This document shows, piece after piece, positions 1-64,000 of a DNA stretch of 64,000 nt. Both the position numbers and the translations under genes were made by a program. The notes beneath the pieces were generated by a model. It had not been told where the DNA came from. It did not search any database and worked only from the letters and a program-made list of their open reading frames with translations. Numbering within the stretch: position 1 is the first letter of the stretch; each line of letters opens with the position of its first letter. Source of the DNA: Shigella phage ESh28. Location: the sequence record ON528738, one strand, 5' to 3'.

Positions 1-1121
1 ACCTTGGATATCATCATGGTGAAAACTCTGCGCAAGACGCAGGTGCTTTGATGGCTAACACTTGGAATAATAACTTTCCTCTGTTAGATGGTCAAGGAAA
101 CTTCGGTTCTCGTACTGTCCAAAAGGCAGCGGCAAGTCGTTATATTTTTGCTCGTGTAAGTAAAAATTTCTATAACGTATATAAAGATACTGAATATGCT
201 CCGGTACATCAAGATAAAGAACACATTCCGCCTGCTTTCTATTTGCCTATTATTCCTACTGTTCTTCTTAATGGTGTTTCCGGTATTGCAACTGGTTATG
301 CAACTTACATTCTTCCTCATAGTGTTTCTTCTGTCAAGAAAGCTGTACTACAAGCTCTTCAAGGAAAGAAAGTAACTAAACCGAAGGTAGAATTCCCAGA
401 ATTTCGCGGTGAAGTCGTTGAAATTGACGGTCAATATGAAATTCGTGGAACATATAAGTTTACTTCACGAACTCAAATGCATATCACTGAGATTCCATAT
501 AAGTATGATCGTGAAACTTATGTGAGTAAAATCTTAGACCCGCTTGAAGATAAAGGCTTCATTACATGGGATGATGCTTGTGGTGAGCATGGCTTTGGCT
601 TTAAAGTTAAATTCCGCAAAGAATATGCTTTGAGCGATAACGAAGAAGAACGTCACGCGAAAATTATGAAAGACTTTGGGTTGATTGAGCGTCGTTCCCA
701 AAATATTACAGTCATCAACGAGAAAGGAAAGCTACAAGTTTACGATAACGTAGTTGATTTAATTAAAGACTTTGTTGAAGTTCGTAAAACTTATGTCCAA
801 AAACGAATTGATAACAAAATCAAAGAAACTGAATCAGCATTTTGTTTAGCCTTTGCCAAGGCACATTTCATTAAGAAAGTAATTTCAGGTGAAATTGTTG
901 TGCAGGGTAAAACTCGCAAAGAACTGACCGAAGAACTTTCTAAAATTGATATGTATTCTTCTTATGTTGATAAACTAGTTGGAATGAACATTTTTCATAT
1001 GACTTCCGACGAAGCAAAGAAACTTGCTGAAGAAGCTAAAGCTAAGAAAGAAGAAAACGAATATTGGAAAACTACTGATGTAGTTACCGAATACACCAAA
1101 GATTTAGAGGAAATCAAATGA
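1..1121 (+). CDS. 52: DNA topoisomerase II medium subunit gp52, 5'-truncated by the window edge (frame begins at nt 3)
   Basis: Frame open from nt 3 to TGA 1119-1121; GyrA-like motifs YHHGE and DGQGNFGSR; recalled T4 gp52 sequence; track start 48 is a TTG inside the gene. Confidence 0.85.
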   Translation, partial: LGYHHGENSAQDAGALMANTWNNNFPLLDGQGNFGSRTVQKAAASRYIFARVSKNFYNVYKDTEYAPVHQDKEHIPPAFYLPIIPTVLLNGVSGIATGYATYILPHSVSSVKKAVLQALQGKKVTKPKVEFPEFRGEVVEIDGQYEIRGTYKFTSRTQMHITEIPYKYDRETYVSKILDPLEDKGFITWDDACGEHGFGFKVKFRKEYALSDNEEERHAKIMKDFGLIERRSQNITVINEKGKLQVYDNVVDLIKDFVEVRKTYVQKRIDNKIKETESAFCLAFAKAHFIKKVISGEIVVQGKTRKELTEELSKIDMYSSYVDKLVGMNIFHMTSDEAKKLAEEAKAKKEENEYWKTTDVVTEYTKDLEEIK

Positions 1122-1267
1122 GTCCATTCATAGGCATTACAAGCGCTGCATTAGTATCCGGTGGCATTTTACTGGCGGGTTTAGGTGTTGTTCCAGCCGT
1201 AGCAGGAGGTCTTCTTGCGTTCGGCATTCAACGTGTTATCATGACAGTTATCACAGTCATGCAGTAA
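1118..1267 (+). CDS. hypothetical 49-aa hydrophobic membrane peptide
   Basis: ATG overlaps gene 52 stop (ATGA); SD-like GAGG at 1107-1110; product MSPFIGITSAALVSGGILLAGLGVVPAVAGGLLAFGIQRVIMTVITVMQ is one predicted TM helix; below track length cut-off, found by hand. Confidence 0.35.
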   Translation: MSPFIGITSAALVSGGILLAGLGVVPAVAGGLLAFGIQRVIMTVITVMQ

Positions 1268-1272
1268 TTTTA

Positions 1273-1298
1273 GGGAGAGCCTCGGCTCTCCCTTTTTT
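1273..1298 (+). terminator. intrinsic terminator after gene 52 / small ORF
   Basis: GGGAGAGCC-TC-GGCTCTCCC stem-loop followed by TTTTTT. Confidence 0.7.
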
Positions 1299-1322
1299 AT
1301 TTTAAATTTTTTTCACAAAACG

Positions 1323-1352
1323 GTTTACAACCAAAGCATACTGTGGTACTAT
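1323..1352 (+). promoter_or_regulatory. early-type promoter (-35 GTTTAC, -10 TACTAT)
   Basis: GTTTAC 1323-1328, 18-nt spacer, TACTAT 1347-1352; AT-rich upstream; near-identical copy at 17993-18022. Confidence 0.55.
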
Positions 1353-1401
1353 ACAACTATCAAATAAATGAACTGAAACAAACAACCCGGAGATACAAAA
1401 A

Positions 1402-1629
1402 ATGAAATTTAAAATCGAAAACGAAATCGTTAAAGCTAAAAATGCTCTGACTGCTAACAAACTGGTTGTAGATGGTATTGAATATGATATCTGTGGAGTT
1501 CGTGAAGAAAAACCTGGTGTTCTGACTTTCTTCACAATGATTTTTAAATTTAAAGGTGACACAGAATTCAAACAGTTTGATTTTGCCCATGAAGACGAAA
1601 TCGAAGTTCGTAATCTGAACATTAAGTAA
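1402..1629 (+). CDS. hypothetical protein (75 aa)
   Basis: ATG start with upstream CCGGAG; sits downstream of an early-type promoter. Confidence 0.45.
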   Translation: MKFKIENEIVKAKNALTANKLVVDGIEYDICGVREEKPGVLTFFTMIFKFKGDTEFKQFDFAHEDEIEVRNLNIK

Positions 1630-1668
1630 GTACTTTATTAGAGCTCTTGAAAAAGAGTGCAAAAAAGT

Positions 1669-1697
1669 GTTTACTTCTGCTTTAAACATGATACTAT
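1669..1697 (+). promoter_or_regulatory. early-type promoter upstream of motA
   Basis: GTTTAC 1669-1674, 17-nt spacer, TACTAT 1692-1697. Confidence 0.55.
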
Positions 1698-1734
1698 AGA
1701 CCTATCAAATAAATGAACTGAAACGGAGATTAAA

Positions 1735-2370
1735 ATGTCTAAAGTAACTTACATCATCAAAGCTTCTAACGATGTTCTGAATGAAAAAACTGCTGCGATT
1801 TTAATTACCATTGCTAAGAAAGATTTCATTACAGCCGCAGAAGTTCGTGAGGTGCATCCAGATTTAGGTAACGCAGTAGTTAATAGTAATATTGGGGTAT
1901 TGATTAAAAAAGGCCTGGTGGAGAAATCTGGTGATGGATTAATCATTACTGGTGAAGCTCAGGATATTATTTCAAATGCGGCAACTTTATATGCACAGGA
2001 AAATGCTCCTGAACTACTGAAAAAACGAGCAACTCGTAAAGCTCGTGAGATTACTTCCGATATGGAAGAAGATAAAGACCTTATGCTAAAACTTTTAGAT
2101 GAAAATGGATTTGTTCTTAAAAAGGTTGAAACTTACCGCAGTAACTATCTTGCTATTTTAGAAAAACGCACTCACGGAATTCGTAATTTTGAAATTAATA
2201 ACAATGGAAATATGCGAATTTTTGGATACAAAATGATGGAACACCATATTCAGAAATTTACTGATATTGGAATGTCATGTAAAATCGCTAAAAACGGCAA
2301 TGTGTATCTTGACATTAAACGCTCGGCAGAAAACATTGAAGCAGTAATCACCGTAGCATCTGAACTGTGA
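1735..2370 (+). CDS. motA: MotA, activator of middle-period transcription
   Basis: 211 aa, starts MSKVTYIIKASNDVLNEKTAAILITIAKKDF; matches recalled T4 MotA; SD GGAG upstream. Confidence 0.85.
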   Translation: MSKVTYIIKASNDVLNEKTAAILITIAKKDFITAAEVREVHPDLGNAVVNSNIGVLIKKGLVEKSGDGLIITGEAQDIISNAATLYAQENAPELLKKRATRKAREITSDMEEDKDLMLKLLDENGFVLKKVETYRSNYLAILEKRTHGIRNFEINNNGNMRIFGYKMMEHHIQKFTDIGMSCKIAKNGNVYLDIKRSAENIEAVITVASEL

Positions 2371-2380
2371 GGAATAAATA

Positions 2381-2710
2381 ATGAACAAGTTAGAAATTGT
2401 TAATGAACTTCGTCGTTGTGCAGAACCCACTCAAGAGGGGTGGGATATCTGGTATCATGGAGCTTATCTTGGAACTATCGTAAAGATTAAGACTGGTAAA
2501 TACATGATTATTCGTGAAAGTAAAGATGCTCCAGTAGGTATTCGCAATAATTTTATGGCGGCGATAAGTTCATTTACGGATGCAGCTTACGAAATTTACC
2601 TTGCTGATTATAAAGAATTCCAGGAATCTCAACCAGTTATTCGCTCAATTGGTGTTAACAAAGCTCAACAGAAAACTTTGTGGCAGCGTATTAAAGGATG
2701 GTTTAAATGA
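2381..2710 (+). CDS. hypothetical protein (109 aa), motA.1 position
   Basis: ATG with GAGGA SD; synteny only. Confidence 0.45.
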
Positions 2711-3168
2711 ACCCATTTATTAATCGTTTAAAAATGCTGAATGTTCCTTTATGTCGTGAAACTCCAGAAAGTCTTGTTGAAAAATTTAAAGCGCATGGTT
2801 ATAAATGCACAGAAGAAGATATTCTAAAAGAAGTTCCTGAAATCTGTTGGCAGACCGCATACTGGGATGAAAACCAAAAGTATCAACGACGAATTGTTTG
2901 TGCCGCCAACCGTTTTAAATTAAAAGATGGACGAACTCTTGTTATTCCAGGTGCTCGTCATTATTCTAAAGATATGGCAGAAGTTTTAGATGTAGTTAAA
3001 CCTCAATTAGTTACTCAGCAAGTTTGTGATGATGACCAAGGGTTTATTGACCAATATAGTAATTATTGGACACGTGAAGAAGCAATGATTATTGCAACTT
3101 ATGCTGGACAAGTGCGTATTGAACGTGGTGGTAGTGAAAAAGAACTTTACTCTGAGGACCTTTACTAA
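2707..3168 (+). CDS. hypothetical protein (153 aa)
   Basis: ATG overlapping upstream stop (translational coupling); no family recognised. Confidence 0.5.
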
Positions 3169-3464
3169 TGAATATTAAAAAGTTTCAAATTGATGGAATT
3201 ATGAATCAAATCCAGGCATTAGAATATGCCAATAAAATGATGTCAACTAATTGGGGAATTTATGCCAATGAACCGGCATTTCAGTTCTGTAATATGGAAT
3301 TCACCAAAAAGCTCGTAGGAAAAGATTATGTGTGTCCATTTAGTTCTCCAATAAATGGAATGCTAAAACCTGCTTTACGCGATCTTTATATTGCGATGAA
3401 CGAAGAAATGATAAAAGAACTAAAACGTCAACTGAAGGTGATTCAATTTGGCCAGGGAAATTAA
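3168..3464 (+). CDS. hypothetical protein (98 aa)
   Basis: ATG at 3168 overlapping upstream stop. Confidence 0.45.
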   Translation: MNIKKFQIDGIMNQIQALEYANKMMSTNWGIYANEPAFQFCNMEFTKKLVGKDYVCPFSSPINGMLKPALRDLYIAMNEEMIKELKRQLKVIQFGQGN

Positions 3465-3666
3465 TTCAAAATCCGATTATTTTAACTCTCTCAATGATAA
3501 AGATAAAAATCTAATACGGCATTTTATTGTTGAGATGGGATATACTGACACACGTGATTTAAGAGAACATATATTTGAATGTGGTGTAGCTAAAAAGTTT
3601 TCATTCACATGCAAATGTTTAAGAGAGGTAATTCAGCACTATGAACAATTTAGTCGCAAAACATAA
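3448..3666 (+). CDS. hypothetical protein; start uncertain (track start is TTG; first in-frame ATG at 3535)
   Basis: ORF from track; overlaps preceding ORF; no convincing SD. Confidence 0.25.
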   Translation: MAREINSKSDYFNSLNDKDKNLIRHFIVEMGYTDTRDLREHIFECGVAKKFSFTCKCLREVIQHYEQFSRKT

Positions 3667-3749
3667 TTTTAATAAAGCTTCTGTCCATAAAGATAAGAAG
3701 AAAGCGTTTAAAGAATCTAATCGCAAACAGAAACATAAGGGGAAGGTCT

Positions 3750-4028
3750 ATGATTATTGATTCTCAATCTGTGGTTCAATATACAATCAAAATTGATATT
3801 CTAGAAAAGCTATATAAGCTTCTACCAAATTTATACCACTCAATTGTTAATGAATTAGTTGAAGAATTACATCTCGAGAATAATGATTTCTTGGTTGGAA
3901 CTTATAAAGACCTCTCAAAAGCAGGATATTTTTACGTAATTCCAGCTCCAGGAAAAAGTATTGATGATGTATTAAAAACTATAATGATTTATGTCCATGA
4001 TTACGAAATTGAAGATTATTTTGAATGA
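3750..4028 (+). CDS. arn: probable Arn, anti-restriction (McrBC inhibitor) DNA-mimic protein
   Basis: 92 aa, acidic, MIIDSQSVVQYTIKIDILEKLYK...; recalled as T4 Arn; position between motA and asiA. Confidence 0.5.
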   Translation: MIIDSQSVVQYTIKIDILEKLYKLLPNLYHSIVNELVEELHLENNDFLVGTYKDLSKAGYFYVIPAPGKSIDDVLKTIMIYVHDYEIEDYFE

Positions 4029-4177
4029 GTCATAATCTTGAAAAGGTAATCGAGCATAATGTAGCTCAGGAACGTGAGTCGTTCAAGGAATTCGTAGAAA
4101 AAATTTTTGAAGAAAATAACACAGACCAGTTTACAAATCAAGTGTCTGATGATATTATAATAAAGTCAACTAATTGA
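4025..4177 (+). CDS. hypothetical 50-aa protein (asiA.1 position)
   Basis: ATG overlaps arn stop (ATGA); below track cut-off, found by hand. Confidence 0.3.
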   Translation: MSHNLEKVIEHNVAQERESFKEFVEKIFEENNTDQFTNQVSDDIIIKSTN

Positions 4178-4189
4178 GTGGTATAGTTA

Positions 4190-4462
4190 ATGAATAAAAA
4201 CATTGATACAGTTCGTGAAATTATTACTGTTGCGTCTATTTTGATTAAATTTTCCAGAGAAGATATTGTTGAGAATCGTGCTATTTTTATCGCATTTCTG
4301 AATGAGATTGGAGTAACGCATGAAGGTAGAAAGTTAAATCAGAATTCATTCCGTAAAATTGTTTCTGAATTAACTCAAGAAGATAAGAAAACCCTCATCG
4401 ACGAATTCAACGAGGGTTTTGAGGGTGTATATCGATATCTAGAGATGTATACAAACAAATAA
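4190..4462 (+). CDS. asiA: AsiA anti-sigma-70 factor
   Basis: 90 aa, MNKNIDTVREIITVASILIKFSREDIVENRAIFIAFLNEIGV...; matches recalled T4 AsiA. Confidence 0.85.
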   Translation: MNKNIDTVREIITVASILIKFSREDIVENRAIFIAFLNEIGVTHEGRKLNQNSFRKIVSELTQEDKKTLIDEFNEGFEGVYRYLEMYTNK

Positions 4463-5119
4463 TTATTTAGCCCTTCCTAATATTCTGGCCGCCTGAGAAC
4501 ATATTGATTCAAGGCGGTCATTACTTATATGATCATTTCTATACCAGTACATGGTTATTGTTCCAGCATAGATATTATCCAAATTAAAATATGGACAACT
4601 GTACATGTAGTTTATTTCGGGAGTAGGCTTTTTAGTTGGTAAAAAAGCAAATTTTGAGTTGGAATAATAATGACGTCCATTTAAATGAACTATATATTCA
4701 TCCATAGTTTTATCGACAGGATATCCTCCAAGTGATTTTTCACTTATTGTTGAAGGTAATTTTCCTTCATATGCTATAATATCAACAAAATAGTTTAAGT
4801 TTTTAGGGCGGAAAGAATACACCGCACTAAAGTCTGCCTCAGATGATATATGAACTATCTGGAGTTGTTCCAGGGCGACAGATTCAAAGCGTGCATTTCT
4901 TTCCTTTTCAATAATTTCACTGTATGTTTCATACTTTGATTGCTTATAGTACTCAAAGAAACTATCTCCCCTATACCAAACAATCGCCATCATAAATAAA
5001 AGAATTACGACAGCTACCCGGGAAGCAAGAACCTTCCCAGTAGCGTTATCTTTGAACAAGCGATCTAGAACACCAAACAGAATACCAGAGGGCGAAAATG
5101 ATATTCTAGGTGCTGCCAT
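4463..5119 (-). CDS. t: holin T
   Basis: 218 aa with N-terminal TM segment; matches recalled T4 holin; SD AAGGAGGG upstream on minus strand. Confidence 0.85.
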   Translation of the reverse strand: MAAPRISFSPSGILFGVLDRLFKDNATGKVLASRVAVVILLFMMAIVWYRGDSFFEYYKQSKYETYSEIIEKERNARFESVALEQLQIVHISSEADFSAVYSFRPKNLNYFVDIIAYEGKLPSTISEKSLGGYPVDKTMDEYIVHLNGRHYYSNSKFAFLPTKKPTPEINYMYSCPYFNLDNIYAGTITMYWYRNDHISNDRLESICSQAARILGRAK

Positions 5120-5149
5120 AGACCCTCCTTTTAAGGGTATTTATTCACA

Positions 5150-5950
5150 TTATACTCTTGGTCCGTAAATTGTTCCAACAACACCCCAAGTTGGAGAAGA
5201 TCCAAACACTGCATGACCAGACGCACCACCAACACCAACTTTAAGAACTTTACCGCCGTCAGACCATGCATTCTGACCAGCAGCACCAGCATTACCACCA
5301 GCGCCGGAGTGTGCGTTACCATAGTCATAACCACCACCCGGACCTTCATACGAAGCAGCACCACCGGAATAACCGCCACCGCCAGCGCCACCGAAAGGTC
5401 GACCACCACCGCCACCGATATCTTGCCAGTTTGCCCCTGAGTGTGGACGATATGCAATACCACCACCGCCGCCACCGCCAGCAGCTATAACACCGTAGTT
5501 CCAAATACGAAGCCGTCCACCGATATCATTTTGAATAACATGACCGCCTTGTGTACCGTTACCGTCGCCTCCTGAGTGAGTGTATCCACCATTACCACCA
5601 CGACCCCACATATGAACACCACCATGAATATTAAGAACAACATATTCATTAGGCGTATCCCCGTACATGAAGAATAAAGGAACATCTTTAGAATATGATA
5701 CTAAATCACCTGTAATATTAAACACTATAGGTGCACTACCGGCCTCAAAACATCTATCTCGGAACCATTGACCATTGAAGTTATGGTCTGCTCCAAGTGT
5801 ATGAATAATTTCTCGTGAGCGACCTGCAAATTGACTCATCCAGCAAGGAACACCCAATCTTAATTGACCAGCCGCTTGACTCATCCATCGTTGCCCTGTT
5901 TCATTTGCGGCTGAACTTCCAATCCAACCAGGAACACCAACTACTGCCAT
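5150..5950 (-). CDS. 38: gp38 receptor-recognising adhesin, T2-type with glycine-rich motifs
   Basis: 266 aa with poly-Gly runs (GGGGGGG, GGGGG); N-terminus [13 protein letters not shown] like T2/T6-type gp38 rather than the T4 chaperone-type gp38. Confidence 0.8.
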
Positions 5951-5963
5951 AATTTATCTCCAA

Positions 5964-5980
5964 AGGGGGCGTTGCCCCCT
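5964..5980 (-). other. intercistronic RNA hairpin between gene 37 stop and gene 38 SD
   Basis: AGGGGGC-GTT-GCCCCCT inverted repeat immediately before the gene 38 SD on the minus strand. Confidence 0.5.
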
Positions 5981-5985
5981 TGTTG

Positions 5986-8931
5986 TTAGAATTTAAAATA
6001 TTTACTAATTTTGCGAGCAATTTTAGTAAAGAAAGGAGTTTTCAATTCTTTAATTTCTTCACTCATTTCCTGAATAGCCTTAATTAAAAGAGCATTCACA
6101 GCAGAGTTAGAAATTGTCAGAACATCAGATCCATCAACTTCAACTTTAGATACAGCTTCCGGTAATTCCTTTTCAAGGTCCTGAGCAATAATACCAACTT
6201 CACGTTTAATAACGCTACGGTCTTTAATAGACTTAACTTTATCGTAAATATAAACTTTCAGTCGGCATACTTTTTCAAGTGCTCCGTTTTCTAACTCTTC
6301 TTTATTAATCTTAAGACGATCATCAGAACGAATATAAACATCGTTAAAGTTGCCATTGGAAGGACAGTAGAAAGTTCCGTCATGATGGAACTCAAATATA
6401 GCTTGAGGATGACCAGCATCAGGAGAAGCCTCCGTGGATCCGACACGAATGATTGCTTGCCCCCACTGTGTTGGAACACGACGCATACCAAAGTCAACAG
6501 CGGTGCTATATCCTTGATTGGTTATAACGCTTCTTGCTTTAAGAATAGGATAATAACTATCTTGACCAACATAACCATGATCAACGAATAATGGAGCTTC
6601 TACTCGCCATTGGTTGCCCCAATCACCCGGTTGTCTAGCAATCCATCCAGAACCGTTAATGCGTACACGATCGCGGTTAACGTTAACCATTGCGGTATTT
6701 TGTGGATTTAGCGAAATCTCACCATTGTTTGTGATATGTACTGCCGCCTGAGTAGCATAGCTATAAAATGCTAGCGAATTATCAGCACCACCCTTGCCAA
6801 TATACCAGTTACCAGTCCCGTCTATGTCACCGCGAATATGCAAAGAATTACTAGCAGTTGTTGATAATACAATAGAATCATTAGGTGCATTGATTGTTAA
6901 CCGACCTGTCATCGTATCACCGCCTTTACCTACGCGAGTATTCAAGGCAGCATCTAAATTTGTCGCATTGTTATATTTCTTCCAGATTGAACCGGCAATA
7001 TTACCATCTGTATTAAGGAACGCATCACCGACATATACACGCCCTGGAGATTTAAAATAACCTGACGGCATGAAAGTCCATTGTTTTAACCCATCTGCTG
7101 TTCCATTAGCGGATAAATCACCCTGAGCAATGATCTTATATTCGGATGTACCTATAGCCATACCAGTGGCAAAGGTGATATTACTTACAGTATTTTTCTG
7201 TTTAACAATTGGCGCAAACTGGTTTTTATTTGAATCGTCAATGGCCTGATATAATGGTGCAATGGTAGTATTCTGATTCGCGTAAGTATTAGAACCAGAA
7301 CCGCTAGCAGGGGCTTGAATATATGCTCCTGGAGCAAGTGAAATTTTCTGATTAGCACCAAGATTAACAGCAGCAGTGATATTCAACAATCCCCTAAAGT
7401 TTTGTTGAGCAGTCCAAGTATGTGATCCGTCTTCAAGAACAACACGGTGAACTGTGCAAGTTCTATTTCCAGAATTACCGAACACACGAACGACAAAATA
7501 ACGGTAGTTTGTCTGGGATACAGTACCACGCCAAACCTGAACAGTACGTCCTGTGCTGGTGTGTTCGCTAGGACCGACAGAAAACATAACCAAGTTTCCG
7601 TCAATCGTCCCCCAATCCATATTTGCTGGCATATTCTTTATTTTGTTCAAAGGAACGCTAAACATACTACCAGGGACAAAATCAAAGGTTTGCCAATCTA
7701 GCTCCGCTAATTGGGCTTTAATACCACCCATACCCAAAGTAATTGGCAAAGAGTAAGATGTATATACTTCGTTCCATGCACCCCACACACCACCAGTATA
7801 TGCACGCTCAAAAATACGATCGCGAGTAGTTGCACCCGTTCCGGCAGTAGTAAATTTTTGGAAAATAGCACCGCCAGAAGCACGTTGTTTAACTTCCAGC
7901 AAACCAACAATAACAGTCGGCAAACCTTCACCTGTAGGACAGTTAATAACGGCATCAGTGCCTAAAATATTATATAACCCAGGGGTTTTAAAATCATTCA
8001 GATCTCCGTCATAGAAAGTCGCTGGTGTGCCATGACCAACCTGCTTCCATTCCTCCCACTTAGGTGCACTAGCATCCCATGCAGCAGCGAGACAACGAGT
8101 ATAAACCATACCCATGCGGGTAGTATAACGCTGAGTTCTCGTGTATAAACCACCTTCAAATATTTCTAAAAATCCTTGTGCGGCTGATCCTTCTTCTGGA
8201 TAATGGCGATCAAATGATGCGATTGCGCTTGAACTGTTTCGCCATAAGCCACAATGTTTTAATTCTCCCAAGCTATCAAGGTCAATCGTTTGTGAAAGTG
8301 GACGAGTTGACGCTTGAACATTACGCCACACACCCCATGGACCATCGACGCCATTCCATTTAGCAGATAAGGAACGAATATAGACGTTACCAGATCTTAC
8401 AGTATAACGCTGAGTGCCAGCAAATTGGCCGGCCACAAATACTTCTAGAACACCTACAGCATTTTCTTCTGGAAATTTATTTGCTGGTTGCGCATTTGTT
8501 GAAGTAGATTTCGACCAAACACCAAGATATTCTTCAATGGGCCCATACGTATCTAAATTAGCATCAGTAGGTAATTCGCCATTATTTTTTATAAATGTTG
8601 TGCTATTGACATTTATGTCAGATGGAGTTAAGGTAATGTCCTTTGACCCATCAAAAGATATACCATTAATTTTCCTAGGTGTTTGCAATTTAGTAGCTGT
8701 GCTAGAATTTCCAATTAAAGTTCCAGTTATATTTTCTGTAACCTCTAAAGACCCATTTATAGTTCCTCCATATTTTAAACCTAATTCTATAACACTACCT
8801 GAGTCATCTTTTGTGAAAATTGTTTTATCTTTTAAGTTTATAGCCAATTCACCTTCGGCTAATACTGAAGCAGCAGGACGTTGACCTGCAGTTTTGCTTC
8901 TTTTAAATTGTATTTGTTTTAAAGTAGCCAT
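5986..8931 (-). CDS. 37: gp37 long tail fibre distal subunit with C-terminal intramolecular-chaperone domain
   Basis: 981 aa; N-terminus [43 protein letters not shown]; C-terminal ~110 aa resembles a self-cleaving chaperone (S74-like) domain. Confidence 0.85.
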
Positions 8932-8939
8932 AAGTCCTC

Positions 8940-9590
8940 TTAATAATAGCCGAAATCTTGAACAGAATCCTTAATTACGATTTGGTCAAATCGTGGAACG
9001 TGTGAAGGTTGAGATGCAGGATTCTGTGAAAAAAGGTTTGGCGCAGTTAAATTTCCTGTCATAGTGTCTCCAGAGCGTAATACCCTAGAGTTTGCATTTG
9101 CTGTAACAGTATTTATTGCTCCATCAACATAATCTTTGCGAGTAACATCAGATGCTGCGGAAGGAGTAGATGTAACAGTTACCGATGGAGCCGTTACAGC
9201 CCTGGTAAATGTTGTCAAACCTTCTGGCGTAATAGTAATTTGTCCAGTAGTGATTTCACTACCTGCAGGTCTAAAACTAATACCACCGGAAGAGCCGCCA
9301 ACTACAAGAGTATTACCAGTGCCGCCACCAGAACGAATTCGGATAGGGGTTTCATTATTACTTAATTGAAGATAACTATTTACCCCGTAATTAATAGTAA
9401 TTGGACCGGCGTAAGTACCACCATTAGCTTTAGAAACGAAATCGTTATCAGCTGCCTGCGGTTTATTATATTCTGAATATATTTTAAATGATTTGTAGAG
9501 TACATCGTCACCGGCTGAATTCAATGGAAAATTTCCTTGATGCCAAATGACAGATCCACCCACAGTTGAACCTACTTTTAAATCAGCCAT
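8940..9590 (-). CDS. 36: gp36 long tail fibre distal connector
   Basis: 216 aa; synteny 34-35-36-37; late promoter upstream. Confidence 0.8.
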
Positions 9591-9613
9591 TATATGCCCC
9601 TTTATTTTAATAT

Positions 9614-9621
9614 TATTTATA
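9614..9621 (-). promoter_or_regulatory. late promoter (TATAAATA) for gene 36
   Basis: Minus-strand TATAAATA ~25 nt upstream of the gene 36 ATG. Confidence 0.65.
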
Positions 9622-9647
9622 AAGAAAAAGGGAACCCGAAGGCTCCC
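9622..9647 (-). terminator. terminator-like hairpin after gene 35
   Basis: Minus-strand GGGAGCC-UUCG-GGUUCCC followed by TTTTTCTTT. Confidence 0.55.
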
Positions 9648-9652
9648 TCAGT

Positions 9653-10768
9653 TTAAACTTCTCTAAATTCCTGTCCAAACACTTTGCCAGTTTTAGAAGA
9701 GGCTTGTGTAGGAAGTACCATTATATCTGGAGGTGAAGCCGATTCACAGACATAATTAACGCGAATACCGTTGACGCCAAATTCGGCAGGTTTTGAAATG
9801 CCGCCATTTCTTGATACTTCAGAAAAACTTAAATTTCTCATGCCGCCTTGACCTGCTTGAGCAGTTCTTTGTGCATATATCGTAAATCCTACGGCGTTTT
9901 CTGGAACAACTACATAGTCTTCTTTTAATTCCCAAGACCCAGCTTGCCCAGTAAACTCAGCTTGGGTCGAGGAAATATATCCATTTGATGCATCATAAAA
10001 ACGAATAGATATATTTGCAGTTCCAAGATCAAGTAAATCAGCATCAGCATATAGTTGTGCTTTAAGATAAAGAACATCACCAGGAATTAAATTGTAGTCA
10101 GAAAGTTTACTTATAGCAGCTGAAGTTGGCAATCGCGCAATTTCATTATTAGTTCCACCAACCGCAGACATAAATTGCTCAACGCTTTCGTATGTTCTTT
10201 TAGGAAATCCTGTAGCTCCGACGTCTTCTAAACTATCAAATACAACATCTAACATAGTTTGATAGTCATCTGTGCTTTTTCTATTACTTAGTTTAACATG
10301 CTCTAATGCGATAGCTCTTTTAGAAGAAGTGTAAAAAGCAGCATATGATACGTCAAATCTTGACAATACTGAATCTGATGGAAAAACTGAAGTTCCTGCT
10401 CCCCTTAACCAAGATACCACTTCAGGAGGAAAATTAACCTTTCCGCTAGTTAATATAGCAACAAGTCTATTGTTTGACAAAGAATTCATGAAACTGACAA
10501 AAGCGGCAGATGTTGTATTGTTTGAAGCAGAAAAAGCATATGACTTGCTATCAACTAATGCTCCCGTAGAAGGGTCAAAAACTCTTAAATGAAGACCTGC
10601 ACTAAATGTTTGATTTCCAACGGGATTATCCTGAAATTTAACATATGGTCCCGCAGTAGAAAGCGGGCAAGAACCCGCTATGCTTATTTTATATCTTACT
10701 GAATTGCTTTCCGATAAAAATGGCGTTTGGACATATCCTTGTCCAAACTCTGCCATAAATTTTTCCAT
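9653..10768 (-). CDS. 35: gp35 long tail fibre hinge connector
   Basis: 371 aa, MEKFMAEFGQ...; matches recalled T4 gp35 (372 aa). Confidence 0.85.
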   Translation of the reverse strand: MEKFMAEFGQGYVQTPFLSESNSVRYKISIAGSCPLSTAGPYVKFQDNPVGNQTFSAGLHLRVFDPSTGALVDSKSYAFSASNNTTSAAFVSFMNSLSNNRLVAILTSGKVNFPPEVVSWLRGAGTSVFPSDSVLSRFDVSYAAFYTSSKRAIALEHVKLSNRKSTDDYQTMLDVVFDSLEDVGATGFPKRTYESVEQFMSAVGGTNNEIARLPTSAAISKLSDYNLIPGDVLYLKAQLYADADLLDLGTANISIRFYDASNGYISSTQAEFTGQAGSWELKEDYVVVPENAVGFTIYAQRTAQAGQGGMRNLSFSEVSRNGGISKPAEFGVNGIRVNYVCESASPPDIMVLPTQASSKTGKVFGQEFREV

Positions 10769-10776
10769 AATACCTC

Positions 10777-13700
10777 TTATTCAATCCACTCAAATTTAAC
10801 AGTTTTATTCACTGGGTCAGGAATAATGCGAACATTACCAATTCGCAAGAAATCGCGAATAGTAAGATTACCTATTATTCCATTATCAGATGGGATCGCT
10901 CCTATATCTGAAGGTTGAGGAGGGTTACCTCCGTCAAATACCTGAACAAAACTTGACCAAGAGTTTTTGGTTTTCTGCCATGTACGTGTCCAGCGAGTGG
11001 TACGTGCTTCTGGGGTCGTTGGATAAGTAATCCAATCTTGGTAAAGTGAATCAAGTGTGTTACCAAACTGAGTCAATGTACCAGGAGATTTAACTTCTTC
11101 ACCACGTTCTAAGTATGGAAGTCCAGTCACTTCATTAGTTTTTTCAACCATCTTAAAATAACCCGGGAACTGGTTATAAGTGGCTGAATCATTAATATCG
11201 ATTGACCAGAATCCTACAGTATCAGATGTTGGAGCACGGGTATATAAATCAGAGGTTTTAGTACCCTGAGAACGAATTCTCGAGTTAACAGTTAAACCAC
11301 CTGAACTTATAGTAGCACCTTTGGCAATGATTAAGCTTTCACCAATCGTTACTTGACCAGATGCATTATTAATAGTTAAAGGACGTAATCCATTAAATCC
11401 ACCGGTCTGATCGCCAGATGCAGTAAGCATAAAATAGGTGTTAGCACCATCATTACGAATAAAGAATCCATAATCACCGTTTATTGCTCTAAAAGCATTC
11501 GATGATTTACTGATAAATTCGCCATTAGCAGTAACTGAACTACCGAATGTTGCAACGCCATTCGCATTCAATGTTCCTGAAGCATTCACATTTATCGGCG
11601 TTACTGTACCGTTGATATTAAATGTTATATTTCCAGCTTTATTACGCTGAGAATAAAAATGACTAGACGTTTCATCACTAACTTCAAATACGGTAGAACG
11701 TGTTGTGTCTGATTCCCCGCTAAATTGATTTCCCCACACTCTGACTGTCATCGTTTGAGCCGGGTTTGTTCCAGTTTGAGGTCCTTTTTCAAAAATCAGA
11801 CGAGTTGCCGTTCCAGTATTAGAAATAGTTAATGTACTATTTGCTGAAACTGATCCACCAAACGTAGCAGTACTAGATGATACAAGAGGGGCACTCAGAT
11901 TCGTTTGTTGGGTTAAGGTTAGTGAACCATTAACTGTTTGTGCAATGTCCCTACGAATGAACTGGAGCGAATCTAGACCATCTAATAAATTACTATCTAC
12001 AGCTTTTGCTTTTAATGGCAAATAATTTGCTAATACGCGATTTAATTCATATGGTGATACTGCATAACCATTTTTCTCATATGATTCTAATGGCTGTGTT
12101 GAACCTACCGTATCATTACCAACGAACGTAATTGAACCAGATGAGGTTTTAACAAAACCTCTTATTGCAGTAGTAGCTGCCCAAGTAGGTTCACTCTGCA
12201 CAATCCATTTTAAATTTTTTGGAGATACAGCAGTATTTGCTGACGTTCCAGCTACAGTTTCAGACCGAGTTGCAACTTTAATAACGCCTTCCTGTGCTTC
12301 AGTAGATTTAGTACCTAAAAGCTTTTTAGGAGTTATTAGAACATTATCCAATGTTCCTGCAGCAGCTTCAACTTGTGTAGCTACACGAAGTGTACCACGC
12401 TGTGTCTCATTTGCTTCAAGAATATTAAGGGTATAATGGTCCCAGAGAGTTCCTGATTCAACTAATCCAGATAGAGCAACAACAGAAGTACGATCAGTAC
12501 TATTAAATCTGGTTTTAATTTTTAATGGTGTAGAGATACGAGTATCGTCGACGCCTGCGTCGAATTCAACTTGCGTAGCAATTTCAGCTATACCACTTAA
12601 ACTTTCAGTTGCTCTACGGTCATTTAAAGTTTTAGGAGTGACTGCACGAGTATAATCAGTTCCTGTATTAACTTCACTTTGTGTAGCAATTTCAATTAAA
12701 CCAATTCTTGCATCAGTTGATGTCTTTTTATGTAACGTTTCTGGCGTTACAACCGCATTTGCCCATCCTTCTTGGCTTTGTCCAGCAATTACTTCACTTT
12801 CAACTGCTAAAATTACTGCGCCTTGTTGCGTTGGAGTAGCTTTATACTGATCCAAAGCTTTAGGTGAAACAACTAAATTATTAGTGTTTTTATTATAAAC
12901 ATTCGTACCATTTAATTCACGACTAGAAGCTGGAGTAGCTCCTGCGGTAGATACAAAAGTTACAATACCAGATAATGATTCAGAACCTTGACGAGCTTGA
13001 AGCTTTTTAGGAGTGATGATTGTAGTATCATCAGTACCTGTATTAGTTTCCTGCTGCGTAGCAATTTCAGCGACACCTCTGCGAGTTTCAGTAGCCGTTC
13101 TTTCATTCAGCTTTTTAGGAGTGATGATAAGGTCATCAGCAAAAGAGAATGTAGTATCCTGGTTAACTTGAGCAGTAGTTGCTATTCTTGCAATACCTCT
13201 GCGAGTTTCTGTAGCAGTACGGTTAGCTAATGTTTCTGGAGTAATTGCTAATTCTTTTTGTGGAGAATTTTCTAAATCAGCATTAGCTTGAGCTTGTGTA
13301 GCTAAAGCAATTACCCCTAATCTTGCTCTAGTAGAATCATTTAAAGAATCTACTCTTTCTACAGTTGGAACGTTTTGCTGTACAACCCAGTATTTTCCAT
13401 CAGAATCTTCAATATATGCAAGCTCTAAAACTGGAACATAATTAGTTTCACCGTTAAAAACTAATTCTTGAACTGTAACCCACTCAGCTTCAGGCGGATA
13501 TTCTGAGCGTTTTGGGAATTGCAGTAATTGAACTGAAGAAGCAATTTTATCTTCACCTGCAGCTTTGATTTTAACCGTTTGTCCTTTTCTCATGTAATTC
13601 ATGGAAATTTTGACAGTATCACCAACAGAAATATCAGTCGGAAGCTGAAGTTCAATTGTCTGAGCTGTTCCGTTATTCGCACCAAATACCATAACTTCTT

Positions 13701-14646
13701 CATTTGGACGAATATTAGAATTAGTTGTTATAATGCGTAAACGTGCTTTACTATCCCCGTCAAACAATCTCCACAATTTCTCATTATCATCAAACATCAA
13801 GAAACCGTCAATCGATGTACGACCTTCAATGGAATGAGTTCCAACTTCTTGTACTGAAGTTGTTTCATCATATGTAGTAACAATTGTGTGATAAAGAGGA
13901 TTTAATTTATCTAAATCAACGAAATTAATAATATCGCCATGATTAGCAAATCTTGGAAGTTTAATATTAATCGGCGCAGCGGAAGTAAATCTACGCACGA
14001 TAAAATCATTAGATTGCGCCTGATAAAGACTTGCCGGTGTTACAACTGCAGCTTCTCTGCTATAATCAGCAACATACATTTGCCACAGACGATTACTAAA
14101 AATTAAAACTATCTGTGATTTTGGATGAGTCATTAGTACTGAGCGTACTTGTTGACCTCTAAAGTTTACAATGCTTTGTACCGGAGCTGTAATTAAAACC
14201 TGGTTAACTCCAGGTTTTCCTCCAATATCTTGGAGAACGATAGTATCACCATCAATTGGAGAAGATGGTAAAGTAAATGTAATGTCATTACCAGCTGCAG
14301 TATCAACTGAAATTGATTCGCCTGATTTTAATTGATAAGGTCCTGATGAAACAGTTGTCCAGTTTGCATCAGTACGTAACGCTCTCCAGCGTACGCTATT
14401 AAAAGCTCCTGCTGGTTTCGGAATATCATTTATAGCAGCCCAAAAGCGGTTATCATAAATGATTACAAAATCTTTTAAATATCCACGAGTTGGATCATAT
14501 TGTTGAACTGTGTTTTCTTGAATTAAGTAATCAACGTTAACACCGTCAGTTCCTACGGCACGATCAGCTAAAGCTACGTTGATTATTTTATCGCCACCTG
14601 CGTCCAGACCGTCTTCTGCTCTGAACTTTCTTTTAATCTCGGCCAT
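10777..14646 (-). CDS. 34: gp34 long tail fibre proximal subunit
   Basis: 1289 aa (same length as T4 gp34); internal repeats of ~40 aa ending ITPKKL; N-terminus MAEIKRKFRAEDGLDAGGDKIINVALADRA. Confidence 0.85.
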   Translation of the reverse strand: MAEIKRKFRAEDGLDAGGDKIINVALADRAVGTDGVNVDYLIQENTVQQYDPTRGYLKDFVIIYDNRFWAAINDIPKPAGAFNSVRWRALRTDANWTTVSSGPYQLKSGESISVDTAAGNDITFTLPSSPIDGDTIVLQDIGGKPGVNQVLITAPVQSIVNFRGQQVRSVLMTHPKSQIVLIFSNRLWQMYVADYSREAAVVTPASLYQAQSNDFIVRRFTSAAPINIKLPRFANHGDIINFVDLDKLNPLYHTIVTTYDETTSVQEVGTHSIEGRTSIDGFLMFDDNEKLWRLFDGDSKARLRIITTNSNIRPNEEVMVFGANNGTAQTIELQLPTDISVGDTVKISMNYMRKGQTVKIKAAGEDKIASSVQLLQFPKRSEYPPEAEWVTVQELVFNGETNYVPVLELAYIEDSDGKYWVVQQNVPTVERVDSLNDSTRARLGVIALATQAQANADLENSPQKELAITPETLANRTATETRRGIARIATTAQVNQDTTFSFADDLIITPKKLNERTATETRRGVAEIATQQETNTGTDDTTIITPKKLQARQGSESLSGIVTFVSTAGATPASSRELNGTNVYNKNTNNLVVSPKALDQYKATPTQQGAVILAVESEVIAGQSQEGWANAVVTPETLHKKTSTDARIGLIEIATQSEVNTGTDYTRAVTPKTLNDRRATESLSGIAEIATQVEFDAGVDDTRISTPLKIKTRFNSTDRTSVVALSGLVESGTLWDHYTLNILEANETQRGTLRVATQVEAAAGTLDNVLITPKKLLGTKSTEAQEGVIKVATRSETVAGTSANTAVSPKNLKWIVQSEPTWAATTAIRGFVKTSSGSITFVGNDTVGSTQPLESYEKNGYAVSPYELNRVLANYLPLKAKAVDSNLLDGLDSLQFIRRDIAQTVNGSLTLTQQTNLSAPLVSSSTATFGGSVSANSTLTISNTGTATRLIFEKGPQTGTNPAQTMTVRVWGNQFSGESDTTRSTVFEVSDETSSHFYSQRNKAGNITFNINGTVTPINVNASGTLNANGVATFGSSVTANGEFISKSSNAFRAINGDYGFFIRNDGANTYFMLTASGDQTGGFNGLRPLTINNASGQVTIGESLIIAKGATISSGGLTVNSRIRSQGTKTSDLYTRAPTSDTVGFWSIDINDSATYNQFPGYFKMVEKTNEVTGLPYLERGEEVKSPGTLTQFGNTLDSLYQDWITYPTTPEARTTRWTRTWQKTKNSWSSFVQVFDGGNPPQPSDIGAIPSDNGIIGNLTIRDFLRIGNVRIIPDPVNKTVKFEWIE

Positions 14647-14680
14647 TCTCCCGGGCTCCTATTGTGTTTTCAATAATAAG

Positions 14681-14688
14681 TATTTATA
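14681..14688 (-). promoter_or_regulatory. late promoter (TATAAATA) for gene 34
   Basis: Minus-strand TATAAATA ~35 nt upstream of the gene 34 ATG. Confidence 0.65.
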
Positions 14689-14750
14689 CTTATTTACTTT
14701 AAGATTTGGATGGTATATAATAGAAATCTCACTAATTGAACGAGGTTCAT

Positions 14751-15668
14751 ATGGATTTAGAAATGATGTTGGATGAAGATTACAAAGAAGGAATTTGCTT
14801 TATTGACTTTAGTCAAATTGCGCTTTCAACTGCTTTGGTAAACTTCCCAGATAAAGAAAAAATTAATTTATCAATGGTTCGTCATTTGATATTGAACTCA
14901 ATTAAGTTTAATGTCAAAAAAGCAAAAACGCTTGGATACACTAAAATTGTACTGTGTATTGATAACGCGAAATCTGGATATTGGCGTCGTGATTTCGCTT
15001 ATTATTATAAGAAAAACCGTGGAAAAGCACGAGAAGAATCGACTTGGGACTGGGAAGGTTATTTTGAATCCAGCCATAAAGTTATAGATGAATTGAAAGC
15101 TTATATGCCATACATTGTTATGGATATTGATAAGTATGAAGCAGATGACCACATTGCTGTTCTTGTTAAGAAGTTCTCTTTAGAAGGACACAAGATTTTA
15201 ATCATTTCATCGGATGGTGACTTTACACAGCTTCACAAATACCCAAATGTTAAGCAATGGTCGCCAATGCATAAGAAATGGGTTAAAATTAAAAGCGGTT
15301 CTGCTGAAATTGACTGTATGACTAAAATCCTTAAAGGCGACAAAAAGGATAACGTTGCTTCAGTTAAAGTACGATCTGACTTTTGGTTTACCAAAGTTGA
15401 AGGTGAACGAACTCCTTCAATGAAAACTTCAATCGTTGAAGCTATTGCTAATGACCGTGAGCAAGCTAAGGTGCTTCTCACAGAATCTGAATATAATCGT
15501 TATAAAGAAAATTTAGTTCTAATTGATTTTGATTATATTCCTGATAATATTGCTTCAAACATTGTGAATTACTATAATTCATATAAATTACCACCGCGTG
15601 GCAAAATTTATTCATATTTTGTAAAAGCGGGTCTTTCTAAATTAACTAATAGCATTAATGAATTTTGA
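14751..15668 (+). CDS. rnh: RNase H (5'-3' exonuclease / flap endonuclease)
   Basis: 305 aa from ATG 14751 (MDLEMMLDEDYKEG...), SD GAGGT; track start 14736 is TTG. Confidence 0.85.
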   Translation: MDLEMMLDEDYKEGICFIDFSQIALSTALVNFPDKEKINLSMVRHLILNSIKFNVKKAKTLGYTKIVLCIDNAKSGYWRRDFAYYYKKNRGKAREESTWDWEGYFESSHKVIDELKAYMPYIVMDIDKYEADDHIAVLVKKFSLEGHKILIISSDGDFTQLHKYPNVKQWSPMHKKWVKIKSGSAEIDCMTKILKGDKKDNVASVKVRSDFWFTKVEGERTPSMKTSIVEAIANDREQAKVLLTESEYNRYKENLVLIDFDYIPDNIASNIVNYYNSYKLPPRGKIYSYFVKAGLSKLTNSINEF

Positions 15669-15676
15669 GGTGAATA

Positions 15677-15946
15677 ATGGCTAAAAAAGAAATGGTTGAA
15701 TTTGATGAAGCTATCCATGGCGAAGACTTGGCTAAATTTATTAAAGAAGCATCTGATCATAAACTGAAAATTTCTGGTTATAATGAATTGATTAAAGATA
15801 TTCGAATTCGTGCCAAAGATGAACTTGGTGTTGATGGCAAGATGTTTAATCGTCTGTTAGCTTTGTATCATAAAGATAACCGTGATGTGTTTGAAGCTGA
15901 AACTGAAGAGGTAGTTGAACTTTATGACACAGTTTTCTCTAAATGA
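15677..15946 (+). CDS. dsbA: DsbA double-stranded DNA-binding protein
   Basis: 89 aa; synteny between rnh and gene 33. Confidence 0.75.
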   Translation: MAKKEMVEFDEAIHGEDLAKFIKEASDHKLKISGYNELIKDIRIRAKDELGVDGKMFNRLLALYHKDNRDVFEAETEEVVELYDTVFSK

Positions 15947-16262
15947 TATTCGTCCGGTCGATGAGACCGGTCTTTCAGAAAAAGAACTTTCAATTAAGAA
16001 AGAAAAGGATGAAATTGCAAAGCTTCTTGACCGCCAAGAAAATGGATTTATTATTGAAAAAATGGTAGAAGAGTTTGGAATGAGTTATCTCGAAGCTACA
16101 ACAGCATTCTTAGAAGAAAATTCTATTCCTGAAACTCAATTTGCTAAATTTATTCCTTCGGGTATAATTGAAAAAATTCAGTCAGAAGCTATTGACGAAA
16201 ATCTTTTACGTCCTTCTGTTGTTCGTTGTGAAAAAACTAATACATTAGATTTTCTACTATGA
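15924..16262 (+). CDS. 33: gp33 late-transcription accessory factor
   Basis: 112 aa from ATG 15924 (MTQFSLNDIRPVDETGL...); track start 15915 is TTG. Confidence 0.8.
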   Translation: MTQFSLNDIRPVDETGLSEKELSIKKEKDEIAKLLDRQENGFIIEKMVEEFGMSYLEATTAFLEENSIPETQFAKFIPSGIIEKIQSEAIDENLLRPSVVRCEKTNTLDFLL

Positions 16263-16912
16263 TTAAACTCCGCATGCCTGCTGGTGGTGAAAGATATATT
16301 GATGGTAAATCAGTTTATAAATTATACTTAATGATAAAACAACATATGAATGGAAAGTATGATGTAATTAAGTATAATTGGTGCATGCGGGTGTCTGATG
16401 CCGCTTATCAAAAGCGAAGGGATAAGTATTTTTTCCAGAAGTTATCAGAAAAATATAAATTAAAGGAACTTGCTTTAATCTTTATAAGCAATCTGGTTGC
16501 TAACCAAGATGCTTGGATTGGTGACATCTCTGACGCTGATGCACTTGTGTTTTATCGTGAATATATCGGACGCTTAAAGCAAATTAAATTTAAGTTTGAA
16601 GAAGATATTCGCAACATTTATTATTTTAGTAAAAAAGTTGAAGTTTCTGCTTTTAAAGAAATCTTTGAGTATAATCCAAAAGTTCAATCAAGTTATATTT
16701 TTAAACTACTTCAATCGAATATAATTTCGTTTGAAACGTTTATCTTGCTTGATTCGTTTTTAAATATAATTGATAAACATGATGAACAGACTGATAATTT
16801 AGTCTGGAATAATTATTCTATAAAGTTAAAGGCTTATAGAAAAATTTTAAATATTGATTCACAGAAAGCTAAAAGTGTTTTTATTGAAACTGTGAAATCT
16901 TGCAAGTATTAA
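16259..16912 (+). CDS. 59: gp59 helicase loader
   Basis: 217 aa, MIKLRMPAGGERYIDGKSVYKLYLMIKQHMNGKYD; matches recalled T4 gp59. Confidence 0.85.
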   Translation: MIKLRMPAGGERYIDGKSVYKLYLMIKQHMNGKYDVIKYNWCMRVSDAAYQKRRDKYFFQKLSEKYKLKELALIFISNLVANQDAWIGDISDADALVFYREYIGRLKQIKFKFEEDIRNIYYFSKKVEVSAFKEIFEYNPKVQSSYIFKLLQSNIISFETFILLDSFLNIIDKHDEQTDNLVWNNYSIKLKAYRKILNIDSQKAKSVFIETVKSCKY

Positions 16913-16913
16913 T

Positions 16914-16937
16914 TGCTTATTATAAATAGATTATAAT
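16914..16937 (+). promoter_or_regulatory. MotA-dependent middle promoter for gene 32, with overlapping late promoter TATAAATA at 16921-16928
   Basis: MotA-box-like TGCTTA 16914-16919; -10 TATAAT 16932-16937; TATAAATA 16921-16928. Confidence 0.5.
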
Positions 16938-16944
16938 TATCTCA

Positions 16945-17011
16945 CTGACCAGCTATGAGGTCATACATCGTCATAGCACCAACTGTTAATTAAATTAAAA
17001 AGGAAATAAAA
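16945..17011 (+). promoter_or_regulatory. gene 32 translational operator (pseudoknot plus unstructured A/U-rich gp32-binding leader)
   Basis: Stem TGACC(16946-50)/GGTCA(16959-63); loop CTATGA(16953-58) complementary to TCATAG(16971-76); then A/T-rich leader to the ATG. Confidence 0.6.
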
Positions 17012-17920
17012 ATGTTTAAACGTAAATCTACTGCTGAACTCGCTGCACAAATGGCTAAACTGGCTGGAAACAAAGGTGGTTTTTCTTCTGAAGATAAAGG
17101 CGAGTGGAAACTGAAACTCGATAATGCGGGTAACGGTCAAGCAGTAATTCGTTTTCTTCCGTCTAAAAATGATGAACAAGCACCATTCGCAATTCTTGTA
17201 AATCACGGTTTCAAGAAAAATGGTAAATGGTATATTGAAAACTGTTCATCTACCCACGGTGATTACGATTCTTGCCCAGTATGTCAGTATATCAGTAAAA
17301 ATGATTTGTACAACACTGACAATAAAGAGTACGGTCTTGTTAAACGTAAAACTTCTTACTGGGCTAACATTCTTGTAGTAAAAGACCCAGCTGCTCCAGA
17401 AAATGAAGGTAAAGTATTTAAATACCGTTTCGGTAAGAAAATCTGGGATAAAATCAATGCAATGATTGCAGTTGATGTTGAAATGGGTGAAACTCCTGTT
17501 GATGTAACTTGTCCGTGGGAAGGTGCTAACTTTGTACTGAAAGTTAAACAGGTTTCTGGATTTAGTAACTACGACGAATCTAAATTCCTGAATCAATCTG
17601 CGATTCCAAACATTGACGATGAATCTTTCCAGAAAGAACTGTTCGAACAAATGGTTGACCTTTCTGAAATGACTTCTAAAGATAAATTCAAATCGTTTGA
17701 AGAACTGAGCACTAAATTCGGTCAAGTTATGGGAACTGCTGTGATGGGCGGTGCTGCTGCAACTGCTGCTAAGAAAGCTGATAAAGTTGCTGATGATTTG
17801 GATGCATTCAATGTTGATGACTTCAATACAAAAACTGAAGATGATTTTATGAGCTCAAGCTCTGGCAGTTCATCTAGTGCTGATGACACAGACCTGGATG
17901 ACCTTTTGAATGACCTTTAA
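17012..17920 (+). CDS. 32: gp32 single-stranded DNA-binding protein
   Basis: 302 aa, [38 protein letters not shown]; acidic Ser/Asp-rich C-terminus; upstream pseudoknot operator. Confidence 0.9.
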
Positions 17921-17942
17921 TAGATTATATTACTAATTAATT

Positions 17943-17967
17943 GGGGACCCTAGAGGTCCCCTTTTTT
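17943..17967 (+). terminator. intrinsic terminator after gene 32
   Basis: GGGGACC-CTAGA-GGTCCCC followed by TTTTTT. Confidence 0.75.
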
Positions 17968-17992
17968 ATTTCAAAAATTTTTTCACAAAACG

Positions 17993-18022
17993 GTTTACAC
18001 CCTTGTCCTTCCATGGTACTAT
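17993..18022 (+). promoter_or_regulatory. early-type promoter (-35 GTTTAC, -10 TACTAT)
   Basis: GTTTAC 17993-17998, TACTAT 18017-18022; flanks near-identical to 1301-1360. Confidence 0.55.
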
Positions 18023-18065
18023 ACAACTATCGGCAATACTGCTGATGATTAAAGAAGAAAATAAT

Positions 18066-18293
18066 ATGGCTAAAGTTGATATTGACATCGTTGATTTTGA
18101 ATATATCGAAGAAATTATTCGTAATCGTTATCCTGAACTTAGTATCACAAGCGTGCAAGATTCTAAGTTTTGGAGTATTCAAATCGTTATTGAAGGTCCT
18201 CTTGAAGACCTCACCCGCTTTATGGCTAATGAATATTGTGATGGTATGGATTCTGAAGACGCAGAATTTTACATGGGATTGATTGAACAATAA
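18066..18293 (+). CDS. hypothetical protein (75 aa)
   Basis: ATG 18066 ([12 protein letters not shown]...); track start 18003 is TTG. Confidence 0.45.
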
Positions 18294-18300
18294 TTATCAA

Positions 18301-18317
18301 GGGGCTATTACAGCCCC
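18301..18317 (+). other. intercistronic RNA hairpin
   Basis: GGGGCT-ATTAC-AGCCCC; no U-tract, followed by SD of next ORF. Confidence 0.4.
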
Positions 18318-18337
18318 GTTAAAATGAGGAAAACATA

Positions 18338-18703
18338 ATGTATATCGGTAAAAAGTATGAACTTGTTCCAAGACTTATTGATACATTTATTAATTATCGC
18401 CCACGTTCTAATTCAGCAATAGTTAAAATTATTCAAGAAAATGGCGGATGGTTTGAAGTTAAAGAAGCTTTCTTTGTTGATGGATTTAGAGTAATAAAAC
18501 ACATTGAATGCGCAAATGGAAAGCATTTTTACTTTAACGTTTGTGAAGACGAATTTCATTGTTTTCGTGAGTATAAAGAACCGACTTCTGAAGAAGATGA
18601 AGTCAAAGACAAAGTTTCTGGCGTAACAAAAATTCACTGCATTGTTGACGAAAACAATGTAGATGAAATCATTGAACTTTTGCGAAAAACTTTCAAAAAG
18701 TAG
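18338..18703 (+). CDS. hypothetical protein (121 aa)
   Basis: ATG with GAGGA SD. Confidence 0.5.
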   Translation: MYIGKKYELVPRLIDTFINYRPRSNSAIVKIIQENGGWFEVKEAFFVDGFRVIKHIECANGKHFYFNVCEDEFHCFREYKEPTSEEDEVKDKVSGVTKIHCIVDENNVDEIIELLRKTFKK

Positions 18704-18737
18704 TTTACAGAAGGGTAGTAGTGTGATACTATTACCC
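18704..18737 (+). promoter_or_regulatory. early-type promoter with -10 enclosed by an inverted repeat
   Basis: GTTTAC 18704-18709; TACTAT 18727-18732; inverted repeat GGGTAGT(18713-19)/ATTACCC(18731-37). Confidence 0.45.
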
Positions 18738-18841
18738 TATCAAAACTAATGGAGAAAAGAAAATGTTCGCACCTTATATTATGGCAGCAGTTATGTTGGT
18801 CTGTTTATATCTTTTGATTAAAGCTTGCTAAGGAGAATAAA

Positions 18842-19084
18842 ATGAGATTACAACGCCAGAGCATCAAAGATTCAGAAGTTAGAGGTAAATGGTATTTTAA
18901 TATCATCGGTAAAGATTCTGAACTTGTTGAAAAAGCTGAACACCTTTTACGTGGCATGGGATGGGAAGATGAATGTGATGGGTGTCCGCTTTATGAAGAC
19001 GGTGAAAGCGCAGGATTTTGGATTTATCACTCTGACGTCGATCAGTTTAAAGCTGATTGGAAAATTGTGAAAAAGTCTATTTGA
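18842..19084 (+). CDS. hypothetical protein (80 aa)
   Basis: ATG with AGGAGA SD. Confidence 0.45.
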   Translation: MRLQRQSIKDSEVRGKWYFNIIGKDSELVEKAEHLLRGMGWEDECDGCPLYEDGESAGFWIYHSDVDQFKADWKIVKKSI

Positions 19085-19094
19085 GGAAAATAAT

Positions 19095-19450
19095 ATGTCC
19101 GATATTCATGTAACCGGAATTACCCAAGTAAGAATTCGTTGCCAACTTAAAACTGCACCCGGGATGGCTTATATTAATTTATCACATGACCTAGATTCTC
19201 GCGAAAGTCTGTTAACTGGTGTAATTACGTTTTACACTGGAATCGGCGGAAACGAATTTACTGTAGGCGAGATTGTTGGTCATAAATTAAAAGTTCAGAA
19301 GAACGTGTTAGAACTTTTTAATGACCTTTATGATGATAGCGATGAAGTTTTTGATGAAATCGCACAAGCAGTTAACAAAGGAATGGTAACTTTAGTTAAA
19401 ATGATTAAAGATAGCGGATTTGCTTCTGGCCCCTTTCAGTGGGAGGTAAT

Positions 19451-19454
<4 letters not shown>
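19095..19454 (+). CDS. hypothetical protein (119 aa)
   Basis: ATG with GAGGA SD. Confidence 0.5.
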
Positions 19455-20479
<1,025 letters not shown>

Positions 20480-20480
<1 letters not shown>

Positions 20481-21340
20481 TGAAACAATACCAATTTTTA
20501 ATTAAAGATATCCTGGAAAATGGCTACAAAACCGATGACCGAACAGGCACAGGAACAATTGCTTTGTTCGGTACTAAATTACGCTGGGATTTAACTAAAG
20601 GTTTTCCTGCAGTAACAACTAAGAAGCTCGCCTGGAAAGCTTGCATTGCTGAGCTAATATGGTTTTTATCGGGAAGCACAAATGTCAATGATTTGCGATT
20701 AATTCAACATGATTCGTTAATCCAAGGCAAAACAGTTTGGGATGAAAATTACGAAAATCAAGCAAAAGATTTAGGATACCATAGCGGTGAACTTGGTCCA
20801 ATTTATGGAAAACAGTGGCGTGATTTTGGTGGTGTAGACCAAATTATAGAAGTTATTGATCGTATTAAAAAACTGCCAAATGATAGGCGTCAAATTGTTT
20901 CAGCATGGAATCCAGCTGAACTCAAGCAGATGGCATTACCACCTTGTCATATGTTCTATCAATTTAATGTTCGTAATGGATACCTTGACCTTCAGTGGTA
21001 TCAACGATCAGTAGATGTTTTCCTCGGTCTTCCATTTAATATTGCATCATATGCTGCGTTAGTTCATATTGTAGCTAAGATATGTAATCTTATTCCGGGA
21101 GATTTGATATTTTCTGGCGGTAATACTCATATCTATATGAATCACGTAGAACAATGTAAAGAAATTTTGCGTCGTGAACCTATGGATTTATGCGAATTAC
21201 AATTAAAATTCCCAGATGAATTTGATGAATGGGACACAGAATCACAGGTATTTTGGTTGAGTCAATTCGCAAAGCCGCATAATTTTGTTCTTAACGACTA
21301 TGTATCTCACCCGCCAATTAAAGGAAAGATGGCGGTATAA
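20480..21340 (+). CDS. td: thymidylate synthase, uninterrupted (no intron)
   Basis: 286 aa from ATG 20480 ([31 protein letters not shown]...); continuous ORF; track start 20468 is TTG. Confidence 0.9.
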
Positions 21341-21360
21341 TTTTATTATTGCGAGGATTT

Positions 21361-21624
21361 ATGATTTTACGATTTAAAGATACTTCTGGTGCAGTTCTTT
21401 TTACACTTCCTAATCCAAGTGAGCTAGAAGTTCCAGGACCAAATCAGCCTATTATCATTTATGGCAAAAAATATTATACTCATAAAATGACTCGTGAGTA
21501 TTTTGATAATAAAATTTCTACAGTTAAAACTTCTTCTGATTGTTACTATGATATTACTGTTTTAACGGAAAAACAATATGACGAATTATCACCGCGCGGG
21601 CCGTCTATGCCAGGTAGTGAATAA
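21361..21624 (+). CDS. hypothetical protein (87 aa)
   Basis: ATG 21361 with GAGGA SD; track start 21349 is TTG. Confidence 0.45.
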
Positions 21625-21904
21625 ATATAAATCCGACTTTGATGTTAATATTCACCGCGGTACATTTTGGGGAAATTACGTCGGTAAAGATGCTGGCAGC
21701 CGGGAGGCTGCCATTGAATTATTCAAAAAAGATTTTATACGTCGAATTAAATCCGGAGAAATAACTAAAGCACATTTAGAGCCTTTACGTGGAATGAGGC
21801 TAGGATGCACATGTAAACCAAAGCCGTGTCATGGTGATATAATAGCTCATATAGTTAACCGATTGTTTAAAGACGATTTTCAAGTTGAGGACTTATGCAA
21901 TTAA
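21578..21904 (+). CDS. hypothetical protein (108 aa) with Cys/His motif [12 protein letters not shown]
   Basis: ORF from track; overlaps upstream ORF by 47 nt; start not certain. Confidence 0.45.
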
Positions 21905-24159
21905 TTAATGTTATCAAAAGTAGTGGTGTTTCTCAGAGCTTTGACCCACAAAAAATTATTAAAGTTTTATCTTGGGCAGCTGAGGGAACATCAGTAGATC
22001 CTTATGAATTATATGAAAATATTAAATCTTATCTCCGTGATGGAATGACAACTGATGATATTCAGACTATTGTCATTAAGGCCGCTGCGAATTCTATTTC
22101 GGTTGAAGAGCCTGATTATCAATATGTAGCTGCACGTTGTCTAATGTTCGCTCTTCGTAAGCATGTTTATGGGCAGTATGAACCACGTTCATTTATTGAC
22201 CATATTTCTTATTGTGTAAATGCAGGTAAATATGACCCTGAATTATTGTCAAAATATTCAGCAGAAGAAATTACATTTTTAGAATCAAAAATTAAGCACG
22301 AGCGGGATATGGAATTTACTTATTCCGGGGCGATGCAATTAAAAGAAAAATATTTAGTTAAAGATAAAACCACTGGTCAAATTTATGAAACTCCACAGTT
22401 TGCATTTATGACTATTGGAATGGCATTGCATCAAGATGAACCTGTTGATAGATTAAAACATGTTATTCGTTTTTATGAAGCAGTATCTACTCGACAGATT
22501 TCATTGCCAACTCCTATTATGGCTGGTTGTCGTACTCCGACTCGACAGTTCAGTTCATGCGTTGTTATTGAGGCAGGTGATTCATTGAAGTCTATCAATA
22601 AGGCTTCCGCTTCAATTGTTGAATATATCTCTAAACGCGCTGGAATTGGTATTAATGTTGGCATGATTCGTGCCGAAGGTTCTAAGATTGGCATGGGTGA
22701 AGTACGTCATACTGGTGTTATTCCTTTTTGGAAACATTTTCAGACTGCAGTTAAATCATGTTCACAGGGTGGAATTCGTGGCGGCGCTGCTACTGCTTAT
22801 TATCCTATTTGGCATTTGGAAGTTGAAAATCTTCTCGTTTTGAAAAATAACAAAGGCGTAGAAGAAAACCGCATTCGTCATATGGATTATGGCGTTCAAC
22901 TGAATGATTTGATGATGGAACGTTTTGGAAAGAACGATTACATTACTTTGTTCAGTCCCCATGAAATGGGTGGAGAGCTTTATTATTCTTATTTTAAAGA
23001 CCAAGACCGTTTCCGTGAATTATACGAAGCAGCAGAAAAAGACCCTAATATTCGTAAAAAGCGTATTAAAGCCCGTGAACTATTTGAATTGCTCATGACT
23101 GAACGCTCAGGAACAGCAAGAATTTATGTACAGTTCATTGATAATACGAATAACTATACTCCGTTTATTCGTGAAAAGGCACCTATTCGTCAGAGTAACT
23201 TGTGCTGTGAAATTGCTATTCCAACAAATGATGTGAATAGTCCTGATGCTGAAATTGGATTGTGCACGTTATCTGCATTTGTGTTGGATAACTTCGATTG
23301 GCAAGACCAAGATAAAATTAATGAATTGGCAGAAGTCCAAGTTCGTGCTCTTGATAATCTTTTGGATTACCAAGGATATCCAGTTCCTGAAGCAGAAAAA
23401 GCTAAAAAGCGTCGTAACCTTGGTGTAGGTGTTACTAACTATGCAGCTTGGCTGGCAAGTAACTTTGCTTCTTATGAAGATGCTAACGATTTAACACATG
23501 AACTATTTGAGAGATTACAGTATGGACTCATTAAAGCATCCATTAAGCTCGCCAAAGAAAAAGGACCTTGCGAATATTATTCAGACACTCGTTGGTCTCG
23601 AGGCGAATTACCTATCGACTGGTACAATAAAAAGATTGACCAAATCGCAGCTCCAAAATACGTTTGTGACTGGTCGTCGCTGCGGGAAGACCTTAAGCTC
23701 TTTGGCATCCGTAATAGCACATTATCAGCACTTATGCCATGTGAGTCATCTTCCCAAGTTTCTAACAGTACAAACGGTATCGAGCCTCCACGTGGACCAG
23801 TCTCTGTTAAAGAATCAAAAGAGGGTTCCTTTAATCAAGTCGTGCCCAATATTGAACATAACATAGACTTATATGATTATACATGGAAATTAGCTAAGAA
23901 AGGTAATAAACCTTATCTTACGCAGGTAGCTATTATGCTGAAATGGGTATGTCAATCAGCTTCAGCGAATACATACTATGACCCCCAAATCTTCCCTAAA
24001 GGCAAGGTTCCAATGTCAATAATGATTGATGACCTTTTGTATTTCTGGTATTTTGGCGGAAAAAATTTCTATTATCATAATACCCGTGACGGTTCTGGTA
24101 CTGATGATTATGAAATAGAAACTCCAAAAGCTGAAGATTGTTCATCCTGTAAATTATGA
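21895..24159 (+). CDS. nrdA: ribonucleotide reductase large subunit
   Basis: 754 aa (T4 NrdA length); N-terminus [22 protein letters not shown]. Confidence 0.9.
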   Translation: MQLINVIKSSGVSQSFDPQKIIKVLSWAAEGTSVDPYELYENIKSYLRDGMTTDDIQTIVIKAAANSISVEEPDYQYVAARCLMFALRKHVYGQYEPRSFIDHISYCVNAGKYDPELLSKYSAEEITFLESKIKHERDMEFTYSGAMQLKEKYLVKDKTTGQIYETPQFAFMTIGMALHQDEPVDRLKHVIRFYEAVSTRQISLPTPIMAGCRTPTRQFSSCVVIEAGDSLKSINKASASIVEYISKRAGIGINVGMIRAEGSKIGMGEVRHTGVIPFWKHFQTAVKSCSQGGIRGGAATAYYPIWHLEVENLLVLKNNKGVEENRIRHMDYGVQLNDLMMERFGKNDYITLFSPHEMGGELYYSYFKDQDRFRELYEAAEKDPNIRKKRIKARELFELLMTERSGTARIYVQFIDNTNNYTPFIREKAPIRQSNLCCEIAIPTNDVNSPDAEIGLCTLSAFVLDNFDWQDQDKINELAEVQVRALDNLLDYQGYPVPEAEKAKKRRNLGVGVTNYAAWLASNFASYEDANDLTHELFERLQYGLIKASIKLAKEKGPCEYYSDTRWSRGELPIDWYNKKIDQIAAPKYVCDWSSLREDLKLFGIRNSTLSALMPCESSSQVSNSTNGIEPPRGPVSVKESKEGSFNQVVPNIEHNIDLYDYTWKLAKKGNKPYLTQVAIMLKWVCQSASANTYYDPQIFPKGKVPMSIMIDDLLYFWYFGGKNFYYHNTRDGSGTDDYEIETPKAEDCSSCKL

Positions 24160-24210
24160 TATAATTTGACTCATGGACGAGTCACCAACTATTAACTAAG
24201 TGGAAAATTT

Positions 24211-25389
24211 ATGAGCACAGTTTTTAATACAAATCCAGTTGATGTTTTAAAAGAACCTATGTTTTTTGGTTCAGGTCTTGGTATTGCACGTTATGATATT
24301 CAACGTCATAAAGTTTTTGAAGATTTAACCGAAAAGCAATTATCATTTTTCTGGCGTCCTGAAGAAGTAAACTTGATGATGGATGCTGCACAGTTTAATA
24401 AGCTTCCTCAGTATCAGCAAAATATTTTTACTAACAACCTGAAATATCAGTCATTGTTAGATAGTATTCAAGGACGTGCTCCTGCCGCAGTACTGATGCC
24501 ATTGATTTCTGACCCGTCATTAGATACATGGACTGCAACTTGGACATTCAGTGAAACTATTCACTCACGTTCTTATACTCACATCATGCGTAACCTGTTC
24601 AATGACCCTGCCAAGGTATTTGATGAGATTATTCTTGATGATGCAATCATGAAACGTGCTGAATCGATTGGTCGTTATTATGATGATGTTCTGGTAAAGA
24701 CTCGTGAATGGGAAAACGCTAAAGCTGACGTAGAATTCTACCTGGCAACAGAGCATGATGAAGAACTTGTCCAAGACGCTATTGACCATATTGCAGGTTG
24801 TAAACGTGACCTGATGAAGTCGCTTTATCTCTGCTTGCACGTTATCAATGCCCTGGAAGCTATCCGTTTTTATGTATCTTTTGCATGTACTTTCAACTTC
24901 CATAAGAATATGGAAATCATGGAAGGTAACGCGAAGATTATGAAATTTATTGCGCGTGATGAGCAACTCCACCTTAAAGGTACACAATATATTATTCGTC
25001 AACTTCAACTTGGCACTGATGGTGATGAATGGGTTAAAATTGCCAAAGAGTGTGAACAAGAAGCAGTTGATATTTTCATGGAAGTTAACCGCCAAGAAAA
25101 AGATTGGGCAGTTCATTTATTTAAAGATGGCGATGTTCCTGGATTAAATACAAATAGCATGTGGAGCTTTATTGATTACTTAACTGTATCTCGTATGAAA
25201 CAGTGTGGTCTTCCATGCCCAATTACCGGTGCTCCGGTTAAACATCCATATCCTTGGATTCGTGAATACCTTAATTCTGATAATGTTCAATCCGCGCCGC
25301 AAGAAGTAGAACTGTCATCTTATCTTGTTGCACAGATTGATAATGATGTTGATGATAAAGTTATGATGAGTTTTAAAAAATACTTTTAA
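24211..25389 (+). CDS. nrdB: ribonucleotide reductase small subunit, uninterrupted (no intron)
   Basis: 392 aa continuous ORF; recalled T4 NrdB sequence. Confidence 0.9.
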   Translation: MSTVFNTNPVDVLKEPMFFGSGLGIARYDIQRHKVFEDLTEKQLSFFWRPEEVNLMMDAAQFNKLPQYQQNIFTNNLKYQSLLDSIQGRAPAAVLMPLISDPSLDTWTATWTFSETIHSRSYTHIMRNLFNDPAKVFDEIILDDAIMKRAESIGRYYDDVLVKTREWENAKADVEFYLATEHDEELVQDAIDHIAGCKRDLMKSLYLCLHVINALEAIRFYVSFACTFNFHKNMEIMEGNAKIMKFIARDEQLHLKGTQYIIRQLQLGTDGDEWVKIAKECEQEAVDIFMEVNRQEKDWAVHLFKDGDVPGLNTNSMWSFIDYLTVSRMKQCGLPCPITGAPVKHPYPWIREYLNSDNVQSAPQEVELSSYLVAQIDNDVDDKVMMSFKKYF

Positions 25390-25394
25390 GGAGT

Positions 25395-25408
25395 GGGCCG
25401 CAAGGCCC
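25395..25408 (+). other. GNRA-tetraloop hairpin between nrdB and denA
   Basis: GGGCC-GCAA-GGCCC followed by ATTTTATT; weak terminator or RNA stability/processing element. Confidence 0.4.
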
Positions 25409-25416
25409 ATTTTATT

Positions 25417-27004
<1,588 letters not shown>

Positions 27005-27007
27005 GCT

Positions 27008-27063
27008 GTTTACAAGTCCCTCGTGTTGTGTTACAGTAGTCTTACTGACATAACATGAGGACT
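27008..27063 (+). promoter_or_regulatory. early-type promoter embedded in an SD-sequestering hairpin, upstream of alc (copy A)
   Basis: GTTTAC 27008-27013; -10-like TACAGT 27033-27038; inverted repeat AGTCCCTCGTGTT(27015-27)/AACATGAGGACT(27052-63) includes SD GAGGA. Confidence 0.5.
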
Positions 27064-27065
27064 TT

Positions 27066-27572
27066 ATGATGGATTTGCAGCTAATTACTACTGAAATGGT
27101 CGTTGAAGCATACGGTGATACTACAGATGGGATTTCTGTATTTAAAGGAAACCGTCGAGTTGGATATATCACCGATCTTAAGAAAGATTTAGCTAAGCAA
27201 GTCAAGCGGAAAACGACCATTAAAGAATATCGAAATCGTCGTCTTGAGCAAGCCCGTGATATGCTTCCTGATGCGGTTGAAGAGATGAAAGTCTTTTTAG
27301 AAAATCAGCTTGCGAAATATGATTGTGATGTATTTATTAATCAGACTCAACCTAATGTTCATATCAATAGTTGTAAATGCTATATCATCGTTAATCCTTT
27401 GACTGGAAAGCATCGTCTTGGAATTAGTAATCCAAATCGTAGTGCATCGGATATGGCAGAAGATGTTGAGGCATGCTTTAAAATTTCTAAATCTCCAGCT
27501 GAACATCATATTTTAATTAACGGTCTTTCTCAAGACGATATTATAGAGGTTATTAAAACTTTATGCATGTAA
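27066..27572 (+). CDS. alc: Alc, inhibitor of host transcription
   Basis: 168 aa (MMDLQLITTEMVVEAYGD...); true start may be second ATG at 27069. Confidence 0.8.
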   Translation: MMDLQLITTEMVVEAYGDTTDGISVFKGNRRVGYITDLKKDLAKQVKRKTTIKEYRNRRLEQARDMLPDAVEEMKVFLENQLAKYDCDVFINQTQPNVHINSCKCYIIVNPLTGKHRLGISNPNRSASDMAEDVEACFKISKSPAEHHILINGLSQDDIIEVIKTLCM

Positions 27573-27916
27573 GTAATTTTACAGCTGGATTGCTATTACT
27601 TGTAATAGCATTTGGCGGAACATCTATTATTTTAAAAAATAAGGTAGAAAGATTAGAAACATCAGTTACTGAAATTACAAAAACGGCCAATGAAAACGCT
27701 TTAGCATTAAATAATTTGCGAATTCAGTATAATTATATTGATGCGATGAATAATAAAAATCGTGAGGCAATTGCTGCTATTGAGCGTGAAAATGAAAAGC
27801 TGCGCAAAGACGCAAAGAAGGCGGATGTGGTGGCTCGTAAGCCAGGATTGGTTGAAAAACAAATCAACAACTCCTTCAACAAGTTCGCAGAAGACATCCA
27901 GGACCTTTCTAAATGA
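27563..27916 (+). CDS. probable i-spanin (Rz-like), pseT.3 position
   Basis: 117 aa; N-terminal TM (AGLLLLVIAFGGTSIIL) then coiled-coil-like region; overlaps next ORF, typical of spanin pairs. Confidence 0.6.
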   Translation: MHVSNFTAGLLLLVIAFGGTSIILKNKVERLETSVTEITKTANENALALNNLRIQYNYIDAMNNKNREAIAAIERENEKLRKDAKKADVVARKPGLVEKQINNSFNKFAEDIQDLSK

Positions 27917-28212
27917 TTAGACTATCAGCAGTAATATTATCTATCGGTCTTCTAGCTGGTTGTTCGACAAAGCCTCTAGAAGTAAAGAAAGAAACAGTTC
28001 ATCCTAATTGGCCTGTACAGATAAAGTCATATGATGAAGCTAAACTATCTTGGCAAGTTAAAGTTATTGATGGTAAAGCTTGGGTCGGTATGCCATTTGA
28101 AGATTCCCAGGAATTTCGTATTTGGCTTAATGATGTAAAACGATATGTACATGACCAAAAAACTATGATATGTTATTATCGTCAAGAGTTAAAAGAGGAT
28201 AAATGTAAATGA
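27913..28212 (+). CDS. probable o-spanin lipoprotein (Rz1-like), pseT.2 position
   Basis: 99 aa; signal peptide with lipobox LLAGC; ATG overlaps upstream stop. Confidence 0.6.
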   Translation: MIRLSAVILSIGLLAGCSTKPLEVKKETVHPNWPVQIKSYDEAKLSWQVKVIDGKAWVGMPFEDSQEFRIWLNDVKRYVHDQKTMICYYRQELKEDKCK

Positions 28213-28439
28213 TTTCATGGCATCAATTTGAACATCTCAAAGGATTGATTTATGAATCCGAGATGGCTGCAATGATTTATGGACGCCAGATTCAGCGGTT
28301 AGAATCTTTACCTCCAACTAATGATGTTTTATTAGCTCAATCCCGTGCTAATCTCAAAAATGAATATCAAAATAAGTGGGGTAAAGCATCTAAAGACCTG
28401 CATGATTATATTCAATCATTGGTTGAGAAAAATAAATGA
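28209..28439 (+). CDS. hypothetical protein (76 aa)
   Basis: ATG overlapping upstream stop. Confidence 0.45.
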   Translation: MISWHQFEHLKGLIYESEMAAMIYGRQIQRLESLPPTNDVLLAQSRANLKNEYQNKWGKASKDLHDYIQSLVEKNK

Positions 28440-28726
28440 AAACTCTGTTAGAACGTTATATTGAATGTTCAGACCGTTACATTGATGCATGCCGTGAAAA
28501 TGTATCAAGCATTAGCCAAGATATTGAATATGCTAAAGCTTTAGATGATGCTGGTAAAACCCTGCGAAAAGAAGCGAAAGCTCGTGGGCTTGATATGTAT
28601 CAGCTTAAAAATCACATGATAAAATTTATTTCATCCAATGTTCAGAGTAAATCAGCGAATCAATCAACAGCTGAATTGTACAAAGGACGGCGTGAGCATA
28701 ATATTCGTATTCTTGAAGTTTTTTAG
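28436..28726 (+). CDS. hypothetical protein (96 aa)
   Basis: ATG overlapping upstream stop. Confidence 0.45.
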   Translation: MKTLLERYIECSDRYIDACRENVSSISQDIEYAKALDDAGKTLRKEAKARGLDMYQLKNHMIKFISSNVQSKSANQSTAELYKGRREHNIRILEVF

Positions 28727-28733
28727 GAATTAA

Positions 28734-29638
<905 letters not shown>

Positions 29639-29639
<1 letters not shown>

Positions 29640-29836
29640 TGGCTTGGCACCATGAAACTTGGGCTATTGTTATTGTAAATAGCGGTTTAGTTGGTACTAG
29701 TAATGGGCAATTTTGTGTATTTACTAGTGAAAATAGAGCATGGGAGGAATGCCTTAAATTAAGAGAAAAGAATCCTGATGTTGAACTAGTAGTAAAGAAA
29801 ACTAAACTGCCTTTACCATGGAAAACGTATGAATAA
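29639..29836 (+). CDS. hypothetical protein (65 aa)
   Basis: ATG 29639 overlapping pseT stop (TAATG); track start 29609 lies inside pseT. Confidence 0.35.
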
Positions 29837-30029
29837 CCTAGAAAAGATTTATCGTCTTTGTGATAAAATTGAAAAAGAAAAGAAATATCTATTTTGTCTA
29901 TGGCCTATTGTTGACGGAAGAGTAGGCCTAGATGTTCTTGATTATGAAACAGAAGACAAAGTAGATGGCGCAACTTTTGATAACGCTTTGGATGTTATTG
30001 ATTGGCTTGAAGAAAATTATGTGAGGTAA
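29829..30029 (+). CDS. hypothetical protein (66 aa)
   Basis: ATG start; ORF from track. Confidence 0.4.
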   Translation: MNNLEKIYRLCDKIEKEKKYLFCLWPIVDGRVGLDVLDYETEDKVDGATFDNALDVIDWLEENYVR

Positions 30030-30031
30030 AT

Positions 30032-30307
30032 ATGTTTCCGACTTACTCTAAAATCGTAGAAGTAGTGTTTAGCCAAATTATCGCTAATAATATGTTTGAA
30101 AAACTTGATAACGCAGCTGAGCTTCGAATCCATGCTCAAGTGACTCATGTATTGAACACTTTGCTTCCAGACCAGGTGGATTCTGTTGCCATCACGTTGT
30201 ATCCAGGTTCCGCGCATATCATTGTCGTATTCGGTCTTGATGCTGAGCTAGTCATCAAAGGCGATATTCGCTTTGAATCACAGACATCAGAATTCAAAGC
30301 AATTTAA
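30032..30307 (+). CDS. hypothetical protein (91 aa)
   Basis: ATG with GAGG SD. Confidence 0.45.
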   Translation: MFPTYSKIVEVVFSQIIANNMFEKLDNAAELRIHAQVTHVLNTLLPDQVDSVAITLYPGSAHIIVVFGLDAELVIKGDIRFESQTSEFKAI

Positions 30308-30308
30308 A

Positions 30309-30347
30309 GTTTACTTTACGGTAGAGTTGTGATATTATAGCTCTACC
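30309..30347 (+). promoter_or_regulatory. early-type promoter with -10 enclosed by an inverted repeat
   Basis: GTTTAC 30309-30314; TATTAT 30333-30338; inverted repeat GGTAGAG(30320-26)/CTCTACC(30341-47). Confidence 0.45.
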
Positions 30348-30368
30348 AAAACAAACGAGGAAATTGAA

Positions 30369-30896
30369 ATGAGCGAATGGTTTGAAGAAGATAAGGTTTA
30401 TCGCTTTAAAACTGGGTATAAAGATATTTTTAATGAAACTTGCGGGGCTAATAAACGAATTGCCCAGTTTATTGGGGAAAATTCATTTAAAGTAAAAATA
30501 GATCCTGCGAAAAATGTTATTAGCATTAAACGTGAAATTGATGATTGTTGGTATAAAGCTGTTGATGTAATGGGTGAATCCTATAAAGTTAGCCCGTTAT
30601 TTTCAATTGCTTATATGTTAGAATATTCTTTTTTCGAAGAAGTTCAAAAAGATGATTCTGTAAGTAAATTTGAAATTAAAACTGATAAAGAAATTAAGTG
30701 GAAAGTAGTAGGTATTACTGGTTGTATGTTCTATATCTATGCTCAAACTGATACGAAGGAAGAAGCTAAAAAGAAAGCTCTAGAATATCTTGAAGAGCAT
30801 GAAGAAGGTCCGGTAATGATTACCCAAGATGCTGAATTAGTTTCTGTCAAATTAGTTAAAAATGTTGAAAGTAAGGAGCTAGGATCAACATGCTAA
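30369..30896 (+). CDS. hypothetical protein (175 aa)
   Basis: ATG with GAGGA SD; preceded by promoter-in-hairpin element. Confidence 0.5.
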   Translation: MSEWFEEDKVYRFKTGYKDIFNETCGANKRIAQFIGENSFKVKIDPAKNVISIKREIDDCWYKAVDVMGESYKVSPLFSIAYMLEYSFFEEVQKDDSVSKFEIKTDKEIKWKVVGITGCMFYIYAQTDTKEEAKKKALEYLEEHEEGPVMITQDAELVSVKLVKNVESKELGSTC

Positions 30897-31126
30897 GCGA
30901 AAAACCAATTACTGTTAAAGAATTCCAAGAAAAAGTTAAACTATTTGCTCAAGAATTGGTAAATAAGGTTTCTGTACGATTTCCTGAAACGTCGGTTCGT
31001 GTTATTACCGAAACTCCTCGTTCGGTATTAGTAATTGTGAATCCAGGTGATGGTGACCAAATAACACATCTCAAATTGGATTTTGATGGATTAGTTGAAG
31101 CACAAAGGGTGTATGGCGTACTATGA
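30890..31126 (+). CDS. hypothetical protein (78 aa)
   Basis: ATG with AGGAGC SD; overlaps upstream stop. Confidence 0.45.
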   Translation: MLSEKPITVKEFQEKVKLFAQELVNKVSVRFPETSVRVITETPRSVLVIVNPGDGDQITHLKLDFDGLVEAQRVYGVL

Positions 31127-31461
31127 TGAATTTAACTGATATAATTGATAATTGTCTTGAAAATGATACTGGCGATCATAGAGCGCTTGACTCTGAAACA
31201 GCAAAGTTCATTAGAATAACTTTAATGAATGATACTCTGGTGAATAGTATTCATCCTTCTGTGTATGATGCTATTATTGTGACGAAGTATCCGGTTGAGC
31301 TTCACAAAAAGATGGTTGGCGCAATTTTTATTGATAAGAAAAACCGCTTTAAAGATGGGCAGAATATAATTAGTTCTGTTATTAAAAGTATAACTAAACT
31401 TCGTCACGAAATTTATCGTGTTGAAACTGCTAAATCTGCTTATCTGGTGATTATGAAATGA
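31123..31461 (+). CDS. hypothetical protein (112 aa)
   Basis: ATG overlapping upstream stop. Confidence 0.45.
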   Translation: MMNLTDIIDNCLENDTGDHRALDSETAKFIRITLMNDTLVNSIHPSVYDAIIVTKYPVELHKKMVGAIFIDKKNRFKDGQNIISSVIKSITKLRHEIYRVETAKSAYLVIMK

Positions 31462-32039
31462 AAGCGAGTACAGTACTTCAAATTGCATATTTAGTATCAC
31501 AAGAATCAAAATGTTGCTCCTGGAAAGTAGGAGCAGTAATTGAAAAGAATGGACGTATTATTTCTACTGGATATAATGGTTCACCTGCAGGTGGTGTGAA
31601 CTGCTGTGATTATGCTGCTGAGCAAGGTTGGTTGCTGAATAAGCCTAAACATACTATCATTCAAGGTCATAAGCCTGAATGTGTATCGTTTGGTTCAACT
31701 GATCGTTTTGTATTGGCGAAAGAACATCGTAGCGCGCACTCTGAATGGTCGTCTAAAAATGAAATTCATGCTGAACTAAATGCGATTTTGTTTGCTGCAC
31801 GAAACGGTTCTTCAATTGAAGGTGCTACTATGTATGTAACACTTTCTCCTTGCCCAGATTGTGCAAAAGCAATAGCTCAATCTGGAATTAAAAAGCTGGT
31901 TTATTGTGAAACATACGATAAAAATAAACCTGGCTGGGATGATATTCTGCGAAATGCAGGTATTGAAGTGTTTAATGTTCCTAAGAAAAACTTAAATAAG
32001 TTAAACTGGGAAAATATCAACGAATTCTGTGGTGAATAA
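31458..32039 (+). CDS. cd: dCMP deaminase
   Basis: 193 aa; zinc-binding deaminase motifs HAELNAI and SPCPDCAKAI; recalled T4 Cd. Confidence 0.85.
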   Translation: MKASTVLQIAYLVSQESKCCSWKVGAVIEKNGRIISTGYNGSPAGGVNCCDYAAEQGWLLNKPKHTIIQGHKPECVSFGSTDRFVLAKEHRSAHSEWSSKNEIHAELNAILFAARNGSSIEGATMYVTLSPCPDCAKAIAQSGIKKLVYCETYDKNKPGWDDILRNAGIEVFNVPKKNLNKLNWENINEFCGE

Positions 32040-32278
32040 TGAAATTTCGTTTGGTACAGCTCACAGCAATTAGTTCTTATTCCAACGAGAACATTTCATT
32101 TGCTGTAGAGTATAAGAAGTATTTTTTCTCTAAATGGAAGCAGTATTATAAGTCAAACTGGGTTTGTATTGATAGACCACATAGTTGGAAATCTGATTTA
32201 GAAAAATGCCAAAAATTACTTTCCACTCTTAAAGAACGTGGAACAACTCATATTAAAACTGTAATAGGTAGTAAATAA
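32039..32278 (+). CDS. hypothetical protein (79 aa)
   Basis: ATG overlapping cd stop. Confidence 0.45.
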   Translation: MKFRLVQLTAISSYSNENISFAVEYKKYFFSKWKQYYKSNWVCIDRPHSWKSDLEKCQKLLSTLKERGTTHIKTVIGSK

Positions 32279-32587
32279 ATGAAACTGACGACTGAACAAA
32301 AAGTAGCAATTCGTGAAATTTTGAAAACTAAATTGTCCATGGGTGTTTCAAACGTAGTTTTTGAAAAGTCTGATGGTACTATTCGTACTATGAAAGGTAC
32401 TCGTGACGCAGACTTTATGCCAACCATGCAAACTGGTAAATTGACTGAATCAACTCGGAAAGAATCTACTGACATGATTCCAGTATTTGATGTTGAACTT
32501 GGTGCATGGCGAGGTTTTTCTATTGACAAATTGATTTCTGTTAATGGTATGAAAGTTGAGCATTTACTCCAATTTATTGGTAAATAA
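32279..32587 (+). CDS. hypothetical protein (102 aa)
   Basis: ATG start; ORF from track. Confidence 0.5.
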   Translation: MKLTTEQKVAIREILKTKLSMGVSNVVFEKSDGTIRTMKGTRDADFMPTMQTGKLTESTRKESTDMIPVFDVELGAWRGFSIDKLISVNGMKVEHLLQFIGK

Positions 32588-32588
32588 A

Positions 32589-32613
32589 TGCTTTAAGAAT
32601 TATTTGTTATTAT
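32589..32613 (+). promoter_or_regulatory. MotA-dependent middle promoter for gene 31
   Basis: MotA box AAATGCTTTA (TGCTTTA 32589-32595), 12-nt spacer, -10 TATTAT 32608-32613. Confidence 0.6.
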
Positions 32614-32643
32614 TAATTCATCTGTTAACAAAAAGGAAAAACG

Positions 32644-32979
32644 ATGTCTGAAGTACAACAGCTACCAATTCGTGCTGTCGGTGAGTATGTTATTTTAGTT
32701 TCTGAACCCGCACAAGCCGGTGATGAAGAAGTTACAGAATCAGGACTTATTATCGGTAAACGTGTTCAAGGTGAAGTTCCTGAACTGTGTGTAGTTCACT
32801 CTGTCGGTCCTGATGTTCCTGAAGGTTTCTGCGAAGTTGGTGATTTGACTTCTCTTCCAGTTGGTCAAATTCGAAATGTTCCGCATCCTTTTGTAGCTCT
32901 GGGTCTTAAGCAGCCAAAAGAAATTAAACAAAAATTCGTTACTTGTCACTATAAAGCTATTCCGTGTCTTTATAAGTGA
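32644..32979 (+). CDS. 31: gp31 co-chaperonin (GroES analogue)
   Basis: 111 aa, [30 protein letters not shown]...; recalled T4 gp31; middle promoter upstream. Confidence 0.85.
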
Positions 32980-32987
32980 TATAAATA
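32980..32987 (+). promoter_or_regulatory. late promoter motif (TATAAATA) upstream of rIII
   Basis: Exact TATAAATA right after gene 31 stop; ~140-nt leader to rIII ATG, so assignment is tentative. Confidence 0.45.
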
Positions 32988-33126
32988 ATAATATGAATTG
33001 GGTGTCGGAATAATAAGTTAACCGAACAATTCTATGTGGTAGTCTACAACTGAGAGATCTGTCGAAAGAAGATGAAATTCAGAAGAACGTGACTACCGAG
33101 TTTTAATCTCTAACGAGAATTTTTAA

Positions 33127-33375
33127 ATGATTAAACAATTACAACACGCTCTTGAACTGCAACGAAACGCATGGAATAATGGTCACGAAAACTATGGCGC
33201 ATCTATTGATGTTGAAGCCGAAGCTCTTGAAATCCTGCGTTATTTCAAACATCTGAATCCTGCTCAAACTGCATTAGCTGCTGAGCTTCAGGAAAAAGAT
33301 GAACTTAAGTATGCTAAGCCTCTGGCTTCTGCTGCACGAAAAGCAGTTCGTCACTTTGTGGTAACACTGAAGTAA
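33127..33375 (+). CDS. rIII: rIII lysis-inhibition accessory protein
   Basis: 82 aa, MIKQLQHALELQRNAWNNGHENYGASIDVEAEALEILRYF; recalled T4 rIII. Confidence 0.8.
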   Translation: MIKQLQHALELQRNAWNNGHENYGASIDVEAEALEILRYFKHLNPAQTALAAELQEKDELKYAKPLASAARKAVRHFVVTLK

Positions 33376-33620
33376 TTTATTGGAGATTCACTGCCTTAGT
33401 GTGAGCTAAAATCGAGGAGCCATCGAACTGTCTGATTAATGATTTGCGAATCATTATAGTTTTAAGACCCCGGCAGTTTTACGGTGTACCTCTTGAATGT
33501 GAATGATGACGGGTTTATGGTTATCCTGGTCGTTAAATATCCAAAAACCTATGTTCCCCTTGAGGGCTTGCGCAGGCAATGCCAATAAGTCCTGCATTTT
33601 CATTTAAAAGAGAATTTATA

Positions 33621-33797
33621 ATGGCAAAACAAGCTAAAGCAAAGAAAGCAGTTGAAAAGAAAGTTGGTGATTCTAAACGCGCTGGCTACAAGCGTGGGTC
33701 GAACTCTCGTATCAATCAAACTGTTGAGAAGATCATGCGCCGAGCACGTGCGGTTCTTCGAGATGATGCTTCTCGTTTTGGTAAGCAGAAAGCATAA
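33621..33797 (+). CDS. hypothetical small basic protein (58 aa)
   Basis: MAKQAKAKKAVEKKVGDSKRAGYKRGS...; followed by strong terminator; track start 33579 is an upstream ATG without SD. Confidence 0.4.
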   Translation: MAKQAKAKKAVEKKVGDSKRAGYKRGSNSRINQTVEKIMRRARAVLRDDASRFGKQKA

Positions 33798-33802
33798 GTT
33801 GA

Positions 33803-33826
33803 GGACTCCTTCGGGAGTCCTTTTTT
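33803..33826 (+). terminator. intrinsic terminator (UUCG tetraloop)
   Basis: GGACTCC-TTCG-GGAGTCC followed by TTTTTT. Confidence 0.75.
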
Positions 33827-33850
33827 ATTTTCCAAAGATTGCATAAAGTT

Positions 33851-33880
33851 GTTTACAGTATGGTTCCTTTGTGATAGTAT
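33851..33880 (+). promoter_or_regulatory. early-type promoter
   Basis: GTTTAC 33851-33856; -10-like TAGTAT 33875-33880; imperfect inverted repeat TCCTTTGTG/CACAAACAAAGGA reaches the SD. Confidence 0.45.
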
Positions 33881-33907
33881 TATCTTACACAAACAAAGGA
33901 GAATAAA

Positions 33908-34240
33908 ATGAAAACGATTAATCTGAACGCTGCAGTTAAAACTAAATGCTTCAATGGTAAATATGATGAAACTATGTGGTTCTTAATGGCAGTTGAAGGT
34001 GATATTATTGAAGTAGAAACAACAGAAGGTATGGGAACAGATTTCACCTTTACAATTCAAGTTCATAATTTCTTTACTGGTTGGATTTATGAATTGAATA
34101 CAGTAATCGTTGGAAAAATTGAACAAAATGAATTAGGTGAATGGTATTATGTTACAGCTCGCCAACGTGCCGAACGCTTAATTGAGAAGATGAAAAAAGT
34201 TGGTAAACTTGACATGCAGCATTGGAAAGTAGTAAAATAA
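33908..34240 (+). CDS. hypothetical protein (110 aa)
   Basis: ATG with AAGGAG SD. Confidence 0.5.
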   Translation: MKTINLNAAVKTKCFNGKYDETMWFLMAVEGDIIEVETTEGMGTDFTFTIQVHNFFTGWIYELNTVIVGKIEQNELGEWYYVTARQRAERLIEKMKKVGKLDMQHWKVVK

Positions 34241-34242
34241 TT

Positions 34243-34282
34243 GTTTACTTTGGTACAGGATATGATATTATATACCTGTACC
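34243..34282 (+). promoter_or_regulatory. early-type promoter with -10 enclosed by a perfect 8-bp inverted repeat
   Basis: GTTTAC 34243-34248; TATTAT 34266-34271; GGTACAGG(34252-59)/CCTGTACC(34275-82). Confidence 0.5.
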
Positions 34283-34308
34283 GCAATTAAACATCTCGGA
34301 GAATAAAA

Positions 34309-34674
34309 ATGAACTACATCAACTTTGAGCGTAAATATGTTTCTAATGGTATTGCAGGTTCTATTGATACTATCTGCCTTTGGAAACATCAAAATGGATC
34401 AGTATGCGAAATTGAACAGTATATGACTCCTAACTACGTTTATATGCGATTTGAAAATGGCATCACGGTTTCAATCACAATGGAAGGTTCCAACTTCAAA
34501 ATCGCTCTGGATGATGATTTTCGTCAACGCGATTTAGGGACCCATCCTTGCTGGAATGGCGCTAATCGTAAGCTTCTGGTTAAAACTTGGATTCGTCATA
34601 TTTTGAGTAACAGAGCTAAACCTGAGCATCTTGAAGCAATCTTTGATGTAGTTCTCAACGAATTTGATATTTAA
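34309..34674 (+). CDS. hypothetical protein (121 aa)
   Basis: ATG with GGAG SD. Confidence 0.5.
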   Translation: MNYINFERKYVSNGIAGSIDTICLWKHQNGSVCEIEQYMTPNYVYMRFENGITVSITMEGSNFKIALDDDFRQRDLGTHPCWNGANRKLLVKTWIRHILSNRAKPEHLEAIFDVVLNEFDI

Positions 34675-34683
34675 AATAAAATG

Positions 34684-34699
34684 AGGGGCTTCGGCCCCT
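34684..34699 (+). other. UUCG-tetraloop RNA hairpin without U-tract
   Basis: AGGGGC-TTCG-GCCCCT followed directly by SD GAGGA of the next ORF. Confidence 0.45.
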
Positions 34700-34715
34700 T
34701 ACTGAGGAAAATACT

Positions 34716-35003
34716 ATGTTTATGACTACTTATTTTGACACCCGCAAAAATTTCTGTGAAGTGGTTTTCTCTAAGGCGCCTAAAGACCTTCCTGCTCATT
34801 TGCAACCTACCAGTGAATCGATTAAAAACTATGTTAATGTAGTCTGCCCTTTAGAGTTCCGTACTGTAAATGGGCGCGATACTTTAGCTATCACTAAACT
34901 CAATCGTGAAATTGACATTGACCCTTCAATTGCGCGTGAAATTAATATTTCTGATATTGGCGGCGGTAATGTTAAATCACACGGCTTTCAGATGAGGTTC
35001 TGA
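34716..35003 (+). CDS. hypothetical protein (95 aa)
   Basis: ATG with GAGGA SD. Confidence 0.45.
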   Translation: MFMTTYFDTRKNFCEVVFSKAPKDLPAHLQPTSESIKNYVNVVCPLEFRTVNGRDTLAITKLNREIDIDPSIAREINISDIGGGNVKSHGFQMRF

Positions 35004-35200
35004 TGAAATTCTTTTTAGGTCAAACTGTTGAATTAAAGGGAGTTGGTATACCTGGATTAATTTCTAAGGTTCTACCTCCATTTAAATGGAGTGGTGTTCA
35101 AATAAAAGAGGCTTATATTGTTTCCTGGGTAGATGGAAATGAAGACCTTCGTATGGGTGATGAATTATCTCCTATTTACGGATTAAAGGAATTAGTATGA
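35003..35200 (+). CDS. hypothetical protein (65 aa)
   Basis: ATG overlapping upstream stop. Confidence 0.4.
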   Translation: MKFFLGQTVELKGVGIPGLISKVLPPFKWSGVQIKEAYIVSWVDGNEDLRMGDELSPIYGLKELV

Positions 35201-35403
35201 ATATAATTAATAAGATTTTTGGAATTCAGTACATTAAGGTCACATATAAAGTAACAGATAAAAATCCATATACTGATGAACATGAAGAACCACAAGTTAA
35301 GTCTATTATATTAGAAAAGGACCCTAACTGGCCAGTTGAATTTCGTCTTCCTTGCTATGGTCATTGGGCTGATGTTGAAATTATAAGTATTGAAAATGCC
35401 TGA
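35197..35403 (+). CDS. hypothetical protein (68 aa)
   Basis: ATG overlapping upstream stop. Confidence 0.4.
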   Translation: MNIINKIFGIQYIKVTYKVTDKNPYTDEHEEPQVKSIILEKDPNWPVEFRLPCYGHWADVEIISIENA

Positions 35404-35854
35404 GTTAGAGATTAGAAGCAATTTTAGATGGCCATCGTGTGCATTAAGTAATTTCGCCCAATGGCCTTTTGTTATGGATGGTATCCAATTTGGAGGTCTT
35501 GAAGGATTTCTCCAAGGATGTAAGGTGAAAAATGTTGAACAGCAACGTCGTGTATTTGGGTTATCCGGGCTTGCCGCCCAACAAGCTGGAAGGTCTTATG
35601 CTAGAGCTCAGGACCGTGGGACCCTCTTCTGGCTCGGAGTTCCGTTTTCAAGATACTCTCCAGCGTGGAAAGAATTATACACAAATGCGTATTTTGAGGC
35701 AGCGATTCAAAACAAGGGCTTTCGTGATGCATTACTAGCCTCGAAAGGAAAAGTTTTGAAGCATAGCATGGCTAGTGGTCTAACAAAAGATGATACAATA
35801 CTAACCGAAGCTGAATTTATTGATGTGTTAAACCTATTAAGAGACTCTCTATGA
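35396..35854 (+). CDS. NADAR (YbiA-like, DUF1768) family protein, 30.3 position
   Basis: 152 aa from ATG 35396; motif LSNFAQWPFVMDGIQF resembles E. coli YbiA FSNFAAWPIKVDGKTW; track start 35390 is TTG. Confidence 0.65.
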   Translation: MPELEIRSNFRWPSCALSNFAQWPFVMDGIQFGGLEGFLQGCKVKNVEQQRRVFGLSGLAAQQAGRSYARAQDRGTLFWLGVPFSRYSPAWKELYTNAYFEAAIQNKGFRDALLASKGKVLKHSMASGLTKDDTILTEAEFIDVLNLLRDSL

Positions 35855-36483
35855 AGCCTACTATTTTGACTGATATTGACGGGGTGTGTTTAAGCTGGCA
35901 ATCGGGCCTTCCTTATTTTGCCCAAAAATATAATCTTCCGTTGGAACATATTTTAAAAATGATTCAGGACGAAAAATTTATTTCTCCTGGTAAGCTCTTT
36001 AATTGCGATGAAGAACTTGGTGTTAAATTAATCGAAAAGTATAATCGTTCAGATTTTATTCGTTATTTGTCTCCATATAAAGATGCTCTATGTGTAATTA
36101 ACAAATTAAAAGAAGATTATAATTTTGTAGCTGTTACAGCATTGGGTGATTCTATTGACGCTCTGCTGAATCGTCAATTTAATTTGAATGCTCTTTTTCC
36201 TGGTGCCTTCTCAGAAGTATTGATGTGTGGTCATGATTCTTCAAAAGAAGAGTTGTTCAAAAAGGCAAAAGAGAAATATAACGTAATTTGTTATATTGAC
36301 GATCTCGCTCACCACTGCGATCACGCGAGTGAAATATTAAATGTTCCTGTTTATTGGATGGCTCGAGGAGAGCGTGACAATATTCCAAAAACTGCGCAGC
36401 GAGTTTATACATGGAATGATGTAGAGAATAAGCTTTTCCATCGAAGGAAAATAAAGAAAGTTTTGATAGTGAAAAAGTTATAA
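35851..36483 (+). CDS. HAD-superfamily hydrolase, probable 5'(3')-deoxyribonucleotidase-like (30.2 position)
   Basis: 210 aa; HAD motif I ILTDIDGV and motif IV ICYIDD; ATG overlaps upstream stop. Confidence 0.6.
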   Translation: MKPTILTDIDGVCLSWQSGLPYFAQKYNLPLEHILKMIQDEKFISPGKLFNCDEELGVKLIEKYNRSDFIRYLSPYKDALCVINKLKEDYNFVAVTALGDSIDALLNRQFNLNALFPGAFSEVLMCGHDSSKEELFKKAKEKYNVICYIDDLAHHCDHASEILNVPVYWMARGERDNIPKTAQRVYTWNDVENKLFHRRKIKKVLIVKKL

Positions 36484-36500
36484 AAGATGTAATTGAGAAG

Positions 36501-36686
36501 ATGATTAAAAACGATTCTTTTCCTTGGAACACTACCTGGAGAACTCCTGGATTTAATCCTTATAATCTATATCATCCATATCAGACGCATCCGTTTCAGA
36601 CATGGAACTATATTAAACCCGGTGGCATAGAGTATTTGTATAATAGACCTACTAGTGGTGATAATATTTTCCAAGGAGCATTCTAA
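36501..36686 (+). CDS. hypothetical protein (61 aa)
   Basis: ATG start; ORF from track. Confidence 0.35.
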   Translation: MIKNDSFPWNTTWRTPGFNPYNLYHPYQTHPFQTWNYIKPGGIEYLYNRPTSGDNIFQGAF

Positions 36687-36955
36687 TGTTTGTCGTTCAC
36701 ACTATTTATGAAAATGAAGGTAATACTACACGTGATTACGGTCACGTAAATCAATTTTTTAGATGCAATCCAGAATTTCGAGCTCAAAAAGACGAACGAA
36801 TTTTTAAAAAATGTGTAGAGCAAGGTTTCATTTACGTCAAGCACTGGATGCAAGGAAATAAAGTTAGAACCACGTACCACAAGTCTTTGACTGAGCTTAA
36901 TGATGAATTGATTTATAATAGAGCTGTAAACCAAACTCTAAAGGATGAACAATGA
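36686..36955 (+). CDS. hypothetical protein (89 aa)
   Basis: ATG with AAGGAG SD. Confidence 0.45.
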   Translation: MFVVHTIYENEGNTTRDYGHVNQFFRCNPEFRAQKDERIFKKCVEQGFIYVKHWMQGNKVRTTYHKSLTELNDELIYNRAVNQTLKDEQ

Positions 36956-38415
36956 TTCTTAAAATTCTGAACGAAATAGCATCTATTGGTTCAACTAAGC
37001 AGAAGCAAGCAATTCTTGAAAAGAATAAAGATAATGAATTGCTTAAACGAGTATATCGTCTGACTTATTCTCGTGGGTTACAGTATTATATCAAGAAATG
37101 GCCTAAACCTGGTATTGCTACCCAGAGTTTTGGAATGTTGACTCTTACCGATATGCTTGACTTCATTGAATTCACGTTAGCTACTCGGAAATTGACCGGA
37201 AATGCGGCAATTGAGGAATTAACTGGATATATTGCTGACGGTAAAAAAGATGATGTTGAAGTTTTGCGTCGGGTGATGATGCGAGACCTTGAATGCGGTG
37301 CTTCAGTATCTATTGCAAACAAAGTTTGGCCAGGTTTAATTCCTGAACAACCTCAAATGCTGGCAAGTTCTTATGATGAAAAAGGCATTAATAAGAATAT
37401 CAAATTTCCAGCATTTGCCCAATTAAAAGCTGATGGAGCTCGATGCTTTGCTGAAGTCAGAGGTGATGAATTAGATGATGTTCGTCTTTTATCACGAGCT
37501 GGTAATGAATATCTAGGATTAGATCTTCTCAAGGAAGAGTTAATCAAAATGACTGCAGAAGCTCGCCAGATTCATCCAGAAGGTGTGTTAATTGATGGCG
37601 AATTGGTATACCATGAGCAAGTTGAAAAGGAACCAGAAGGCCTAGATTTTCTTTTTGATGCTTATCCTGAAATTAGTAAAGCTAAAGAATTCGCCGAAGT
37701 AGCTGAATCACGTACTACTTCTAATGGAATCGCTAATAAATCTTTAAAGGGAACCATTTCCGAAAAAGAAGCACAATGCATGAAGTTTCAGGTCTGGGAC
37801 TATGTTCCATTAGTAGAAATATATGGTCTTCCAGCATTTCGTTTAAAATATGATGTACGTTTTTCTAAACTAGAACAAATGACATCAGGCTATGATAAAG
37901 TAATTTTAATTGAAAACCAGGTAGTAAATAACCTAGATGAAGCTAAGGTAATTTATAAAAAGTATATTGACCAAGGTCTTGAAGGTATTATTCTCAAAAA
38001 TATCGATGGATTATGGGAAAATGCTCGTTCAAAAAATCTTTATAAATTTAAAGAAGTAATTGATGTTGATTTAAAAATTGTAGGAATTTATCCTCACCGT
38101 AAAGACCCTACTAAAGCGGGTGGATTTATTCTTGAGTCAGAGTGTGGAAAAATTAAAGTAAATGCTGGTTCAGGCTTAAAAGATAAAGCTGGTGTAAAAT
38201 CGCATGAACTTGACCGTACTCGCATTATGGAAAACCAAAATTATTATATTGGAAAAATTCTAGAGTGCGAATGCAACGGTTGGTTAAAATCTGATGGCCG
38301 CACTGATTACGTTAAATTATTTCTTCCGATTGCGATTCGTTTACGTGAAGATAAAACTAAAGCTAATACATTCGAGGATGTATTTGGCGATTTTCATGAG
38401 GTAACTGGTTTATGA
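36952..38415 (+). CDS. 30: ATP-dependent DNA ligase
   Basis: 487 aa (T4 ligase length); MILKILNEIASIGSTKQKQAILEKNKDNELLK; ligase motif QLKADGARC. Confidence 0.9.
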   Translation: MILKILNEIASIGSTKQKQAILEKNKDNELLKRVYRLTYSRGLQYYIKKWPKPGIATQSFGMLTLTDMLDFIEFTLATRKLTGNAAIEELTGYIADGKKDDVEVLRRVMMRDLECGASVSIANKVWPGLIPEQPQMLASSYDEKGINKNIKFPAFAQLKADGARCFAEVRGDELDDVRLLSRAGNEYLGLDLLKEELIKMTAEARQIHPEGVLIDGELVYHEQVEKEPEGLDFLFDAYPEISKAKEFAEVAESRTTSNGIANKSLKGTISEKEAQCMKFQVWDYVPLVEIYGLPAFRLKYDVRFSKLEQMTSGYDKVILIENQVVNNLDEAKVIYKKYIDQGLEGIILKNIDGLWENARSKNLYKFKEVIDVDLKIVGIYPHRKDPTKAGGFILESECGKIKVNAGSGLKDKAGVKSHELDRTRIMENQNYYIGKILECECNGWLKSDGRTDYVKLFLPIAIRLREDKTKANTFEDVFGDFHEVTGL

Positions 38416-38600
38416 AAGCTTACTTAGAAACAATTGTCATTGCTCAAAAAGAAGGTGGAGATGTTTCTACTTCTGTATCACAAGTCATTCTCGAATTTGT
38501 AGATGCATATGCTTACAATAAATTTACAGAAACATTTGATGCCTATGAAAAAGGTCCAAAGTTTGAAATATACCGTACTCTCTTACCACTAGATTACTAA
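38412..38600 (+). CDS. hypothetical protein (62 aa)
   Basis: ATG overlapping ligase stop. Confidence 0.4.
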   Translation: MKAYLETIVIAQKEGGDVSTSVSQVILEFVDAYAYNKFTETFDAYEKGPKFEIYRTLLPLDY

Positions 38601-38616
38601 AGGCCTTCGGGCCTTT
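38599..38616 (+). terminator. UUCG-tetraloop hairpin, weak terminator
   Basis: AAAGGCC-TTCG-GGCCTTT followed by AATTTTA. Confidence 0.5.
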
Positions 38617-38621
38617 AATTT

Positions 38622-38629
38622 TATAAATA
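38622..38629 (+). promoter_or_regulatory. late promoter (TATAAATA) for alt
   Basis: Exact TATAAATA 21 nt upstream of alt ATG. Confidence 0.7.
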
Positions 38630-38649
38630 GAATAAACACTAGAGAGGAT

Positions 38650-40746
38650 ATGATGGAACTCATTACAGAATTATTTGACGAAGATACTACTCTTCCGATT
38701 ACAAACTTAAATCCAAAGAAGAAAATACCACAAATTTTTTCAGTTCATGTTGATGACGCAATTGAACAACCAGGCTTTCGTTTATGTACCTATACATCTG
38801 GAGGTGATACTAATCGCGATTTAAAGATGGGCGATAAAATGATGCATATTGTTCCTTTTACATTAACTGCTAAAGGTTCAATTGCTAAATTAAAAGGTCT
38901 TGGTCCAAGCCCAATTAATTATATCAATTCAGTTTTTACTGTTGCAATGCAAACAATGCGCCAGTATAAAATTGATGCTTGTATGCTTCGTATTCTTAAG
39001 TCTAAAACTGCTGGCCAAGCTCGACAAATTCAAGTTATTGCTGATAGACTTATCCGTAGTCGTTCAGGTGGCAGATACGTCCTTCTTAAGGAACTCTGGG
39101 ATTATGATAAAAAGTATGCATATATTCTTATACATCGCAAAAATGTATCACTAGAAGACATTCCAGGAGTTCCGGAAATTAGTACCGAGCTCTTTACTAA
39201 AGTTGAATCGAAGGTCGGTGATGTTTATATCAATAAAGATACTGGGGCTCAAGTAACTAAAAATGAGGCAATTGCAGCATCTATTGCACAAGAAAATGAT
39301 AAACGTTCTGACCAAGCTGTAATCGTTAAAGTTAAAATTTCACGTAGAGCAATTGCGCAAAGTCAATCATTGGAATCTTCTAGATTTGAAAGTGAATTAT
39401 TCCAGAAGTATGAATCTACCGCAGCTAATTTCAATAAACCTGCTACAGCTCCTTTAATTCCTGAAGCAGAAGAAATGAAGCTTGGAATTAATTCATTAGC
39501 TTCTAAAACTAAGGCAGCAAAAATTATTGCTGAAGGAACTGCAGATGAACTTCATTATGACTATAAATTCTTTTCAAAAAGTGAGGTTAATGAAGTTTCT
39601 GAAAAAATTAAAGATGTAATTCTTAATGCGATTAAAAATGAACCAACTACTTCAATAAAATGTTTAGAGAAATACGCAGCAGCTGTTAATCAATTATTTG
39701 AAGAATATAAAGATAACTGGCTTGATAAACATAATAAAACTCGTAAAGGACAGACAGATGAAGTCTGGGAAGAAATAACTAAAAATTCCTGGAACGCAGC
39801 AAAAACTAAATTCCTCAAACGAATGATTTATAGCTTTTCTGGAATTGGTGCAGGTCCAATGATTGATATTACTATTGCCCGTGATGGTTCTAAATATACT
39901 CCATCACAAAAGCGCGGCATTAGAGAGTATTGTGGTTCAGGATATACTGACATCAATAATCTTCTTTTAGGACGCTACAATCCAGAACGATATGATGTAA
40001 TGAGTGAAAAAGAAATTGAATCTGCTATAAATAACTTAGATTCAGCTTTTGAAAATGGTGACCGTATACCAGAAGGCATTACAGTTTATCGTGCTCAAAG
40101 TATGACTGCTCCTATATATGAAGCGTTAGTTAAAAATAAAGTGTTCTACTTCAGAAATTTTGTATCTACTTCTTTAACTCCTATCATTTTTGGACGTTTT
40201 GGAATCACACATGCTGGTATTGGTCTTTTAGAACCAGAAGCTCGCAATGAATTAACAGTTGATAAAAATGAAGAAGGAATAACTATTAATCCAAACGAAA
40301 TAAGAGCGTATAAAGAAAATCCTGAATACGTTAAAGTTCAAATAGGATGGGCAATTGATGGAGCTCATAAAGTTAATGTTGTATATCCAGGAAGTCTCGG
40401 AATAGCAACAGAAGCTGAAGTTATTCTACCGCGTGGATTGATGGTCAAAGTTAATAAAATAACTGATGCTTCTAATAATGACGGAACAACATCTAATAAT
40501 ACAAAACTCATTCAAGCTGAAGTTATGACCACGGAAGAGCTCACCGAATCGGTAATCTATGACGGAGACCATTTAATGGAAACCGGTGAAGTAGTTGCAA
40601 TGACAGGTGATATTGAAATAGACGACAGAGTTGACTTTGCATCATTTGTTTCATCAAATGTTAAACAGAAAGTAGAATCATCTCTTGGAATTATTGCGTC
40701 TTGCATAGATATTACAAACATGCCTTACAAGTTCGTTCAAGGATAA
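38650..40746 (+). CDS. alt: Alt ADP-ribosyltransferase (virion-packaged; modifies host RNA polymerase)
   Basis: 698 aa; ART-like R-S-E elements (YRAQ, FVSTSL, EAEVILPRG); late promoter TATAAATA 28 nt upstream. Confidence 0.8.
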   Translation: MMELITELFDEDTTLPITNLNPKKKIPQIFSVHVDDAIEQPGFRLCTYTSGGDTNRDLKMGDKMMHIVPFTLTAKGSIAKLKGLGPSPINYINSVFTVAMQTMRQYKIDACMLRILKSKTAGQARQIQVIADRLIRSRSGGRYVLLKELWDYDKKYAYILIHRKNVSLEDIPGVPEISTELFTKVESKVGDVYINKDTGAQVTKNEAIAASIAQENDKRSDQAVIVKVKISRRAIAQSQSLESSRFESELFQKYESTAANFNKPATAPLIPEAEEMKLGINSLASKTKAAKIIAEGTADELHYDYKFFSKSEVNEVSEKIKDVILNAIKNEPTTSIKCLEKYAAAVNQLFEEYKDNWLDKHNKTRKGQTDEVWEEITKNSWNAAKTKFLKRMIYSFSGIGAGPMIDITIARDGSKYTPSQKRGIREYCGSGYTDINNLLLGRYNPERYDVMSEKEIESAINNLDSAFENGDRIPEGITVYRAQSMTAPIYEALVKNKVFYFRNFVSTSLTPIIFGRFGITHAGIGLLEPEARNELTVDKNEEGITINPNEIRAYKENPEYVKVQIGWAIDGAHKVNVVYPGSLGIATEAEVILPRGLMVKVNKITDASNNDGTTSNNTKLIQAEVMTTEELTESVIYDGDHLMETGEVVAMTGDIEIDDRVDFASFVSSNVKQKVESSLGIIASCIDITNMPYKFVQG

Positions 40747-40749
40747 ATC

Positions 40750-42807
40750 ATGGAACTTATTACAGAATTATTTGACGGCGCTTCGGCGCCGGTTGTTAAC
40801 TTAAATCCTAAGCATAAAATACCACAAATTTTTGCTATTCAAGCCGGTGAAGAAAGCGTTCTTCCTGGATTTAGATTTTGTACATACACCTCTGGCGGTG
40901 ATACGAATAAAAACGTTAAGCCAGGCGACAAAATGATGCATATCGTAATGATAGGTGTTAATGAAAAATTATCATTAGTTAAGCTTAAAAACTTGGGTGG
41001 AAATCCAATTGGCGTCATTAATGCTGTTTTTGATACTGCTCTTCAAACAATGAAACAGTATAAAATTGATGCATGCCTATTCCGCGTACTAAAAAGTAAA
41101 ACAAATGGCGCTGCTCGTCAAATGCAAGTTATTGCTGACCGTTTAGTACGTACTAAAGGAGCAGGTCGATATGTTCTTTTAAAGGAAATCTGGGACTATG
41201 ATAAGAAATATGCATATATTATGGTTTACCGTAAAAATGCCAATTTAGAAGACATTCCAGGTGTACCTCCTATTTCAACTGAGTTATTCACAAAAGTTGA
41301 ATCGAAAGTCGGTGATGTTTATGTAGATGTTAAAACAGGTAATGCTGTTCCTAAAGCTGTTGCTGTTGCTGCTTCTATTGCTTTAGAAAATGATAAGCGC
41401 ACGGACCAAGCTGTTATTCAGAAAACTAAAATTAGTCGTCGATTAGCAGCACAAGCTCAATATTCTACTGTTGATGCTTCACTTCAGGGTGATAGCTTCG
41501 CTGCTAAGAAATATCAAGAGTTTGAATCTAAAGTTCCGGTGTATAAAGCAGAAGGACCAATGAACTCTGGCGTTATTCAAATTGGTTCAAACTTCAGCAA
41601 AGGAGCTATAGGCGGTATGAGAAGCGCTTCTCGTTTTAAATCTAGTGATTATGAACTCGAAAGCTTCCGAAATCATATTGCATTAGCCCATGCACGTTTA
41701 CGTGATCCATCTATCAAGTTACAGAGCGATATAACATATCAAGGTTCTCAAGAATATTTAAAGAATAAAGAATTCTTTGATTATAAGACTGATAAAATTT
41801 TAAGCGATCTTGCTGATATTAATATTTCTAATAGCTTTGATGTTATTAAGAAAATTATCAATGATTTGGTTAAAGGTTCTAAAGCTACGCCAGATGAAAA
41901 GACAGCTATTATTCAATTTGTCATGAATGGCATTTATAAATTGATTAATGAATCTGCTGCTCAGGCATATGAATACGCAAGCACTGAAGTAACTCCAAAA
42001 GGATTAACTCAAGCTGAATCTGATGTAATTGAAGATTATTGTGCAGATTCATATGTTGAAATGAACTCGTTCCTTTTGGGTAAACCAGATTCTACCCGTG
42101 AAGAATATATGGAACGAGCTATTAAACATATTGAGACGCTTGATTCTGCATTCGCTAAAGGTTCAGTTCTTCCTCCAGGAACTACACTTTACCGTGGACA
42201 AGAAGTTACCTTTAAAACTTTGCGTCATAACATTGAAAATAAAATGTTCTATTTCAAGAACTTCGTATCGACATCACTTAAACCAAATATATTCGGTGAG
42301 CATGGTAAAAACTATATGGCTCTAGATGATTCCGGCGCAGTATTTTCTGGCGAAGGAGAAGGTTCTGTTGATGCAGAAGATTTGATGCATATGGGTAGTC
42401 ATTCTACATATGCTAATGAAGATGCTGAAACTAGCGTGGGTATGGTAATTAAAGGAGCTGAGCGAATTAAAGTTATCGTTCCGGGTCATTTATCAGGATT
42501 TCCATCAGAAGCTGAAGTTATTCTACCGCGTGGAATTTTACTGAAGATTAATAAAGTAAGTACTTACTTTATGAAAGAAACTGCTTATAACAAGTATCTA
42601 ATCGAAGGTACAATCGTTCCTCCTTCTGAACAATTAGAGGAATCAGTATATGATGGCGACCATCTAATGGAAACTGGTGAAGTTCGTCCAATGACTGGAT
42701 TTAATCAATTCCTTGTCGAAGAATCAAAAGAAGAGGAAAACGAAGTTTCTCAAATCTTAGCTTCTTTGGTTAACATTAACGGAATGTCTAAAAAGTTCAA
42801 AATGTAG
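40750..42807 (+). CDS. Alt-like ADP-ribosyltransferase paralogue (second tandem copy)
   Basis: 685 aa; N-terminal ~230 aa roughly two-thirds identical to upstream Alt by eye; diverged middle; same ART elements (YRGQ, FVSTSL, EAEVILPRG). Confidence 0.75.
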   Translation: MELITELFDGASAPVVNLNPKHKIPQIFAIQAGEESVLPGFRFCTYTSGGDTNKNVKPGDKMMHIVMIGVNEKLSLVKLKNLGGNPIGVINAVFDTALQTMKQYKIDACLFRVLKSKTNGAARQMQVIADRLVRTKGAGRYVLLKEIWDYDKKYAYIMVYRKNANLEDIPGVPPISTELFTKVESKVGDVYVDVKTGNAVPKAVAVAASIALENDKRTDQAVIQKTKISRRLAAQAQYSTVDASLQGDSFAAKKYQEFESKVPVYKAEGPMNSGVIQIGSNFSKGAIGGMRSASRFKSSDYELESFRNHIALAHARLRDPSIKLQSDITYQGSQEYLKNKEFFDYKTDKILSDLADINISNSFDVIKKIINDLVKGSKATPDEKTAIIQFVMNGIYKLINESAAQAYEYASTEVTPKGLTQAESDVIEDYCADSYVEMNSFLLGKPDSTREEYMERAIKHIETLDSAFAKGSVLPPGTTLYRGQEVTFKTLRHNIENKMFYFKNFVSTSLKPNIFGEHGKNYMALDDSGAVFSGEGEGSVDAEDLMHMGSHSTYANEDAETSVGMVIKGAERIKVIVPGHLSGFPSEAEVILPRGILLKINKVSTYFMKETAYNKYLIEGTIVPPSEQLEESVYDGDHLMETGEVRPMTGFNQFLVEESKEEENEVSQILASLVNINGMSKKFKM

Positions 42808-42862
42808 TTTACAAGTCCCTCATGTTGTGTTATAGTAGTCTTACTGACATAACATGAGGAAC
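42807..42862 (+). promoter_or_regulatory. early-type promoter embedded in an SD-sequestering hairpin (copy B, near-identical to 27008-27063)
   Basis: GTTTAC 42807-42812; TATAGT 42831-42836; inverted repeat CCTCATGTT(42818-26)/AACATGAGG(42851-59) includes SD GAGGA. Confidence 0.5.
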
Positions 42863-42867
42863 ACAAA

Positions 42868-43158
42868 ATGAAATCTTCTTTGCGCTTTTTAGGTCAAGAA
42901 CTCGTCGTTGAAGGCGTTATTCCCGCTGATAACGCTTTCAATGAAGCAGTTTACGATGAATTTATCAAAATTTTTGGAACAGATAAAAAGTTCGGAATTT
43001 TTCCTTCTGAAAATTTTTCAAAGCCAGAACAGACTGAAAGTATTTTTCAGGGTGTAGTAACAGGTAAATTTGAGTCAGAAGCTCCGGTAAAAATTGAGGT
43101 TTATATTGAAGAAACCTCTGTTGCTTCAGTTGCTGCTTTTATTTCATTCCGTAAATAA
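42868..43158 (+). CDS. hypothetical protein (96 aa)
   Basis: ATG with GAGGA SD; preceded by promoter-in-hairpin element. Confidence 0.45.
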   Translation: MKSSLRFLGQELVVEGVIPADNAFNEAVYDEFIKIFGTDKKFGIFPSENFSKPEQTESIFQGVVTGKFESEAPVKIEVYIEETSVASVAAFISFRK

Positions 43159-43162
43159 AAAC

Positions 43163-43184
43163 ATGGGGACCTTTCGGTCCCCAT
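43163..43184. terminator. bidirectional terminator between convergent ORF 42868-43158 and gene 54
   Basis: ATGGGGACC-TTTC-GGTCCCCAT perfect 9-bp stem. Confidence 0.6.
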
Positions 43185-43186
43185 TG

Positions 43187-44152
43187 TTATATTGCTCCTA
43201 ATATTTTACTTTGCGAGTTGACAATTCCTGTCATAGTATTAATATTTGAAATGCTTCCTGCAGTTCCCCCTAATCTACTAAGTCGTGAAAGCGAATTAGA
43301 TAGTCCAGTAACACCTCCACTATTTCCGAGAACGCTTTGAATACCATTTATAGTAGCAGATTCAAGCCATTCAAGGGCAGCTTGTCTATCAACTGCTCCA
43401 GCCTGCATGACTCTATAAGCGAAAGTAACATCAAATGTAGTTATTTGGTTATCTCCATCATATGATAACTCAGGAGCACTCACAGATATTGGAATACAGC
43501 CAGTGAACATCACCGCAGTATGTGGTAATCCATTGCGAGAATGAAGATTAACCTGAATATCTGCCTCGACATCTTGTGGTAAAGCACGCAATCCAGTTAC
43601 TGGGTCTTGAACAGCGTTAACCCAGTCTTGCATTGCACGATAGTTACAAGCTTCTGAATCCATTCTAAATGAAATAACCAAAGGGTCTAATTCTCTCCCA
43701 GTTATACGAATATTAGGAGAGTTGTAGTTCCAGTCAGTTTCATAGGATAATCTATTCTCTGGCATTTTTACAGAGTATATCATCAATCCAGATGAGTTAT
43801 ATGCCATGTTAAAGAAGTCAATTAAATATGTACCAACTGTAAATGAGCCTAATAAACTTTGAACTGTACGTTGACTCATGGCACCAATAAGATATTTACT
43901 AACCCCTGATTTTCTTATCAGTTTTTGTGTGCCAGCTGTAATTAGCGTGGTAATTCCCTGATTAATATCACCTTGAGTTAATCCTAGCCAATCTGAACTT
44001 AGGCCCAAGTTATTATAAGAAAAGTTGCTAATTGAACTTATCAACGAAGAGCTTTTAGTTGATGGAGTTGTTGCAAAAACGCAGCTAAACATATTATTAC
44101 GTTGGAAATCTGCGTTTATTGCTTGATTATTAAATTCCTCTAAAGAATACAT
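43187..44152 (-). CDS. 54: gp54 baseplate tail-tube initiator
   Basis: 321 aa; synteny 54-48-29; recalled T4 gp54. Confidence 0.85.
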   Translation of the reverse strand: MYSLEEFNNQAINADFQRNNMFSCVFATTPSTKSSSLISSISNFSYNNLGLSSDWLGLTQGDINQGITTLITAGTQKLIRKSGVSKYLIGAMSQRTVQSLLGSFTVGTYLIDFFNMAYNSSGLMIYSVKMPENRLSYETDWNYNSPNIRITGRELDPLVISFRMDSEACNYRAMQDWVNAVQDPVTGLRALPQDVEADIQVNLHSRNGLPHTAVMFTGCIPISVSAPELSYDGDNQITTFDVTFAYRVMQAGAVDRQAALEWLESATINGIQSVLGNSGGVTGLSNSLSRLSRLGGTAGSISNINTMTGIVNSQSKILGAI

Positions 44153-45246
44153 TAAAAAGTCCCCGCATATAAAGAAGCACGATTTAACGTGATAATTTCT
44201 CTCATAGTAATCTCAAGAGTAAATGTACTAGGGAGGTTTGGAGCAATAGCTAATCCGTTAAAATTACCATTCGGAGTTTTATCAAATCTAATACTTTGAA
44301 TTTGACACGGTCCAAACACTTCTGTTTTTCCGTCAAATTTAGAAGTTGCGCCAAAGTTTTTAACCATCCAAATTGTCGGGTTTGAAACTACAAGAACGTT
44401 AGTTAAACTCGATGTCATTTTCTCAAATAACGTCTTATTTTTAACTGCATCTTCTGGAGTTAATGGCTCAATAAAAGTAGAGCGATACCACTCATCTAGA
44501 TATCCTTTTATTTCAGCAGCATATTGAGATTTACCCGTTTCACCATAAGAAAAATAGTTAAAATATTGATAGATATTAATAATAGCCATTAAATCTTCTG
44601 TGGAACGTGGAGTCAAATCCCATGTAAACACTTTAGTTCTATTTTCAGCGCCACCATACATACTTCTGGCTGTCGTATAAATCTGTTCATTATTATCAGC
44701 CATTATACCTTGTGTTATACTTTCCAGTGCCCCAAATACTGCAGTTGAAGCAATATTACTTAGCACACCAGTAGCAGTACCTCCGCCTCTACTGATAAGG
44801 CTTTCTTGAACATCGTTAAATCTATGCGATGATGTGTCAACATCAGATTTAGATCTCGGTAAAAGAATATTTGCAACAGGGGCTTTACTTATTGTTCCTG
44901 AATTATTATCTGATATTAATCCATTTGACAGTTTTGATACTGTATTACTGATAGTGTTTCTGGCTGTACGTAAAATACTCGAAGATGAAGAAGAGTAGTT
45001 AGATCTCATCGATCTAAGACTTCCAGAATCCCTAGATGACATATTGTATGCAGTAAATAATAATCCATTCTTATATAGATCTGTTACCTGGAAGTCCCCT
45101 GTAGTGTCATTACCACTAGCACGCCCAGTTGGAAACTGGGCTGTGTATGTTTTAGTTCCTACTTCTGATTTAGTACTCTGTCCGGCTGAAATTTTCTCAC
45201 CGGACTTTTTAATTAAATCAGCAGTTATTTCTTTAACAATTGCCAT
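44152..45246 (-). CDS. 48: gp48 baseplate tail-tube cap
   Basis: 364 aa (T4 gp48 length); synteny. Confidence 0.85.
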   Translation of the reverse strand: MAIVKEITADLIKKSGEKISAGQSTKSEVGTKTYTAQFPTGRASGNDTTGDFQVTDLYKNGLLFTAYNMSSRDSGSLRSMRSNYSSSSSSILRTARNTISNTVSKLSNGLISDNNSGTISKAPVANILLPRSKSDVDTSSHRFNDVQESLISRGGGTATGVLSNIASTAVFGALESITQGIMADNNEQIYTTARSMYGGAENRTKVFTWDLTPRSTEDLMAIINIYQYFNYFSYGETGKSQYAAEIKGYLDEWYRSTFIEPLTPEDAVKNKTLFEKMTSSLTNVLVVSNPTIWMVKNFGATSKFDGKTEVFGPCQIQSIRFDKTPNGNFNGLAIAPNLPSTFTLEITMREIITLNRASLYAGTF

Positions 45247-45254
45247 ATTATTCC

Positions 45255-47027
45255 TTAATTAACTCCAGTCGCGCCAAATACACCAGGAGCAGTTGTGCTC
45301 GTTACGGGTGTCATATTATGAACGACAGTATTTTTCTTAATAACATTATTAGTATTATTGATCGAAGGAGATGCTTGTTGAACAGGAGCTTGCTGTGCTT
45401 TGTTCTTTTCTATTACCTGGACTTGTTTTGCTTCTGGCGATTTAGCAGAAGTTTCAGGTTTGGCATTAGGCTGATTTTTCTTGAGCTCTTGATAAGTAGC
45501 ATCAATTTTAGAAAATCTAGCAGCAAGTTCTTTTTTAACTGCCGGTGAATTATTTAAATCCGGGTCATCCATCCGTTTTTTAAGGTCTTCATAGGCAGCT
45601 TCAACTGATTTAACTGTTGAGTCTTTACTCATATCAGCTGAATCAGCATATTTTTCAAAACGAATCATCGCGGCACGGGCTTCATTAGCCTTCATTAAAG
45701 CATTTTTTCTTTCTTCTGGTGAAAGCTGCTTTAATTTTTCTTCTTCTGCTGCGCGTTCTTCATCAGTTGTCAATGCTTCTTTATTATCAACACCACGAAT
45801 CCAGTTAGATGCACGAGTTTTCCAGTTCGCAATTTTGTCTAGTCCTTCTGCTATCGGACCAAGGTCTCCATTCATTCGTTTATCTTGATAATTCGCAACT
45901 TTTTCCTGGTCTTCTTTATTGAGAGATGCTCCAGTAGAATTTTGGAAATTTTCCAGTGCTCTTCCTTCTACTTCGTCAGCAGTATCTTTCATACCAGGAA
46001 TAACTCGAAGAATTGCTGCTGATAATTTAGCCATTCCAAGCTGAATAAGTTCTCCTAAATTATAAAGAACCTTTCCAAGCCCTTCTACAATAGCTACCGT
46101 CAAACCGCCCCAATCTCCCGCTTCCCAGAACTTTTTAATTTCATCAATAGATTCAAAGATGCTCTGTAATAAAGGACCCCAAGTTCCGGTTTCGCTTGAA
46201 AAAGTTTTAAAATCAGTGCTAAACAAATCCCAGGCTTTTGAAAATTTATCTGACCAATATTTAAAATGAACCATCAGTAGGTCTATTCCAATAACAACAG
46301 CCATTATTAATGCAACCATTTTAGCAGCTTCAATAGCAGCACTGACAGTATACTTAAATAGCATGCTTGATATTTTATCAGTAATTGAAATGGATTTCTT
46401 AAATCCAAAATCAACTGTCTTTGTTAATTTATCTAAAGCTTGAGATAATTTTAAGTTAAATGCGTCTTTTTTCTGTTTTTCTTCTGGAGATTCTTGTTTA
46501 GGTTCAACTGGCTGAGGGGTAGGGAAAAAATCAGCATCAGGATCATTATTAACTGCTTCAGGAGCTGGTAATAAAGGACCCACAGATTCAGCTGTATCAT
46601 CCTCAACAACTTTAACAGGAATAGCATTTTCGACTACTGCTAAACTCGTTCCAGTCTGTTGAATTCCAGCTGTCTGAATTTTTTGTTCTAATAAACTCGT
46701 TAATTTATCTAATTTGCTTCCGAGTGATTCACCGATTTCTTTATTAATATTGTTGCCAATTTCAACAGTCTCGGCAATTAACTCAGAACCTGCGGTAGTA
46801 TCACTCACTGCGCTTTCAACGTTATCAATTGCTCCAACTATTTCATTTGATTTTTCTTCAACAGTTTGAGCTATTAATTCAGAGGCAGCTTGAGCATCAT
46901 CCAATTTCGTAGATATATCGTTAAGTCCAGATAAAGTGTTGGAAGCGGATTTAGCCGCTTCCTGTGTTGGTTTATTATCTGAAATAACTTTTCTGCGCAT
47001 CGTTTGCATTTCTTGTGGCTTTTTCAT
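45255..47027 (-). CDS. 29: gp29 tail-length tape measure / baseplate hub protein
   Basis: 590 aa (T4 gp29 length); synteny. Confidence 0.85.
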   Translation of the reverse strand: MKKPQEMQTMRRKVISDNKPTQEAAKSASNTLSGLNDISTKLDDAQAASELIAQTVEEKSNEIVGAIDNVESAVSDTTAGSELIAETVEIGNNINKEIGESLGSKLDKLTSLLEQKIQTAGIQQTGTSLAVVENAIPVKVVEDDTAESVGPLLPAPEAVNNDPDADFFPTPQPVEPKQESPEEKQKKDAFNLKLSQALDKLTKTVDFGFKKSISITDKISSMLFKYTVSAAIEAAKMVALIMAVVIGIDLLMVHFKYWSDKFSKAWDLFSTDFKTFSSETGTWGPLLQSIFESIDEIKKFWEAGDWGGLTVAIVEGLGKVLYNLGELIQLGMAKLSAAILRVIPGMKDTADEVEGRALENFQNSTGASLNKEDQEKVANYQDKRMNGDLGPIAEGLDKIANWKTRASNWIRGVDNKEALTTDEERAAEEEKLKQLSPEERKNALMKANEARAAMIRFEKYADSADMSKDSTVKSVEAAYEDLKKRMDDPDLNNSPAVKKELAARFSKIDATYQELKKNQPNAKPETSAKSPEAKQVQVIEKNKAQQAPVQQASPSINNTNNVIKKNTVVHNMTPVTSTTAPGVFGATGVN

Positions 47028-47557
47028 TCAAATAATCCAATAATATTTCCAATTCCAGTTATTGGACCATTAGGGCCAGGAATTGCTAAAGTTGTAAAAA
47101 TATCGTTTGCCCATTTTAAAACGAATGCTGGCATCTCAAGAAAATTAATTTCTTTAACTTCATCGTTGACCTTAAGCAAGCATTTGGATAACATATCGCT
47201 CACCGTTAAAAATTGTTCAAATTTTCCAGGAGGTCTAAAATAAAATGTATTTCCTTGGTATTGAAATTCTAATCTTTGACACACATAAACATCATTAATG
47301 TCATAAGCATAACCATCTATTTCTTTACGAGATTTAATCTTTCCATTAAATTCCAATAAATGAATAGAAACGAAATCAACTTCTGCCGGTGATAAATTCG
47401 GACAAATAGAATCAATAAGAAGTTTTAAATTTTCATCAGGACCTTTAACATCTTTTAAAATGTTATAATGTTTAAGACCCATTTTAGGAATAGAAACTTC
47501 TTTATTGCTTATTGGAAGAACTACTTTCTTCAGTGGTAGTATCAGATTTAAATTCAT
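47024..47557 (-). CDS. 28: gp28 baseplate hub distal subunit
   Basis: 177 aa (T4 gp28 length); N-terminus overlaps gene 27 by 56 nt. Confidence 0.75.
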
Positions 47558-48677
47558 TTTTAACCTTAACTGGGTCTATTGTTTCCAGTTTCGTTGCATT
47601 AGTGAACATATATAGATGAGTTATTGAATTATTATTGGATAATTCATGGATAACTTCATCAACGTAAAATTCTGTTTTAAATTGGTTTTTACTATCATTA
47701 AAAATAATTTTAACACCAGGAGTCAAGTTAAAATTACCGACAGTAGAACATTTAGCATAGCCATCATATTGCGCCATAGTTTGAAGACGAATAGCTTCTT
47801 CATATCCATTCCTATAAGTCATTTCAGAATAAGCACCTGACCTTGACACTACAATAGAGTTTTCTCCTTTTCCTGTAGTAATCATTGGCAATGAAGAATC
47901 TAAAAATGAATGCGCGTAGATAGTAGCGTTTTTCATTGGGTCACGTTTGTGAGGATTCGATTTAGTCAACCAAACGAAATCATATGCTAATGGGTATTTT
48001 AATTCTTGGATGAATTGACCTATTAAAGATGGCTCGCCGACAATCATTGGATATGGTTCTTGATTTATCATCATATCATAGTCCATCATGTTAACTCCCA
48101 TGATGTCTTGCCATACAAATACAAATTTGTCGCTTCCTACAGCTAGAGCAACTTCTCTTACATATGACAAATAGTTTTCAAATGTGCTAGTCCATGGAAT
48201 ATCAGGAACATAAGCATTTATAGCATTTATTGCTGGAGTTAATAACGTGCGATCCTGATAAATGACACCAAGCATTTCTTTTATAGATTCACCTGCATCA
48301 GGGAAAAATGGTCTACCAAATTTAAGATTTTCTATAGAATGAATAGTTCCCAATTCAATAGCAATGATGTTATCACCTTTTGAATCTACTGACACGGAAA
48401 AATGCTTACATCCATAAATTCGTGTTTTAACATTATTAATATCGTTTGCATTAGCTACAGAAATTTGAATTATTTCATTTCCATCCATTTTTGTGTGGAT
48501 ATTTTTAGAATCATAAAACTGCAGCATTCCTTCATTTCGTCCATAAAGAGAATCCCGCATAGTTAATGTGGTAATAGTAGCAGCTAATTCAACAAATCTA
48601 TTATTACTCCAAGCGTCGTAGCTATCAAATAATTTAACGCTGAGATTTGGATATCCGGGGCGTTGCAACATACTCAT
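47502..48677 (-). CDS. 27: gp27 baseplate hub subunit
   Basis: 391 aa (T4 gp27 length); synteny. Confidence 0.85.
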
Positions 48678-49426
48678 TATTGTTTATCCTTCTCAATCAG
48701 TTTTAATACGAATCCGCGCTCGGCAGGAATCATTTTCATTATTGAATTTAAGCTATAATTACTTTTTACAAGTGTGTGATTAATTTGATAAAAAGTAAAT
48801 ATTTCATCTGGGTTAACTAATAGCTTAAACACATCTACTATATCAGTGTATTTTTTAATGTACTTATTACAGCATGACATATGTAGAGTTAAATTAATAG
48901 GATTCATTGCATCGAGAATTTTTTCTAATGTTTCTATCTCGATGGCATCAACAAGTTCTATTTGACTTGATTCGCTAATTTCCTTCCAATCATACCATAT
49001 TTCATCTACTTGAACAGAATGAATATTTTCAGTAATCATCTTTGCTTTATTTTCATAAAACTCAGAAGGAAACTTTAATTTAATTTTAACATTAGCTACA
49101 TCAAAAACAGGTTCCTTTAATTCTTTTTGATATATTTCAAATGGAACTGTCTTTTCTTTTTTACATTTTGGACATACAAATGTGACCGGTACTTTTGTTT
49201 TACCTATTGACCCTACAAATACCTGCAAAAATATAAATGGCTGCCAAGTCTTCGGATAGTCTCCAAAATAATCGGCAATTAAATCAGCAATTATTTCTTT
49301 TTGTTCTTGTGGTGACCGATGTTCTATATCGTTTCGAACTAACAAAAAATCTCGATAATCTTCTACCGTAAATGGTTTAAAACGATGAACACCATCTGGT
49401 AATTTACAGCGAATAATGTTTGCCAT
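48677..49426 (-). CDS. 51: gp51 baseplate hub assembly catalyst
   Basis: 249 aa (T4 gp51 length); divergent from gene 26 across a late-promoter palindrome. Confidence 0.8.
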
Positions 49427-49443
49427 AGATGCTCCTTTTATTC

Positions 49444-49451
49444 TATTTATA
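49444..49451 (-). promoter_or_regulatory. late promoter (TATAAATA) for gene 51
   Basis: Minus-strand TATAAATA; part of palindromic TATTTATAAATA. Confidence 0.6.
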
Positions 49452-49455
49452 AATA
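49448..49455 (+). promoter_or_regulatory. late promoter (TATAAATA) for gene 26
   Basis: Exact TATAAATA 22 nt upstream of gene 26 ATG. Confidence 0.65.
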
Positions 49456-49476
49456 TGATAAATAAAGGAGCTAAAT

Positions 49477-50103
49477 ATGTATGAATACAAATTTGATGTG
49501 AGAGTTGGTTCTAAAATAATCAATTGTCGCGCATTCACGCTTAAAGAATATCTAGAACTTATTACTGCCAAAAATAATGGTTCTGTAGAAGTAATTGTTA
49601 AAAAGCTAATCAAAGACTGCACAAATGCAAAAGATTTAAACCGCCAAGAATCAGAACTATTGTTGATTCATTTATGGGCACATTCTCTCGGCGAAGTTAA
49701 TCACGAAAACTCCTGGAAGTGCACCTGTGGAACTGAAATACCGACCCATATAAATCTATTACATACACAAATAGATGCACCAGAAGACCTCTGGTATACA
49801 CTGGGTGACATTAAAATTAAGTTCCATTACCCTAAAATTTTTGATGATAAAAACATAGCCAACATGATAGTATCATGTATAGAAACGATTCATGCTAACG
49901 GTGAAAGCATTCCAATTGAAGACTTAAATGAAAAAGAGTTGGAAGATTTATATTCTATCATCACAGAGTCAGATATTGTAGCTATAAAAGATATGCTTTT
50001 AAAGCCTACTGTTTATTTGGCTGTTCCAATTAAGTGTCCAGAGTGTGGAAAAACTCACGCTCATGTAATAAGAGGACTCAAAGAATTCTTTGAGCTATTG
50101 TAA
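49477..50103 (+). CDS. 26: gp26 baseplate hub subunit
   Basis: 208 aa; late promoter upstream. Confidence 0.8.
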
Positions 50104-50501
50104 TGGCAAATATTAATAAGCTTTATTCTGACATTGACCCAGAAATGAAAATGGATTGGGACAAAGATGTTTCAAGATCTCTTGGATTAAGGTCAATTAA
50201 AAATAGCCTTTTAGGAATTATTACAACCAGGAAAGGGTCAAGGCCATTTGACCCAGAATTTGGATGTGATTTATCTGATCAGCTTTTTGAGAATATGACT
50301 CCTCTTACTGCTGATACTGTTGAGCGTAACATTGAAAGCGCAGTAAGAAACTACGAGCCACGTATTGATAAATTAGCAGTTAATGTAATACCGGTTTATG
50401 ATGATTATACTCTGATAGTAGAAATACGCTTTTCAGTCATCGATAACCCTGATGATATTGAGCAGATAAAACTACAACTAGCTTCCAGTAACAGAGTATA
50501 A
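50103..50501 (+). CDS. 25: gp25 baseplate wedge subunit
   Basis: 132 aa; ATG overlaps gene 26 stop. Confidence 0.85.
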   Translation: MANINKLYSDIDPEMKMDWDKDVSRSLGLRSIKNSLLGIITTRKGSRPFDPEFGCDLSDQLFENMTPLTADTVERNIESAVRNYEPRIDKLAVNVIPVYDDYTLIVEIRFSVIDNPDDIEQIKLQLASSNRV

Positions 50502-50527
50502 TGCTTCACGTATAAACGTGGTATAAT
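50502..50527 (+). promoter_or_regulatory. MotA-dependent middle promoter for uvsY
   Basis: MotA box TAATGCTTCA (TGCTTCA 50502-50508), 13-nt spacer, -10 TATAAT 50522-50527. Confidence 0.65.
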
Positions 50528-50567
50528 GAATCTAAGTCCATCCAATAACAATTGAATAGAGAACAAT

Positions 50568-50981
50568 ATGAAATTAGAAGATCTTCAAGAAGAATTGAAG
50601 AAAGATGTGTTTATAGATTCGACTAAATTACAGTATGAAGCAGCTAATAATGTGATGTTATATAGTAAATGGCTTAATAAGCATTCAAGTATTAAAAAGG
50701 AAATGCTTAGAATTGAAGCACAGAAAAAAGTTGCTCTTAAAGCTAAATTAGACTACTACTCGGGACGAGGAGATGGTGATGAATTTAGTATGGATCGTTA
50801 CGAGAAATCAGAAATGAAAACAGTTCTATCAGCTGATAAGGATGTTTTAAAGGTTGATACCTCGCTGCAGTATTGGGGGATTTTATTAGATTTCTGTAGT
50901 GGAGCTCTTGATGCTATTAAATCACGTGGATTTGCTATTAAGCATATTCAAGACATGCGAGCATTTGAGGCTGGAAAATAA
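50568..50981 (+). CDS. uvsY: UvsY recombination mediator
   Basis: 137 aa; MKLEDLQEELKKDVFIDSTKLQYEAANNVMLY; MotA-box middle promoter upstream. Confidence 0.85.
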   Translation: MKLEDLQEELKKDVFIDSTKLQYEAANNVMLYSKWLNKHSSIKKEMLRIEAQKKVALKAKLDYYSGRGDGDEFSMDRYEKSEMKTVLSADKDVLKVDTSLQYWGILLDFCSGALDAIKSRGFAIKHIQDMRAFEAGK

Positions 50982-51205
50982 TGAGATATAGCATTGATGA
51001 TGCTTTTAATTATGAAGAAGAATTTGAAACGGAAATTCAATTCTTAATGAAAAAGCATAATCTTAAGCGTCAGGATATTCGTATCCTGGCCGACCACCCA
51101 TGCGGTGAAGATGTACTTTATATTAAAGGAAAATTTGCCGGATATCTAGATGAATATTTTTATTCTAAAGATATGGGCATTGATATGCATATGAGAGTTA
51201 TATAA
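50981..51205 (+). CDS. hypothetical protein (74 aa), uvsY.-1 position
   Basis: ATG overlapping uvsY stop. Confidence 0.45.
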   Translation: MRYSIDDAFNYEEEFETEIQFLMKKHNLKRQDIRILADHPCGEDVLYIKGKFAGYLDEYFYSKDMGIDMHMRVI

Positions 51206-51208
51206 ATA
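51201..51208 (+). promoter_or_regulatory. late promoter (TATAAATA)
   Basis: Exact TATAAATA 26 nt upstream of the 55-aa ORF at 51234. Confidence 0.55.
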
Positions 51209-51233
51209 GATATATAATTTAGAGGAGACAATC

Positions 51234-51401
51234 ATGTCAGATAAGATTTGCGTTGTCTGTAAAACTCCAATCGATTCTGCATTGGTTGTTGAAACAGACA
51301 AAGGTCCTGTACATCCTGGGCCTTGTTATAATTACATTAAAGAACTACCAGTTTCAGAAAGTTCGGAAGAACAATTAAATGAAACACAACTTTTGCTATA
51401 G
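51234..51401 (+). CDS. hypothetical 55-aa Cys-containing protein, uvsY.-2 position
   Basis: Hand-found ORF MSDKICVVCKTPIDS...HPGPCYNY; SD AGAGGAG; late promoter 51201-51208 just upstream. Confidence 0.35.
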   Translation: MSDKICVVCKTPIDSALVVETDKGPVHPGPCYNYIKELPVSESSEEQLNETQLLL

Positions 51402-51456
51402 TGTGACCTTTAGTCTATAGTTTTGGCCCTTCCTTTTTGGTTGGGCCTTTTTTAAT

Positions 51457-51687
51457 TTAAAAGCTTTCTTCTACTTCATCGTCTGAATCTTCTAATTCAG
51501 CTCTTTTTCCTGCCAAAGCATCTCTGACTGAGATGTCATCAGTATCTTTTAATTCAGTTTCTTTAACTCTTTTCTTATAATAAGCTTCAAGTTCTTCTAG
51601 ACCTTCTATTGTTTGACAAGAGGCAATTTTACCCATAAATTCATCAATAGAAGCTTCATAAAGAAATTGTTTAAATTCTAGTAACAT
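51457..51687 (-). CDS. UvsW.1-like small protein
   Basis: 76 aa from ATG (MLLEFKQFLYEASIDEFMGK...), SD GGAG; track start 51699 is TTG. Confidence 0.6.
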   Translation of the reverse strand: MLLEFKQFLYEASIDEFMGKIASCQTIEGLEELEAYYKKRVKETELKDTDDISVRDALAGKRAELEDSDDEVEESF

Positions 51688-51712
51688 CTTTTTCTCCAAA
51701 GGGCCGAAGCCC

Positions 51713-53224
51713 TTATAAATTAACTGTTTTCATTACGTAATTAAATTTTTCATCTGCGTAGCGCTGAATACGATCAATGCCGTGTTTTAAAAGATAGTTC
51801 AAATGAACGTATTTCTTTTTCGTATTAGCAGATTTTGGCTTGACGCCTGCGTCATCTATAAGATCCCAGACTGTTGCGATTGTTTTAGAACCATGTTTAC
51901 GTAATACGCGACCTATTGTTTGCAATACAATAATTTTAGATTTAACACCGTGTGCTAAAACAACGTGATGCAGATTTTTAACTGAAATACCAGTAGAAAA
52001 TACACCATAACTAGCTACTATAATTATTCCTTTACCGTTTTCAGCTAAGGTTTTCATTATATTGCGGGTTTCGGTATCAACTTCCCCTGATACGTAATAA
52101 ACTTTATCGTATTCATTTTTAATTAAATCGAAAATAGCTTTACCGTGCGATACGTGTTTAAACATGACAAAAGCGTTTTCATCTTTTTGCGCAAGCTTAA
52201 TAGCTAATTTAGCGATCCATTTATTTCTTTTACTAAGCCCAGTAATAATTTTTATTTCTTCTTGATAAGTTTTTCCCTTTAATTTGGTAGTGAACTCATC
52301 AGGATAACGAAGAAAAATACTATTAATTTTTAGCTCAGTTACTTGTCCATCTTCCATTAACTTAGAAGTCGTTACTGGCTTAAATATTTCACCAAACATT
52401 CCAACATACTGCATGATATTGGCTTTGCCATCACGTAATGAACCAGACAAACCGAATTTGAACATGCAGTTATTTAAACCTGATATGATAGATGAAATAC
52501 TTTTTCCTGTAGCAAGATGGCATTCATCATTCATCATCATTCCAAACTGTGAGAACCATTCTTTTGGTTGTTTTACTACAGTTTGCCATGTACCAACAAC
52601 AACTGGTGCATCATTTTTATATTTATCATCTTTTGATGCTCCGCCACCAATTTTCTTTATCATTGCATGACTGAATAAACGATAGTCAACGAAGTCATCA
52701 GCCATCTGAGTTGTCAGAGCAGTTGTTGGAACAATGATAAGAATTTTACCTTCATAATTTTCCAAATAATATCGCGCAAGCAAAGCTTGAATTAACGATT
52801 TACCAGCGGATGTTGGAAGATTAAGAATTCTACGACGATTAACTAATCCTTCGAACACTGCATCTTTTTGATACCAGTGTGGTTCAATTCTTTTATTTCC
52901 TGAATAGATTTCTAATTTAGAAAGCCATTCATCAAAATCTTTTCTTGATAATTCTTCTTTTTCGTTAATTTGTGGGTCAATCCAGGCTTTATAGCCAAAG
53001 TTATCACAGAACTTTTTAATTTGCCCGACTAAGCCGAATGGAAGAAGACGATTATAATCTAACAGACGGATTCGTCCATCCCAGTGGCCATATCTGTACT
53101 TCGGATTAAAACGATACCCATCAGCTTCAAAGCTAAAGAAATCACGGAGTTCATGAAATGTACTTTCTTCACAATCAATTCTCACGTGACTAAAATCATA
53201 AAAATGTACTTTAATGTCAGTCAT
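51713..53224 (-). CDS. uvsW: UvsW RNA-DNA / DNA-DNA helicase
   Basis: 503 aa; helicase motifs (PTSAGKS Walker A; DECH box); recalled T4 UvsW. Confidence 0.85.
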   Translation of the reverse strand: MTDIKVHFYDFSHVRIDCEESTFHELRDFFSFEADGYRFNPKYRYGHWDGRIRLLDYNRLLPFGLVGQIKKFCDNFGYKAWIDPQINEKEELSRKDFDEWLSKLEIYSGNKRIEPHWYQKDAVFEGLVNRRRILNLPTSAGKSLIQALLARYYLENYEGKILIIVPTTALTTQMADDFVDYRLFSHAMIKKIGGGASKDDKYKNDAPVVVGTWQTVVKQPKEWFSQFGMMMNDECHLATGKSISSIISGLNNCMFKFGLSGSLRDGKANIMQYVGMFGEIFKPVTTSKLMEDGQVTELKINSIFLRYPDEFTTKLKGKTYQEEIKIITGLSKRNKWIAKLAIKLAQKDENAFVMFKHVSHGKAIFDLIKNEYDKVYYVSGEVDTETRNIMKTLAENGKGIIIVASYGVFSTGISVKNLHHVVLAHGVKSKIIVLQTIGRVLRKHGSKTIATVWDLIDDAGVKPKSANTKKKYVHLNYLLKHGIDRIQRYADEKFNYVMKTVNL

Positions 53225-53253
53225 GTCTAAATACCATGTAATAAATATATCTA

Positions 53254-53261
53254 TATTTATA
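53254..53261 (-). promoter_or_regulatory. late promoter (TATAAATA) for uvsW
   Basis: Minus-strand TATAAATA ~30 nt upstream of uvsW ATG. Confidence 0.6.
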
Positions 53262-53274
53262 CTGAGGAAATATT

Positions 53275-53955
53275 ATGATAGATAAAGATTATATTGCAGA
53301 GCTGAAGGCTCTTGATGATAACAAAGAAGCTAAAGCTAAATTAGCTGAATATGCTGAACAGTTTGGTATAAAGGTCAAAAAGAATAAATCTTTTGATAAT
53401 ATCGTTGCTGATATTGAAGAAGCTCTCCAGAAGCTCGCTAGTGAACCTATGCCAGAGACTGATGGGTTATCTATTAAAGACTTAATCAATGCTGCTGATG
53501 CCGCAGAGGGATTAAAATATGACGATGAAGAAGTCAATCCAGAAGCAGCACTTTTGATTGATTCTCCGGTTAAATCTGACATTAAAATTGAAGTAGTAGA
53601 AACGGATAAAATTCCTGAAAATACCTCAGTTTTGATTGAAGATACTCCTTTTGTTGAAGAAAAATTCGAACAAGCTGTAGCTGAGATTATTGAATCTGAA
53701 AAGCCGTCTGTATTTACTCTTCCGGAAAACTTTAGTCCGAATCTTCAGCTGATTGGAAAAAATCCAGGATTCTGCACTGTTCCTTGGTGGATTTATCAAT
53801 GGATTGCTGAAACTCCTGATTGGAAATCTCACCCAACTAGTTTTGAACATGCGTCAGCACACCAAACTTTATTTAGCTTAATTTATTACATTAACCGCGA
53901 CGGATCAGTTCTAATTCGTGAAACACGCAATTCTTCTTTCGTAACATTAAAATAA
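53275..53955 (+). CDS. inh: probable Inh, inhibitor of prohead protease
   Basis: 226 aa; position between uvsW and hoc; assignment by synteny and partial recall. Confidence 0.65.
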   Translation: MIDKDYIAELKALDDNKEAKAKLAEYAEQFGIKVKKNKSFDNIVADIEEALQKLASEPMPETDGLSIKDLINAADAAEGLKYDDEEVNPEAALLIDSPVKSDIKIEVVETDKIPENTSVLIEDTPFVEEKFEQAVAEIIESEKPSVFTLPENFSPNLQLIGKNPGFCTVPWWIYQWIAETPDWKSHPTSFEHASAHQTLFSLIYYINRDGSVLIRETRNSSFVTLK

Positions 53956-53964
53956 GGATAACTT

Positions 53965-55383
53965 ATGACTTTTACAGTTGATATAACTCCTAAAACACCA
54001 ACGGGGGTTATTGATGAAACCAAGCAGTTTACTGCTGCACCCAGTGGTCAAACTGAAGGTGGAACTATTACCTATGCTTGGAGTGTAGATAATGTTCCAC
54101 AGGATGGAGCTGAAGCAACCTTTAATTATGTATTAAAAGGACCTGCTGGTCAAAAGACTATTAAAGTGGTTGCAACAAATACAGTTCCAGAAGCTGAAGC
54201 TGAAACAGCTGAAATTAGTACAACTATCACAGTTCAAAATAAGACACAGACAACTACCTTAGCTGTAACTCCTAATAGTCCTCCAGAAGGAGTAATCGGA
54301 ACAGCTGTTGAATTTACTGCTGCTTTAGCTTCGCAGCCATCGGGCGCAACTGCTACGTATCAATGGTACGTTGACGATTCTCCTGTGGGCGAAGCAACTT
54401 CTGCTACATTCAATTATACTCCTACTACAAGCGGAGTTAAAAAAATTAAGTGTGTAGCTCAAGTAACTGCTGATGATTATAATGCACTGAGCGTTACTTC
54501 TAATGAAGTATCATTGACGGTTAATAAAAAGACGCAGACAACTACATTGGCAGTAACTCCTGCTAGTCCTTCAGCTGGAGTAATTGGAACCCCAGTTCAA
54601 TTTACTGCTGCCTTAGCTTCTCAACCGTCTGGAGCGTCTGCTACGTATCAATGGTATGTAGATGACTCTCAAGTTAGTGGAGAAACTAACTCTACATTTA
54701 ACTATACTCCAACTACAAATGGAGTCAAAAGAATTAAATGCGTAGCCCAAGTAACTGCTGATGATTATAATGCAAAAGAAGTTACTTCCAATGAAGTATC
54801 ATTGACAGTTAATAAGAAGACAATGAATCCACAGGTTACATTGACTCCTCCTTCTATTAATGTTCAGCAAGATGCTTCGGCTACATTTACGGCTAATGTT
54901 ACGGATGCTCCAGAAGAAGCACAAATTACTTACTCGTGGAAGAAAGATTCTTCTCCTGTAGAAGGGTCAACTAACGTATATACTGTCGATACCTCATCTG
55001 TTGGAAGTCAAACTATTGAAGTTACTGCTGTCGTTGCAGCAACTGATTATGATAGCAAAACAGTTAAAACAACAGGTCAAGTTCAAGTGACTGATAAAGT
55101 TGCTCCTGAACCAGAAGGTGAATTACCTTATGTTCATCCTCTTCCACATCGTACTTCAGCTTACATCTGGTGCGGTTGGTGGGTTATGGATGAAATCCAA
55201 AAAATGACTGAAGAAGGTAAAGATTGGAAAACTGAAGATCCAGATAGTAAGTACTACTTGCATCGTTACACTCTTCAGAAGATGATGAAAGATTATCCAG
55301 AAGTTGATGTCCAAGAATCGCGTAATGGATACATCATTCACAAAACTGCTTTAGAAACTGGTATCATCTATACCTATCCATAA
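53965..55383 (+). CDS. hoc: Hoc highly immunogenic outer capsid protein with an extra Ig-like domain
   Basis: 472 aa vs 376 in T4 as recalled; MTFTVDITPKTPTGVIDETKQFTAAP; tandem near-duplicate ~96-aa Ig-like modules; conserved capsid-binding C-terminus. Confidence 0.85.
   Translation: MTFTVDITPKTPTGVIDETKQFTAAPSGQTEGGTITYAWSVDNVPQDGAEATFNYVLKGPAGQKTIKVVATNTVPEAEAETAEISTTITVQNKTQTTTLAVTPNSPPEGVIGTAVEFTAALASQPSGATATYQWYVDDSPVGEATSATFNYTPTTSGVKKIKCVAQVTADDYNALSVTSNEVSLTVNKKTQTTTLAVTPASPSAGVIGTPVQFTAALASQPSGASATYQWYVDDSQVSGETNSTFNYTPTTNGVKRIKCVAQVTADDYNAKEVTSNEVSLTVNKKTMNPQVTLTPPSINVQQDASATFTANVTDAPEEAQITYSWKKDSSPVEGSTNVYTVDTSSVGSQTIEVTAVVAATDYDSKTVKTTGQVQVTDKVAPEPEGELPYVHPLPHRTSAYIWCGWWVMDEIQKMTEEGKDWKTEDPDSKYYLHRYTLQKMMKDYPEVDVQESRNGYIIHKTALETGIIYTYP
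54238..54522 (+). repeat. hoc: hoc internal tandem repeat, copy 1 (one Ig-like domain)
   Basis: Encodes NKTQTTTLAVTPNSPPEGVIGTAVEFTAALASQPSGATATYQWYVDDSPVGEATSATFNYTPTTSGVKKIKCVAQVTADDYNALSVTSNEVSLTV. Confidence 0.8.
54523..54810 (+). repeat. hoc: hoc internal tandem repeat, copy 2
   Basis: Encodes NKKTQTTTLAVTPASPSAGVIGTPVQFTAALASQPSGASATYQWYVDDSQVSGETNSTFNYTPTTNGVKRIKCVAQVTADDYNAKEVTSNEVSLTV; high nucleotide similarity to copy 1 by eye. Confidence 0.8.
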
Positions 55384-55387
55384 TCGT

Positions 55388-55414
55388 AGGGGCTTCGGCC
55401 CCTTTCTTCATTTT
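55388..55414 (+). terminator. intrinsic terminator after hoc (UUCG tetraloop)
   Basis: AGGGGC-TTCG-GCCCCT followed by TTCTTCATTTT. Confidence 0.65.
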
Positions 55415-55471
55415 GAAAGCACACAAAACACAATCAGAAAATGATGTATATAATGGCACCAACTCGATAAC

Positions 55472-55687
55472 ATGAGATTGATTATGAGAACTGAGGTTGT
55501 GGTGTTTACACTCCATGAGTCTGGAAAGTCATTCATTGAAATTGCTCGTGAATTGAACTTACAGGCAAAGGAAGTGGCTGTATTATGGGCTCGAGCTATG
55601 ACTGCTAAGAATAAATTTGAGACTCGAGAAAAAGTTGTCTATAGAAAAAGACATATCAATAAAAAGGTGAAAAATGGAACAGTATGA
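55472..55687 (+). CDS. hypothetical protein (71 aa)
   Basis: ATG start; ORF from track; alternative ATG at 55484. Confidence 0.4.
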   Translation: MRLIMRTEVVVFTLHESGKSFIEIARELNLQAKEVAVLWARAMTAKNKFETREKVVYRKRHINKKVKNGTV

Positions 55688-55952
55688 TCTTTATGAAAAT
55701 GAATCTTTTGCTAATCAATTACGTGAAAAAGCATTAAAAAGTAAACAGTTTAAGCTAGAGTGTTTTATTAAAGATTTTTCGGAACTTGCTAATAAAGCAG
55801 CTGAACAAGGTAAAACATATTTTAGTTATTATTGTACTGCTCGCGATAAATTGATTACTGAAGAAATTGGTGATTGGCTGAGAAAAGAAGGATTTAGCTT
55901 TAAAGTCAATAGTGATCAGCGTGATGGTGATTGGTTAGAAATTACATTTTGA
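55674..55952 (+). CDS. hypothetical protein (92 aa)
   Basis: ATG with AAGGTGA SD. Confidence 0.45.
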   Translation: MEQYDLYENESFANQLREKALKSKQFKLECFIKDFSELANKAAEQGKTYFSYYCTARDKLITEEIGDWLRKEGFSFKVNSDQRDGDWLEITF

Positions 55953-55961
55953 GGATTAATT

Positions 55962-56966
55962 ATGTTTAAAAAGTATAGCAGTCTTGAAAATCATTACAAT
56001 TCTAAATTCATTGAAAAACTTTATAGTTTAGGATTGACTGGTGGCGAATGGGTAGCTCGTGAAAAGATTCATGGCACAAATTTCTCATTAATTATTGAGC
56101 GTGATAAAGTAACTTGTGCTAAACGCACTGGTCCTATTCTTCCTGCTGAAGATTTCTTTGGGTATGAAATTATTTTGAAGAATTACGCTGATTCCATTAA
56201 AGCAGTACAAGATATTATGGAAACTTCAGCGGTTGTATCTTATCAAGTCTTCGGTGAATTCGCCGGACCTGGCATTCAGAAGAATGTCGATTATGGCGAT
56301 AAAGATTTTTATGTATTTGACATTATTGTTACTACAGAAAGTGGTGATGTGACTTATGTCGATGATTATATGATGGAATCATTCTGCAATACATTTAAAT
56401 TTAAAATGGCTCCACTTTTAGGTCGCGGTAAATTTGAAGAACTTATTAAATTGCCAAATGATTTAGATTCTGTCGTCCAGGATTATAATTTTACGGTAGA
56501 CCATGCTGGATTAGTTGATGCAAATAAATGCGTTTGGAATGCTGAAGTAAAAGGCGAAGTATTTACCGCTGAAGGATATGTATTGAAACCTTGTTATCCT
56601 TCTTGGATGCCTAATGGCAATCGCGTAGCTATCAAATGCAAGAACTCTAAATTTAGTGAAAAGAAAAAGTCTGATAAGCCTATTAAAGCTAAAGTTGAAC
56701 TGTCAGAAGCTGATAACAAATTGGTTGGAATTTTAGCTTGTTACGTTACACTGAACCGAGTAAATAACGTTATTTCTAAAATTGGTGAAATTGGTCCAAA
56801 AGATTTTGGAAAGGTGATGGGGCTAACTGTTCAAGATATTTTGGAAGAAACTTCTCGTGAAGGTATTACTCTAACTCAAGCGGATAATCCTTCTTTGATT
56901 AAGAAGGAATTAGTTAAAATGGTACAAGATGTACTTCGTCCGGCTTGGATTGAATTGGTAAGTTAA
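55962..56966 (+). CDS. rnlB: RNA ligase 2
   Basis: 334 aa (T4 Rnl2 length); nucleotidyltransferase motif KIHGTN; recalled sequence. Confidence 0.85.
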
Positions 56967-56970
56967 ATAA

Positions 56971-56992
56971 AAAGGGACCTTTCGGTCCCTTT
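56971..56992. terminator. bidirectional terminator between convergent rnlB and gene 24
   Basis: AAAGGGACC-TTTC-GGTCCCTTT flanked by A-run upstream and GTTTTATT downstream. Confidence 0.7.
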
Positions 56993-56995
56993 GTT

Positions 56996-58279
56996 TTATT
57001 CATCAATGATAATTTTTGGTAGCTTAACACCTAATAAAACAGACAAATCTGAACGACCCGCCATTTTATCCATGTCTCCACCATCAATTACTCTTGCTTC
57101 TTTTTCATCTTTTGCTACAGTGTAAGGATTTGCAGATAAAGCATATCTAACTAATAAACCGATAGATGGCTGCAAACTTTCTGGATCAACTACAACTTTA
57201 AATGCACCTACATGTTCAGGGTCATCTAAGTCAAGACCTTCTGTATACGGGGCATAGAAAATTGATCCAACAATTTCTTTTTCACCAATATTTTCTACTA
57301 CGCCAACGATTACATAATCTAATGGACTGTTGGTATCGCAATAAAGCGGTAAACCATTAGCTAAGAACCCGTAGGCATTTTGTGAAAGATATTTATCATC
57401 TTCTGGTTTATGTTTTAACCAACCTGATGCAGCAAGAATCGCAGCGGCACGAGCTGAAGCAACACAGAACGTTGCTGTATAAGTTGATTCTTTTTGGATA
57501 TGTGAAACCATTTCACACACCATTCGGTATAATGAACGACCAGCTTCAGGTGCAGATGCATAACTCAAATCAATGAATCCAGTATCAGTAATTCCTGTAA
57601 CTTTATAGCGTTTTGACACTGTAATCAAAGACTGCAGAATATCTTTATTGATTTCATCTGCCATTTCGGTTGCAAGCAAATCTTCCAAGAAATTAGGAGC
57701 ATCGAATCCATTTGCTTCTAAATCTTGTGCTAATTCGACTGTGATGCCAGTTTTAAGTTTACGAGATTTAACTGCGGTTTGCCATTTATTAATCTGGAAT
57801 CTAGCATCCGCAATTTCGCTATCAGAGCTTTCAAATTTGCTTGTTACTGCAGCATCAGAAAATAGACGAACTTTTAAAAGAACAATTGCAATCTGAAGAG
57901 CTAATTCTAAATCGCTTTCTTCAATATCAGCAAATGGTGTATCTTCTAATACTTTATAAACGATATTATTATATTTGAATAAATCACCTTTATTGAGAGT
58001 TAATTTAGACTCTTCTGTTAATTCTGTGATTTGTTCTCGGTCTACATATCCAGCTTCGCCCGCATAAGTAGCACCAGTTTTAAATGTAAATTCGTTGTCT
58101 GGGTTAAGGTATTTGATACCATAAAAAGCAGCAACAGGTTGATTAGTTCTTTGCGTTGCTACAATGTCAGAATATATTAATTTAGTGGTAGCGCGAGTCA
58201 AAGCAACGAGATTTGGGCGACCGATTGAGTTGCTATTCGTTGTGGTTGATTCGCGCAGAAGTTCGTTGATTTTAGCCAT
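56996..58279 (-). CDS. 24: gp24 capsid vertex protein
   Basis: 427 aa (T4 gp24 length); late promoter upstream on minus strand. Confidence 0.85.
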   Translation of the reverse strand: MAKINELLRESTTTNSNSIGRPNLVALTRATTKLIYSDIVATQRTNQPVAAFYGIKYLNPDNEFTFKTGATYAGEAGYVDREQITELTEESKLTLNKGDLFKYNNIVYKVLEDTPFADIEESDLELALQIAIVLLKVRLFSDAAVTSKFESSDSEIADARFQINKWQTAVKSRKLKTGITVELAQDLEANGFDAPNFLEDLLATEMADEINKDILQSLITVSKRYKVTGITDTGFIDLSYASAPEAGRSLYRMVCEMVSHIQKESTYTATFCVASARAAAILAASGWLKHKPEDDKYLSQNAYGFLANGLPLYCDTNSPLDYVIVGVVENIGEKEIVGSIFYAPYTEGLDLDDPEHVGAFKVVVDPESLQPSIGLLVRYALSANPYTVAKDEKEARVIDGGDMDKMAGRSDLSVLLGVKLPKIIIDE

Positions 58280-58306
58280 TGCGCTTTCCTTTTGGTTTAT
58301 ATGATT

Positions 58307-58314
58307 TATTTATA
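58307..58314 (-). promoter_or_regulatory. late promoter (TATAAATA) for gene 24
   Basis: Minus-strand TATAAATA ~30 nt upstream of gene 24 ATG. Confidence 0.65.
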
Positions 58315-58330
58315 CCATAAAAACAACTAA

Positions 58331-58348
58331 AGGGACCCGAAGGTCCCT
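58331..58348 (-). terminator. terminator-like hairpin after gene 23
   Basis: Minus-strand AGGGACC-UUCG-GGUCCCU followed by U-rich TTAGTTGTTTTTATGG. Confidence 0.55.
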
Positions 58349-58362
58349 TAAATCGTCAAAGA

Positions 58363-59928
58363 TTAGATACCTTTAACATATACACGTCTAAAGTAAGCGT
58401 TTTTACCAAGGCTGTTCAGGATAGAAGGCATACCACTCTGAATGCGAGAAGCCGGAGCCTGAGCAGCGGATTCTGCAAATGGGTTGATACCGATACCGTA
58501 ACGAGTTTTGAATCCCATTACTGGTTGGAAGTTCTTCGGATCGGAACCACGCAGCGGAGTCAGAGCTACATATGGAGCATAGTAAATACCAGCATCCATT
58601 TCGTTCGGACCTTTATAACCTACAGTGAAATAATCCTGTTTAGCATACTGGTCGATATATACACGGTATTTACCACCCAGAACACCAGCAAATACTGACT
58701 TGGTAGTATCAGTGTTAAAGCCGGTAGCCAGACCCTGTGCAGCATAAGAAATGCCGGTATCAACTGAAGCCAGAACGTTAACTACGTTACGGGAAGCGAT
58801 AATGAAGTTACCTTCACCACGACCAGTCTGACGAGCAATTTCAACTGCTTCTTTGTCAATCTGGAACAACAGAGCTTTAAAGGATTCACCTGCCCAGCGA
58901 GCACCACGAATATCGATTGGGTCCTGGAAGTCAAATACACCAGCTTTAGAACCCGGAGTCAGGGTCATACCAGATTTACCAACCTGAGCTGAGTAGTTAA
59001 TCCAATCAACAACTTCACGGTTGATTTCCAGCATGATTTCTGTAGCCAGAATACCAGACAGTTCAGCATCAGCATCCATACCGTGAACAGCGCGGAGGTC
59101 CTGTGCTAATTCGATAGAGTAAGCAGCTTTCAGCTGGCGAGATTTAGCTTCGATAACTTGTTTATCGATACGGAAGCCCATTTCATTCCATGGGTTATCG
59201 GTAGAACCGTTGAAACCTTCCTGGAGTTCAGCGATAGAAGTAGCCATACCTTCAGCGATTTCTACCAGTACACCAGCTTCCATTTGTTTCTTAATTTCAG
59301 CATCTAATTTAGCTGCGTCAGATGCAGTAGAACTAATTGTTACTTGAGCAGAAGCCTGCAGATACACAGTACCAGTGTCCTGGAAGAAGTGAGTATAGAT
59401 ATCACCTACTGTGGTTTGTGTGCTAGCAGCCAGAGCTGTGAATTTCTTAGCAGCACCCTGACCAGAGAACATTGCATCTGGACCATACATTGGGTGGAAT
59501 GCTTCTTTAGCACCGGCAGCGATTGGGTCTTTACCGTATACTGCACGCAGTGCGAATACCTGACCGGTCGGGCTGTTCATCGGCTGAACACCACAAATAT
59601 CGAAAGCAATCAGGTTAGGAATAGCACGACGTACCATACCCATAACAGCTGGGCCAATCTGAGTTACTGCGCCAGAAGTCTGACCTGCAGCGATGTTGGT
59701 AGCATTGTAACCGTGGTCACCACCGATTTCAGCTTCTGTTAAGAAAGAACCGAATGCCTGGGCAATTTTTTCGTCTTTATATTCCGGAGCTGTCTGGAAA
59801 TCTTTTTCCTGGTTTTCAAAGATTTTAGCGATAATCGCTTGTTTGCTATTAGCAATTTCCGGTAAACCTTCACCTTCCAGTAATGGCTTCCATTTGTTCA
59901 AAAGTTCAGCTTTAGTTTTGATAGTCAT
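58363..59928 (-). CDS. 23: gp23 major capsid protein
   Basis: 521 aa (T4 gp23 length); MTIKTKAELLNKWKPLLEGEGLPEIANSKQAIIAKIF. Confidence 0.9.
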   Translation of the reverse strand: MTIKTKAELLNKWKPLLEGEGLPEIANSKQAIIAKIFENQEKDFQTAPEYKDEKIAQAFGSFLTEAEIGGDHGYNATNIAAGQTSGAVTQIGPAVMGMVRRAIPNLIAFDICGVQPMNSPTGQVFALRAVYGKDPIAAGAKEAFHPMYGPDAMFSGQGAAKKFTALAASTQTTVGDIYTHFFQDTGTVYLQASAQVTISSTASDAAKLDAEIKKQMEAGVLVEIAEGMATSIAELQEGFNGSTDNPWNEMGFRIDKQVIEAKSRQLKAAYSIELAQDLRAVHGMDADAELSGILATEIMLEINREVVDWINYSAQVGKSGMTLTPGSKAGVFDFQDPIDIRGARWAGESFKALLFQIDKEAVEIARQTGRGEGNFIIASRNVVNVLASVDTGISYAAQGLATGFNTDTTKSVFAGVLGGKYRVYIDQYAKQDYFTVGYKGPNEMDAGIYYAPYVALTPLRGSDPKNFQPVMGFKTRYGIGINPFAESAAQAPASRIQSGMPSILNSLGKNAYFRRVYVKGI

Positions 59929-59946
59929 TTGTGTTAACCTTTAAAA

Positions 59947-60756
59947 TTAGAAACGAGATGCGACTTTCGCATATACACTTACAATATCTTCTGCACCAGG
60001 TGCAGCTTTATCTTCTACAGCTTCAGTGACGAAATTCAGTCCGGCTGCTTCAGTATCAGGAGTATTTATACCCTCAGTAATAGTGCTTTCATCTTTATTA
60101 GATTTCTTCACCATTTCTACGATTGCACTCAATTTACTTGAGAATGCATCTGAATAATCCATACCTTCGACCAGAGCAGAGACTTTTTCTTTTTGAGACT
60201 CAGTCAGATCTTTAGTACTTTCGCTCAATGCCACTTCACGCTGCACATAATTGATATATGCGTCGCGCATATTGAGTTCTTCGAACAGACGAGCTGATTC
60301 TTCTTTATGTTCTTGCAGCTCTTCTTCCATTTCAGCTACAACATCAACTGATTCTTCTGGAACAACAACGTTGTGTTCAACAAAGAGCTCTTTTAATCCA
60401 CCAAGCATGGATTCAAACAGTTCGGCTTTGATACCTTTATCAACTGCTAATTTATTTTCAGCGAGCCATTCTTTCGCAAGATGGTCAATGAATTTAGAAG
60501 CTTGCTCAGCGATTTTCTTCTCAGCTTTTTCTTCGGCTTCTTCTTTATTTTTTTCTACTTCTTCTTCTGCTTTTTCAGCAATTTTAGCGATATGAGATTC
60601 AGCTAATTTAACGGCGTGCTGCTTGACGGTAGCTTCGAATACAGTGCCGAAAGTTTCTTTTGCTTCCGGAGAAATATTAACTGATTCGAAAATACTATCA
60701 AGAGCAACGGAAGCATCAATTTTCTGCGCTTCGGCAATCAGTTGTTCTTTAAGCAT
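59947..60756 (-). CDS. 22: gp22 prohead core scaffold protein
   Basis: 269 aa; acidic coiled-coil-like; synteny 20-67-68-21-22-23. Confidence 0.85.
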   Translation of the reverse strand: MLKEQLIAEAQKIDASVALDSIFESVNISPEAKETFGTVFEATVKQHAVKLAESHIAKIAEKAEEEVEKNKEEAEEKAEKKIAEQASKFIDHLAKEWLAENKLAVDKGIKAELFESMLGGLKELFVEHNVVVPEESVDVVAEMEEELQEHKEESARLFEELNMRDAYINYVQREVALSESTKDLTESQKEKVSALVEGMDYSDAFSSKLSAIVEMVKKSNKDESTITEGINTPDTEAAGLNFVTEAVEDKAAPGAEDIVSVYAKVASRF

Positions 60757-60783
60757 TTTGTAGTCCTGTTGTTTAGATAATAA

Positions 60784-60791
60784 TATTTATA
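60784..60791 (-). promoter_or_regulatory. late promoter (TATAAATA) for gene 22, overlapping the 3' end of gene 21
   Basis: Minus-strand TATAAATA ~30 nt upstream of gene 22 ATG. Confidence 0.6.
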
Positions 60792-61425
60792 ACGCTTTTT
60801 TCATGGCCTCTGCGAGAGCCATATAGGCGTCATCGGCACTTGTATCGGCTTCCGCCGTCTGTGATTCGGTAATTTCCTTAGGAGTTACCCATGCATCTGG
60901 AGCACTTGGACCCCATACTGCATCAACACCTACAGTTAATTTGAATCCTTCGTTTACGATACGATAACCTTTATTTGTGTCAGTCAATGAACCTAATCCA
61001 CGAGAAGAAACTCCTGGAATCCATCCGGCACGAATATTAGCTGCTAATTTATCTCCAGGACCATGGTCACCTTCAATAACACGAGCTCGTCCGTATACGT
61101 CATTTCCTTTCCACCACATATCTTCTATAATGATAGCGGCTTGCATCGGGTCAACATTAGCGCGTGGAGGATGATTTAATTCTCCGAGAGCTTGTTTAGT
61201 TAAAACTTGCTCATTAATATAGTCTTTTACCGCTTTTTCTAATATACGTTTTGGATAAAGACGTTTATTTCTATTGACGACTTCCGCTTGCATGAATATT
61301 CCTTCGATGTATAAACCCGGTTTTAAACCTAAGTCTTTTCCATCATGAGATTCAAGCATTGGCACGCCATCAATAATTTCGCCAGGTTGACCCCAAGTTT
61401 CAATTAGTAATTGGGGTTCATTCAT
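60787..61425 (-). CDS. 21: gp21 prohead protease
   Basis: 212 aa (T4 gp21 length); synteny. Confidence 0.85.
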   Translation of the reverse strand: MNEPQLLIETWGQPGEIIDGVPMLESHDGKDLGLKPGLYIEGIFMQAEVVNRNKRLYPKRILEKAVKDYINEQVLTKQALGELNHPPRANVDPMQAAIIIEDMWWKGNDVYGRARVIEGDHGPGDKLAANIRAGWIPGVSSRGLGSLTDTNKGYRIVNEGFKLTVGVDAVWGPSAPDAWVTPKEITESQTAEADTSADDAYMALAEAMKKAL

Positions 61426-61850
61426 TAGCTTAATCCTAATGCTTTACGGCGTTTAAGAGCTTTTTTACGCTTACGCTGAGCACGAGATTGACCTGCTGGA
61501 TTGGCAATCTTCGTTTTGGTAGCTTTACGAGCAATTTGTCTACGTTTTGCTTTAGACAGCCCAGTGGTTTGAAATGCATTTCGTTCGCGGGTTTTGCGAT
61601 CTTTAGTGCGAGTAATTTCACCACGGGCGGAAACATGTTTAACGATGAATTCATTTAACGGCATATTTTCATTAATAGAAGCTAATGCAACCGCTAAATC
61701 AGTTTCATCATCAAGCATATTCTCGACAATTGTATTTATATCGTCTTTATTTAAAGCAGAAGACAATTCGTCAAAGCGACCCTGTGCTTCAGGAATAAGT
61801 GCTTCGACATTCTCGAGAACTAATTCATGAGTTTCAGGGATCAGAAGCAT
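61425..61850 (-). CDS. 68: gp68 prohead core protein
   Basis: 141 aa; synteny. Confidence 0.75.
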
Positions 61851-62097
61851 TATTCATCATCCTCGTCTTCGTCATCTTCGTCAGAGTCTTTGTCTTTTTT
61901 ATCGTCTTTATCATCACCATCTTCGTCTTCGTCATCATCCTCGTCTTCAGGTTCTTCACCTTCGATTAAGAAATTACGAGCGATAGCGATTTTTTCTTCT
62001 TTAATTAAATCAATCGTTCTTGCAGCCATGGCTTCAGCAAATAATTTACGAGCGGCTACGAGGTCGTTTGATTTAATAGCTTCAATTAAACCTTCCA

Positions 62098-62098
<1 letters not shown>
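61850..62098 (-). CDS. 67: gp67 prohead core protein
   Basis: 82 aa with poly-acidic Asp/Glu C-terminus; synteny. Confidence 0.75.
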
Positions 62099-63723
<1,625 letters not shown>

Positions 63724-63732
63724 TTAAGCAGG

Positions 63733-63750
63733 ATGGGGATTTCTCCCCAT
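63733..63750 (-). other. RNA hairpin just downstream of gene 19 stop
   Basis: ATGGGGA-TTTC-TCCCCAT perfect 7-bp stem; no clear U-tract. Confidence 0.45.
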
Positions 63751-63755
63751 TCATT

Positions 63756-64000
63756 TTATTCCCAATAATCGAGAGCGAGAGTTACTTCAAAGGTTTGGAT
63801 TTCATTGTTTGAATCCCAATCTAATTGAAGTTCACCCACGTTAGTAGGCCACAGGCCTTTAATTTCAACTTCTTTTGTTACAGTTTTAGCGTCACGAGCA
63901 TATTGGCGAACAACAGCGCTCTTTTTATACTCTGCTGGTTTTCCACCAGTAATTTCGTTCCCTTGCCCAGCAGCAATGCTTTGCCAATCAACAAACTTCT
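63756..64000 (-). CDS. 19: gp19 tail tube protein, C-terminal part (runs beyond window end)
   Basis: Minus-strand frame open from window end to stop at 63756-63758; C-terminus ...NVGELQLDWDSNNEIQTFEVTLALDYWE matches recalled T4 gp19; absent from track because no start lies in window. Confidence 0.8.
   Translation of the reverse strand, partial: KFVDWQSIAAGQGNEITGGKPAEYKKSAVVRQYARDAKTVTKEVEIKGLWPTNVGELQLDWDSNNEIQTFEVTLALDYWE

Follow-up and report, generated by a model that had tools for sequence, protein, structure and literature searches.

The window, a stretch of 64,000 nucleotides of the Shigella phage ESh28 genome (record ON528738) with a G+C content of 36%, is, on the grounds of its sequence, that of a T4-like phage of the genus Tequatrovirus; bases 1100–2400 matched more than 700 phage records, of which Tequatrovirus genomes are the best at 99.2% identity. 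The early-transcription direction of T4 corresponds to the + strand of the window. On this strand, the 3' end of gene 52 is followed by motA.1, a first cassette, an open reading frame of 75 codons (ORF75), a second cassette and motA. At a second locus, the end of gene 32 (near 17920) is followed by a third cassette and then by frd.3. In T4, motA.1 is followed by a terminator, a promoter and motA with no intervening gene. The three early promoters are called A, B and C below, and the cassettes carry the same letters. The features are as follows.

1118–1267, + strand: motA.1 homologue, 49 aa, last gene of the upstream transcription unit gp52–motA.1 (alignment with T4 motA.1; phrog_3487)
1272–1303, + strand: intrinsic terminator after motA.1, 9-bp stem AGGGAGAGC/GCTCTCCCT, loop CTCG, then TTTTTTATTT
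1303–1352, + strand: early promoter A of the T4 PmotA type, with the UP-like A/T tract TAAATTTTTTTCACAAAACGG and a start predicted near A1359
1357–1379, + strand: leader repeat, copy 1, 23 nt exact, −2 to about +21 of the predicted ORF75 mRNA
1364–1731, + strand: Dhakavirus (JS10)-type block, comprising leader, ORF75, second stem-loop, second promoter and second leader
1402–1629, + strand: ORF75, the 75-aa accessory (cargo) gene, with the Shine-Dalgarno sequence GGAG at 1389–1392; absent from T4
1643–1658, + strand: weak stem-loop of the second cassette, GCTCTT-GAAA-AAGAGT, no T-tract
1670–1697, + strand: early promoter B of the JS10 type, −35 TTTACT (1670–1675), 16-nt spacer, TGA, −10 TACTAT (1692–1697)
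1702–1724, + strand: leader repeat, copy 2, 23 nt exact, at the predicted 5' end of the motA mRNA
1725–1735, + strand: motA Shine-Dalgarno sequence and RegB-type site GGAGATTAAAA, 10 of 11 positions of GGAGRAYARAA, abutting the leader repeat
1735–2370, + strand: motA, 211 aa, T4-type from 1744 onward
17943–17971, + strand: intrinsic terminator of gene 32, GGGGACC-CTAGA-GGTCCCC, then TTTTTTATTT
17972–18031, + strand: early promoter C upstream of frd.3, TTTACA (17994–17999), TGG and TACTAT (18014–18022), start predicted at about 18029
18066–18293: frd.3 (Pfam match Phage_FRD3), downstream of promoter C

The hairpin after motA.1 (1272–1293) is recovered by a terminator scan and folds as RNA at −20.0 kcal/mol (z = −5.3); a terminator at this site is also annotated in the records of relatives. 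The gene 32 hairpin (17943–17961, 7 stem pairs, −14.3 kcal/mol) is likewise recovered by the scan and is kept at the same position in about 480 records. For the stem-loop of the second cassette, the fold of 1627–1670 gives −9.5 kcal/mol (z = −2.25), and its JS10 counterpart is intact (GAGCTCTT-GAAA-AAGAGCTC). Since the ESh28 version is weak and has no T-tract, it probably does not terminate transcription. Promoter and terminator are already marked at both the motA.1 and the gene 32 sites in the records of two Yersinia phages, and the GenBank records of T4 have no promoter features annotated at these two sites.

Promoter A consists of a −35 element TTTACA (1324–1329), a 17-nt spacer, TGG (1344–1346) and a −10 element TACTAT (1347–1352). 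It departs from its T4 counterpart at two minor points of the A/T tract upstream and is identical to it from the −35 element through CTATCAA. Promoter C equals promoter A in the UP-like tract, the −35 element, TGG, the −10 element and the start region ACAACTATC, with an unrelated spacer. Promoter B, with a start predicted near A1704, is also found upstream of motA in JS10, IME281 and vB_EcoM_005. All start sites are predictions derived from the usual 7-nt distance to the −10 element. The A/T-rich tract upstream of the −35 element reads TTTTTTATTT(T/C)AAA..TTTTTTCACAAAACGG in A and C and GAAAAAGAGTGCAAAAAAGTG in B. The consensus of the E. coli UP element has a distal part, AWWWWWTTTTT, and a proximal part, AAAAAARNR, and we take the tract TAAATTTTTTT-CACAAAACG to be a near-consensus UP element. 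From these sequences and from T4 we infer promoter activity at cassettes A, B and C and terminator activity at A and C; the near-identity of A and C to their T4 counterparts suggests that these two would be active immediately after infection with the unmodified host RNA polymerase.

A canonical middle promoter was rejected for promoter B, in which TGCTTTA lies 7 nt from the −10 element and not at 12±1, and a late promoter (TATAAATA) was excluded by eye. The TGCTTTA motif itself (1678–1684) resembles a MotA box, is located within the spacer of the promoter that would drive motA, and is kept in JS10, in vB_EcoM_005 and in the promoters of the ORF75 homologues of phages Merlin and RZH. The T4-type motA promoter has TGCTTT in its spacer on the opposite strand (bottom strand of window positions 1333–1338). 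In the window, TGCTTTA occurs 32 times vs 18.2 expected. It is possible that MotA feeds back onto its own promoter via the spacer TGCTTTA.

Cassettes of this construction are known as the promoter-early stem-loops (PeSLs) of Arbiol et al. 2010 (PMC2839356) and Comeau et al. 2014 (PMC4122927). A PeSL is described as a strong sigma-70-type promoter with an A/T-rich upstream tract and a terminating stem-loop; PeSLs are located between early genes, beside small genes of unknown function, and their promoter and terminator activity was demonstrated experimentally in RB49/phi1 (PMC2839356). In the T4/PST consensus, TTTACW-N17-TAYWAT, the stem-loop lies just upstream of the promoter (PMC4122927). T4 early promoters in general are combined UP/−35/TGn/−10 promoters with additional consensus regions (PMC2988021). 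In ESh28, A and C read TTTACA-N17-TACTAT and B reads TTTACT-N16-TACTAT, with a TGn motif and an A/T-rich tract in all three. A and C have a stem-loop followed by a T-tract, and the weak hairpin of B corresponds to the degraded form described in PMC4122927. The cassettes are intergenic and are followed by a Shine-Dalgarno sequence and a start codon, and the presence of ORF75 varies among relatives.

The cassette pair after motA.1 and after gene 32

The preliminary description of the window held that the sequence following the terminator at 1273–1298 recurs past gene 32. This is borne out: positions 1287–1361 and 17957–18031 are 79% identical over 75 nt without a gap. The full cassettes span 1272–1361 after motA.1 and 17943–18031 after gene 32, and both are also found in T4. 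The similarity is concentrated in two exact blocks, TTTTTTCACAAAACGGTTTACA (22 nt; 1308–1329 and 17978–17999) and TGGTACTATACAACTATC (18 nt; 1344–1361 and 18014–18031). In 100 dinucleotide-preserving shuffles per block (the two promoter blocks and the 23-nt leader discussed below), 0.00 matches were expected for TTTTTTCACAAAACGGTTTACA and 0.02 for TGGTACTATACAACTATC. Within 3 mismatches, TTTTTTCACAAAACGGTTTACA matches nothing else in the window, and TGGTACTATACAACTATC matches one other site, promoter B, with 3 mismatches. A and C differ in their promoter spacers (about 15 nt) and in their terminator stems (GGGAGAGCC... vs GGGGACC...). Both copies are kept in all eight Tequatrovirus genomes compared.

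The pair is most likely an old duplication of one promoter subtype, with the functional modules held by selection. It is also conceivable, if unlikely, that A and C converged independently on the optimal early-promoter consensus and are not copies of one cassette. The two have in common precisely the functional modules (T-tract, UP-like tract, −35, TGn/−10 and start region), the terminator stems and spacers are unrelated, and looser versions, CA-AAA...GTTTAC and CTATCAAA, are found in other early promoters, all as convergence would have it. However, the exact blocks of 22 and 18 nt far exceed the family consensus, and the 22-mer has no counterpart within 3 mismatches in any other promoter of the window. 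In the 40 nt upstream of the −35 element, the identity of the A/C pair is 0.78 vs a mean of 0.39 (sd 0.10) for the 55 pairs formed by the eleven early promoters of the window, and in T4 the motA.1-side and gene-32-side copies are identical to each other over 41 nt. A hint against convergence comes from phage phiC600P9, which has a PmotA-type spacer at its gene-32-side promoter. Polymorphism, on the other side, is not concordant between the copies: at the T/C site of the UP tract, the copies carry the same base in 5 of 8 genomes, with about 4.6 expected by chance, so ongoing gene conversion or concerted evolution between A and C is unsupported.

The spacer of the gene-32-side promoter (18000–18013) has two unrelated alleles, tccttgtccttccat and agcataaagctttat, among close relatives (T4 plus six others), both of which sit between identical −35 and −10 modules. 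In phiC600P9 (MZ681930.1, locus 380–430), a deletion joins the 3' end of gene 32 straight to the promoter spacer, taking out the gene 32 stop codon, the terminator, the UP tract and the −35 element; the spacer retained there is of the motA-promoter type (CAAAGCATACTGTGG). This junction could have arisen by exchange between the cassettes, or it could be an artefact of the assembly.

Elsewhere in the window, a second duplicated promoter with its leader is found at 27008–27061 and 42807–42860 (54 nt at 96% identity). The repeat spans the −35 element, the whole spacer, the −10 element, the leader and the Shine-Dalgarno sequence (GTTTACAAGTCCCTC.TGTTGTGTTA.AGTAGTCTTACTGACATAACATGAGGA), and its spacer and leader can pair to form a long imperfect hairpin around the −10 element. 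The first copy precedes a 168-aa ORF (27066), presumably alc. The second precedes a 96-aa ORF (42868), and the 685-aa ORF just upstream of the latter (40750–42807) is presumably alt. There is also a 288-nt tandem duplication at 54229–54804 (80% identity), and two pairs of similar segments (38695–38852 and 40789–40946; 40399–40462 and 42496–42559) are 72–80% identical and about 2.1 kb apart. The second copies of both pairs lie inside the 685-aa ORF, which suggests tandem paralogues.

ORF75 and the Dhakavirus-type block

To call the repeat a duplicated terminator–promoter–leader cassette, as was done initially, is a fair description, which missed why the leader is duplicated: its two copies flank ORF75 within a JS10-type block. 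ORF75 is present in 167 phage records and belongs to phrog_10955, a PHROG family without known function. A Pfam search gave no domain match, and the single-sequence AlphaFold2 model has a pLDDT of 56.7, which is too poor for a fold search. Located directly upstream of motA, the master activator of middle genes, ORF75 is a candidate host-takeover or anti-defence gene. Among the sampled Tequatrovirus matches, the region upstream of motA occurs in both forms, one with ORF75, which aligns in two pieces, and one lacking it, which aligns in a single piece. In ESh28, the promoter on the motA.1 side precedes ORF75, not motA, and motA lies behind the second, JS10-type promoter.

Of 367 aligned bases in the block, 360 (98%) are identical to JS10, in contrast to 71% in the gp52 flank and 63% in the motA flank. 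Informative sites in the three-way comparison of the window, T4 and JS10 map the breakpoints: the window is T4-like up to 1356, JS10-like at 1364–1731 and T4-like from 1744, which places the crossovers in CTATCAA (1357–1363) and in AAAATGTCTAAA (1732–1743). These two microhomologies bound the block, the second being at the start of motA, and both breakpoints lie inside cassettes. In JS10 itself, ORF75 (98.7% amino-acid identity) lies between two 65-nt repeats of promoter plus leader (94%), and their spacing of 345 nt is that found in the window. The Dhakavirus vB_EcoM_005 presents the empty site, in which motA comes directly after a single cassette that has this promoter and this leader, vs the filled site of JS10. 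In another Dhakavirus-type contig, the same terminator, promoter and leader are found at a different locus, where the gene behind them is an unrelated one of 84 aa.

More distant homologues of ORF75 likewise occur as single genes with early promoters on either side, whose −10/leader segments are repeated. They adjoin motA in phage Merlin and are found elsewhere in the genome in Enterobacter phage RZH and Klebsiella phage K65PH164. In Citrobacter phage Merlin (locus 1000–2140), three small genes lie between gp52 and motA, the first of which is the ORF75 homologue. This homologue, the next gene and motA each have their own early promoter, and the third small gene has none and follows directly. 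The gp52–motA interval is a hot spot.

With good confidence, we regard the repeats as ordinary T4-type terminator plus early-promoter cassettes (PeSLs) and the duplication of the leader as the footprint of a recombined ORF75 module. Each cassette would comprise a terminator or stem-loop, a very strong early promoter for the host sigma-70 polymerase and then a short leader that is A-rich and unstructured, with GGAG as the ribosome-binding site. It would halt transcription incoming from upstream and restart it right after infection, at about 1359 for ORF75, 1704 for motA and 18029 for frd.3. The 23-nt repeat would then be a direct repeat bracketing a one-gene module, that is ORF75 with its downstream cassette, and no separate regulatory device. 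A Dhakavirus-type donor would already have had ORF75 between the 65-nt cassette repeats, and a double crossover with a T4-type genome, through CTATCAA on the left and AAAATGTCTAAA at the start of motA on the right, would have replaced the 16–18-nt motA leader of T4. The left crossover would have trimmed the left repeat to 23 exact nucleotides (36 nt at 92% identity).

The pattern found here fits the modular shuffling by PeSLs that was proposed before (PMC2839356). One way in which a PeSL could bring in a gene is the single-crossover (Campbell-type) insertion of a mini-circle, by which the leader repeat would have been created on the spot as ORF75 entered. Such circles, which form when neighbouring cassettes recombine, were demonstrated for RB49 and phi1 (PMC2839356), and the empty and filled sites of vB_EcoM_005 and JS10 fit an event of this type in the Dhakavirus lineage. 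For ESh28, however, this route is improbable. Its junctions should lie in the same register of the cassette, but the left one is in CTATCAA and the right one is about 30 nt further on, at the start of motA; the T4 leader, moreover, is missing on the right side and not retained there, and JS10 already has the repeat with the same 345-nt spacing. Junctions at different cassette registers and the loss of the T4 leader thus favour double-crossover replacement from a donor with an existing duplication over mini-circle insertion in the ESh28 lineage. The repeats and their anatomy, the variable presence of ORF75 among relatives, the breakpoints and the identity across genera are observed; beyond this, the sequences point to a transfer between Tequatrovirus and Dhakavirus types, which may have run in either direction and by the putative mechanism outlined above.

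A recombination event that joins the two leader copies of the window is predicted to remove 345 bp and to leave the junction ACAACTATCAAATAAATGAACTGAAACGGAG. This junction had 0 matches in IMG/VR and metagenome contigs. Among GenBank phages, the sampled single-piece matches to the synthetic empty site all have T4-type leaders and are at most 95.7% identical.

The repeated leader

The leader CTATCAAATAAATGAACTGAAAC occurs exactly twice in the window (1357–1379 and 1702–1724), as had been reported, with no further match at up to 3 mismatches and 0 expected, and the similarity extends to 36 nt at 92% identity (1344–1379 and 1689–1724). Given the predicted start at A1359, the repeat begins 2 nt earlier and extends over transcribed bases 1–21. 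The two-codon mini-ORF ATG-AAC-TGA is present in both leaders (1368–1376 and 1713–1721). The preliminary description had also allowed for the leader being purely promoter consensus. This holds for its first 8 nt, CTATCAAA, which also follow other early promoters of the window (e.g. at 18704, and as CTACCAAA at 30310), and fails for the other 15 nt, which have no other occurrence in the window. These 15 non-consensus nucleotides are explained by common descent; a function for them is not demonstrated.

In metagenomes, the 23-mer was found in T4-like contigs only, plus one unrelated contig, seemingly within a coding sequence and probably by chance. The minimum free energies of the leaders, 0 for copy 1 and −2.4 kcal/mol for copy 2, are no better than those of shuffled sequences, so an attenuator or riboswitch is rejected. 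A search of 1000–2500 against Rfam at a permissive threshold found no family; one sub-threshold match to SorY on the terminator (20 bits vs 111 needed) is a chance match.

The Shine-Dalgarno region that adjoins the leader is of interest with respect to RegB. The RegB/S1 target is a single-stranded 11-nt site with the consensus GGAGRAYARAA (PMC1702504), and in T4 RegB cuts the motA mRNA, a good substrate, within the Shine-Dalgarno sequence (PMC2988021). The motA site of ESh28 has 10 of 11 consensus positions, and the motA mRNA of ESh28 may be cleaved as well. The ESh28 motA site differs in lying just outside the 23-nt repeat, and the corresponding site of ORF75, GGAGATACAAA, has only 8 of the 11 positions.

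It is very doubtful that the 23-nt leader is a selected cis-regulatory RNA element kept before both genes. It could possibly act through its two-codon start–stop mini-ORF, as a standby site or brake for ribosomes, or else by binding S1 or a phage factor. The leader is exact in both copies and, in Dhakavirus-type genomes, exact before three different genes (ORF75, motA and the unrelated 84-aa gene); it is A-rich and unstructured, as would suit an S1-dependent leader, and it adjoins a RegB-type GGAG site. The regulatory role suggested for the mini-ORF, however, is not upheld. Its AUG has no Shine-Dalgarno sequence and, with about 9 nt of the predicted mRNA before it, is not at the 5' end. The orthologous motA leader of T4 (CTACTGATACAGAATTAC; past CTATCAA, CTACTGATACAGAATTACGGAGATTAGAAAATG) has nothing in common with it beyond CTATCAA and contains no ATG, yet motA is expressed normally in T4. 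In IME281, the motA-side copy reads ATGGTTATCGGAG, which changes the mini-ORF to ATG-GTT-ATC-GGA-GAT-TAA. Furthermore, cleavage by RegB/S1 needs no sequence 5' of GGAG (PMC1702504). Where the leader is kept, the adjacent coding DNA is likewise 98–100% identical, so the conservation is uninformative on selection. With no extra structure, no Rfam family, divergence in T4 and IME281 and no requirement for 5' sequence, the leader is best read as a recombination footprint and an open 5' UTR. It is just as doubtful that the 21 shared transcribed bases (AUCAAAUAAAUGAACUGAAAC) are under selection as a portable expression module carried along with the cassette. If true, this would explain the exactness before three unrelated genes in Dhakavirus-type genomes, and S1 or phage-factor binding or the start–stop mini-ORF would set early translation or mRNA decay.

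The 36% G+C of the window and the 23-mer in one unrelated metagenome contig might suggest that the repeats all match by chance or through the low complexity of A/T-rich DNA. This can practically be dismissed: there were zero matches in 100 shuffles per block, the copies lie in register between genes, and hundreds of related genomes have the same architecture.

Relation to known systems

Promoters A and C are near-identical to the T4 motA and frd.3 early promoters at the same two positions, with UP-like, −35, TGn and −10 elements. Unlike in T4, the promoter before motA in ESh28 is of the JS10 type, with another spacer and another leader.

ESh28 shares with PeSLs the order of elements, which runs from a stem-loop or terminator over the A/T tract and the sigma-70-type early promoter to a Shine-Dalgarno sequence with its start codon, and the location between genes, next to a small gene without known function that is missing from close relatives. 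ESh28 also departs from the described cases. Its crossover is at the start region CTATCAA, whereas the RB49/phi1 proposal places it in the A/T-rich tract; the stem-loop of its second cassette is degenerate; and its exchange is between genera and looks like a double-crossover replacement. At 30310–30345 and 34244–34280 of the window, and also in JS10 and Merlin, perfect inverted repeats of 7–9 bp, such as GGTAGAG...CTCTACC and GGTACAGG...CCTGTACC, bracket the −10 element of early promoters. These match the PeSL subclass in which the stem-loop overlaps the −10 box.

The morons of lambdoid phages are reportedly, after Hendrix and colleagues, accessory genes that are inserted between two others and bring a promoter and a terminator of their own. 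Like a moron, ORF75 is a single accessory gene in an autonomous transcription unit between conserved neighbours, present in some relatives and absent from others. The ESh28 module differs in being flanked by signals of a repeated family, which at the same time provides the homology for exchange, and in that the phage is virulent and the gene would be expressed early.

The cassettes are therefore of known kinds, T4 early promoters and PeSLs, and the ORF75 module with its base-resolved cross-genus breakpoints is a new example. For annotation, 1272–1361, 1640–1706 and 17943–18031 are to be read as terminator/early-promoter cassettes and not as a new element. With a site that is empty in one genome and filled in another, and with a chimeric recipient, the locus provides a base-resolved example of the trade of a single accessory gene across genera. 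Since recombination of this type takes place inside shared regulatory signals, the incoming gene would arrive pre-wired for early expression.

Follow-up and report, generated by a model that had tools for sequence, protein, structure and literature searches.

Several phages have been described in which the distal end of the long tail fibre, made of gp37, is capped by a gp38 adhesin. In Salmonella phage S16, whose gp37–gp38 tip complex has been solved (PDB entry ID, 6F45), the last 113 residues of gp37 are autocleaved at DLNVS^SDRRIKK, and phages of the fPS group have a homologous cleavage site, DVYIR^SDGRLKI (PMC7917993); the conserved tryptophans of S16 gp38 serve as prongs that insert into pockets of gp37 (PMC6851490). 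As receptors, T2 uses FadL/OmpF and T6 uses Tsx (PMC3157838), PP01 binds the OmpC protein of E. coli O157 (PMC12892980), and Ox2 binds loops of OmpA, with the OmpA dependence of FL08 and AV119 demonstrated experimentally (PMC12032242); for S16, the title of Marti et al. 2013, as cited in PMC7917993, reports recognition of Salmonella OmpC. Receptor specificity has been attributed to the segments located between the glycine-rich motifs of gp38 (PMC3157838, PMC12032242).

Here we compare with these systems a locus of Shigella phage ESh28 (sequence record ON528738), located in a stretch of 64,000 nucleotides that was analysed as a whole and is referred to as the window. The locus very probably encodes the distal, host-recognising end of the long tail fibre of a Tequatrovirus, in the adhesin-capped form of the T2/T6/Ox2/S16 type, working by the mechanism proposed below.

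Gene organization and fibre type

The ORF list places two genes with ATG starts on the minus strand, g37 (5986..8931; distal long-tail-fibre subunit precursor, 981 aa, 107 kDa) and g38 (5150..5950; receptor-recognising adhesin of the Ox2 type, 266 aa, 26.9 kDa), exactly at the positions, and for gp38 with the length, given in a preliminary description of this DNA. The domains, repeats, segments and recombination interval described below, as well as the intergenic hairpin and the late-promoter motif, all lie on the same strand. The ORFs and their matching family hits follow the T-even order g34-g35-g36-g37-g38-t, in which g38 is located between g37 (stop codon at 5986–5988) and the downstream holin gene t (4463–5119), the product of which matches Phage_holin_T (E-value, 7e-116). 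The GC content climbs locally to 51% at 5001–5500 because of the GGN codons for glycine.

A GC-rich hairpin with the core GGGGGC-AAC-GCCCCC (5963..5981; predicted, −12.9 kcal/mol) was read from the sequence between the g37 stop codon and the ribosome-binding site of g38, and a hairpin at this position is kept in Ox2, Sf21, T6, PST, REP2, T2, and T4 despite changed sequence. Upstream of g36, an exact match to the T4-type late-promoter motif, TATAAATA (9614..9621), probably marks the start of a g36-g37-g38 late transcript, by analogy with late transcription in T4, and a terminator-like hairpin (9649–9628) directly follows g35. A scan of 4300–9800 for sigma-70 promoters was uninformative, yielding 11 hits, fewer than the 16.7 found in shuffles. 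A non-coding RNA explanation for the region or the window was rejected, with no tRNA and no Rfam family found at the gathering threshold.

T4 has the same gene names in the same order, which would also suit an arrangement in which the C-terminus of gp37 forms the receptor-binding tip and gp38 is an assembly chaperone absent from the virion. This T4-type arrangement was rejected on the domain make-up of gp37 and on the BLASTP comparison of gp38. In the Pfam comparison, gp37 of T2 and T6 contains the S74 domain, whereas T4 gp37 consists of Collar and Phage_fiber without S74; gp37 of the window carries S74 but neither Collar nor Phage_fiber, and no alignment with the tip of T4 gp37 was obtained. 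Similarly, gp38 showed no similarity to the 183-aa T4 gp38 in BLASTP (best E-value, 3.6 over 7 residues), being instead a full-length member of the GP38 adhesin family. The probability left to the T4-type arrangement is thus practically negligible, and the T2/T6 architecture given in the preliminary description is borne out, an alignment of gp38 to the T4 chaperone type without glycine-rich motifs being precisely what was not obtained. Both T2 and T6 share with the window an S74-terminated gp37 followed by a GP38 adhesin, although T2 gp37 has 1341 aa and is only about 25% identical to gp37 of the window beyond the first 50 residues.

The gp37 precursor and its intramolecular chaperone

The 981-aa product of g37 matched PHROG 1699, "long tail fiber protein distal subunit" (E-value, 4e-208), and its exact sequence is already deposited (URY14000.1, Shigella phage ESh28). 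Its proximal shaft contains two tandem repeats of ~85 aa (residues 125–205 and 217–298; 8038..8559), identified by BLASTP between the copies (40% identity; E-value, 7e-20). Self-BLAST of gp37 did not list these internal repeats, and a suspected third copy was not found by the pairwise comparison. The repeats are probably "knob" domains; one cluster member of gp37 is named "pyocin knob domain-containing S74 family peptidase" by NCBI.

The C-terminal 113 residues (869–981; 12.9 kDa; 5989..6327) are assigned to an intramolecular chaperone of the Peptidase_S74 family on the basis of the Pfam match, a sequence motif, and the fold. Pfam Peptidase_S74 (PF13884, "Chaperone of endosialidase") matched residues 869–927 with an E-value of 5.6e-11 and a score of 43 bits (curated cut-off, 22 bits). 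The domain begins with the motif DVYIR|SDDRLK, in which Ser869-x4-Lys874 leaves exactly 113 C-terminal residues, the same number as is removed in S16. Self-cleavage is accordingly predicted before Ser869. The sequence DVYIR|SD recurs unchanged in REP2, Ox2, Sf21, T6, and EC.W14-2, and none of Ser869, Asp870, Leu873, and Lys874 varies among 30 homologues, some of which are as distant as 26–33% identity. A profile built from these 30 chaperone-domain homologues matched 6F45_A, 8JOV, and the ICA domain of MyRF (7DC3). In the AF2 model, the S74 domain was predicted with pLDDT of 80–95, and the best 12 matches of the model in the PDB were all intramolecular chaperone domains, such as 7DC3 (E-value, 1e-5), 3GUD, 4UW8, and 3GW6. 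The endosialidase-type chaperones (endoNF of K1F, 3GW6; GA-1, 3GUD; pb1 of T5, 4UW8; MyRF ICA, 7DC3) share with this domain the Pfam family, the fold, and the extreme C-terminal position on a trimeric fibre, but the sequence identity is low (10–22%), and the passenger in the window is a T-even fibre shaft rather than a sialidase or a transcription factor.

The Pfam score of 43 bits is moderate, as might be found for a degenerate, non-cleaving remnant of the domain, with gp37 staying full-length and gp38 being attached elsewhere. Such a remnant is nevertheless highly improbable in view of the four cleavage-motif residues (Ser, Asp, Leu, and Lys) that never vary across the 30 homologues, the confident model resembling intramolecular chaperone folds, and the conservation of residues 901–981 (96–100% with Ox2, Sf21, and T6), which is maintained even though the neighbouring fibre is mosaic. 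The auto-cleaving type of chaperone domain that had been suspected at the C-terminus of gp37 is therefore well founded in family, motif, and fold, and the domain at 5989..6327 is predicted, from its homologues, to be self-cleaved and released.

By analogy with the homologous systems, gp37 would first be made as the 981-aa precursor, in which residues 869–981 would drive the trimerisation and folding of the β-helical fibre as an S74-type intramolecular chaperone. The chaperone would then cut itself off between Arg868 and Ser869 by means of a Ser869/Lys874 dyad and dissociate, exposing a flat DVYIR tip on the trimer of mature gp37. From the position of SDDRLK, the mature protein is predicted to comprise residues 1–868 (~94 kDa; 6328..8931), with the DVYIR end as the putative docking face for gp38. 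A phmmer search of gp37 against the PDB matched only the chaperone region of 6F45_A, so that, at the sequence level, no solved structure is close to the distal tip of the mature protein. Thus, while S16 resembles the window in its three-domain gp38, its 113-residue chaperone, and the Ser-Asp-x-Arg-x-Lys motif, its gp38 is only ~40% identical, and its gp37 just before the cleavage site could not be aligned by phmmer.

The gp38 adhesin and its hypervariable segments

The overall sequence of gp38 is that of a GP38 tail-fibre adhesin of the T2/T6/Ox2/S16 type, a membership supported by several lines of evidence. Pfam GP38 (PF05268) matched residues 47–266 over the entire profile (1–218 of 218; E-value, 2.6e-67; 227 bits against a curated cut-off of 25 bits), Gp38_N (PF21721) matched residues 1–42 above its curated cut-off (E-value, 1.5e-19; 70 bits), and PHROG 2056 was matched with an E-value of 1e-109. 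The Pfam matches of gp38 and gp37 lie well past what chance could give. By phmmer, gp38 was related to the receptor-binding domain of PP01 gp38 (9V85; E-value, 3e-65) and to S16 gp38 (6F45_D; 2e-42). The AF2 model of gp38, a predicted β-helix with a polyglycine sandwich (pLDDT, 86), matched only the same two entries in the PDB (E-values, 1e-25 and 2e-20, respectively; next hit, 2). The PP01 domain is the best structural match (Foldseek E-value, 1e-25; TM-score, 0.89 on the target; sequence identity, 61%), with a β-helix core identical in sequence, whereas the hypervariable loops differ. The exact gp38 sequence is already deposited (URY13999.1 from ESh28, and AUV63795.1) and is 100% identical to that of Sf21; Shigella served as the isolation host of the deposited phages that carry it.

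The N-terminal attachment domain (residues 1–46; 5813..5950) is defined by the Gp38_N match and by the conservation of its tryptophans, Trp9, Trp22, and Trp37, which are invariant in an alignment of 5 gp38 sequences; among 61 gp38 sequences, Trp9 and Trp22 are conserved in at least 90%. If gp38 is incorporated as in the homologues, one monomer would dock on the DVYIR tip of the gp37 trimer, in a 3:1 ratio, through the three helices of this domain, with Trp9, Trp22, and Trp37 being placed in three equivalent pockets of gp37.

The C-terminal half of gp38 is predicted to fold into a polyglycine-II sandwich made of the glycine-rich motifs. The content of glycine is 26% overall and 36% in residues 111–266, with uninterrupted runs at Gly158–Gly164 (7 residues), Gly179–Gly183 (5), and Gly190–Gly193 (4); both the length of 266 aa and the long poly-Gly motifs noted in the preliminary description are thus confirmed. 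On the basis of column entropy and the AF2 model, residues 116–250 were delimited as the specificity domain with a polyglycine sandwich core (5201..5605), containing five glycine-rich motifs (residues 116–122, 158–164, 179–190, 218–225, and 241–250). The alignment of gp38 with T2, T6, and other adhesins, proposed at the outset, mapped four hypervariable segments (HVS) between them, namely HVS1 (residues 123–134; 5549..5584; mean entropy, 1.79 bits), HVS2 (residues 165–178; 5417..5458; 2.51 bits), HVS3 (residues 191–217; 5300..5380; 1.81 bits), and HVS4 (residues 226–240; 5231..5275; 2.28 bits). When computed per alignment column over 61 adhesins, the mean entropy was 2.06 bits for the HVS as compared with 0.83 bits elsewhere (Mann–Whitney p = 2e-20) and 0.59 bits for the glycine-rich motifs. 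This layout agrees with that reported by Trojet et al. (PMC3157838). The segments between the glycine motifs, which had been put forward as the likely determinants of specificity, indeed vary more than any other part of the family, in keeping with the literature cited above, and the four HVS would form distal loops off the sandwich that contact the receptor, most likely OmpA of E. coli or Shigella through its surface loops.

Ancestry of the locus and its predicted receptor

The closest described adhesin is the receptor-recognising protein encoded by gene 38 of Ox2 (X05675, CAA29158.1; Henning laboratory), also of 266 aa, from which gp38 of the window differs at 4 positions (A14S, A15V, N174K, and G193R, window to Ox2). 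The overall identity is 98.5% with Ox2, 73% with T6, and 48% with T2. HVS1 and HVS4 are identical to those of Ox2 (12/12 and 15/15 residues, compared with 2/12 and 0/15 for T6), and HVS2 and HVS3 each differ at a single position (13/14 identical, Asn174 vs. Lys; 26/27 identical, Gly193 vs. Arg), so that 66 of the 68 HVS residues are shared with Ox2. The corresponding numbers are 60 for AV119 and 59 for FL08, and fall to 7–11 for T6, T2, M1, PST, REP2, and Ac3 (T2, 11; T6, 10). Hence, the "T2-type" label of the preliminary description holds for the architecture but not for the sequence and the predicted specificity, in which the adhesin is of the Ox2 type and not of the T2 or T6 type.

The locus is a mosaic, in which a REP2/PST-like g37 is joined to an Ox2-like specificity domain of g38. 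Positions that distinguish REP2 from Ox2 carry the REP2 letter in the window down to 5894 and the Ox2 letter from 5660 to 5162, which places the junction between the REP2/PST-like part (g37 plus the start of g38) and the Ox2-like rest of g38 within 5660..5894; 100-nt identity bins agree with this crossover. The DNA is 99–100% identical to that of Ox2 from about 5900 to 5150, and the 3′ end of g37 and gene t on the flanks are the same, but the Ox2 gp37 fragment is only 65–80% identical in the upstream distal shaft (residues ~730–850). Over the final ~50 residues of mature gp37 (about 6270–6480), no full-length match in the phage collection exceeds 88% DNA identity.

The near-identity of the HVS to those of Ox2, together with their closeness to those of the OmpA-dependent FL08 and AV119, leads us to predict OmpA as the receptor; judging from the homologues, the adhesin most likely targets the loops that OmpA exposes on the surface of E. 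coli or Shigella. In the "type 1" OmpA-binding Gp38 of FL08 and AV119, the N-terminal attachment domain differs from that of the window (24–26 of 46 residues identical), and Arg165–Ala170 and Asp217 of FL08 have been named as OmpA-contacting residues (PMC12032242). Arg168–Ala173 of gp38 aligns with FL08 Arg165–Ala170, with Arg168, His170, Ser171, Gly172, and Ala173 equal to the named contacts Arg165 and His167–Ala170, while Pro169 and Asn220 replace Val166 and Asp217 of the type 1 adhesins, as they do in Ox2.

These replacements bear on the alternative that, with the same architecture, the receptor is another molecule than OmpA or one used in addition to it, such as OmpC, another small β-barrel, or the LPS core, as found for Ox2 host-range variants. 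Asn220 occupies the position at which type 1 adhesins have the Asp listed among the OmpA contacts, 2 of the 68 HVS residues (Asn174 and Gly193) are unlike those of Ox2, Pro169 is a further difference, and the host is Shigella. In Ox2-type adhesins, one substitution in the HVS can be enough to change or widen the range of receptors used (PMC12892980, PMC12032242); receptor specificity changes with point mutations in the hypervariable regions of Ox2 (PMC12892980), and Ox2 itself behaves in a complex, multi-receptor manner, more than one host component being required for its full infectivity (Trojet et al.; PMC3157838). However, Asn174 and Gly193 are the majority residues among natural relatives, both occurring in the OmpA-dependent FL08 and AV119; therefore, it is Ox2 that carries the unusual residues. 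Considering also the complete identity of HVS1 and HVS4 to those of Ox2, we regard a receptor other than or additional to OmpA as unlikely. Literature searches on the receptor of Sf21 and on ESh28 found nothing relevant.

A further consideration concerns the natural chimera itself: gp37 and the attachment domain of gp38 are of the REP2/PST type, the specificity domain is of the Ox2 type, and the two parts are joined in the conserved 5′ half of g38. It seems quite doubtful, but conceivable, that the unusual tip, or Asn174, Gly193, and Asn220, would change which OmpA alleles are used or confer an extra receptor (e.g., Shigella-specific OmpA loops). If so, this phage would offer a test, already made by nature, of the rules of adhesin swapping.

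Altogether, the module is an ordinary and well-studied one that adds no new biology, its architecture, the structures of its homologues, the cleavage mechanism, and the exact protein sequences being already published or deposited. Its practical value lies in the Ox2-type identity of the adhesin, by which OmpA is predicted as the receptor for the phage and its relatives; if this prediction is right, loss of ompA or variation in the OmpA loops would be a likely route to resistance, and the mapped HVS and the recombination junction indicate sites for host-range re-engineering.

Gene organization of the g37–g38 locus

The genes for the predicted Ox2-type adhesin gp38 (266 aa) and the distal long-tail-fibre subunit precursor gp37 (981 aa) were found as translated ORFs at 5150–5950 and 5986–8931 on the minus strand, exactly where the preliminary description had placed them. 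Together with g34 (10777–14646), g35 (9653–10768), g36 (8940–9590), and the holin gene t (4463–5119), they form a cluster in the canonical T-even late order, every gene of which gave the expected Pfam or PHROG match. The opposite flank carries homologues of asiA, arn, and motA, as in Sf21, T2, T6, and T4. Exact copies of the T4 late-promoter motif, TATAAATA, are located just upstream of g36 and g34 (9614–9621 and 14681–14688, respectively, minus strand); the motif occurs 16 times in the whole window, versus 8.6 copies expected.

A terminator-like hairpin lies 3′ of g35 (9649–9628). Another, GC-rich hairpin (5963–5981, minus strand; core GGGGGC-AAC-GCCCCC, −12.9 kcal/mol) occupies the g37–g38 intergenic gap, just before the g38 Shine–Dalgarno sequence, and recurs at the same spot with varying stem sequences in Ox2, Sf21, T6, PST, REP2, EC.W14-2, T2, and T4. 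With only three T residues after it, this hairpin would make no more than a weak terminator; a role in RNA stability or translational coupling is possible. No tRNA gene was found in the whole window (1–64000), and no Rfam family reached the gathering threshold there. Group I introns in particular gave no signal, even though the window spans the segment syntenic with td, nrdA, and nrdB in related phages.

Proteins identical to gp37 and gp38 are deposited for Shigella phage ESh28 (URY14000.1 and URY13999.1), the closest records in the searched phage collection are ~94–97% identical to the window, and crystal structures, 1980s genetics, and recent receptor-mapping papers exist for the adhesin family. 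The gp37–gp38 finding is correct but already known.

Fibre-tip architecture

Glycine makes up 26% of gp38 and 36% of its residues 111–266, with runs of 7, 5, and 4, and this accounts for the local rise in GC content to 51%. Pfam assigned the protein to GP38 (E 2.6e-67, full profile coverage) and Gp38_N (E 1.5e-19). A phmmer search of the PDB retrieved only 9V85 (E 3e-65), the receptor-binding domain of PP01 gp38 (PMC12892980), and S16 gp38 (6F45_D; E 2e-42), and the same two entries alone were recovered by Foldseek (E 1e-25 and 2e-20; next, E 2) with the AlphaFold2 model of gp38 (56 homologues in the alignment; pLDDT 86). S16 gp38 docks onto gp37 through three tryptophans (PMC6851490), all of which are present and conserved here as W9, W22, and W37.

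At the C-terminus of gp37, the intramolecular chaperone domain Peptidase_S74 ("chaperone of endosialidase"; S74) was detected at residues 869–927 (E 5.6e-11). Its motif contains Ser869 and Lys874, and predicted self-cleavage between Arg868 and Ser869 leaves 113 C-terminal residues, the same chaperone length as in S16 gp37, which is autocleaved at DLNVS^SDRRIKK (PMC7917993). In related phages the equivalent site is DVYIR^SDGRLKI, where the DVYIR strands make up the face on which gp38 docks (PMC7917993); the window gp37 has the same DVYIR|SD junction, which is invariant in REP2, Ox2, Sf21, T6, and EC.W14-2. Ser869, Asp870, Leu873, and Lys874 are invariant in 30 homologues, with identities down to 26%. 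A profile of these homologues matched S16 gp37 (6F45_A), 8JOV, which is also a phage fibre, and the ICA domain of MyRF (7DC3). For the AlphaFold2 model of the last 183 residues, the best 12 PDB fold matches were all intramolecular chaperone domains, the fold resembling those of MyRF ICA, GA-1 (3GUD), T5 pb1 (4UW8), and K1F endosialidase (3GW6).

As a control, S74 was also found at the gp37 C-termini of T2 and T6; T4 gp37 lacks it and carries Collar and Phage_fiber domains instead. This supports a T2/T6 rather than a T4 type. The preliminary description, which had proposed this architecture with a glycine-rich gp38 and a self-chaperoning gp37, is therefore borne out in each respect, and the architecture is almost certainly correct. 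BLASTP found no similarity between gp38 and the T4 gp38 chaperone (183 aa; E 3.6), and a T4-type chaperone reading was rejected.

Mosaic ancestry of gp37 and gp38

Residues 1–500 of gp37 are nearly identical to those of Sf21 and T6, residues ~500–780 resemble only REP2, PST, and EC.W14-2, and the chaperone domain is common to all of these. At sites distinguishing REP2 from Ox2, the window agrees with REP2 down to 5894 and with Ox2 from 5660 to the g38 end, which places the junction within the conserved 5′ portion of g38, before the first glycine-rich motif. Exchange at conserved segments has already been described for this locus (PMC3157838, PMC12032242). Between flanks 95–100% identical to REP2, a small patch at 6270–6480 (minus strand; gp37 aa ~818–887) diverges locally: among full-length matches in the phage collection, none exceeds 88% identity. 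It lies at the end where gp38 would dock and covers the final ~50 residues of the mature protein together with the first part of the chaperone domain. In the proximal shaft, two tandem ~85-aa repeats (8038–8559, minus strand; aa 125–205 and 217–298; 40% identity, E 7e-20) are probably the "pyocin knob" domains that appear in the NCBI name of a cluster member; a third copy, similar by eye (aa ~305–390), was not significant in BLASTP.

Hypervariable segments and predicted receptor

Following a check proposed in the preliminary description, an alignment of 61 adhesins, from one database search plus Ox2, T2, T6, PST, and REP2, was used to map column entropy onto gp38. Four hypervariable segments (HVSs; aa 123–134, 165–178, 191–217, and 226–240) lie between five conserved glycine-rich motifs (aa 116–122, 158–164, 179–190, 218–225, and 241–250; mean 0.59 bits), with a mean entropy of 2.06 bits versus 0.83 at all other positions (p 2e-20). 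This is the layout reported by Trojet et al. (PMC3157838), and receptor specificity has been assigned to the hypervariable loops (PMC12032242).

In tblastn against the phage collection, gp38 was identical to that of Shigella phage Sf21 (100%), and shared 98.5% identity with Ox2 (X05675), 73% with T6, and 48% with T2. The Ox2 protein differs by A14S, A15V, N174K, and G193R, and at 174 and 193 the window has the majority residue of natural relatives. Identical HVS residues number 66 of 68 with Ox2, 59–60 with the experimentally OmpA-dependent FL08 and AV119, and 7–11 with T6, T2, M1, FL18, PST, REP2, and Ac3. The OmpA contacts of "type 1" adhesins, R165–A170 and D217 in FL08 numbering (PMC12032242), align to R168–A173 and N220, with five of seven identical; the differing residues, P169 and N220, also differ from FL08 in Ox2.

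A gp38 99.2% identical to that of the window is recorded for "Pseudomonas phage PsgM02F" (OR584013.1), whose listed host is Pseudomonas coronafaciens pv. garcae. Such a host is unexpected for a Tequatrovirus whose adhesin is of the OmpA type, and the label may reflect contamination or mislabelling. In Ox2, Sf21, REP2, and the window, gp38 begins with a conserved MAVVG. The deposited annotations of T6 (AP018814, 8711; MEKIM...) and PST (KF208315, 3380; MPPLEKIM...) start 4 and 7 codons further upstream, respectively, and both have probably been extended too far.

Ox2 binds OmpA at its extracellular loops (PMC12032242), and behaves as though more than one host component were needed (PMC3157838). 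Given the Ox2-like HVSs, OmpA is therefore predicted as the primary receptor, a likely assignment by analogy if the architecture is correct; architecture and receptor together are considered probable. In its sequence, motifs, and predicted folds, the locus fits a mechanism in which the chaperone would be cut off gp37 and gp38 would then cap the fibre. By analogy with S16, Ox2, and the FL and AV phages, gp37 would be cleaved, one gp38 would be mounted on each trimer, and the adhesin would bind OmpA.

Follow-up and report, generated by a model that had tools for sequence, protein, structure and literature searches.

PeSL (promoter-early stem-loop) cassettes have been described in T4-like phages (Arbiol et al. 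2010, PMC2839356; Comeau et al. 2014, PMC4122927). In the accessible text of these papers they are tied to variable (hyperplastic) regions and to indels, and the consensus given for the promoter of the T4/PST pair is TTTACW-N17-TAYWAT. There the cassette is regarded as a recombination site and its stem as a terminator or attenuator; the text describes neither masking of the Shine-Dalgarno sequence (SD) by the 3' arm nor promoter-specific translation. Literature searches for a hairpin at alc found no account of one in the accessible literature, which leaves aside older subscription papers. A second group of related structures is formed by the T4 hairpins that cover the start region of a gene and have an internal promoter, namely those of e, soc, 49 and I-TevI, and also those of I-TevII, segB and Aeh1 mobE (PMC3014915). 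The hairpin of gene e lowers lysozyme synthesis 100-fold (PMC3014915).

The element described here lies upstream of alc in Shigella phage ESh28 (record ON528738). The window, i.e. the whole stretch of 64,000 nucleotides that was analyzed, is Tequatrovirus DNA and is identical to Shigella phage Sf21 across the compared stretch. By its structure the element fits the published PeSL class, as far as the accessible text defines it. We propose, with moderate confidence, that it is a PeSL-type early-promoter/stem-loop cassette that would act as a promoter-dependent translational gate.

The module at alc and its second copy at alt.-3

Copy A of the module spans 54 nt (27008..27061, + strand). It begins 3 nt past the TAA stop codon (27002..27004) of rnlA, ORF 25844-27004, which is RNA ligase A in the Sf21 annotation. 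It is followed by alc (27069..27572, +), the inhibitor of host transcription according to the Sf21 annotation and a Pfam ALC match (4e-92). An alternative in-frame alc ATG is present at 27066, and the copy thus lies between the rnlA stop at 27004 and the alc ATG at 27066/27069. Copy B (42807..42860, +), found by repeat comparison with copy A, is also intergenic. It lies 3' of the second alt paralog (ORF 40750-42807), whose TAG stop codon (42805..42807) shares the first base of the module, and 5' of alt.-3 (42868..43158, +), the gene served by it, which was recognized as an ORF with a DUF5498 domain match.

The two copies are identical at 52 of 54 positions. The similarity is bounded precisely by the G of GTTTAC and by GAGGA, and in shuffled sequence no such match is expected by chance. 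The recurrence with two mismatches claimed in the earlier note is real, although its length is 54 nt (42807-42860) and not about 56 (42807-42862). Both mismatches keep the pairing described below: G/A at module position 16 exchanges G.U for A-U, and C/T at position 27 exchanges C-G for U.G. Among 499 related genomes there are 997 module places, almost always exactly two in each. Homology of the downstream proteins was rejected as the cause of the repeat; Alc and Alt.-3 show no similarity and the repeat is confined to the region from the -35 element to the SD.

Each copy contains a promoter of the T4 early type. In copy A, motif matching identifies the -35 element GTTTAC at 27008..27013 (+) and an extended -10, TGT-TACAGT, at 27029..27037 (+), with TG before the hexamer at 27032-27037. 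The hexamer begins 18 nt after GTTTAC, equivalent to a 17-nt spacer from TTTACA, and T4 itself has TATAGT at this position. In copy B the -35 element is at 42807-42812 and the -10, TATAGT, at 42831-42836 (+, motif match). These promoters (TTTACA-17-TACAGT in copy A, TTTACA-17-TATAGT in copy B, each with TG before the -10) fit the early-promoter type of PeSLs, with one departure from the TAYWAT of the T4/PST consensus, a G at position 5 of the -10. In the window, GTTTAC-N17/18-TAnnnT occurs 11 times versus 1.8 expected, and 10 of the matches are on the + strand. Promoter geometry predicts transcription starts at the A at 27044 (+), 7 nt past the -10 hexamer of copy A and equivalent to about 136300 on the - strand of T4 (NC_000866), and at 42843 (+) in copy B. 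With this consensus geometry, the predicted +1 of both copies falls 3' of the hairpin loop, downstream of the whole left arm.

The late-promoter motif TATAAATA was not found in the element by motif search. A late promoter upstream of rnlA was also considered and rejected; there is no TATAAATA there, and a MotA-box-like middle promoter is found instead. The idea that both copies follow late-expressed genes was dropped on the same ground. The alt gene has TATAAATA at 38622.

Hairpin energetics and the proposed translational gate

RNA folding of copy A gives a hairpin with a 5' arm at 27014..27038 (+) that spans the promoter spacer and the -10 region, a GTCT loop at 27039..27042 (+), and a 3' arm at 27043..27064 (+). 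The 5' arm carries the anti-SD TCCCTC (27017-27022) and the 3' arm the SD GAGGA (27057-27061). In copy B the loop is at 42838-42841 and the SD at 42856-42860 (+). The SD of both copies is located 4-7 nt 5' of the ATG. The stem starts 1 nt past GTTTAC, encloses the -10 and the +1, and is roughly 22 bp long. The earlier description, in which GTTTAC and the -10 sit inside an inverted repeat whose downstream arm contains the alc SD GAGGA, was accurate in coordinates and content. A search of Rfam 15 at E <= 1, across 26500-43500, returned no match at either copy.

The minimum free energies are -25.7 kcal/mol (copy A) and -23.4 kcal/mol (copy B), with z-scores of -5.3 and -5.0, and none of 200 shuffled sequences was as stable. 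RNAs that start past the loop are unstructured (-4.1 and -2.7 kcal/mol, z about 0). In the predicted fold of the read-through RNA, every one of the five SD bases is paired. Making the ribosome site single-stranded from -18 to +5 costs 19-22 kcal/mol in read-through RNA, computed with 150 nt of upstream context, versus 3-5 kcal/mol in promoter-initiated RNA. Thus the comparison of folds with and without the 5' arm, which the earlier note had proposed, gives a strong hairpin in the one case and an unstructured RNA in the other. Its suggestion that read-through transcripts hide the SD and that internal initiation frees it agrees with every part that can be computed; the start site and the effect on translation are what we infer.

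The proposed gate would work as follows. The 5' arm with its anti-SD is encoded where a strong sigma-70 promoter of the T4 early type has its spacer and -10, and the 3' arm, which carries the SD of the downstream gene (alc for copy A, alt.-3 for copy B), is encoded just past the predicted +1. An RNA started upstream, i.e. delayed-early, middle or late read-through from rnlA or alt, in whatever amount it is made, would carry both arms and fold, burying the ribosome-binding site. An RNA started at the internal promoter would carry the 3' arm alone and leave the site open. Consequently alc and alt.-3 would be translated essentially from their own immediate-early transcripts alone, and the presumed purpose is that their translation ends upon early-promoter shutoff even though the region continues to be transcribed. 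Read-through from rnlA is assumed here solely because a canonical terminator is absent.

The published T4 classes agree with translation of the gated genes at early times only: alc and alt.-3 are of the "early RNA / early protein" class, while the flanking rnlA is a "late protein" and pseT.3 a "middle protein", the RNA of alt.-1 and alt.-2 is "middle", and Alt protein is still rising late (PMC9697503 supplements). These classes are coarse, and an early promoter combined with an unstable mRNA would give the same pattern.

The size of the predicted effect can be calibrated against other genes. A census was made of 37 early-type promoters, from T4 positions 1-76.5 kb and from the window, scored by the difference in opening cost. 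The two module copies take the top two places, at 17.3 and 16.3 kcal/mol. When 104 control genes were scored by the same measure, the highest were gene 49 (15.8), I-TevII (13.5), segB (12.1) and gene e (11.6 kcal/mol), all of which are published cases of sequestration (PMC3014915). The predicted opening-cost difference of the module therefore exceeds those of the proven hairpins of T4 gene e and gene 49. Sequestration of at least 7 kcal/mol was found for 9 of 29 promoter-proximal genes versus 8 of 104 controls (Fisher p = 0.0025).

The alc element belongs to a larger group of T4 early promoters with the same construction, among them those of regB, modB, nrdC.8, motB.2 and 30.8; the earlier note mentions neither this group nor the PeSL class. 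The T4 genes modB, nrdC.8, motB.2 and denV have high scores. T4 regB, at -24.1 kcal/mol, and the regB genes of four Kanagawavirus-like genomes share this architecture. The window has a further, weaker module of this type 5' of a gp30.8-like gene (33851..33910, +; opening-cost difference 9.2 kcal/mol), in which the spacer TTCCTTTGTG pairs with CACAAACAAAGGAG. Altogether the window contains the two near-identical copies and at least four promoters of similar architecture; at the promoters at 18703, 30309 and 34243 the hairpins stop short of the SD. It is conceivable, and we suggest it tentatively, that early promoters of the Tevenvirinae generally make use of anti-SD arms encoded in the spacer, as a conserved device. 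The genes that may use it are alc, alt.-3, regB, modB, nrdC.8, motB.2, 30.8 and denV, roughly one-quarter to one-third of the T4 early promoters.

Conservation across the Tevenvirinae and alternative roles

The layout of the rnlA-alc spacer, GTTTAC followed by the anti-SD arm, the -10, the loop and the SD arm, is kept in Gelderland-, Karam-, Moon-, Jiaoda-, Braga-, Kanagawa- and Kagamiyamavirus and in further unclassified lineages, while the arm sequences differ. The duplex formed by the spacer of each sequence with its own start region has an energy of -15 to -24 kcal/mol versus cross-lineage medians of -9 to -14. In an unfitted MAFFT alignment 76.7% of the cells are paired, versus 66.1 +/- 1.7 in shuffled alignments (reached in 0 of 500), and in 10 of the 13 pairs both partners vary. 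The alignment has a covariation score of 0.367 versus 0.191 shuffled (0 of 500), and every slid register scores lower. Pairing between the promoter spacer and the SD is thus kept by compensatory change across genera. Within Tequatrovirus the variation sits at the bulge, the loop, wobble-compatible positions and the -10, and one pair runs through the series C27-G40, U27.G40 and U27-A40. A search of IMG/VR with a single Alc protein returned Tequatrovirus only; the wider Alc relatives were found by profile search.

Two features bear on how much of this conservation concerns the SD. In Tegunavirus TG1, L045, L063 and L052 a stable hairpin encloses the -10 but ends before the SD, and in Mosigvirus-like phages the spacer forms no more than a small hairpin. 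What is conserved may thus be the presence of a hairpin in read-through RNA and not masking of the SD. Moreover, geometry almost dictates that a long 3' arm covers the SD when the leader measures about 25 nt, so that inclusion of the SD is weaker evidence than it appears.

These features leave some room for a role in transcription or RNA processing, which we consider unlikely but worth weighing. The stem might terminate, attenuate or pause transcription from rnlA or alt, as was proposed for PeSLs, or govern RNA processing and stability, for instance by stabilizing a 3' end or by giving an RNase III-type site that splits the upstream from the downstream message; overlap with the SD would then be a by-product of the short intergenic space. 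At about 22 bp, the stem would in principle have the length that RNase III needs. The element matches the PeSL description, as given in the accessible text, of a stem between the -35 and -10 or over the -10, followed by SD and ATG, and a PeSL stem of RB49 lowered lacZ expression downstream of it to about the same degree as rrnB T1 (PMC2839356; PMC4122927). The GenBank record of phage ASO78A lists the copy B stem as a rho-independent terminator (a WebGeSTer prediction), UUUAUGAU follows copy A, and hairpins short of the SD are conserved in the TG1-type and L052 lineages and found at the three window promoters named above. On the other hand, the stem is AU-rich and lacks a conserved U-tract, copy B being followed by AACACAAAAUG and the elements of other genera by AAAACGAAAUG, AUUAACAAUG and similar tails. 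A terminator scan did not flag the element whereas it flagged true terminators nearby, and an intrinsic terminator as such was rejected on this result together with the tails (CUUUAUGAUG in copy A). Furthermore, an anti-SD of the form CCUC/CUCC recurs right after the -35 in independent lineages and at regB, modB, nrdC.8, motB.2 and denV, which an attenuator role leaves unexplained. Attenuation would in any case be compatible with translational gating, and the two are not exclusive.

It is improbable that the repeat is primarily a cassette for recombination or gene conversion, shuffled in the modular manner of PeSLs, with a hairpin that has no selected RNA function. Such copying did presumably occur. 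The similarity of the copies extends exactly from the -35 to the SD, while the flanks and the downstream proteins are unrelated. The promoter of alt.-3 is of a different type in other genera, which marks copy B as a lineage-specific replacement; most likely ectopic recombination or gene conversion in the ancestor of Tequatrovirus put the alc cassette in place of the alt.-3 promoter. The Kanagawavirus regB cassette is 81% similar to the alc cassette of Karamvirus and Gelderlandvirus, and PeSL-mediated exchange and mini-circles are reported for RB49 and phi1 in the accessible text (PMC2839356; PMC4122927). Cassette copying accounts for the duplication, however, and not for the hairpin: at the alc locus, which is single-copy, the arms show covariation across genera, and the substitutions between the copies keep the pairing. 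The almost invariable two places per genome give no sign of rearrangement between A and B. A deletion between the module copies would take out T4 genes 30 and 31, which we take to be essential. The indel beside copy B, a deletion of the alt paralog in T4, has its breakpoint 19 nt upstream, outside the element. A homology breakpoint at the element itself was also rejected; T4-type similarity is lost at that upstream point through internal deletion of the second alt paralog, and no crossover is involved.

Least probable of all, and by our estimate very remote, is that the inverted repeat acts as DNA, as a cruciform or hairpin or through a structure-specific protein that modulates initiation at the early promoter. 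The repeat is centered on the -10/+1 region, several early promoters have repeats around the -10 alone, and the helix is purely Watson-Crick in most genera, so that both strands could fold. A comparison of sense and antisense stability across lineages was not significant overall (p = 0.16), the sense bias being strong for this element and T4 regB and reversed in Gelderlandvirus; G.U strand asymmetry was therefore discarded as proof of a constraint at the RNA level. For this element and T4 regB, nevertheless, G.U pairs and a bulge make the sense strand 8-9 kcal/mol more stable than the antisense strand, which favors RNA. The arm sequences are not conserved between lineages, hence there is no common protein site, and the reach of the alc arm to the SD in most genera would be superfluous for a role in DNA. 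We know of no precedent for a DNA-level repeat role in T4 early transcription.

Significance and relation to known systems

If the translational gate exists and is a general device, each promoter-proximal gene concerned would be translatable solely through initiation at its own promoter, whatever read-through comes later from upstream early, middle or late promoters. In addition to promoter inactivation and cleavage by RegB, early-gene shutoff would then have a third level that is built in. How sharply the synthesis of such immediate-early proteins is turned off is, according to PMC3014915, not yet fully understood, and the gate would provide a purely cis-acting reason for synthesis in the first minutes only, although the genes lie in longer transcription units that remain active. 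The cassette would also be portable: its move from alc to alt.-3 in Tequatrovirus, and of a related one to regB in Kanagawavirus, would carry the "immediate-early-only" program along. The genes concerned are regulators themselves, alc acting in T4 host-transcription shutoff and regB encoding the nuclease that inactivates early mRNAs. PeSL cassettes would gain a concrete function beyond termination and recombination, and the 54-nt module would be a compact natural part for promoter-specific translation in synthetic designs.

Compared with the PeSLs as their accessible text describes them, the element shares a strong sigma-70-like early promoter, an intergenic location, and SD and ATG at the 3' end. 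It too is present more than once in the genome, though with the neighboring indel breakpoint outside it and a nearly constant number of two copies. Its stem is AU-rich and, at about 22 bp, much longer, whereas the RB49 PeSL stems have the form G(n)-loop-C(n). With an intrinsic terminator it shares a stable hairpin right after a stop codon; it differs in its AU-rich stem, in the lack of a conserved U-tract, and in having a promoter and an SD inside the stem.

IS10/Tn10 offers a parallel from outside the phages. "Fold-back inhibition" of transposase translation in externally started transcripts was reportedly described there by Davis, Simons and Kleckner in 1985. The 5' segment of external read-through RNA is said to pair with the ribosome-binding site, and RNA from the element's own promoter to start past that segment, as predicted here. 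IS10/Tn10 differs in being a bacterial insertion sequence with a weak promoter, insulated in this way from host transcription and not placed under temporal control, and has no sequence relationship to the module.

The closest likeness is to T4 e, soc, 49 and I-TevI. In these genes, as predicted here, the SD and/or the AUG lie in a helix of the long transcripts, and a promoter in the 5' part of the structure gives translated RNAs without the 5' arm; by the same measure the predicted effect is 16-17 kcal/mol here versus 11.6 for gene e and 15.8 for gene 49. Unlike in these genes, the 5' arm is inside the promoter spacer itself. Their promoters are late (gp55, TATAAATA) or middle and the genes are silent early, while the internal promoter here is an immediate-early sigma-70 promoter, so that the logic would be inverted to "early only", the mirror of the "late-only" gates. 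If so, the gene e / soc / 49 paradigm would extend to the opposite temporal direction. Since the mechanism is the same and the temporal logic opposite, the element would be a variant of this class and not a member of it.

Two copies of a promoter-hairpin module

A 54-nt module upstream of alc at 27008-27061 (copy A) recurs upstream of alt.-3 at 42807-42860 (copy B), both on the + strand, with 52 of 54 positions identical where shuffled sequence gives 0 expected matches. The similarity runs from the G of GTTTAC to the A of GAGGA and the flanks differ; the Alc and Alt.-3 proteins, when compared, are unrelated. Copy A reads GTTTAC, 18 nt, TACAGT, and copy B GTTTAC, 18 nt, TATAGT. Both fit the T4 early-promoter pattern and both have an extended -10, with TG two bases 5' of it. 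The window holds 11 matches to GTTTAC-N17/18-TAnnnT against 1.8 expected, 10 of them on the + strand, which carries the early genes. The RNA of each copy is predicted to form a hairpin of ~22 bp (-25.7 kcal/mol, z = -5.3 for copy A; -23.4 kcal/mol, z = -5.0 for copy B). Its 5' arm extends from one base past the -35 through the -10, and the Shine-Dalgarno (SD) sequence GAGGA lies within the 3' arm. Both differences between the copies keep pairing, since one exchanges G.U for A-U and the other C-G for U.G; the latter pair is U-A in T4-type copy B. An earlier note, which described an early-type promoter inside an inverted repeat at 27008-27068, the alc SD in its downstream arm, and a recurrence with two mismatches at 42807-42862, was correct in these observations, far beyond chance.

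The gene order around copy A is denA, rnlA (end 27004), alc (27069-27572) and pseT.3. Copy B lies between a gene for a 685-aa Alt-like ADP-ribosyltransferase (40750-42807, + strand) and alt.-3 (DUF5498; 42868-43158, + strand), after which come a bidirectional terminator and gene 54, the latter encoded on the other strand. Over 26800-27300 the sequence shows 100% identity to Shigella phage Sf21 and 96-99% to ~500 genomes of Tequatrovirus, among them T4, T2 and T6. The 54-mer occurs at 997 places in 499 phage records, or exactly twice in essentially every Tequatrovirus. T4 (NC_000866) has copy A between rnlA (136340) and alc (136275); its copy B, ahead of alt.-3, overlaps the alt.-2 end.

Other features were seen in these regions. 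Two tandem alt paralogs occupy 38650-42807. The small ORFs alt.-1 and alt.-2 of T4 and RB55 are what remains of the N-terminal part of the second paralog after a ~1.69 kb internal deletion (window ~41097-42787) that stops 19 nt short of copy B. At 38598-38629, shortly before the first alt gene, a late-promoter motif, TATAAATA (38622), comes directly after a terminator hairpin; this agrees with Alt, a packaged protein, being made late. A MotA-box-like middle promoter just upstream of rnlA (ATGCTTCCA, 12 nt, TACTAT; ~25826-25856) would supply middle-mode read-through into alc. A 288-nt tandem direct duplication with 80% identity lies at 54229-54804.

Predicted masking of the translation start region

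The canonical start, 7 nt past the -10, is predicted at A27044 in copy A and A42843 in copy B, just 3' of the loop, and the promoter-initiated RNA would therefore carry the 3' arm only. The opening cost, defined as the ensemble cost of single-stranding -18 to +5 around the start codon, is 19-22 kcal/mol for both copies in RNA that begins at the -35 or has 150 nt of upstream sequence, and 3-5 kcal/mol in RNA from the predicted +1. Folding with and without the 5' arm, the check proposed in the earlier note, bears out its expectation in prediction.

The measure was calibrated on 37 early-type promoters, taken from the window and from T4 1-76.5 kb, and on 104 genes with no early promoter close by. 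With opening-cost differences of 17.3 and 16.3 kcal/mol, the two copies rank 1 and 2 of the 37. The top controls among the 104 are gene 49 (15.8), I-TevII (13.5), segB (12.1) and gene e (11.6 kcal/mol), all of them listed in the Uzan and Miller review (PMC3014915) as cases where RNA structure sequesters the start region of translation; for gene e the review gives a 100-fold effect. The published cases being the top controls, the measure recovers known positives, and by it the alc/alt.-3 element is predicted to be at least as strong as the published T4 gates.

The same design is found at T4 regB (GTTTACTTTTCCTCTTGACTGTGGTATAAT...CAGTTAAGAGGAGAATAACATG, -24.1 kcal/mol; NC_000866 62741-62797, minus strand, collected as locus L085), and regB of four Kanagawavirus-like genomes also has an early promoter inside an SD-masking hairpin. 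In these T4 and Kanagawavirus regB loci (L085, L026, L076, L078, L082 and L083) the masked SD, GGAG, is also the RegB cleavage motif. High opening-cost scores were also obtained for T4 modB, nrdC.8, motB.2, denV and e.8, and for a gp30.8-like gene of the window (33851). Start-region masking by upstream sequence is enriched at promoter-proximal genes: it amounts to at least 7 kcal/mol in 9/29 of these vs 8/104 controls (Fisher p = 0.0025; Mann-Whitney p = 0.0008).

Six of the ten + strand early promoters in the window have a significant spacer-anchored hairpin, and three of these six reach the SD. The promoter of the gp30.8-like gene (Pfam Phage_30_8; 33851-33910, + strand), in which spacer TTCCTTTGTG pairs with CACAAACAAAGGAG including the SD, is a weaker member of the alc-type class, with an opening-cost difference of 9.2 kcal/mol. 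Early promoters at 18703-18765, 30309-30371 and 34243-34311 also have stable hairpins (z -3.5 to -4.5) with the 5' arm in the spacer; their 3' arm covers the -10/+1 only and leaves out the SD, a role that the gating model does not explain. A 75-nt module of a T-rich terminator tail and an early promoter, also a regulatory cassette, one with no stem that masks the SD, is repeated at 1287-1361 and 17957-18031 (79% identity, 16.7 kb apart; also 33819-33857).

Conservation at alc and the origin of copy B

The alc/alt.-3 feature is real and conserved. By tblastn and a profile-based scan of IMG/VR for the rnlA-alc spacers of other Tevenvirinae genera, 33 distinct elements, from -35 to ATG, were collected. 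Most have a common layout with differing arms (5' arm / 3' arm): TCTCCATTTGGTTGTGT / ACACTAACCAAATGGAGA in Karamvirus, TCTCCGTTTAGTT / AACCAAACGGAGA in Gelderlandvirus, ATCCTCATCAG / CTGATGAGGAT in Jiaodavirus, AACCTCTCATTTT / AAAATGAGAGGTT and CCCTCTCGTTTTTG / CAAAAACGAGAGG in the first and second variants of Bragavirus, ATCCCATTTTGTT / AACAAAATGGGGAT in Kanagawavirus, and TCCTCATTTTGTTG / CAACAAAATGAGGA in Kagamiyamavirus. When each spacer was duplexed, free of any alignment, with the 24 nt preceding ATG of its own and other lineages, own duplexes reached -15 to -24 kcal/mol and those across lineages had a median of -9 to -14. Each spacer's own partner ranked 1-4 of 33; the few partners beating it appear to be near-identical relatives. 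In an unfitted MAFFT alignment of 20 representatives, 76.7% of cells are paired vs 66.1 +/- 1.7 in shuffles (0/500), 10/13 pairs change on both sides, and the covariation score is 0.367 vs 0.191 (0/500). All slid registers score below the true one.

There are exceptions. Hairpins of the Tegunavirus type and of one further collected locus (L052) enclose the -10 and stop short of the SD; in Mosigvirus-like phages and two other lineages there is a small intra-spacer hairpin only; and the collected loci L048 and L064 lack such pairing. Gaprivervirus, which carries an extra alc-fragment ORF, is arranged differently. In the VR7/VR20 type (L014, L037, L038, L067), a 78-aa ORF like the Alc N-terminus lies between rnlA and alc, with a GC-rich terminator-like hairpin (TGTACA in the loop) upstream and a separate SD-masking stem, GGTTCCATCA / TGATGAGGACC, in front of it.

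In other genera the alt-to-alt.-3 spacer has an early promoter and a small spacer hairpin (CCACAAGGATGTGG type), with no alc-type stem. In Kanagawavirus Q7622 (L024) the promoter spacer pairs with the alt.-3 start-codon region (ATGCGTTCATTC; -29 kcal/mol), not the SD, a different way to mask the alt.-3 translation start region. Because the alc-type stem is widespread across genera at alc and the alt.-3 element elsewhere is not alc-type, copy B is best explained by an event specific to Tequatrovirus, in which the alc cassette took the place of the alt.-3 promoter.

A probable promoter-dependent gate and its alternatives

The element most likely, if by no wide measure of confidence, works as the earlier note proposed, the SD being hidden in read-through RNA and open in RNA from the internal promoter; both the transcription start and the effect on translation are predictions from sequence. 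Time-resolved omics supplements for T4 (PMC9697503) class alc, alt.-3 and regB as early in both RNA and protein, and rnlA as early in RNA and late in protein; the pseT.3 protein and the RNA of alt.-1 and alt.-2 are in the 'middle' class, and the Alt protein rises until infection ends. These classes loosely fit early-only translation of gated genes within longer-lived transcription, which an early promoter alone might also give.

The main alternative, an attenuator, terminator or processing role of the stem, is a distinct though lesser possibility and could coexist with gating. It draws on a reporter result for promoter-early stem-loop cassettes (PeSLs) and on the lineages whose stems stop short of the SD, but the stem is AU-rich, no U-tract is conserved, and an anti-SD motif adjoining the -35 recurs. 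A pure recombination cassette would account for the duplication and leave the covarying stem unexplained, and is improbable. Least likely is a DNA-level role of the inverted repeat. It keeps some room because the comparison of sense and antisense stability falls short of significance overall (p = 0.16); in the alc/alt.-3 element and T4 regB, however, the sense strand exceeds the antisense strand in stability by 8-9 kcal/mol.

A promoter hairpin gate at alc or regB has no description in the searchable literature, but may have been mentioned in earlier T4 work. PeSLs lie between genes and combine a strong sigma-70-like promoter with a stem that is between -35 and -10 or overlaps the -10, and then SD and ATG; they recur within a genome, and the T4/PST pair is among those described (Arbiol et al. 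2010, PMC2839356; Comeau et al. 2014, PMC4122927). The alc/alt.-3 element has this structure. The authors there regard the stem as a terminator/attenuator and see the cassettes as sites of recombination; their main text does not take up the SD masking predicted here. The T4 genes e, soc, 49 and I-TevI have established hairpin gates with a sequestered start region (PMC3014915), by the mechanism that the earlier note proposed for alc. Those genes use late or middle promoters, whereas the alc/alt.-3 promoter is immediate-early, and the temporal logic is therefore inverted relative to the T4 late-gene gates. The element is a PeSL-type cassette newly read, and an early-promoter variant of the classic T4 mechanism.

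Follow-up and report, generated by a model that had tools for sequence, protein, structure and literature searches.

The 30.x-ligase-alt locus of ESh28

The window analysed here comprises 64,000 nucleotides of Shigella phage ESh28 DNA (sequence record ON528738), and gene 30.3, or adfN, lies on its + strand at 35396..35854. The open reading frame starts with ATG at 35396 and ends with TGA at 35852-35854, encoding 152 amino acids that form a phage-type NADAR domain without extensions. The automatic ORF list opens the frame two codons earlier, with a TTG at 35390 that yields 154 amino acids; the ATG is the annotated start of the 459-nt gene 30.3 in T4, RB51, ECML-363 and PNJ-9. Upstream lies the open reading frame of gene 30.4 (35197..35403, + strand, 68 aa, phrog_2042), found in the same arrangement in T4 and RB51. 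Its stop overlaps the start of adfN by 8 nt (35396-35403), which is consistent with translational coupling of the two genes. At the other end, the stop of adfN and the start of gene 30.2 overlap in ATGA at 35851-35854. The overlaps at both ends represent the tight packing that is typical for T4 early-gene clusters.

The gene order in the window is 30.9-30.8-30.7-30.6-30.5-30.4-30.3-30.2-30.1-30 (DNA ligase, 487 aa)-alt.1-alt. This order is the same in T4 and RB51, with the T4 record reading it from the other strand, and the position of adfN between 30.4 and 30.2, upstream of the DNA ligase gene, is common to T4, RB51 and ECML-363. The 3.5 kb around adfN are 98.6% identical to Escherichia phage ECML-363 and 97.5–98.5% identical to the other Tequatrovirus genomes listed, RB51, wV7 and RB14 among them; at least 80% of this 3.5-kb query is covered in 491 phage records. 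From the identity to ECML-363 and other Tequatrovirus genomes and the gene order shared with T4 and RB51, we conclude that the gene is 30.3. Promoter and terminator matches between 32.5 and 38.5 kb were no more common than in shuffled sequence. The neighbouring genes 30.4 and 30.2 do not encode Pfam domains, and no darT1 gene is present beside adfN.

An internal out-of-frame ORF, 30.3', is located within adfN at 35532-35738 and is annotated in the T4 record as an internal translation product. It encodes 68 aa here versus 75 aa in T4, because the nucleotide change behind L114 of AdfN (Q114 in T4) introduces a TAG in the 30.3' frame. The shortening suggests that the C-terminus of 30.3' may be only weakly constrained.

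Gene 30.2 (35851..36686, + strand), delineated from its ORFs and an alignment with RB51 and T4, is split. Owing to the loss of one nucleotide from a T-run at approximately 36434-36437, the 278-aa reading frame is broken into ORFs of 210 and 61 aa. The run consists of four T here, five in RB51 and six in T4, and 30.2 is intact, with 837 nt, in T4, RB51 and ECML-363, the closest relative. An exact match to the four-T variant was absent from IMG/VR, and the frameshift reflects either an error in sequencing the homopolymer or a mutation private to ESh28. If it is real, ESh28 constitutes a natural test of gp30.2 as a partner of AdfN. The first-pass annotation had described this neighbour as HAD-type and nucleotidase-like. 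A DxDG motif (DIDGV) and a weak match to a PHROG polynucleotide kinase family (E=0.0023) agree with that description, but gp30.2 had no matches in Pfam (E≤10), NCBIfam or PDB sequences, and the putative HAD assignment is unproven. The single-sequence AlphaFold2 model of gp30.2 had a pLDDT of 37 and was unusable.

Further downstream, an Alt-type ADP-ribosyltransferase of 698 aa (38650..40746, PF03496) starts approximately 2.8 kb from adfN. It is directly followed by a second full-length Alt-like ADP-ribosyltransferase of 685 aa (40750..42807; PF03496, E=5.8e-20), in agreement with the earlier description of an Alt pair at about 3 kb. The second gene is annotated as alt.-2 in RB51, and only short remnants, alt.-1 and alt.-2, are kept in T4. 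To our knowledge, there is no known functional link between the Alt pair and AdfN.

Protein family, fold and active site

The window protein matches Pfam family PF08010 (Phage_30_3) over the complete profile (positions 1-138 of 138), with E=3.5e-70 and 234.6 bits against a cut-off of 36, and it also matches phrog_652. It is identical to T4 gp30.3, of equal length, at 148 of 152 residues (97%) without gaps, and 100% identical to a protein of phage ECO4. The substitutions relative to T4 are P2 for S, V53 for I, L114 for Q and M125 for I, and all four are located outside the positions at which the family alignment shows conservation of 90% or more. Homologues were detected by tblastn in 1,510 of 50,697 phage records, 1,504 of them spanning at least 80% of the protein, and their hosts include Escherichia, Klebsiella, Shigella, Aeromonas, Acinetobacter and Vibrio, among others. 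A protein-database search yielded 114 homologues down to approximately 36% identity, all with PF08010, several of which have been named ‘YbiA (DUF1768 family)’ by JGI. The window protein did not match any PADLOC or NCBIfam model.

The first-pass annotation had recognized a NADAR-family hydrolase and had pointed to the Pfam family DUF1768/NADAR. Scanning the window protein returned PF08010 rather than NADAR, with no match to PF08719 at E≤1, so that the Pfam check proposed there would have seemed negative, and a single-sequence search of PDB sequences gave just a spurious match (3rjz, E=0.29). When 68 members of PF08010 were scanned singly, 25 did match PF08719, with a best E-value of 1.5e-7, which places PF08010 within NADAR as a divergent subfamily. 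The best match of the family profile among PDB sequences was E. coli YbiA (2b3w, E=0.02), over the active-site motif, where the profile alignment sets LSNF..F..DG....EGFLQ..K on YbiA FSNFAAWPIKVDGKTWPTSEHYFQAQKF. At the level of sequence profiles, the tie of the window protein to NADAR is transitive, not direct. These matches and the conserved catalytic residues bear out the assignment as a NADAR hydrolase. The peptide that had been quoted in its favour, LSNFAQWPFVMDGIQF, corresponds to residues 17-32 of the window protein, and the YbiA string quoted alongside it, FSNFAAWPIKVDGKTW, is true YbiA sequence (PDB 2b3w) that is aligned by HMMER to the same stretch of the family profile. The NADAR alpha+beta fold, with a helical core flanked by small beta-hairpins, is present in the window protein.

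The active-site motif of NADAR proteins, LSNF...F..DG....(L/M)EGFLQ..K, spans residues 17-43 (35444..35524, + strand), as defined by conservation and by the YbiA alignment. It contains Glu36 (codon 35501-35503, + strand), which is invariant in the 68 homologues, and Lys43 (codon 35522-35524, + strand), which is conserved in at least 90% of them. Also invariant are S18, N19, F20, G37, F38, Q40, T134, L136, T137 and His123 (codon 35762..35764, + strand), which ends the predicted strand 120-122. The position of His123 is that of the catalytic Glu (YbiA/NADAR) or Asp (DarG1) of the last beta-strand (PMC11125620, PMC12945103). Suskiewicz and colleagues used this residue to distinguish the gp30.3 proteins, or ‘phage NADARs’ (His), from YbiA-type proteins (Glu) and DarT1-linked NADARs (Asp) (Toxins 2024, PMC11125620). 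Judged by its sequence, the window protein belongs to the published His-type class, which is the phage/gp30.3 NADAR subfamily and not the YbiA subfamily. The earlier label ‘YbiA-like’ is thus appropriate for NADAR membership but not for the subfamily, as the invariant His123 replaces the Glu that defines YbiA.

A C-terminal alpha-helix is formed by residues 138-151 (35807..35848, + strand) in the AlphaFold2 model, with high confidence. Residues 126-152 are identical to T4, and the helix region is intact here. This helix is needed for full AdfN activity and is lost in the frameshift allele of RB69 (PMC11825919). Because E36, K43 and H123 are kept, the helix is intact and the differences from T4 lie off the conserved positions, the window allele can be predicted with high confidence to be a functional adfN, with the activity and phenotype in ESh28 that would be expected by homology.

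Several observations concern relatives of the protein. A gp30.3 homologue in Klebsiella phage Roth17 (PQ657791.1 65848-66285) seems to be misannotated, being labelled ‘anti-CBASS protein acb1’. In the T4-like phages SV76, vB_Eco_NR1, UGJNEcP4 and vB_EcoM-RPN226, the gp30.3 products (P0007, P0016, P0017 and P0074) are only 86-109 aa long, in some cases with fusions to other Pfam families, and may represent natural loss-of-function alleles resembling that of RB69, or assembly frameshifts. Among the tblastn matches of 144 residues, that of PNJ-9 does not reflect a truncated allele: the PNJ-9 gene has the full 459 nt and its last 8 residues diverge. For the distant homologues P0087 and P0020, PADLOC gave weak matches to the candidate-defence model PDC-M42C (E=3.4e-5 and 0.021), which hints at a NADAR-like protein as a component of a candidate defence system. 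Another gp30.3-type NADAR, P0053 (approximately 38% identical), is encoded at 6001-6468 of L003, an ENA contig of 308,439 bp, and also on L004 and L005. The 308-kb contig is dense in small unannotated ORFs, has NUDIX and Thg1-like genes near P0053, and looks like a jumbo phage. A conserved linkage to 30.2 in distant relatives, considered on the basis of the 308-kb and 30-kb P0053 contigs, was not supported by this single example: the downstream gene encodes a 254-aa protein unlike T4 gp30.2 (E=1.2).

Predicted counter-defence against DarTG1 and alternative functions

T4 gp30.3 has been identified as AdfN (anti-DarT factor NADAR), a guanine-specific DNA ADP-ribosylglycohydrolase that is necessary and sufficient for DarTG1 resistance (Johannesman et al., Nat Commun 2025, PMC11825919). 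Chimeras of RB69 with T2 or T4 that escaped DarTG1 had all gained the 3' part of 30.3, adfN deletion mutants of T4 and T2 no longer formed plaques on DarTG1 cells, and ectopic adfN restored the plaquing of RB69 on DarTG1 (PMC11825919). The function of T4 AdfN was lowered by E36A, K43A and C-terminal truncation; purified AdfN stripped ADP-ribose from DarT1-modified DNA, which the E36A variant did not, and DarTG2 was unaffected by AdfN (PMC11825919). In vitro, the T4 enzyme hydrolysed guanosine-ADPr and not thymidine-ADPr (PMC11125620). A 2026 study of representatives of all NADAR families, including the T4 phage NADAR, found that every one hydrolysed G-ADPr; its summary table lists C-ADPr removal solely for the NADAR and YbiA families, not for phage NADAR, which consists of the core domain alone (PMC12945103). 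Independent confirmation came from a T4 transposon screen, in which insertions in 30.3/adfN were lost specifically on DarTG1 hosts and the adfN knockout had no phenotype on defence-free K-12 (10.1101/2025.11.20.689424). The adfN gene and its fold, mechanism and phenotype are thus already known from work published in 2023-2025.

The gene in the window is very probably the orthologue of T4 30.3/adfN, encoding a minimal single-domain NADAR that acts as an anti-DarTG1 enzyme. Its earlier designation as a candidate anti-DarT1 anti-defence gene is in line with the role demonstrated for the 97%-identical T4 AdfN (PMC11825919; 10.1101/2025.11.20.689424). Directly established here are the identity to T4 AdfN, the NADAR fold, and the integrity of the C-terminal helix and of the catalytic residues E36, K43 and H123. 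That the ESh28 protein is enzymatically active and counteracts DarTG1 would follow by homology from the T4 and T2 experiments, and nothing in its sequence speaks against this reading. In a DarTG1 host infected by the phage, DarT1 would ADP-ribosylate the N2 of guanine in phage DNA and stall replication. AdfN, probably expressed early from the run of overlapping + strand 30.x genes upstream of the DNA ligase gene, would hydrolyse the N-glycosidic bond between ADP-ribose and the guanine N2 amino group in DNA, and the removal of the adduct would allow phage replication to go on. AdfN would thereby act as an orphan homologue and mimic of the type IV antitoxin DarG1, without binding the toxin itself. 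Since adfN is intact here, ESh28 is predicted to be resistant to DarTG1, unlike RB69.

The action of AdfN appears to depend on the infection context. T4 AdfN has no effect on DarT1 toxicity in uninfected E. coli (PMC11125620, PMC11825919). Its rescue of non-T-even phages is weak, independently of DNA hydroxymethylation or glucosylation, and an additional T-even factor has been proposed for its effect (PMC11825919). The absence of an effect in uninfected cells, together with the weak help to non-T-even phages, indicates that the picture of a free enzyme cleaning DNA is incomplete and that AdfN requires some T-even factor or context. The first-pass annotation had proposed co-expression with DarT1, with a lack of rescue counting against the gene. 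As T4 AdfN does not rescue uninfected E. coli from DarT1 and is nevertheless a genuine counter-defence factor, such an outcome would lead to a wrong refutation. Knockout plating on DarTG1 hosts, also proposed there, is a valid test of the anti-DarT1 role, unlike DarT1 co-expression. That the His-variant AdfN clade is no stand-alone enzyme but needs a T-even partner, or has a second natural substrate, seems unlikely to us; if true, the conserved and tight early-gene linkage of adfN with 30.4 and 30.2, near the Alt enzymes, would be a functional module.

Other functions were weighed against the removal of ADP-ribose from DarT1-modified phage DNA. The protein might be a YbiA-type housekeeping N-glycosidase, acting on reactive riboflavin-pathway intermediates or in nucleotide metabolism, and not in anti-defence. 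We regard this as highly improbable, as the Glu of the last strand that defines YbiA is replaced by the invariant His123 in the gp30.3 family (class rule from PMC11125620), the published phylogeny places the gp30.3 NADARs nearest to DarG1-type NADARs and not to YbiA (PMC11825919), and T4 adfN is dispensable on K-12 but essential on DarTG1 hosts. Alternatively, the main substrates may lie beyond DarT1-modified phage DNA, in the form of soluble immune signals derived from ADP-ribose, RNA carrying ADP-ribose, or adducts left by the Alt/Mod ADP-ribosyltransferases that the phage itself encodes nearby, with DarTG1 resistance as only one facet. In T4-like phages, NADAR genes are expressed early and are co-located and co-expressed with ADP-ribosyltransferases (Iyer et al. 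2022, PMC9503650), and in the window the two Alt paralogues begin approximately 2.8 kb and 4.9 kb downstream. This reading would also accommodate the removal of G-ADPr from RNA by all NADAR families (earlier work cited by PMC12945103) and the T-even context required for full AdfN activity (PMC11825919). Such a substrate, however, has not been demonstrated for gp30.3, and the annotation of Alt is that of a protein ADP-ribosyltransferase acting on RNA polymerase, with a chemistry unlike the guanine-N2 linkage cut by NADARs. Moreover, phage NADAR is not listed for C-ADPr (PMC12945103), T-ADPr is not hydrolysed (PMC11125620), and the adfN knockout lacks a phenotype on defence-free K-12 (10.1101/2025.11.20.689424), and we consider a main substrate of this kind very unlikely.

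The partial rescue that the E36A and K43A mutants of T4 AdfN retain (PMC11825919) leaves room for a non-catalytic contribution, and another phage NADAR has been reported to be active without enzymatic activity (PMC11825919). These findings would fit a stoichiometric block of DarT1 by toxin binding, as by AdfA and AdfB, with catalysis being secondary. The probability of such a mechanism is nonetheless close to nil in our estimation: a bacterial two-hybrid assay detected no association between AdfN and DarT1, ADP-ribose was removed in vitro by the wild type but not by E36A, and a simple binder should neutralise DarT1 in uninfected cells, which AdfN cannot do (PMC11825919). The preferred reading remains that AdfN acts as a DNA ADP-ribosylglycohydrolase during infection. 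The main value of our analysis is the correct annotation of the gene, which helps host-range prediction; it adds no new biology.

Relation to known NADAR systems

The closest known counterpart is T4 gp30.3/AdfN (PF08010), which has the same length, overlaps with 30.4 and 30.2, synteny, E36, K43, H123 and C-terminal helix. It differs in four residues, and T4 gene 30.2 is intact, whereas that of ESh28 is frameshifted. RB69, a related phage of the Tevenvirinae, has the same gene at the same locus, but as a natural loss-of-function allele (PMC11825919). A T insertion at nt 411 has removed the last 15 residues and the C-terminal helix, and RB69 is sensitive to DarTG1 (PMC11825919); the ESh28 allele is full length and in frame.

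More distant are E. coli YbiA (PDB 2b3w) and Phytophthora NADAR (PDB 8bau), which share just 18–21% identity with the phage protein and whose last strand carries Glu at the position of the phage His. Their context is housekeeping or unknown, and their families remove C-ADPr, for which phage NADAR is not listed (PMC12945103). AdfN(Bas32) and AdfN(Bas60) of T5-like and Vequintavirinae phages are likewise orphan phage NADARs that counter DarTG1 (PMC11825919). They belong to other NADAR clades (archaeal-like and bacterial non-YbiA), are missed by BLAST and PSI-BLAST searches from T4 AdfN, and neutralise DarT1 without infection (PMC11825919). The DarG1 NADAR (Geobacter/Trichlorobacter lovleyi, PDB 8bat; BC4488 family) has an N-terminal extension, carries Asp at the position of His123 and adjoins darT1. 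DarG1 neutralises DarT1 in uninfected cells, whereas the phage protein is core-only, an orphan, and fully active only during T-even infection (PMC11825919, PMC12945103). The window protein is an orphan antitoxin homologue rather than a component of a toxin–antitoxin system.

Follow-up and report, generated by a model that had tools for sequence, protein, structure and literature searches.

The common two-gene alt locus of T4-like phages: tandem, modular genes for predicted Alt-family ADP-ribosyltransferases

Introduction

The closest described system is the alt gene of bacteriophage T4. Its product (gpAlt, NP_049811) is an NAD+:arginine ADP-ribosyltransferase packaged in the head, where 40 copies are found, and it undergoes cleavage at two sites, ITE-6 and LTE-619 (PMC5694885, PMC9026906). 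Duplication of alt is already in print (PMC1524935, PMC4177764), and a note in the T4 GenBank record describes two small open reading frames (ORFs), alt.-1 and alt.-2, as remnants of an alt duplication. T4 ModA and ModB are R-S-E ADP-ribosyltransferases (ARTs) from the same phage group (PMC5512222). Both differ from Alt in being small (~200 aa), early-expressed, unpackaged and encoded elsewhere in the genome. Outside phages, the C3, VIP2, iota, CDTa, Vis and Certhrax toxins resemble Alt proteins in how the last ~250 residues fold and in their R, STS and ExE motifs. An E-x-E motif together with a C3/VIP2-like fold is a hallmark of arginine-specific protein ARTs. Here we describe the alt locus in a 64,000-nucleotide stretch of Shigella phage ESh28 (ON528738), which we call the window, and compare it with these systems.

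Results

This region corresponds to the alt locus of a T4-like phage (Tequatrovirus) with the two genes commonly present there, alt and then alt.-2 (Alt2), here called copy 1 and copy 2 (Table 1). Both tandem ORFs are intact: copy 1 runs over 38650..40746 (698 aa when counted from its first ATG) and copy 2 over 40750..42807 (685 aa); they lie between gene 30/alt.1 and alt.-3/gene 54 and are preceded by a late promoter consensus. In T4, too, the locus is flanked by alt.1 and alt.-3, and it shares the late promoter and the hairpin before it. With DNA ~97% identical to that of known two-copy relatives, the window phage is one more isolate.

Table 1. Positions of genes, domains and signals at the alt locus, numbered from the first nucleotide of the window.
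Feature	Position	Strand	Remarks
DNA ligase gene 30	36952..38415		Precedes alt.1
alt.1 homolog	38412..38600	+	62-aa ORF, upstream neighbour; position as T4 alt.1; Pfam PF24647 (1.9e-29); phrog_1976
Terminator-like hairpin	38598..38617	+	TAAAGGCCTTCGGGCCTTTA then T-run; would end upstream early transcription before alt
Predicted late promoter of the alt operon	38622..38629	+	T4-type consensus TATAAATA; function presumed from the consensus
Copy 1 (alt)	38653..40746	+	697 aa from MELITE; ORF opens at 38650
Copy 1 N-terminal domain, aa 1-238	38653..39366	+	100% identical to T4 Alt
Copy 1 ITE-6 gp21 site motif	38668..38670	+	E6 codon
Copy 1 ART domain	39898..40527	+	R480 (40090-40092), S505-T-S507 (40165-40173), E587-x-E589 (40411-40419)
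Copy 1 tail	40528..40743	+	LTE-632 site motif (E632 codon 40546-40548), aligned to the published T4 LTE-619 cleavage site
Copy 2 Shine-Dalgarno	40739..40743	+	AAGGA, within last codons (Q-G) of copy 1
Copy 2 (alt.-2/Alt2)	40750..42807	+	685 aa; class III; last gene of the array
Copy 2 N-terminal domain, aa 1-238	40750..41463	+	68% identical to copy 1 and T4 N-domain
Copy 2 ITE-6 motif	40765..40767	+	E6 codon
Copy 2 middle region, aa 239-415	41464..41994	+	All-helical, class-specific; model pLDDT 80-92
Copy 2 ART domain	41995..42624	+	R482 (42193-42195), S507-T-S509 (42268-42276), E587-x-E589 (42508-42516)
Copy 2 tail	42625..42804	+	LEE-631 site motif (E631 codon 42640-42642); ends KFKM
Predicted sigma-70/T4-early-like promoter before alt.-3	42808..42836	+	TTTACA-17-TATAGT with TG; consensus match only
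Stable RNA hairpin	42815..42862	+	Buries alt.-3 Shine-Dalgarno GAGG (42856-42859)
alt.-3	42868..43158	+	96 aa; DUF5498; final gene before convergent baseplate genes 54 and 48
Bidirectional terminator hairpin	43163..43184	.	Between alt.-3 and gene 54; annotated terminator at same place in phage DalCa
Gene 54	43187..44152	minus

The two proteins are 42% identical by BLASTP (E = 2e-160, far above chance), and both contain the Pfam domain PF03496, ADPrib_exo_Tox (1.5e-37 for copy 1 and 5.8e-20 for copy 2), and match phrog_802 ("Alt-like RNA polymerase ADP-ribosyltransferase") over the full length of both copies (6e-257 and 9e-273). By region, identity between them is 68% in residues 1-238, where both have the Alt-specific N-terminal domain of ~240 aa, 13% in residues 239-415, 36% in the ART domain and 44% in the tail. 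The initial annotation of two adjacent, diverged Alt genes with a shared N-terminus, strongly different centres and the elements Y-R, FVSTSL and EAEVILPRG in both copies is borne out by these comparisons, and its statement that T4 has a single alt of 682 aa was right. Both copies also match T4 Alt by BLASTP (E = 0 and 2e-158, respectively), whereas ModA and ModB, which had been proposed for comparison as well, showed no BLASTP similarity to either (best E = 1.0 over 22 residues). The R, S-T-S and E-x-E elements were invariant in all 14 aligned copies, including the catalytic arginine and glutamates of copy 2, and nearly invariant among 61 family representatives. The two gp21 protease site motifs align as (I/L)xE in every aligned copy, copy 2 included; such motifs are short, and their conservation could have other reasons.

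Copy 1 had been taken as the equivalent of T4 Alt, an assumption that does not hold along its length. Its DNA identity to T4 is 96-100% for nt 1-700, drops to 34-79% for nt 720-1800 and rises again to 87-99% beyond nt 1850, and the protein is 65% identical to T4 Alt in the ART domain, 33% in the middle region and 94% in the tail. The ART domain is 94-95% (protein) and 78-93% (DNA) identical to that of the first Alt copies of Dhakavirus. Judged from these alignments, copy 1 is a chimera: its N-domain is that of T4 Alt, its middle and ART module belongs to class II, and its tail is T4-like. The stretch after LTE-632 is a predicted 65-aa C-propeptide with the invariant motif YDGDHLMETGE (40558-40590).

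Copy 2 is 38% identical to T4 Alt in the ART domain and 12% in the middle region, and its ART domain is 36-38% identical to those of the other ART classes; its middle region is 46% identical to that of the Dhakavirus third copies. The AlphaFold2 (AF2) model of its N-domain has a pLDDT of 85 and a pTM of 0.84, and after LEE-631 a 54-aa C-propeptide is predicted (model pLDDT <50), again with YDGDHLMETGE (42649-42681). Neither a PDB sequence search with copy 2 nor NCBIfam gave a match. With the model of copy 2 (pLDDT 76), a Foldseek search of the PDB gave 64 matches at E ≤1e-3 and retrieved Vis, C3 (C3bot), Certhrax, CDTa and VIP2, with probability 1.00 and target TM-scores up to 0.71 (Vis, 4xzk: E = 6e-8, TM-score 0.69).

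Several signals place both genes in what appears to be one late operon. The TATAAATA consensus upstream of alt, read as a late promoter from the start, has an identical position in T4, RB32, Bas39 and DalCa, and the hairpin before it is kept in T4, RB32, DalCa, Bp7 and AnYang; a terminator upstream of alt was described as conserved in five of six T4-like genomes (PMC1524935). The spacing of the copy 1 Shine-Dalgarno, GAGG at 38644-38647, favours the second ATG, at 38653, and hence the 697-aa product beginning MELITE, as annotated in RB32. The stop codon of copy 1 (TAA, 40744-40746) is separated from the ATG of copy 2 by only 3 nt, in agreement with the initial annotation, and all junctions within the Tequatrovirus and Dhakavirus arrays have this design, CAAGGRTAAATNATG. 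The proposed co-expression from one late promoter is supported at the level of consensus sequences. The statement that copy 2 has no promoter is correct for the region immediately upstream, but a second TATAAATA lies within copy 1 (40026-40033), 724 nt upstream of copy 2. We considered this internal match as a copy 2 promoter and rejected it as probably coincidental: only near-identical alleles keep it, and neither the class II alleles of Dhakavirus nor those of T4 have it. Farther downstream, the RNA hairpin at the start of alt.-3 has a predicted energy of -23.4 kcal/mol (z = -5.08), and none of 200 shuffles folded as well.

The initial annotation had implied that the pair might be novel, which is not the case, as close relatives (T2, T6 and RB32) carry both full-length genes. 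In a megablast search, 336 phage records aligned to 80% or more of the 4.8-kb region, and the variable region of copy 2 occurs at ≥95% identity in ~300-400 records, T2 and T6 among them. Annotated examples of the pair come from RB32, T2, T6, six BASEL Tequatroviruses, DalCa, SH7 and others, where the genes are variously named alt and alt.-2, Alt and Alt2, alt and alt', or "Alt-like (x2)". The copy 2 orthologs, that is RB32 alt.-2, BASEL "Alt2" and the second Alt-like gene of T2, T6, DalCa and SH7, share 98-100% protein identity in every region and are alike in position and junction, with nothing of substance to tell them apart. The tandem arrangement of Alt and Alt2 is thus the known, usual and annotated state among T4 relatives.

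T4 is exceptional among its relatives because most of its second gene has been deleted. Its small ORFs alt.-1 and alt.-2 correspond to two successive blocks of ~55 codons at the start of copy 2 (matching phrog_23015 and phrog_15247); a frameshift and an internal deletion of ~1.69 kb have broken the gene, whose last codons, KKFKM*, persist out of frame. This deletion is shared by 91 of 502 matching records (T4 and 90 others). On these sequence comparisons, the single-alt locus of T4 is a derived state.

Tandem Alt arrays at the same locus and with the same junction design are also found in Dhakavirus (alt and alt' in Bp7; three copies in AnYang and ABTNLS3), where the class II ART is the near-identical counterpart of that of copy 1 and a class III gene, with 58% ART identity to copy 2, is likewise terminal. 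These arrays differ from that of the window in having N-domains only 41-47% identical to those described here and a copy number of two to three, in carrying a T4-type class I module in second position (Bp7), and in including a fourth class, AnYang_2, that is absent from the window. The alt genes are modular: the N-domain tracks phage genus and array position, and the middle/ART modules, of which at least four classes can be told apart, cut across genera. It is this modularity that our analysis adds to the known tandem arrangement.

Copy 2 might instead be a redundant or decaying duplicate that has no function of its own and is heading for a T4-like remnant; T4 and the 90 other records have lost most of the gene and remain viable, and T4 alt is itself non-essential (PMC5694885). 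Against five orthologs, however, copy 2 had dN/dS values of 0.017-0.033 in every gene region (45-60 synonymous versus 3-8 nonsynonymous differences), so that by this measure it is clearly under purifying selection and hence a functional gene. All of its catalytic residues are intact, it is undamaged in the ~300-400 records mentioned above, and its cluster at 99% identity has 772 members. Because the class III ortholog occupies the terminal position in Dhakavirus arrays, the gene has been kept since before the genera split. Decay is, in our judgement, a very improbable account of copy 2.

Discussion

We interpret the locus as a two-gene operon for two ~77-kDa mono-ADP-ribosyltransferases of the Alt family that would be made late, packaged, trimmed by gp21 and injected, each with its own targets, and we put the probability of this reading at roughly 80%. 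Each protein has four parts, namely the ~240-aa Alt-specific N-domain, a helical middle, an ART domain of the C3/VIP2 type with R-S-ExE residues and a predicted C-terminal propeptide. A single late transcript would start at TATAAATA (38622), span both genes and end at the 43163-43184 terminator; translation of copy 2 would begin from a separate ribosome-binding site located in the final codons of copy 1. Both proteins would then enter the prohead core, as T4 Alt does, be cut by gp21 after Glu6 and after the LxE near residue 631/632, stay in the head and enter the next cell together with the DNA. There, each would modify arginines of a different group of host proteins by ADP-ribosylation; the middle region, which differs between classes, and loops in the ART domain would presumably determine specificity. 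T4 Alt modifies Arg265 of E. coli RNAP alpha and other host proteins; because the catalytic modules differ from that of T4 Alt, such targets are not simply transferable to either protein and may differ.

The initial annotation suggested that copy 2, if packaged, may act on a different host protein; both its packaging and a separate target are plausible from its sequence features. It could also be an active ART that is not packaged and acts late in the producing cell, much as ModA and ModB act after synthesis. In LC-MS/MS of SH7 virions the first copy (SH7_0189) was detected and the second (SH7_0188) was not, and copy 2 ends in KFKM, not the KFVQG shared by copy 1 and T4 Alt, with a tail 44% identical to that of copy 1. 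The SH7 dataset is, however, too shallow for a negative to be meaningful (13 proteins in total, with 3% coverage of the first copy), and copy 2 keeps the Alt N-domain (68%), ITE-6, the LxE and the invariant YDGDxLMETGE propeptide motif, sits in a predicted late operon adjoining baseplate genes and lacks similarity to ModA or ModB. We consider absence from the head unlikely. The "ADP-ribosylase" of SH7 virions was itself considered as a candidate for copy 2, but the SH7 record shows it to be the first copy; the literature searched on Alt2, on virion proteomes containing two Alt proteins and on the AR1 proteome yielded nothing usable on copy 2.

A third account would make copy 2 something other than a functional Alt, modifying a non-arginine target such as nucleic acid, or acting by RNAylation as reported for ModB. 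The E-x-E motif and C3/VIP2-like fold are those typical of arginine-specific protein ARTs, and the nearest relatives of copy 2 all belong to the Alt family, which together make a switch of this kind scarcely credible even with a middle region unrelated to that of copy 1 (13% identity), an ART domain only 36-38% identical to other classes and the known ability of ARTs in this superfamily to change substrate class (PMC9503650).

The two-gene arrangement is routine annotation, and its value is as a pointer. Nearly all knowledge of injected phage ARTs comes from T4, whose locus is atypical in having a single gene from a single class. In most relatives another Alt allele and a second, strongly conserved enzyme are encoded, if not injected as well. 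T4 Alt, but not Bas37 Alt (bas37_0033), is reported to restore growth against Mokosh type I (preprint 10.1101/2025.11.20.689424). Because the T4 locus is atypical and Alt alleles are reportedly not interchangeable against Mokosh (the same 2025 preprint), it is reasonable to look to Alt2 and to the other ART classes for candidate functions in host takeover or anti-defence that work on T4 could not reveal. A broader and more tentative proposal, to which we would give somewhat less than even odds, is that the T-even alt locus is a recombining cassette array, in which the genus-specific N-terminal head-packaging module and the conserved C-propeptide serve as homology arms and at least four middle/ART classes are shuffled, even between genera. 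On the same proposal, Alt2, of class III, would be another effector that is injected and has a separate target in the host or its defences, one that escaped notice since T4 deleted the gene.

In polymorphic toxin and polyvalent injected-effector systems, one conserved N-terminal delivery module is combined with many unrelated C-terminal effectors, whereas Alt varies by ART class and not by toxin type. We accordingly examined and rejected the N-domain as a general delivery module for many effector types: an exhaustive phmmer search returned Alt-like proteins only, with 69 representatives in which the domain was N-terminal in every case and was coupled to an ART in 57 of 61, with no other Pfam family. 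Only remote BFVD Foldseek matches of the N-domain fold to proteins annotated as Zeta toxin, ParB/Srx and deaminase suggest that the fold may be used more widely than in Alt.

Results

The initial annotation of this region had described two adjacent ORFs as Alt-family ADP-ribosyltransferases (ARTs), and all of the features it reported are present. Copy 1 (alt) and copy 2 (alt.-2 or Alt2) align over their full length at 42% identity (BLASTP, E = 2e-160), and both contain the Pfam ADPrib_exo_Tox domain (1.5e-37 and 5.8e-20, respectively). Identity falls from 68% in the N-domain (residues 1-238) to 13% in the middle region (239-415); the ART domain and the tail stand at 36% and 44%. Of the two ATGs at the start of copy 1, the second (38653) lies at the better distance from the Shine-Dalgarno GAGG (38644-38647); it is also the start used in the RB32 annotation and gives a protein of 697 aa beginning MELITE. 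The locus is the alt locus of T4. The window belongs to a Tequatrovirus: many sequenced isolates share ∼95-97% identity with it, and none in the phage collection matches it exactly. Pfam assigns the small adjacent alt.1 homolog to PF24647, "Phage blade protein" (1.9e-29). Neither tRNA genes nor Rfam families at gathering score were found within the 64-kb window (1-64000).

Features of the alt locus and its surroundings
Feature	Position	Strand	Remark
DNA ligase gene 30	36952..38415		neighbor
alt.1	38412..38600		neighbor
Terminator-like hairpin	38598-38617		conserved in T4 and relatives
Late-promoter consensus TATAAATA	38622-38629		3' of the hairpin; conserved in T4 and relatives
Copy 1 ORF	38650..40746	+	698 aa
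Second TATAAATA	40026-40033	+	within copy 1 (codons A-I-N-N); copy 2 begins 724 nt downstream
Copy 2 ORF	40750..42807	+	685 aa
alt.-3	42868..43158		neighbor
Bidirectional terminator	43163-43184
Baseplate genes 54 and 48			neighbors, convergent

Only 3 nt separate the copy 1 stop codon from the copy 2 start, and the Shine-Dalgarno AAGGA of copy 2 is made by the last codons of copy 1. The junction CAAGGRTAAATNATG recurs at every boundary of two- and three-gene arrays in both Tequatrovirus and Dhakavirus. Because of these consensus elements (the hairpin, TATAAATA, the junction, and the terminator), we infer a late bicistronic transcript of the two copies, which supports the originally proposed late co-expression of two Alt-family ARTs. 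In the Dhakaviruses AnYang (L006, 150-6410) and ABTNLS3 (L008, 1-5967), three tandem full-length Alt-like genes share identical inter-gene junctions; the promoter box upstream of them is CATAAATA rather than TATAAATA.

Downstream (window 42808-42870), alt.-3 has its own sigma-70/T4-early-like promoter (TTTACA-17-TATAGT), and a strong hairpin at 42815-42862 (-23.4 kcal/mol, z = -5.1) buries its Shine-Dalgarno. Timing of transcription may control alt.-3 translation, as suggested by the fact that an early-promoter transcript would lack the 5' arm of this hairpin and a late transcript reading through from the alt promoter would include it.

Selection and motifs mark copy 2 as functional. Its differences from five orthologs are 45-60 synonymous against 3-8 nonsynonymous (dN/dS 0.017-0.033, low across every gene region), and the catalytic Arg (R482), S-T-S (507-509), and E-x-E (587/589) are intact. 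In its AlphaFold model (pLDDT 76), the N-domain is alpha/beta, the middle is helical and confidently predicted, the ART core is rich in beta structure, and the tail has low confidence; the ART part matches Vis, C3, Certhrax, CDTa, and VIP2 (Foldseek). Comparison of both copies with T4 ModA and ModB revealed no resemblance.

The modeled N-domain fold of copy 2 (window 40750-41469) recurs in large uncharacterized phage proteins (BFVD, Foldseek E 1e-7 to 1e-3), some annotated as Zeta toxin, ParB/sulfiredoxin, or cytidine deaminase, from phages of Erwinia, Dickeya, Shigella, Vibrio, and Agrobacterium. This recurrence hints at a shared head-delivery module beyond the reach of sequence searches.

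T4 Alt is packaged at ∼40 copies per head and is cut by the gp21 protease at ITE-6 and LTE-619, freeing a 63-residue C-propeptide (PMC5694885, PMC9026906). Both positions hold an (I/L)xE motif in each of 14 aligned proteins (MELITE| and QLEE|SVYDGD in copy 2), and the propeptide contains an invariant YDGDxLMETGE motif; this supports, without proving, packaging and processing of copy 2. The sole virion proteomics dataset found for a two-copy phage, that of SH7, contains the first copy (3% coverage) and lacks the second; with just 13 proteins identified in total, this is weak negative evidence on packaging.

Upstream of the locus, gene 30.2 (window 35851-36686) has a frameshift when compared with T4 and DalCa: residues 1-209 of T4 gp30.2 align in one frame and 196-278 in another, and the resulting ORFs are 210 aa and 61 aa long. 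Either the gene is a true pseudogene or the A-rich stretch near 36440-36470 contains an indel error.

Discussion

The tandem pair is not novel, as the arrangement is already known and widely annotated. By megablast, 545 phage records match region 38400-43200, 336 of them covering at least 80% of the query. The variable region of copy 2 is at least 95% identical in ∼300 records; ∼100 further records fall in a lower identity band that arises at least partly from merging of both copies into one match. T2 and T6 both carry the region. The pair is named alt and alt.-2 ("similar to alt") in RB32, Alt and Alt2 in six BASEL phages, alt and alt' in Bp7, and "Alt-like RNA polymerase ADP-ribosyltransferase (x2)" in RefSeq. 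Nolan et al. 2006 (PMC1524935) and Jin et al. 2014 (PMC4177764) mention the duplication, as does the GenBank record of T4 in its note to alt.-1 and alt.-2. At this site, Dhakaviruses have tandem arrays of two or three genes. What remains of interest is the function of the uncharacterized Alt2 and the modular exchange of ART classes.

It is T4 that represents the derived state. Its alt.-1 corresponds to copy 2 codons 1 to ∼55, followed by a frameshift, and its alt.-2 to codons 62 to ∼116. Beyond that point, T4 retains just the closing codons of copy 2 (KKFKM*, out of frame in T4), and it has therefore lost ∼1.69 kb internal to a once full-length gene. The T4-type deletion occurs in only 91 of 502 matching records, many of them T4 stocks.

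The modularity of the middle and ART regions is what the present analysis adds. The N-domain tracks genus and array position, being mutually 100% identical in copy 1, T4, and DalCa, 68% identical between copies 1 and 2, and 41-47% identical between Tequatrovirus and Dhakavirus, whereas the middle and ART regions sort into classes that cross genera: class I (T4 alt, the first DalCa copy, and Bp7 alt'), class II (copy 1, RB32 alt, Bp7 alt, AnYang_1, and ABTN_2), class III (copy 2, alt.-2/Alt2, AnYang_3, and ABTN_3; always last in the array and ending KFKM), and class IV (AnYang_2). In DNA, copy 1 and T4 are 96-100% identical over nt 1-700, drop to 34-79% over nt 720-1800, and return to 87-99% beyond nt 1850. 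Copy 1 and Bp7 alt share 78-93% across the ART module (nt 1216-1850), against 40-76% in the N-terminal and middle regions and 51-59% in the tail. Judged by these profiles, copy 1 is a chimera, and T4's own catalytic module is carried by neither window gene. Such module differences would fit a 2025 preprint (10.1101/2025.11.20.689424), which reports that growth against the Mokosh type I defense is restored by T4 Alt and not by the Alt of Tequatrovirus Bas37 (bas37_0033). The second TATAAATA, within copy 1, is probably coincidental; all 5 near-identical Tequatrovirus class II alleles share it, and it is absent from Dhakavirus class II and T4-type alleles.
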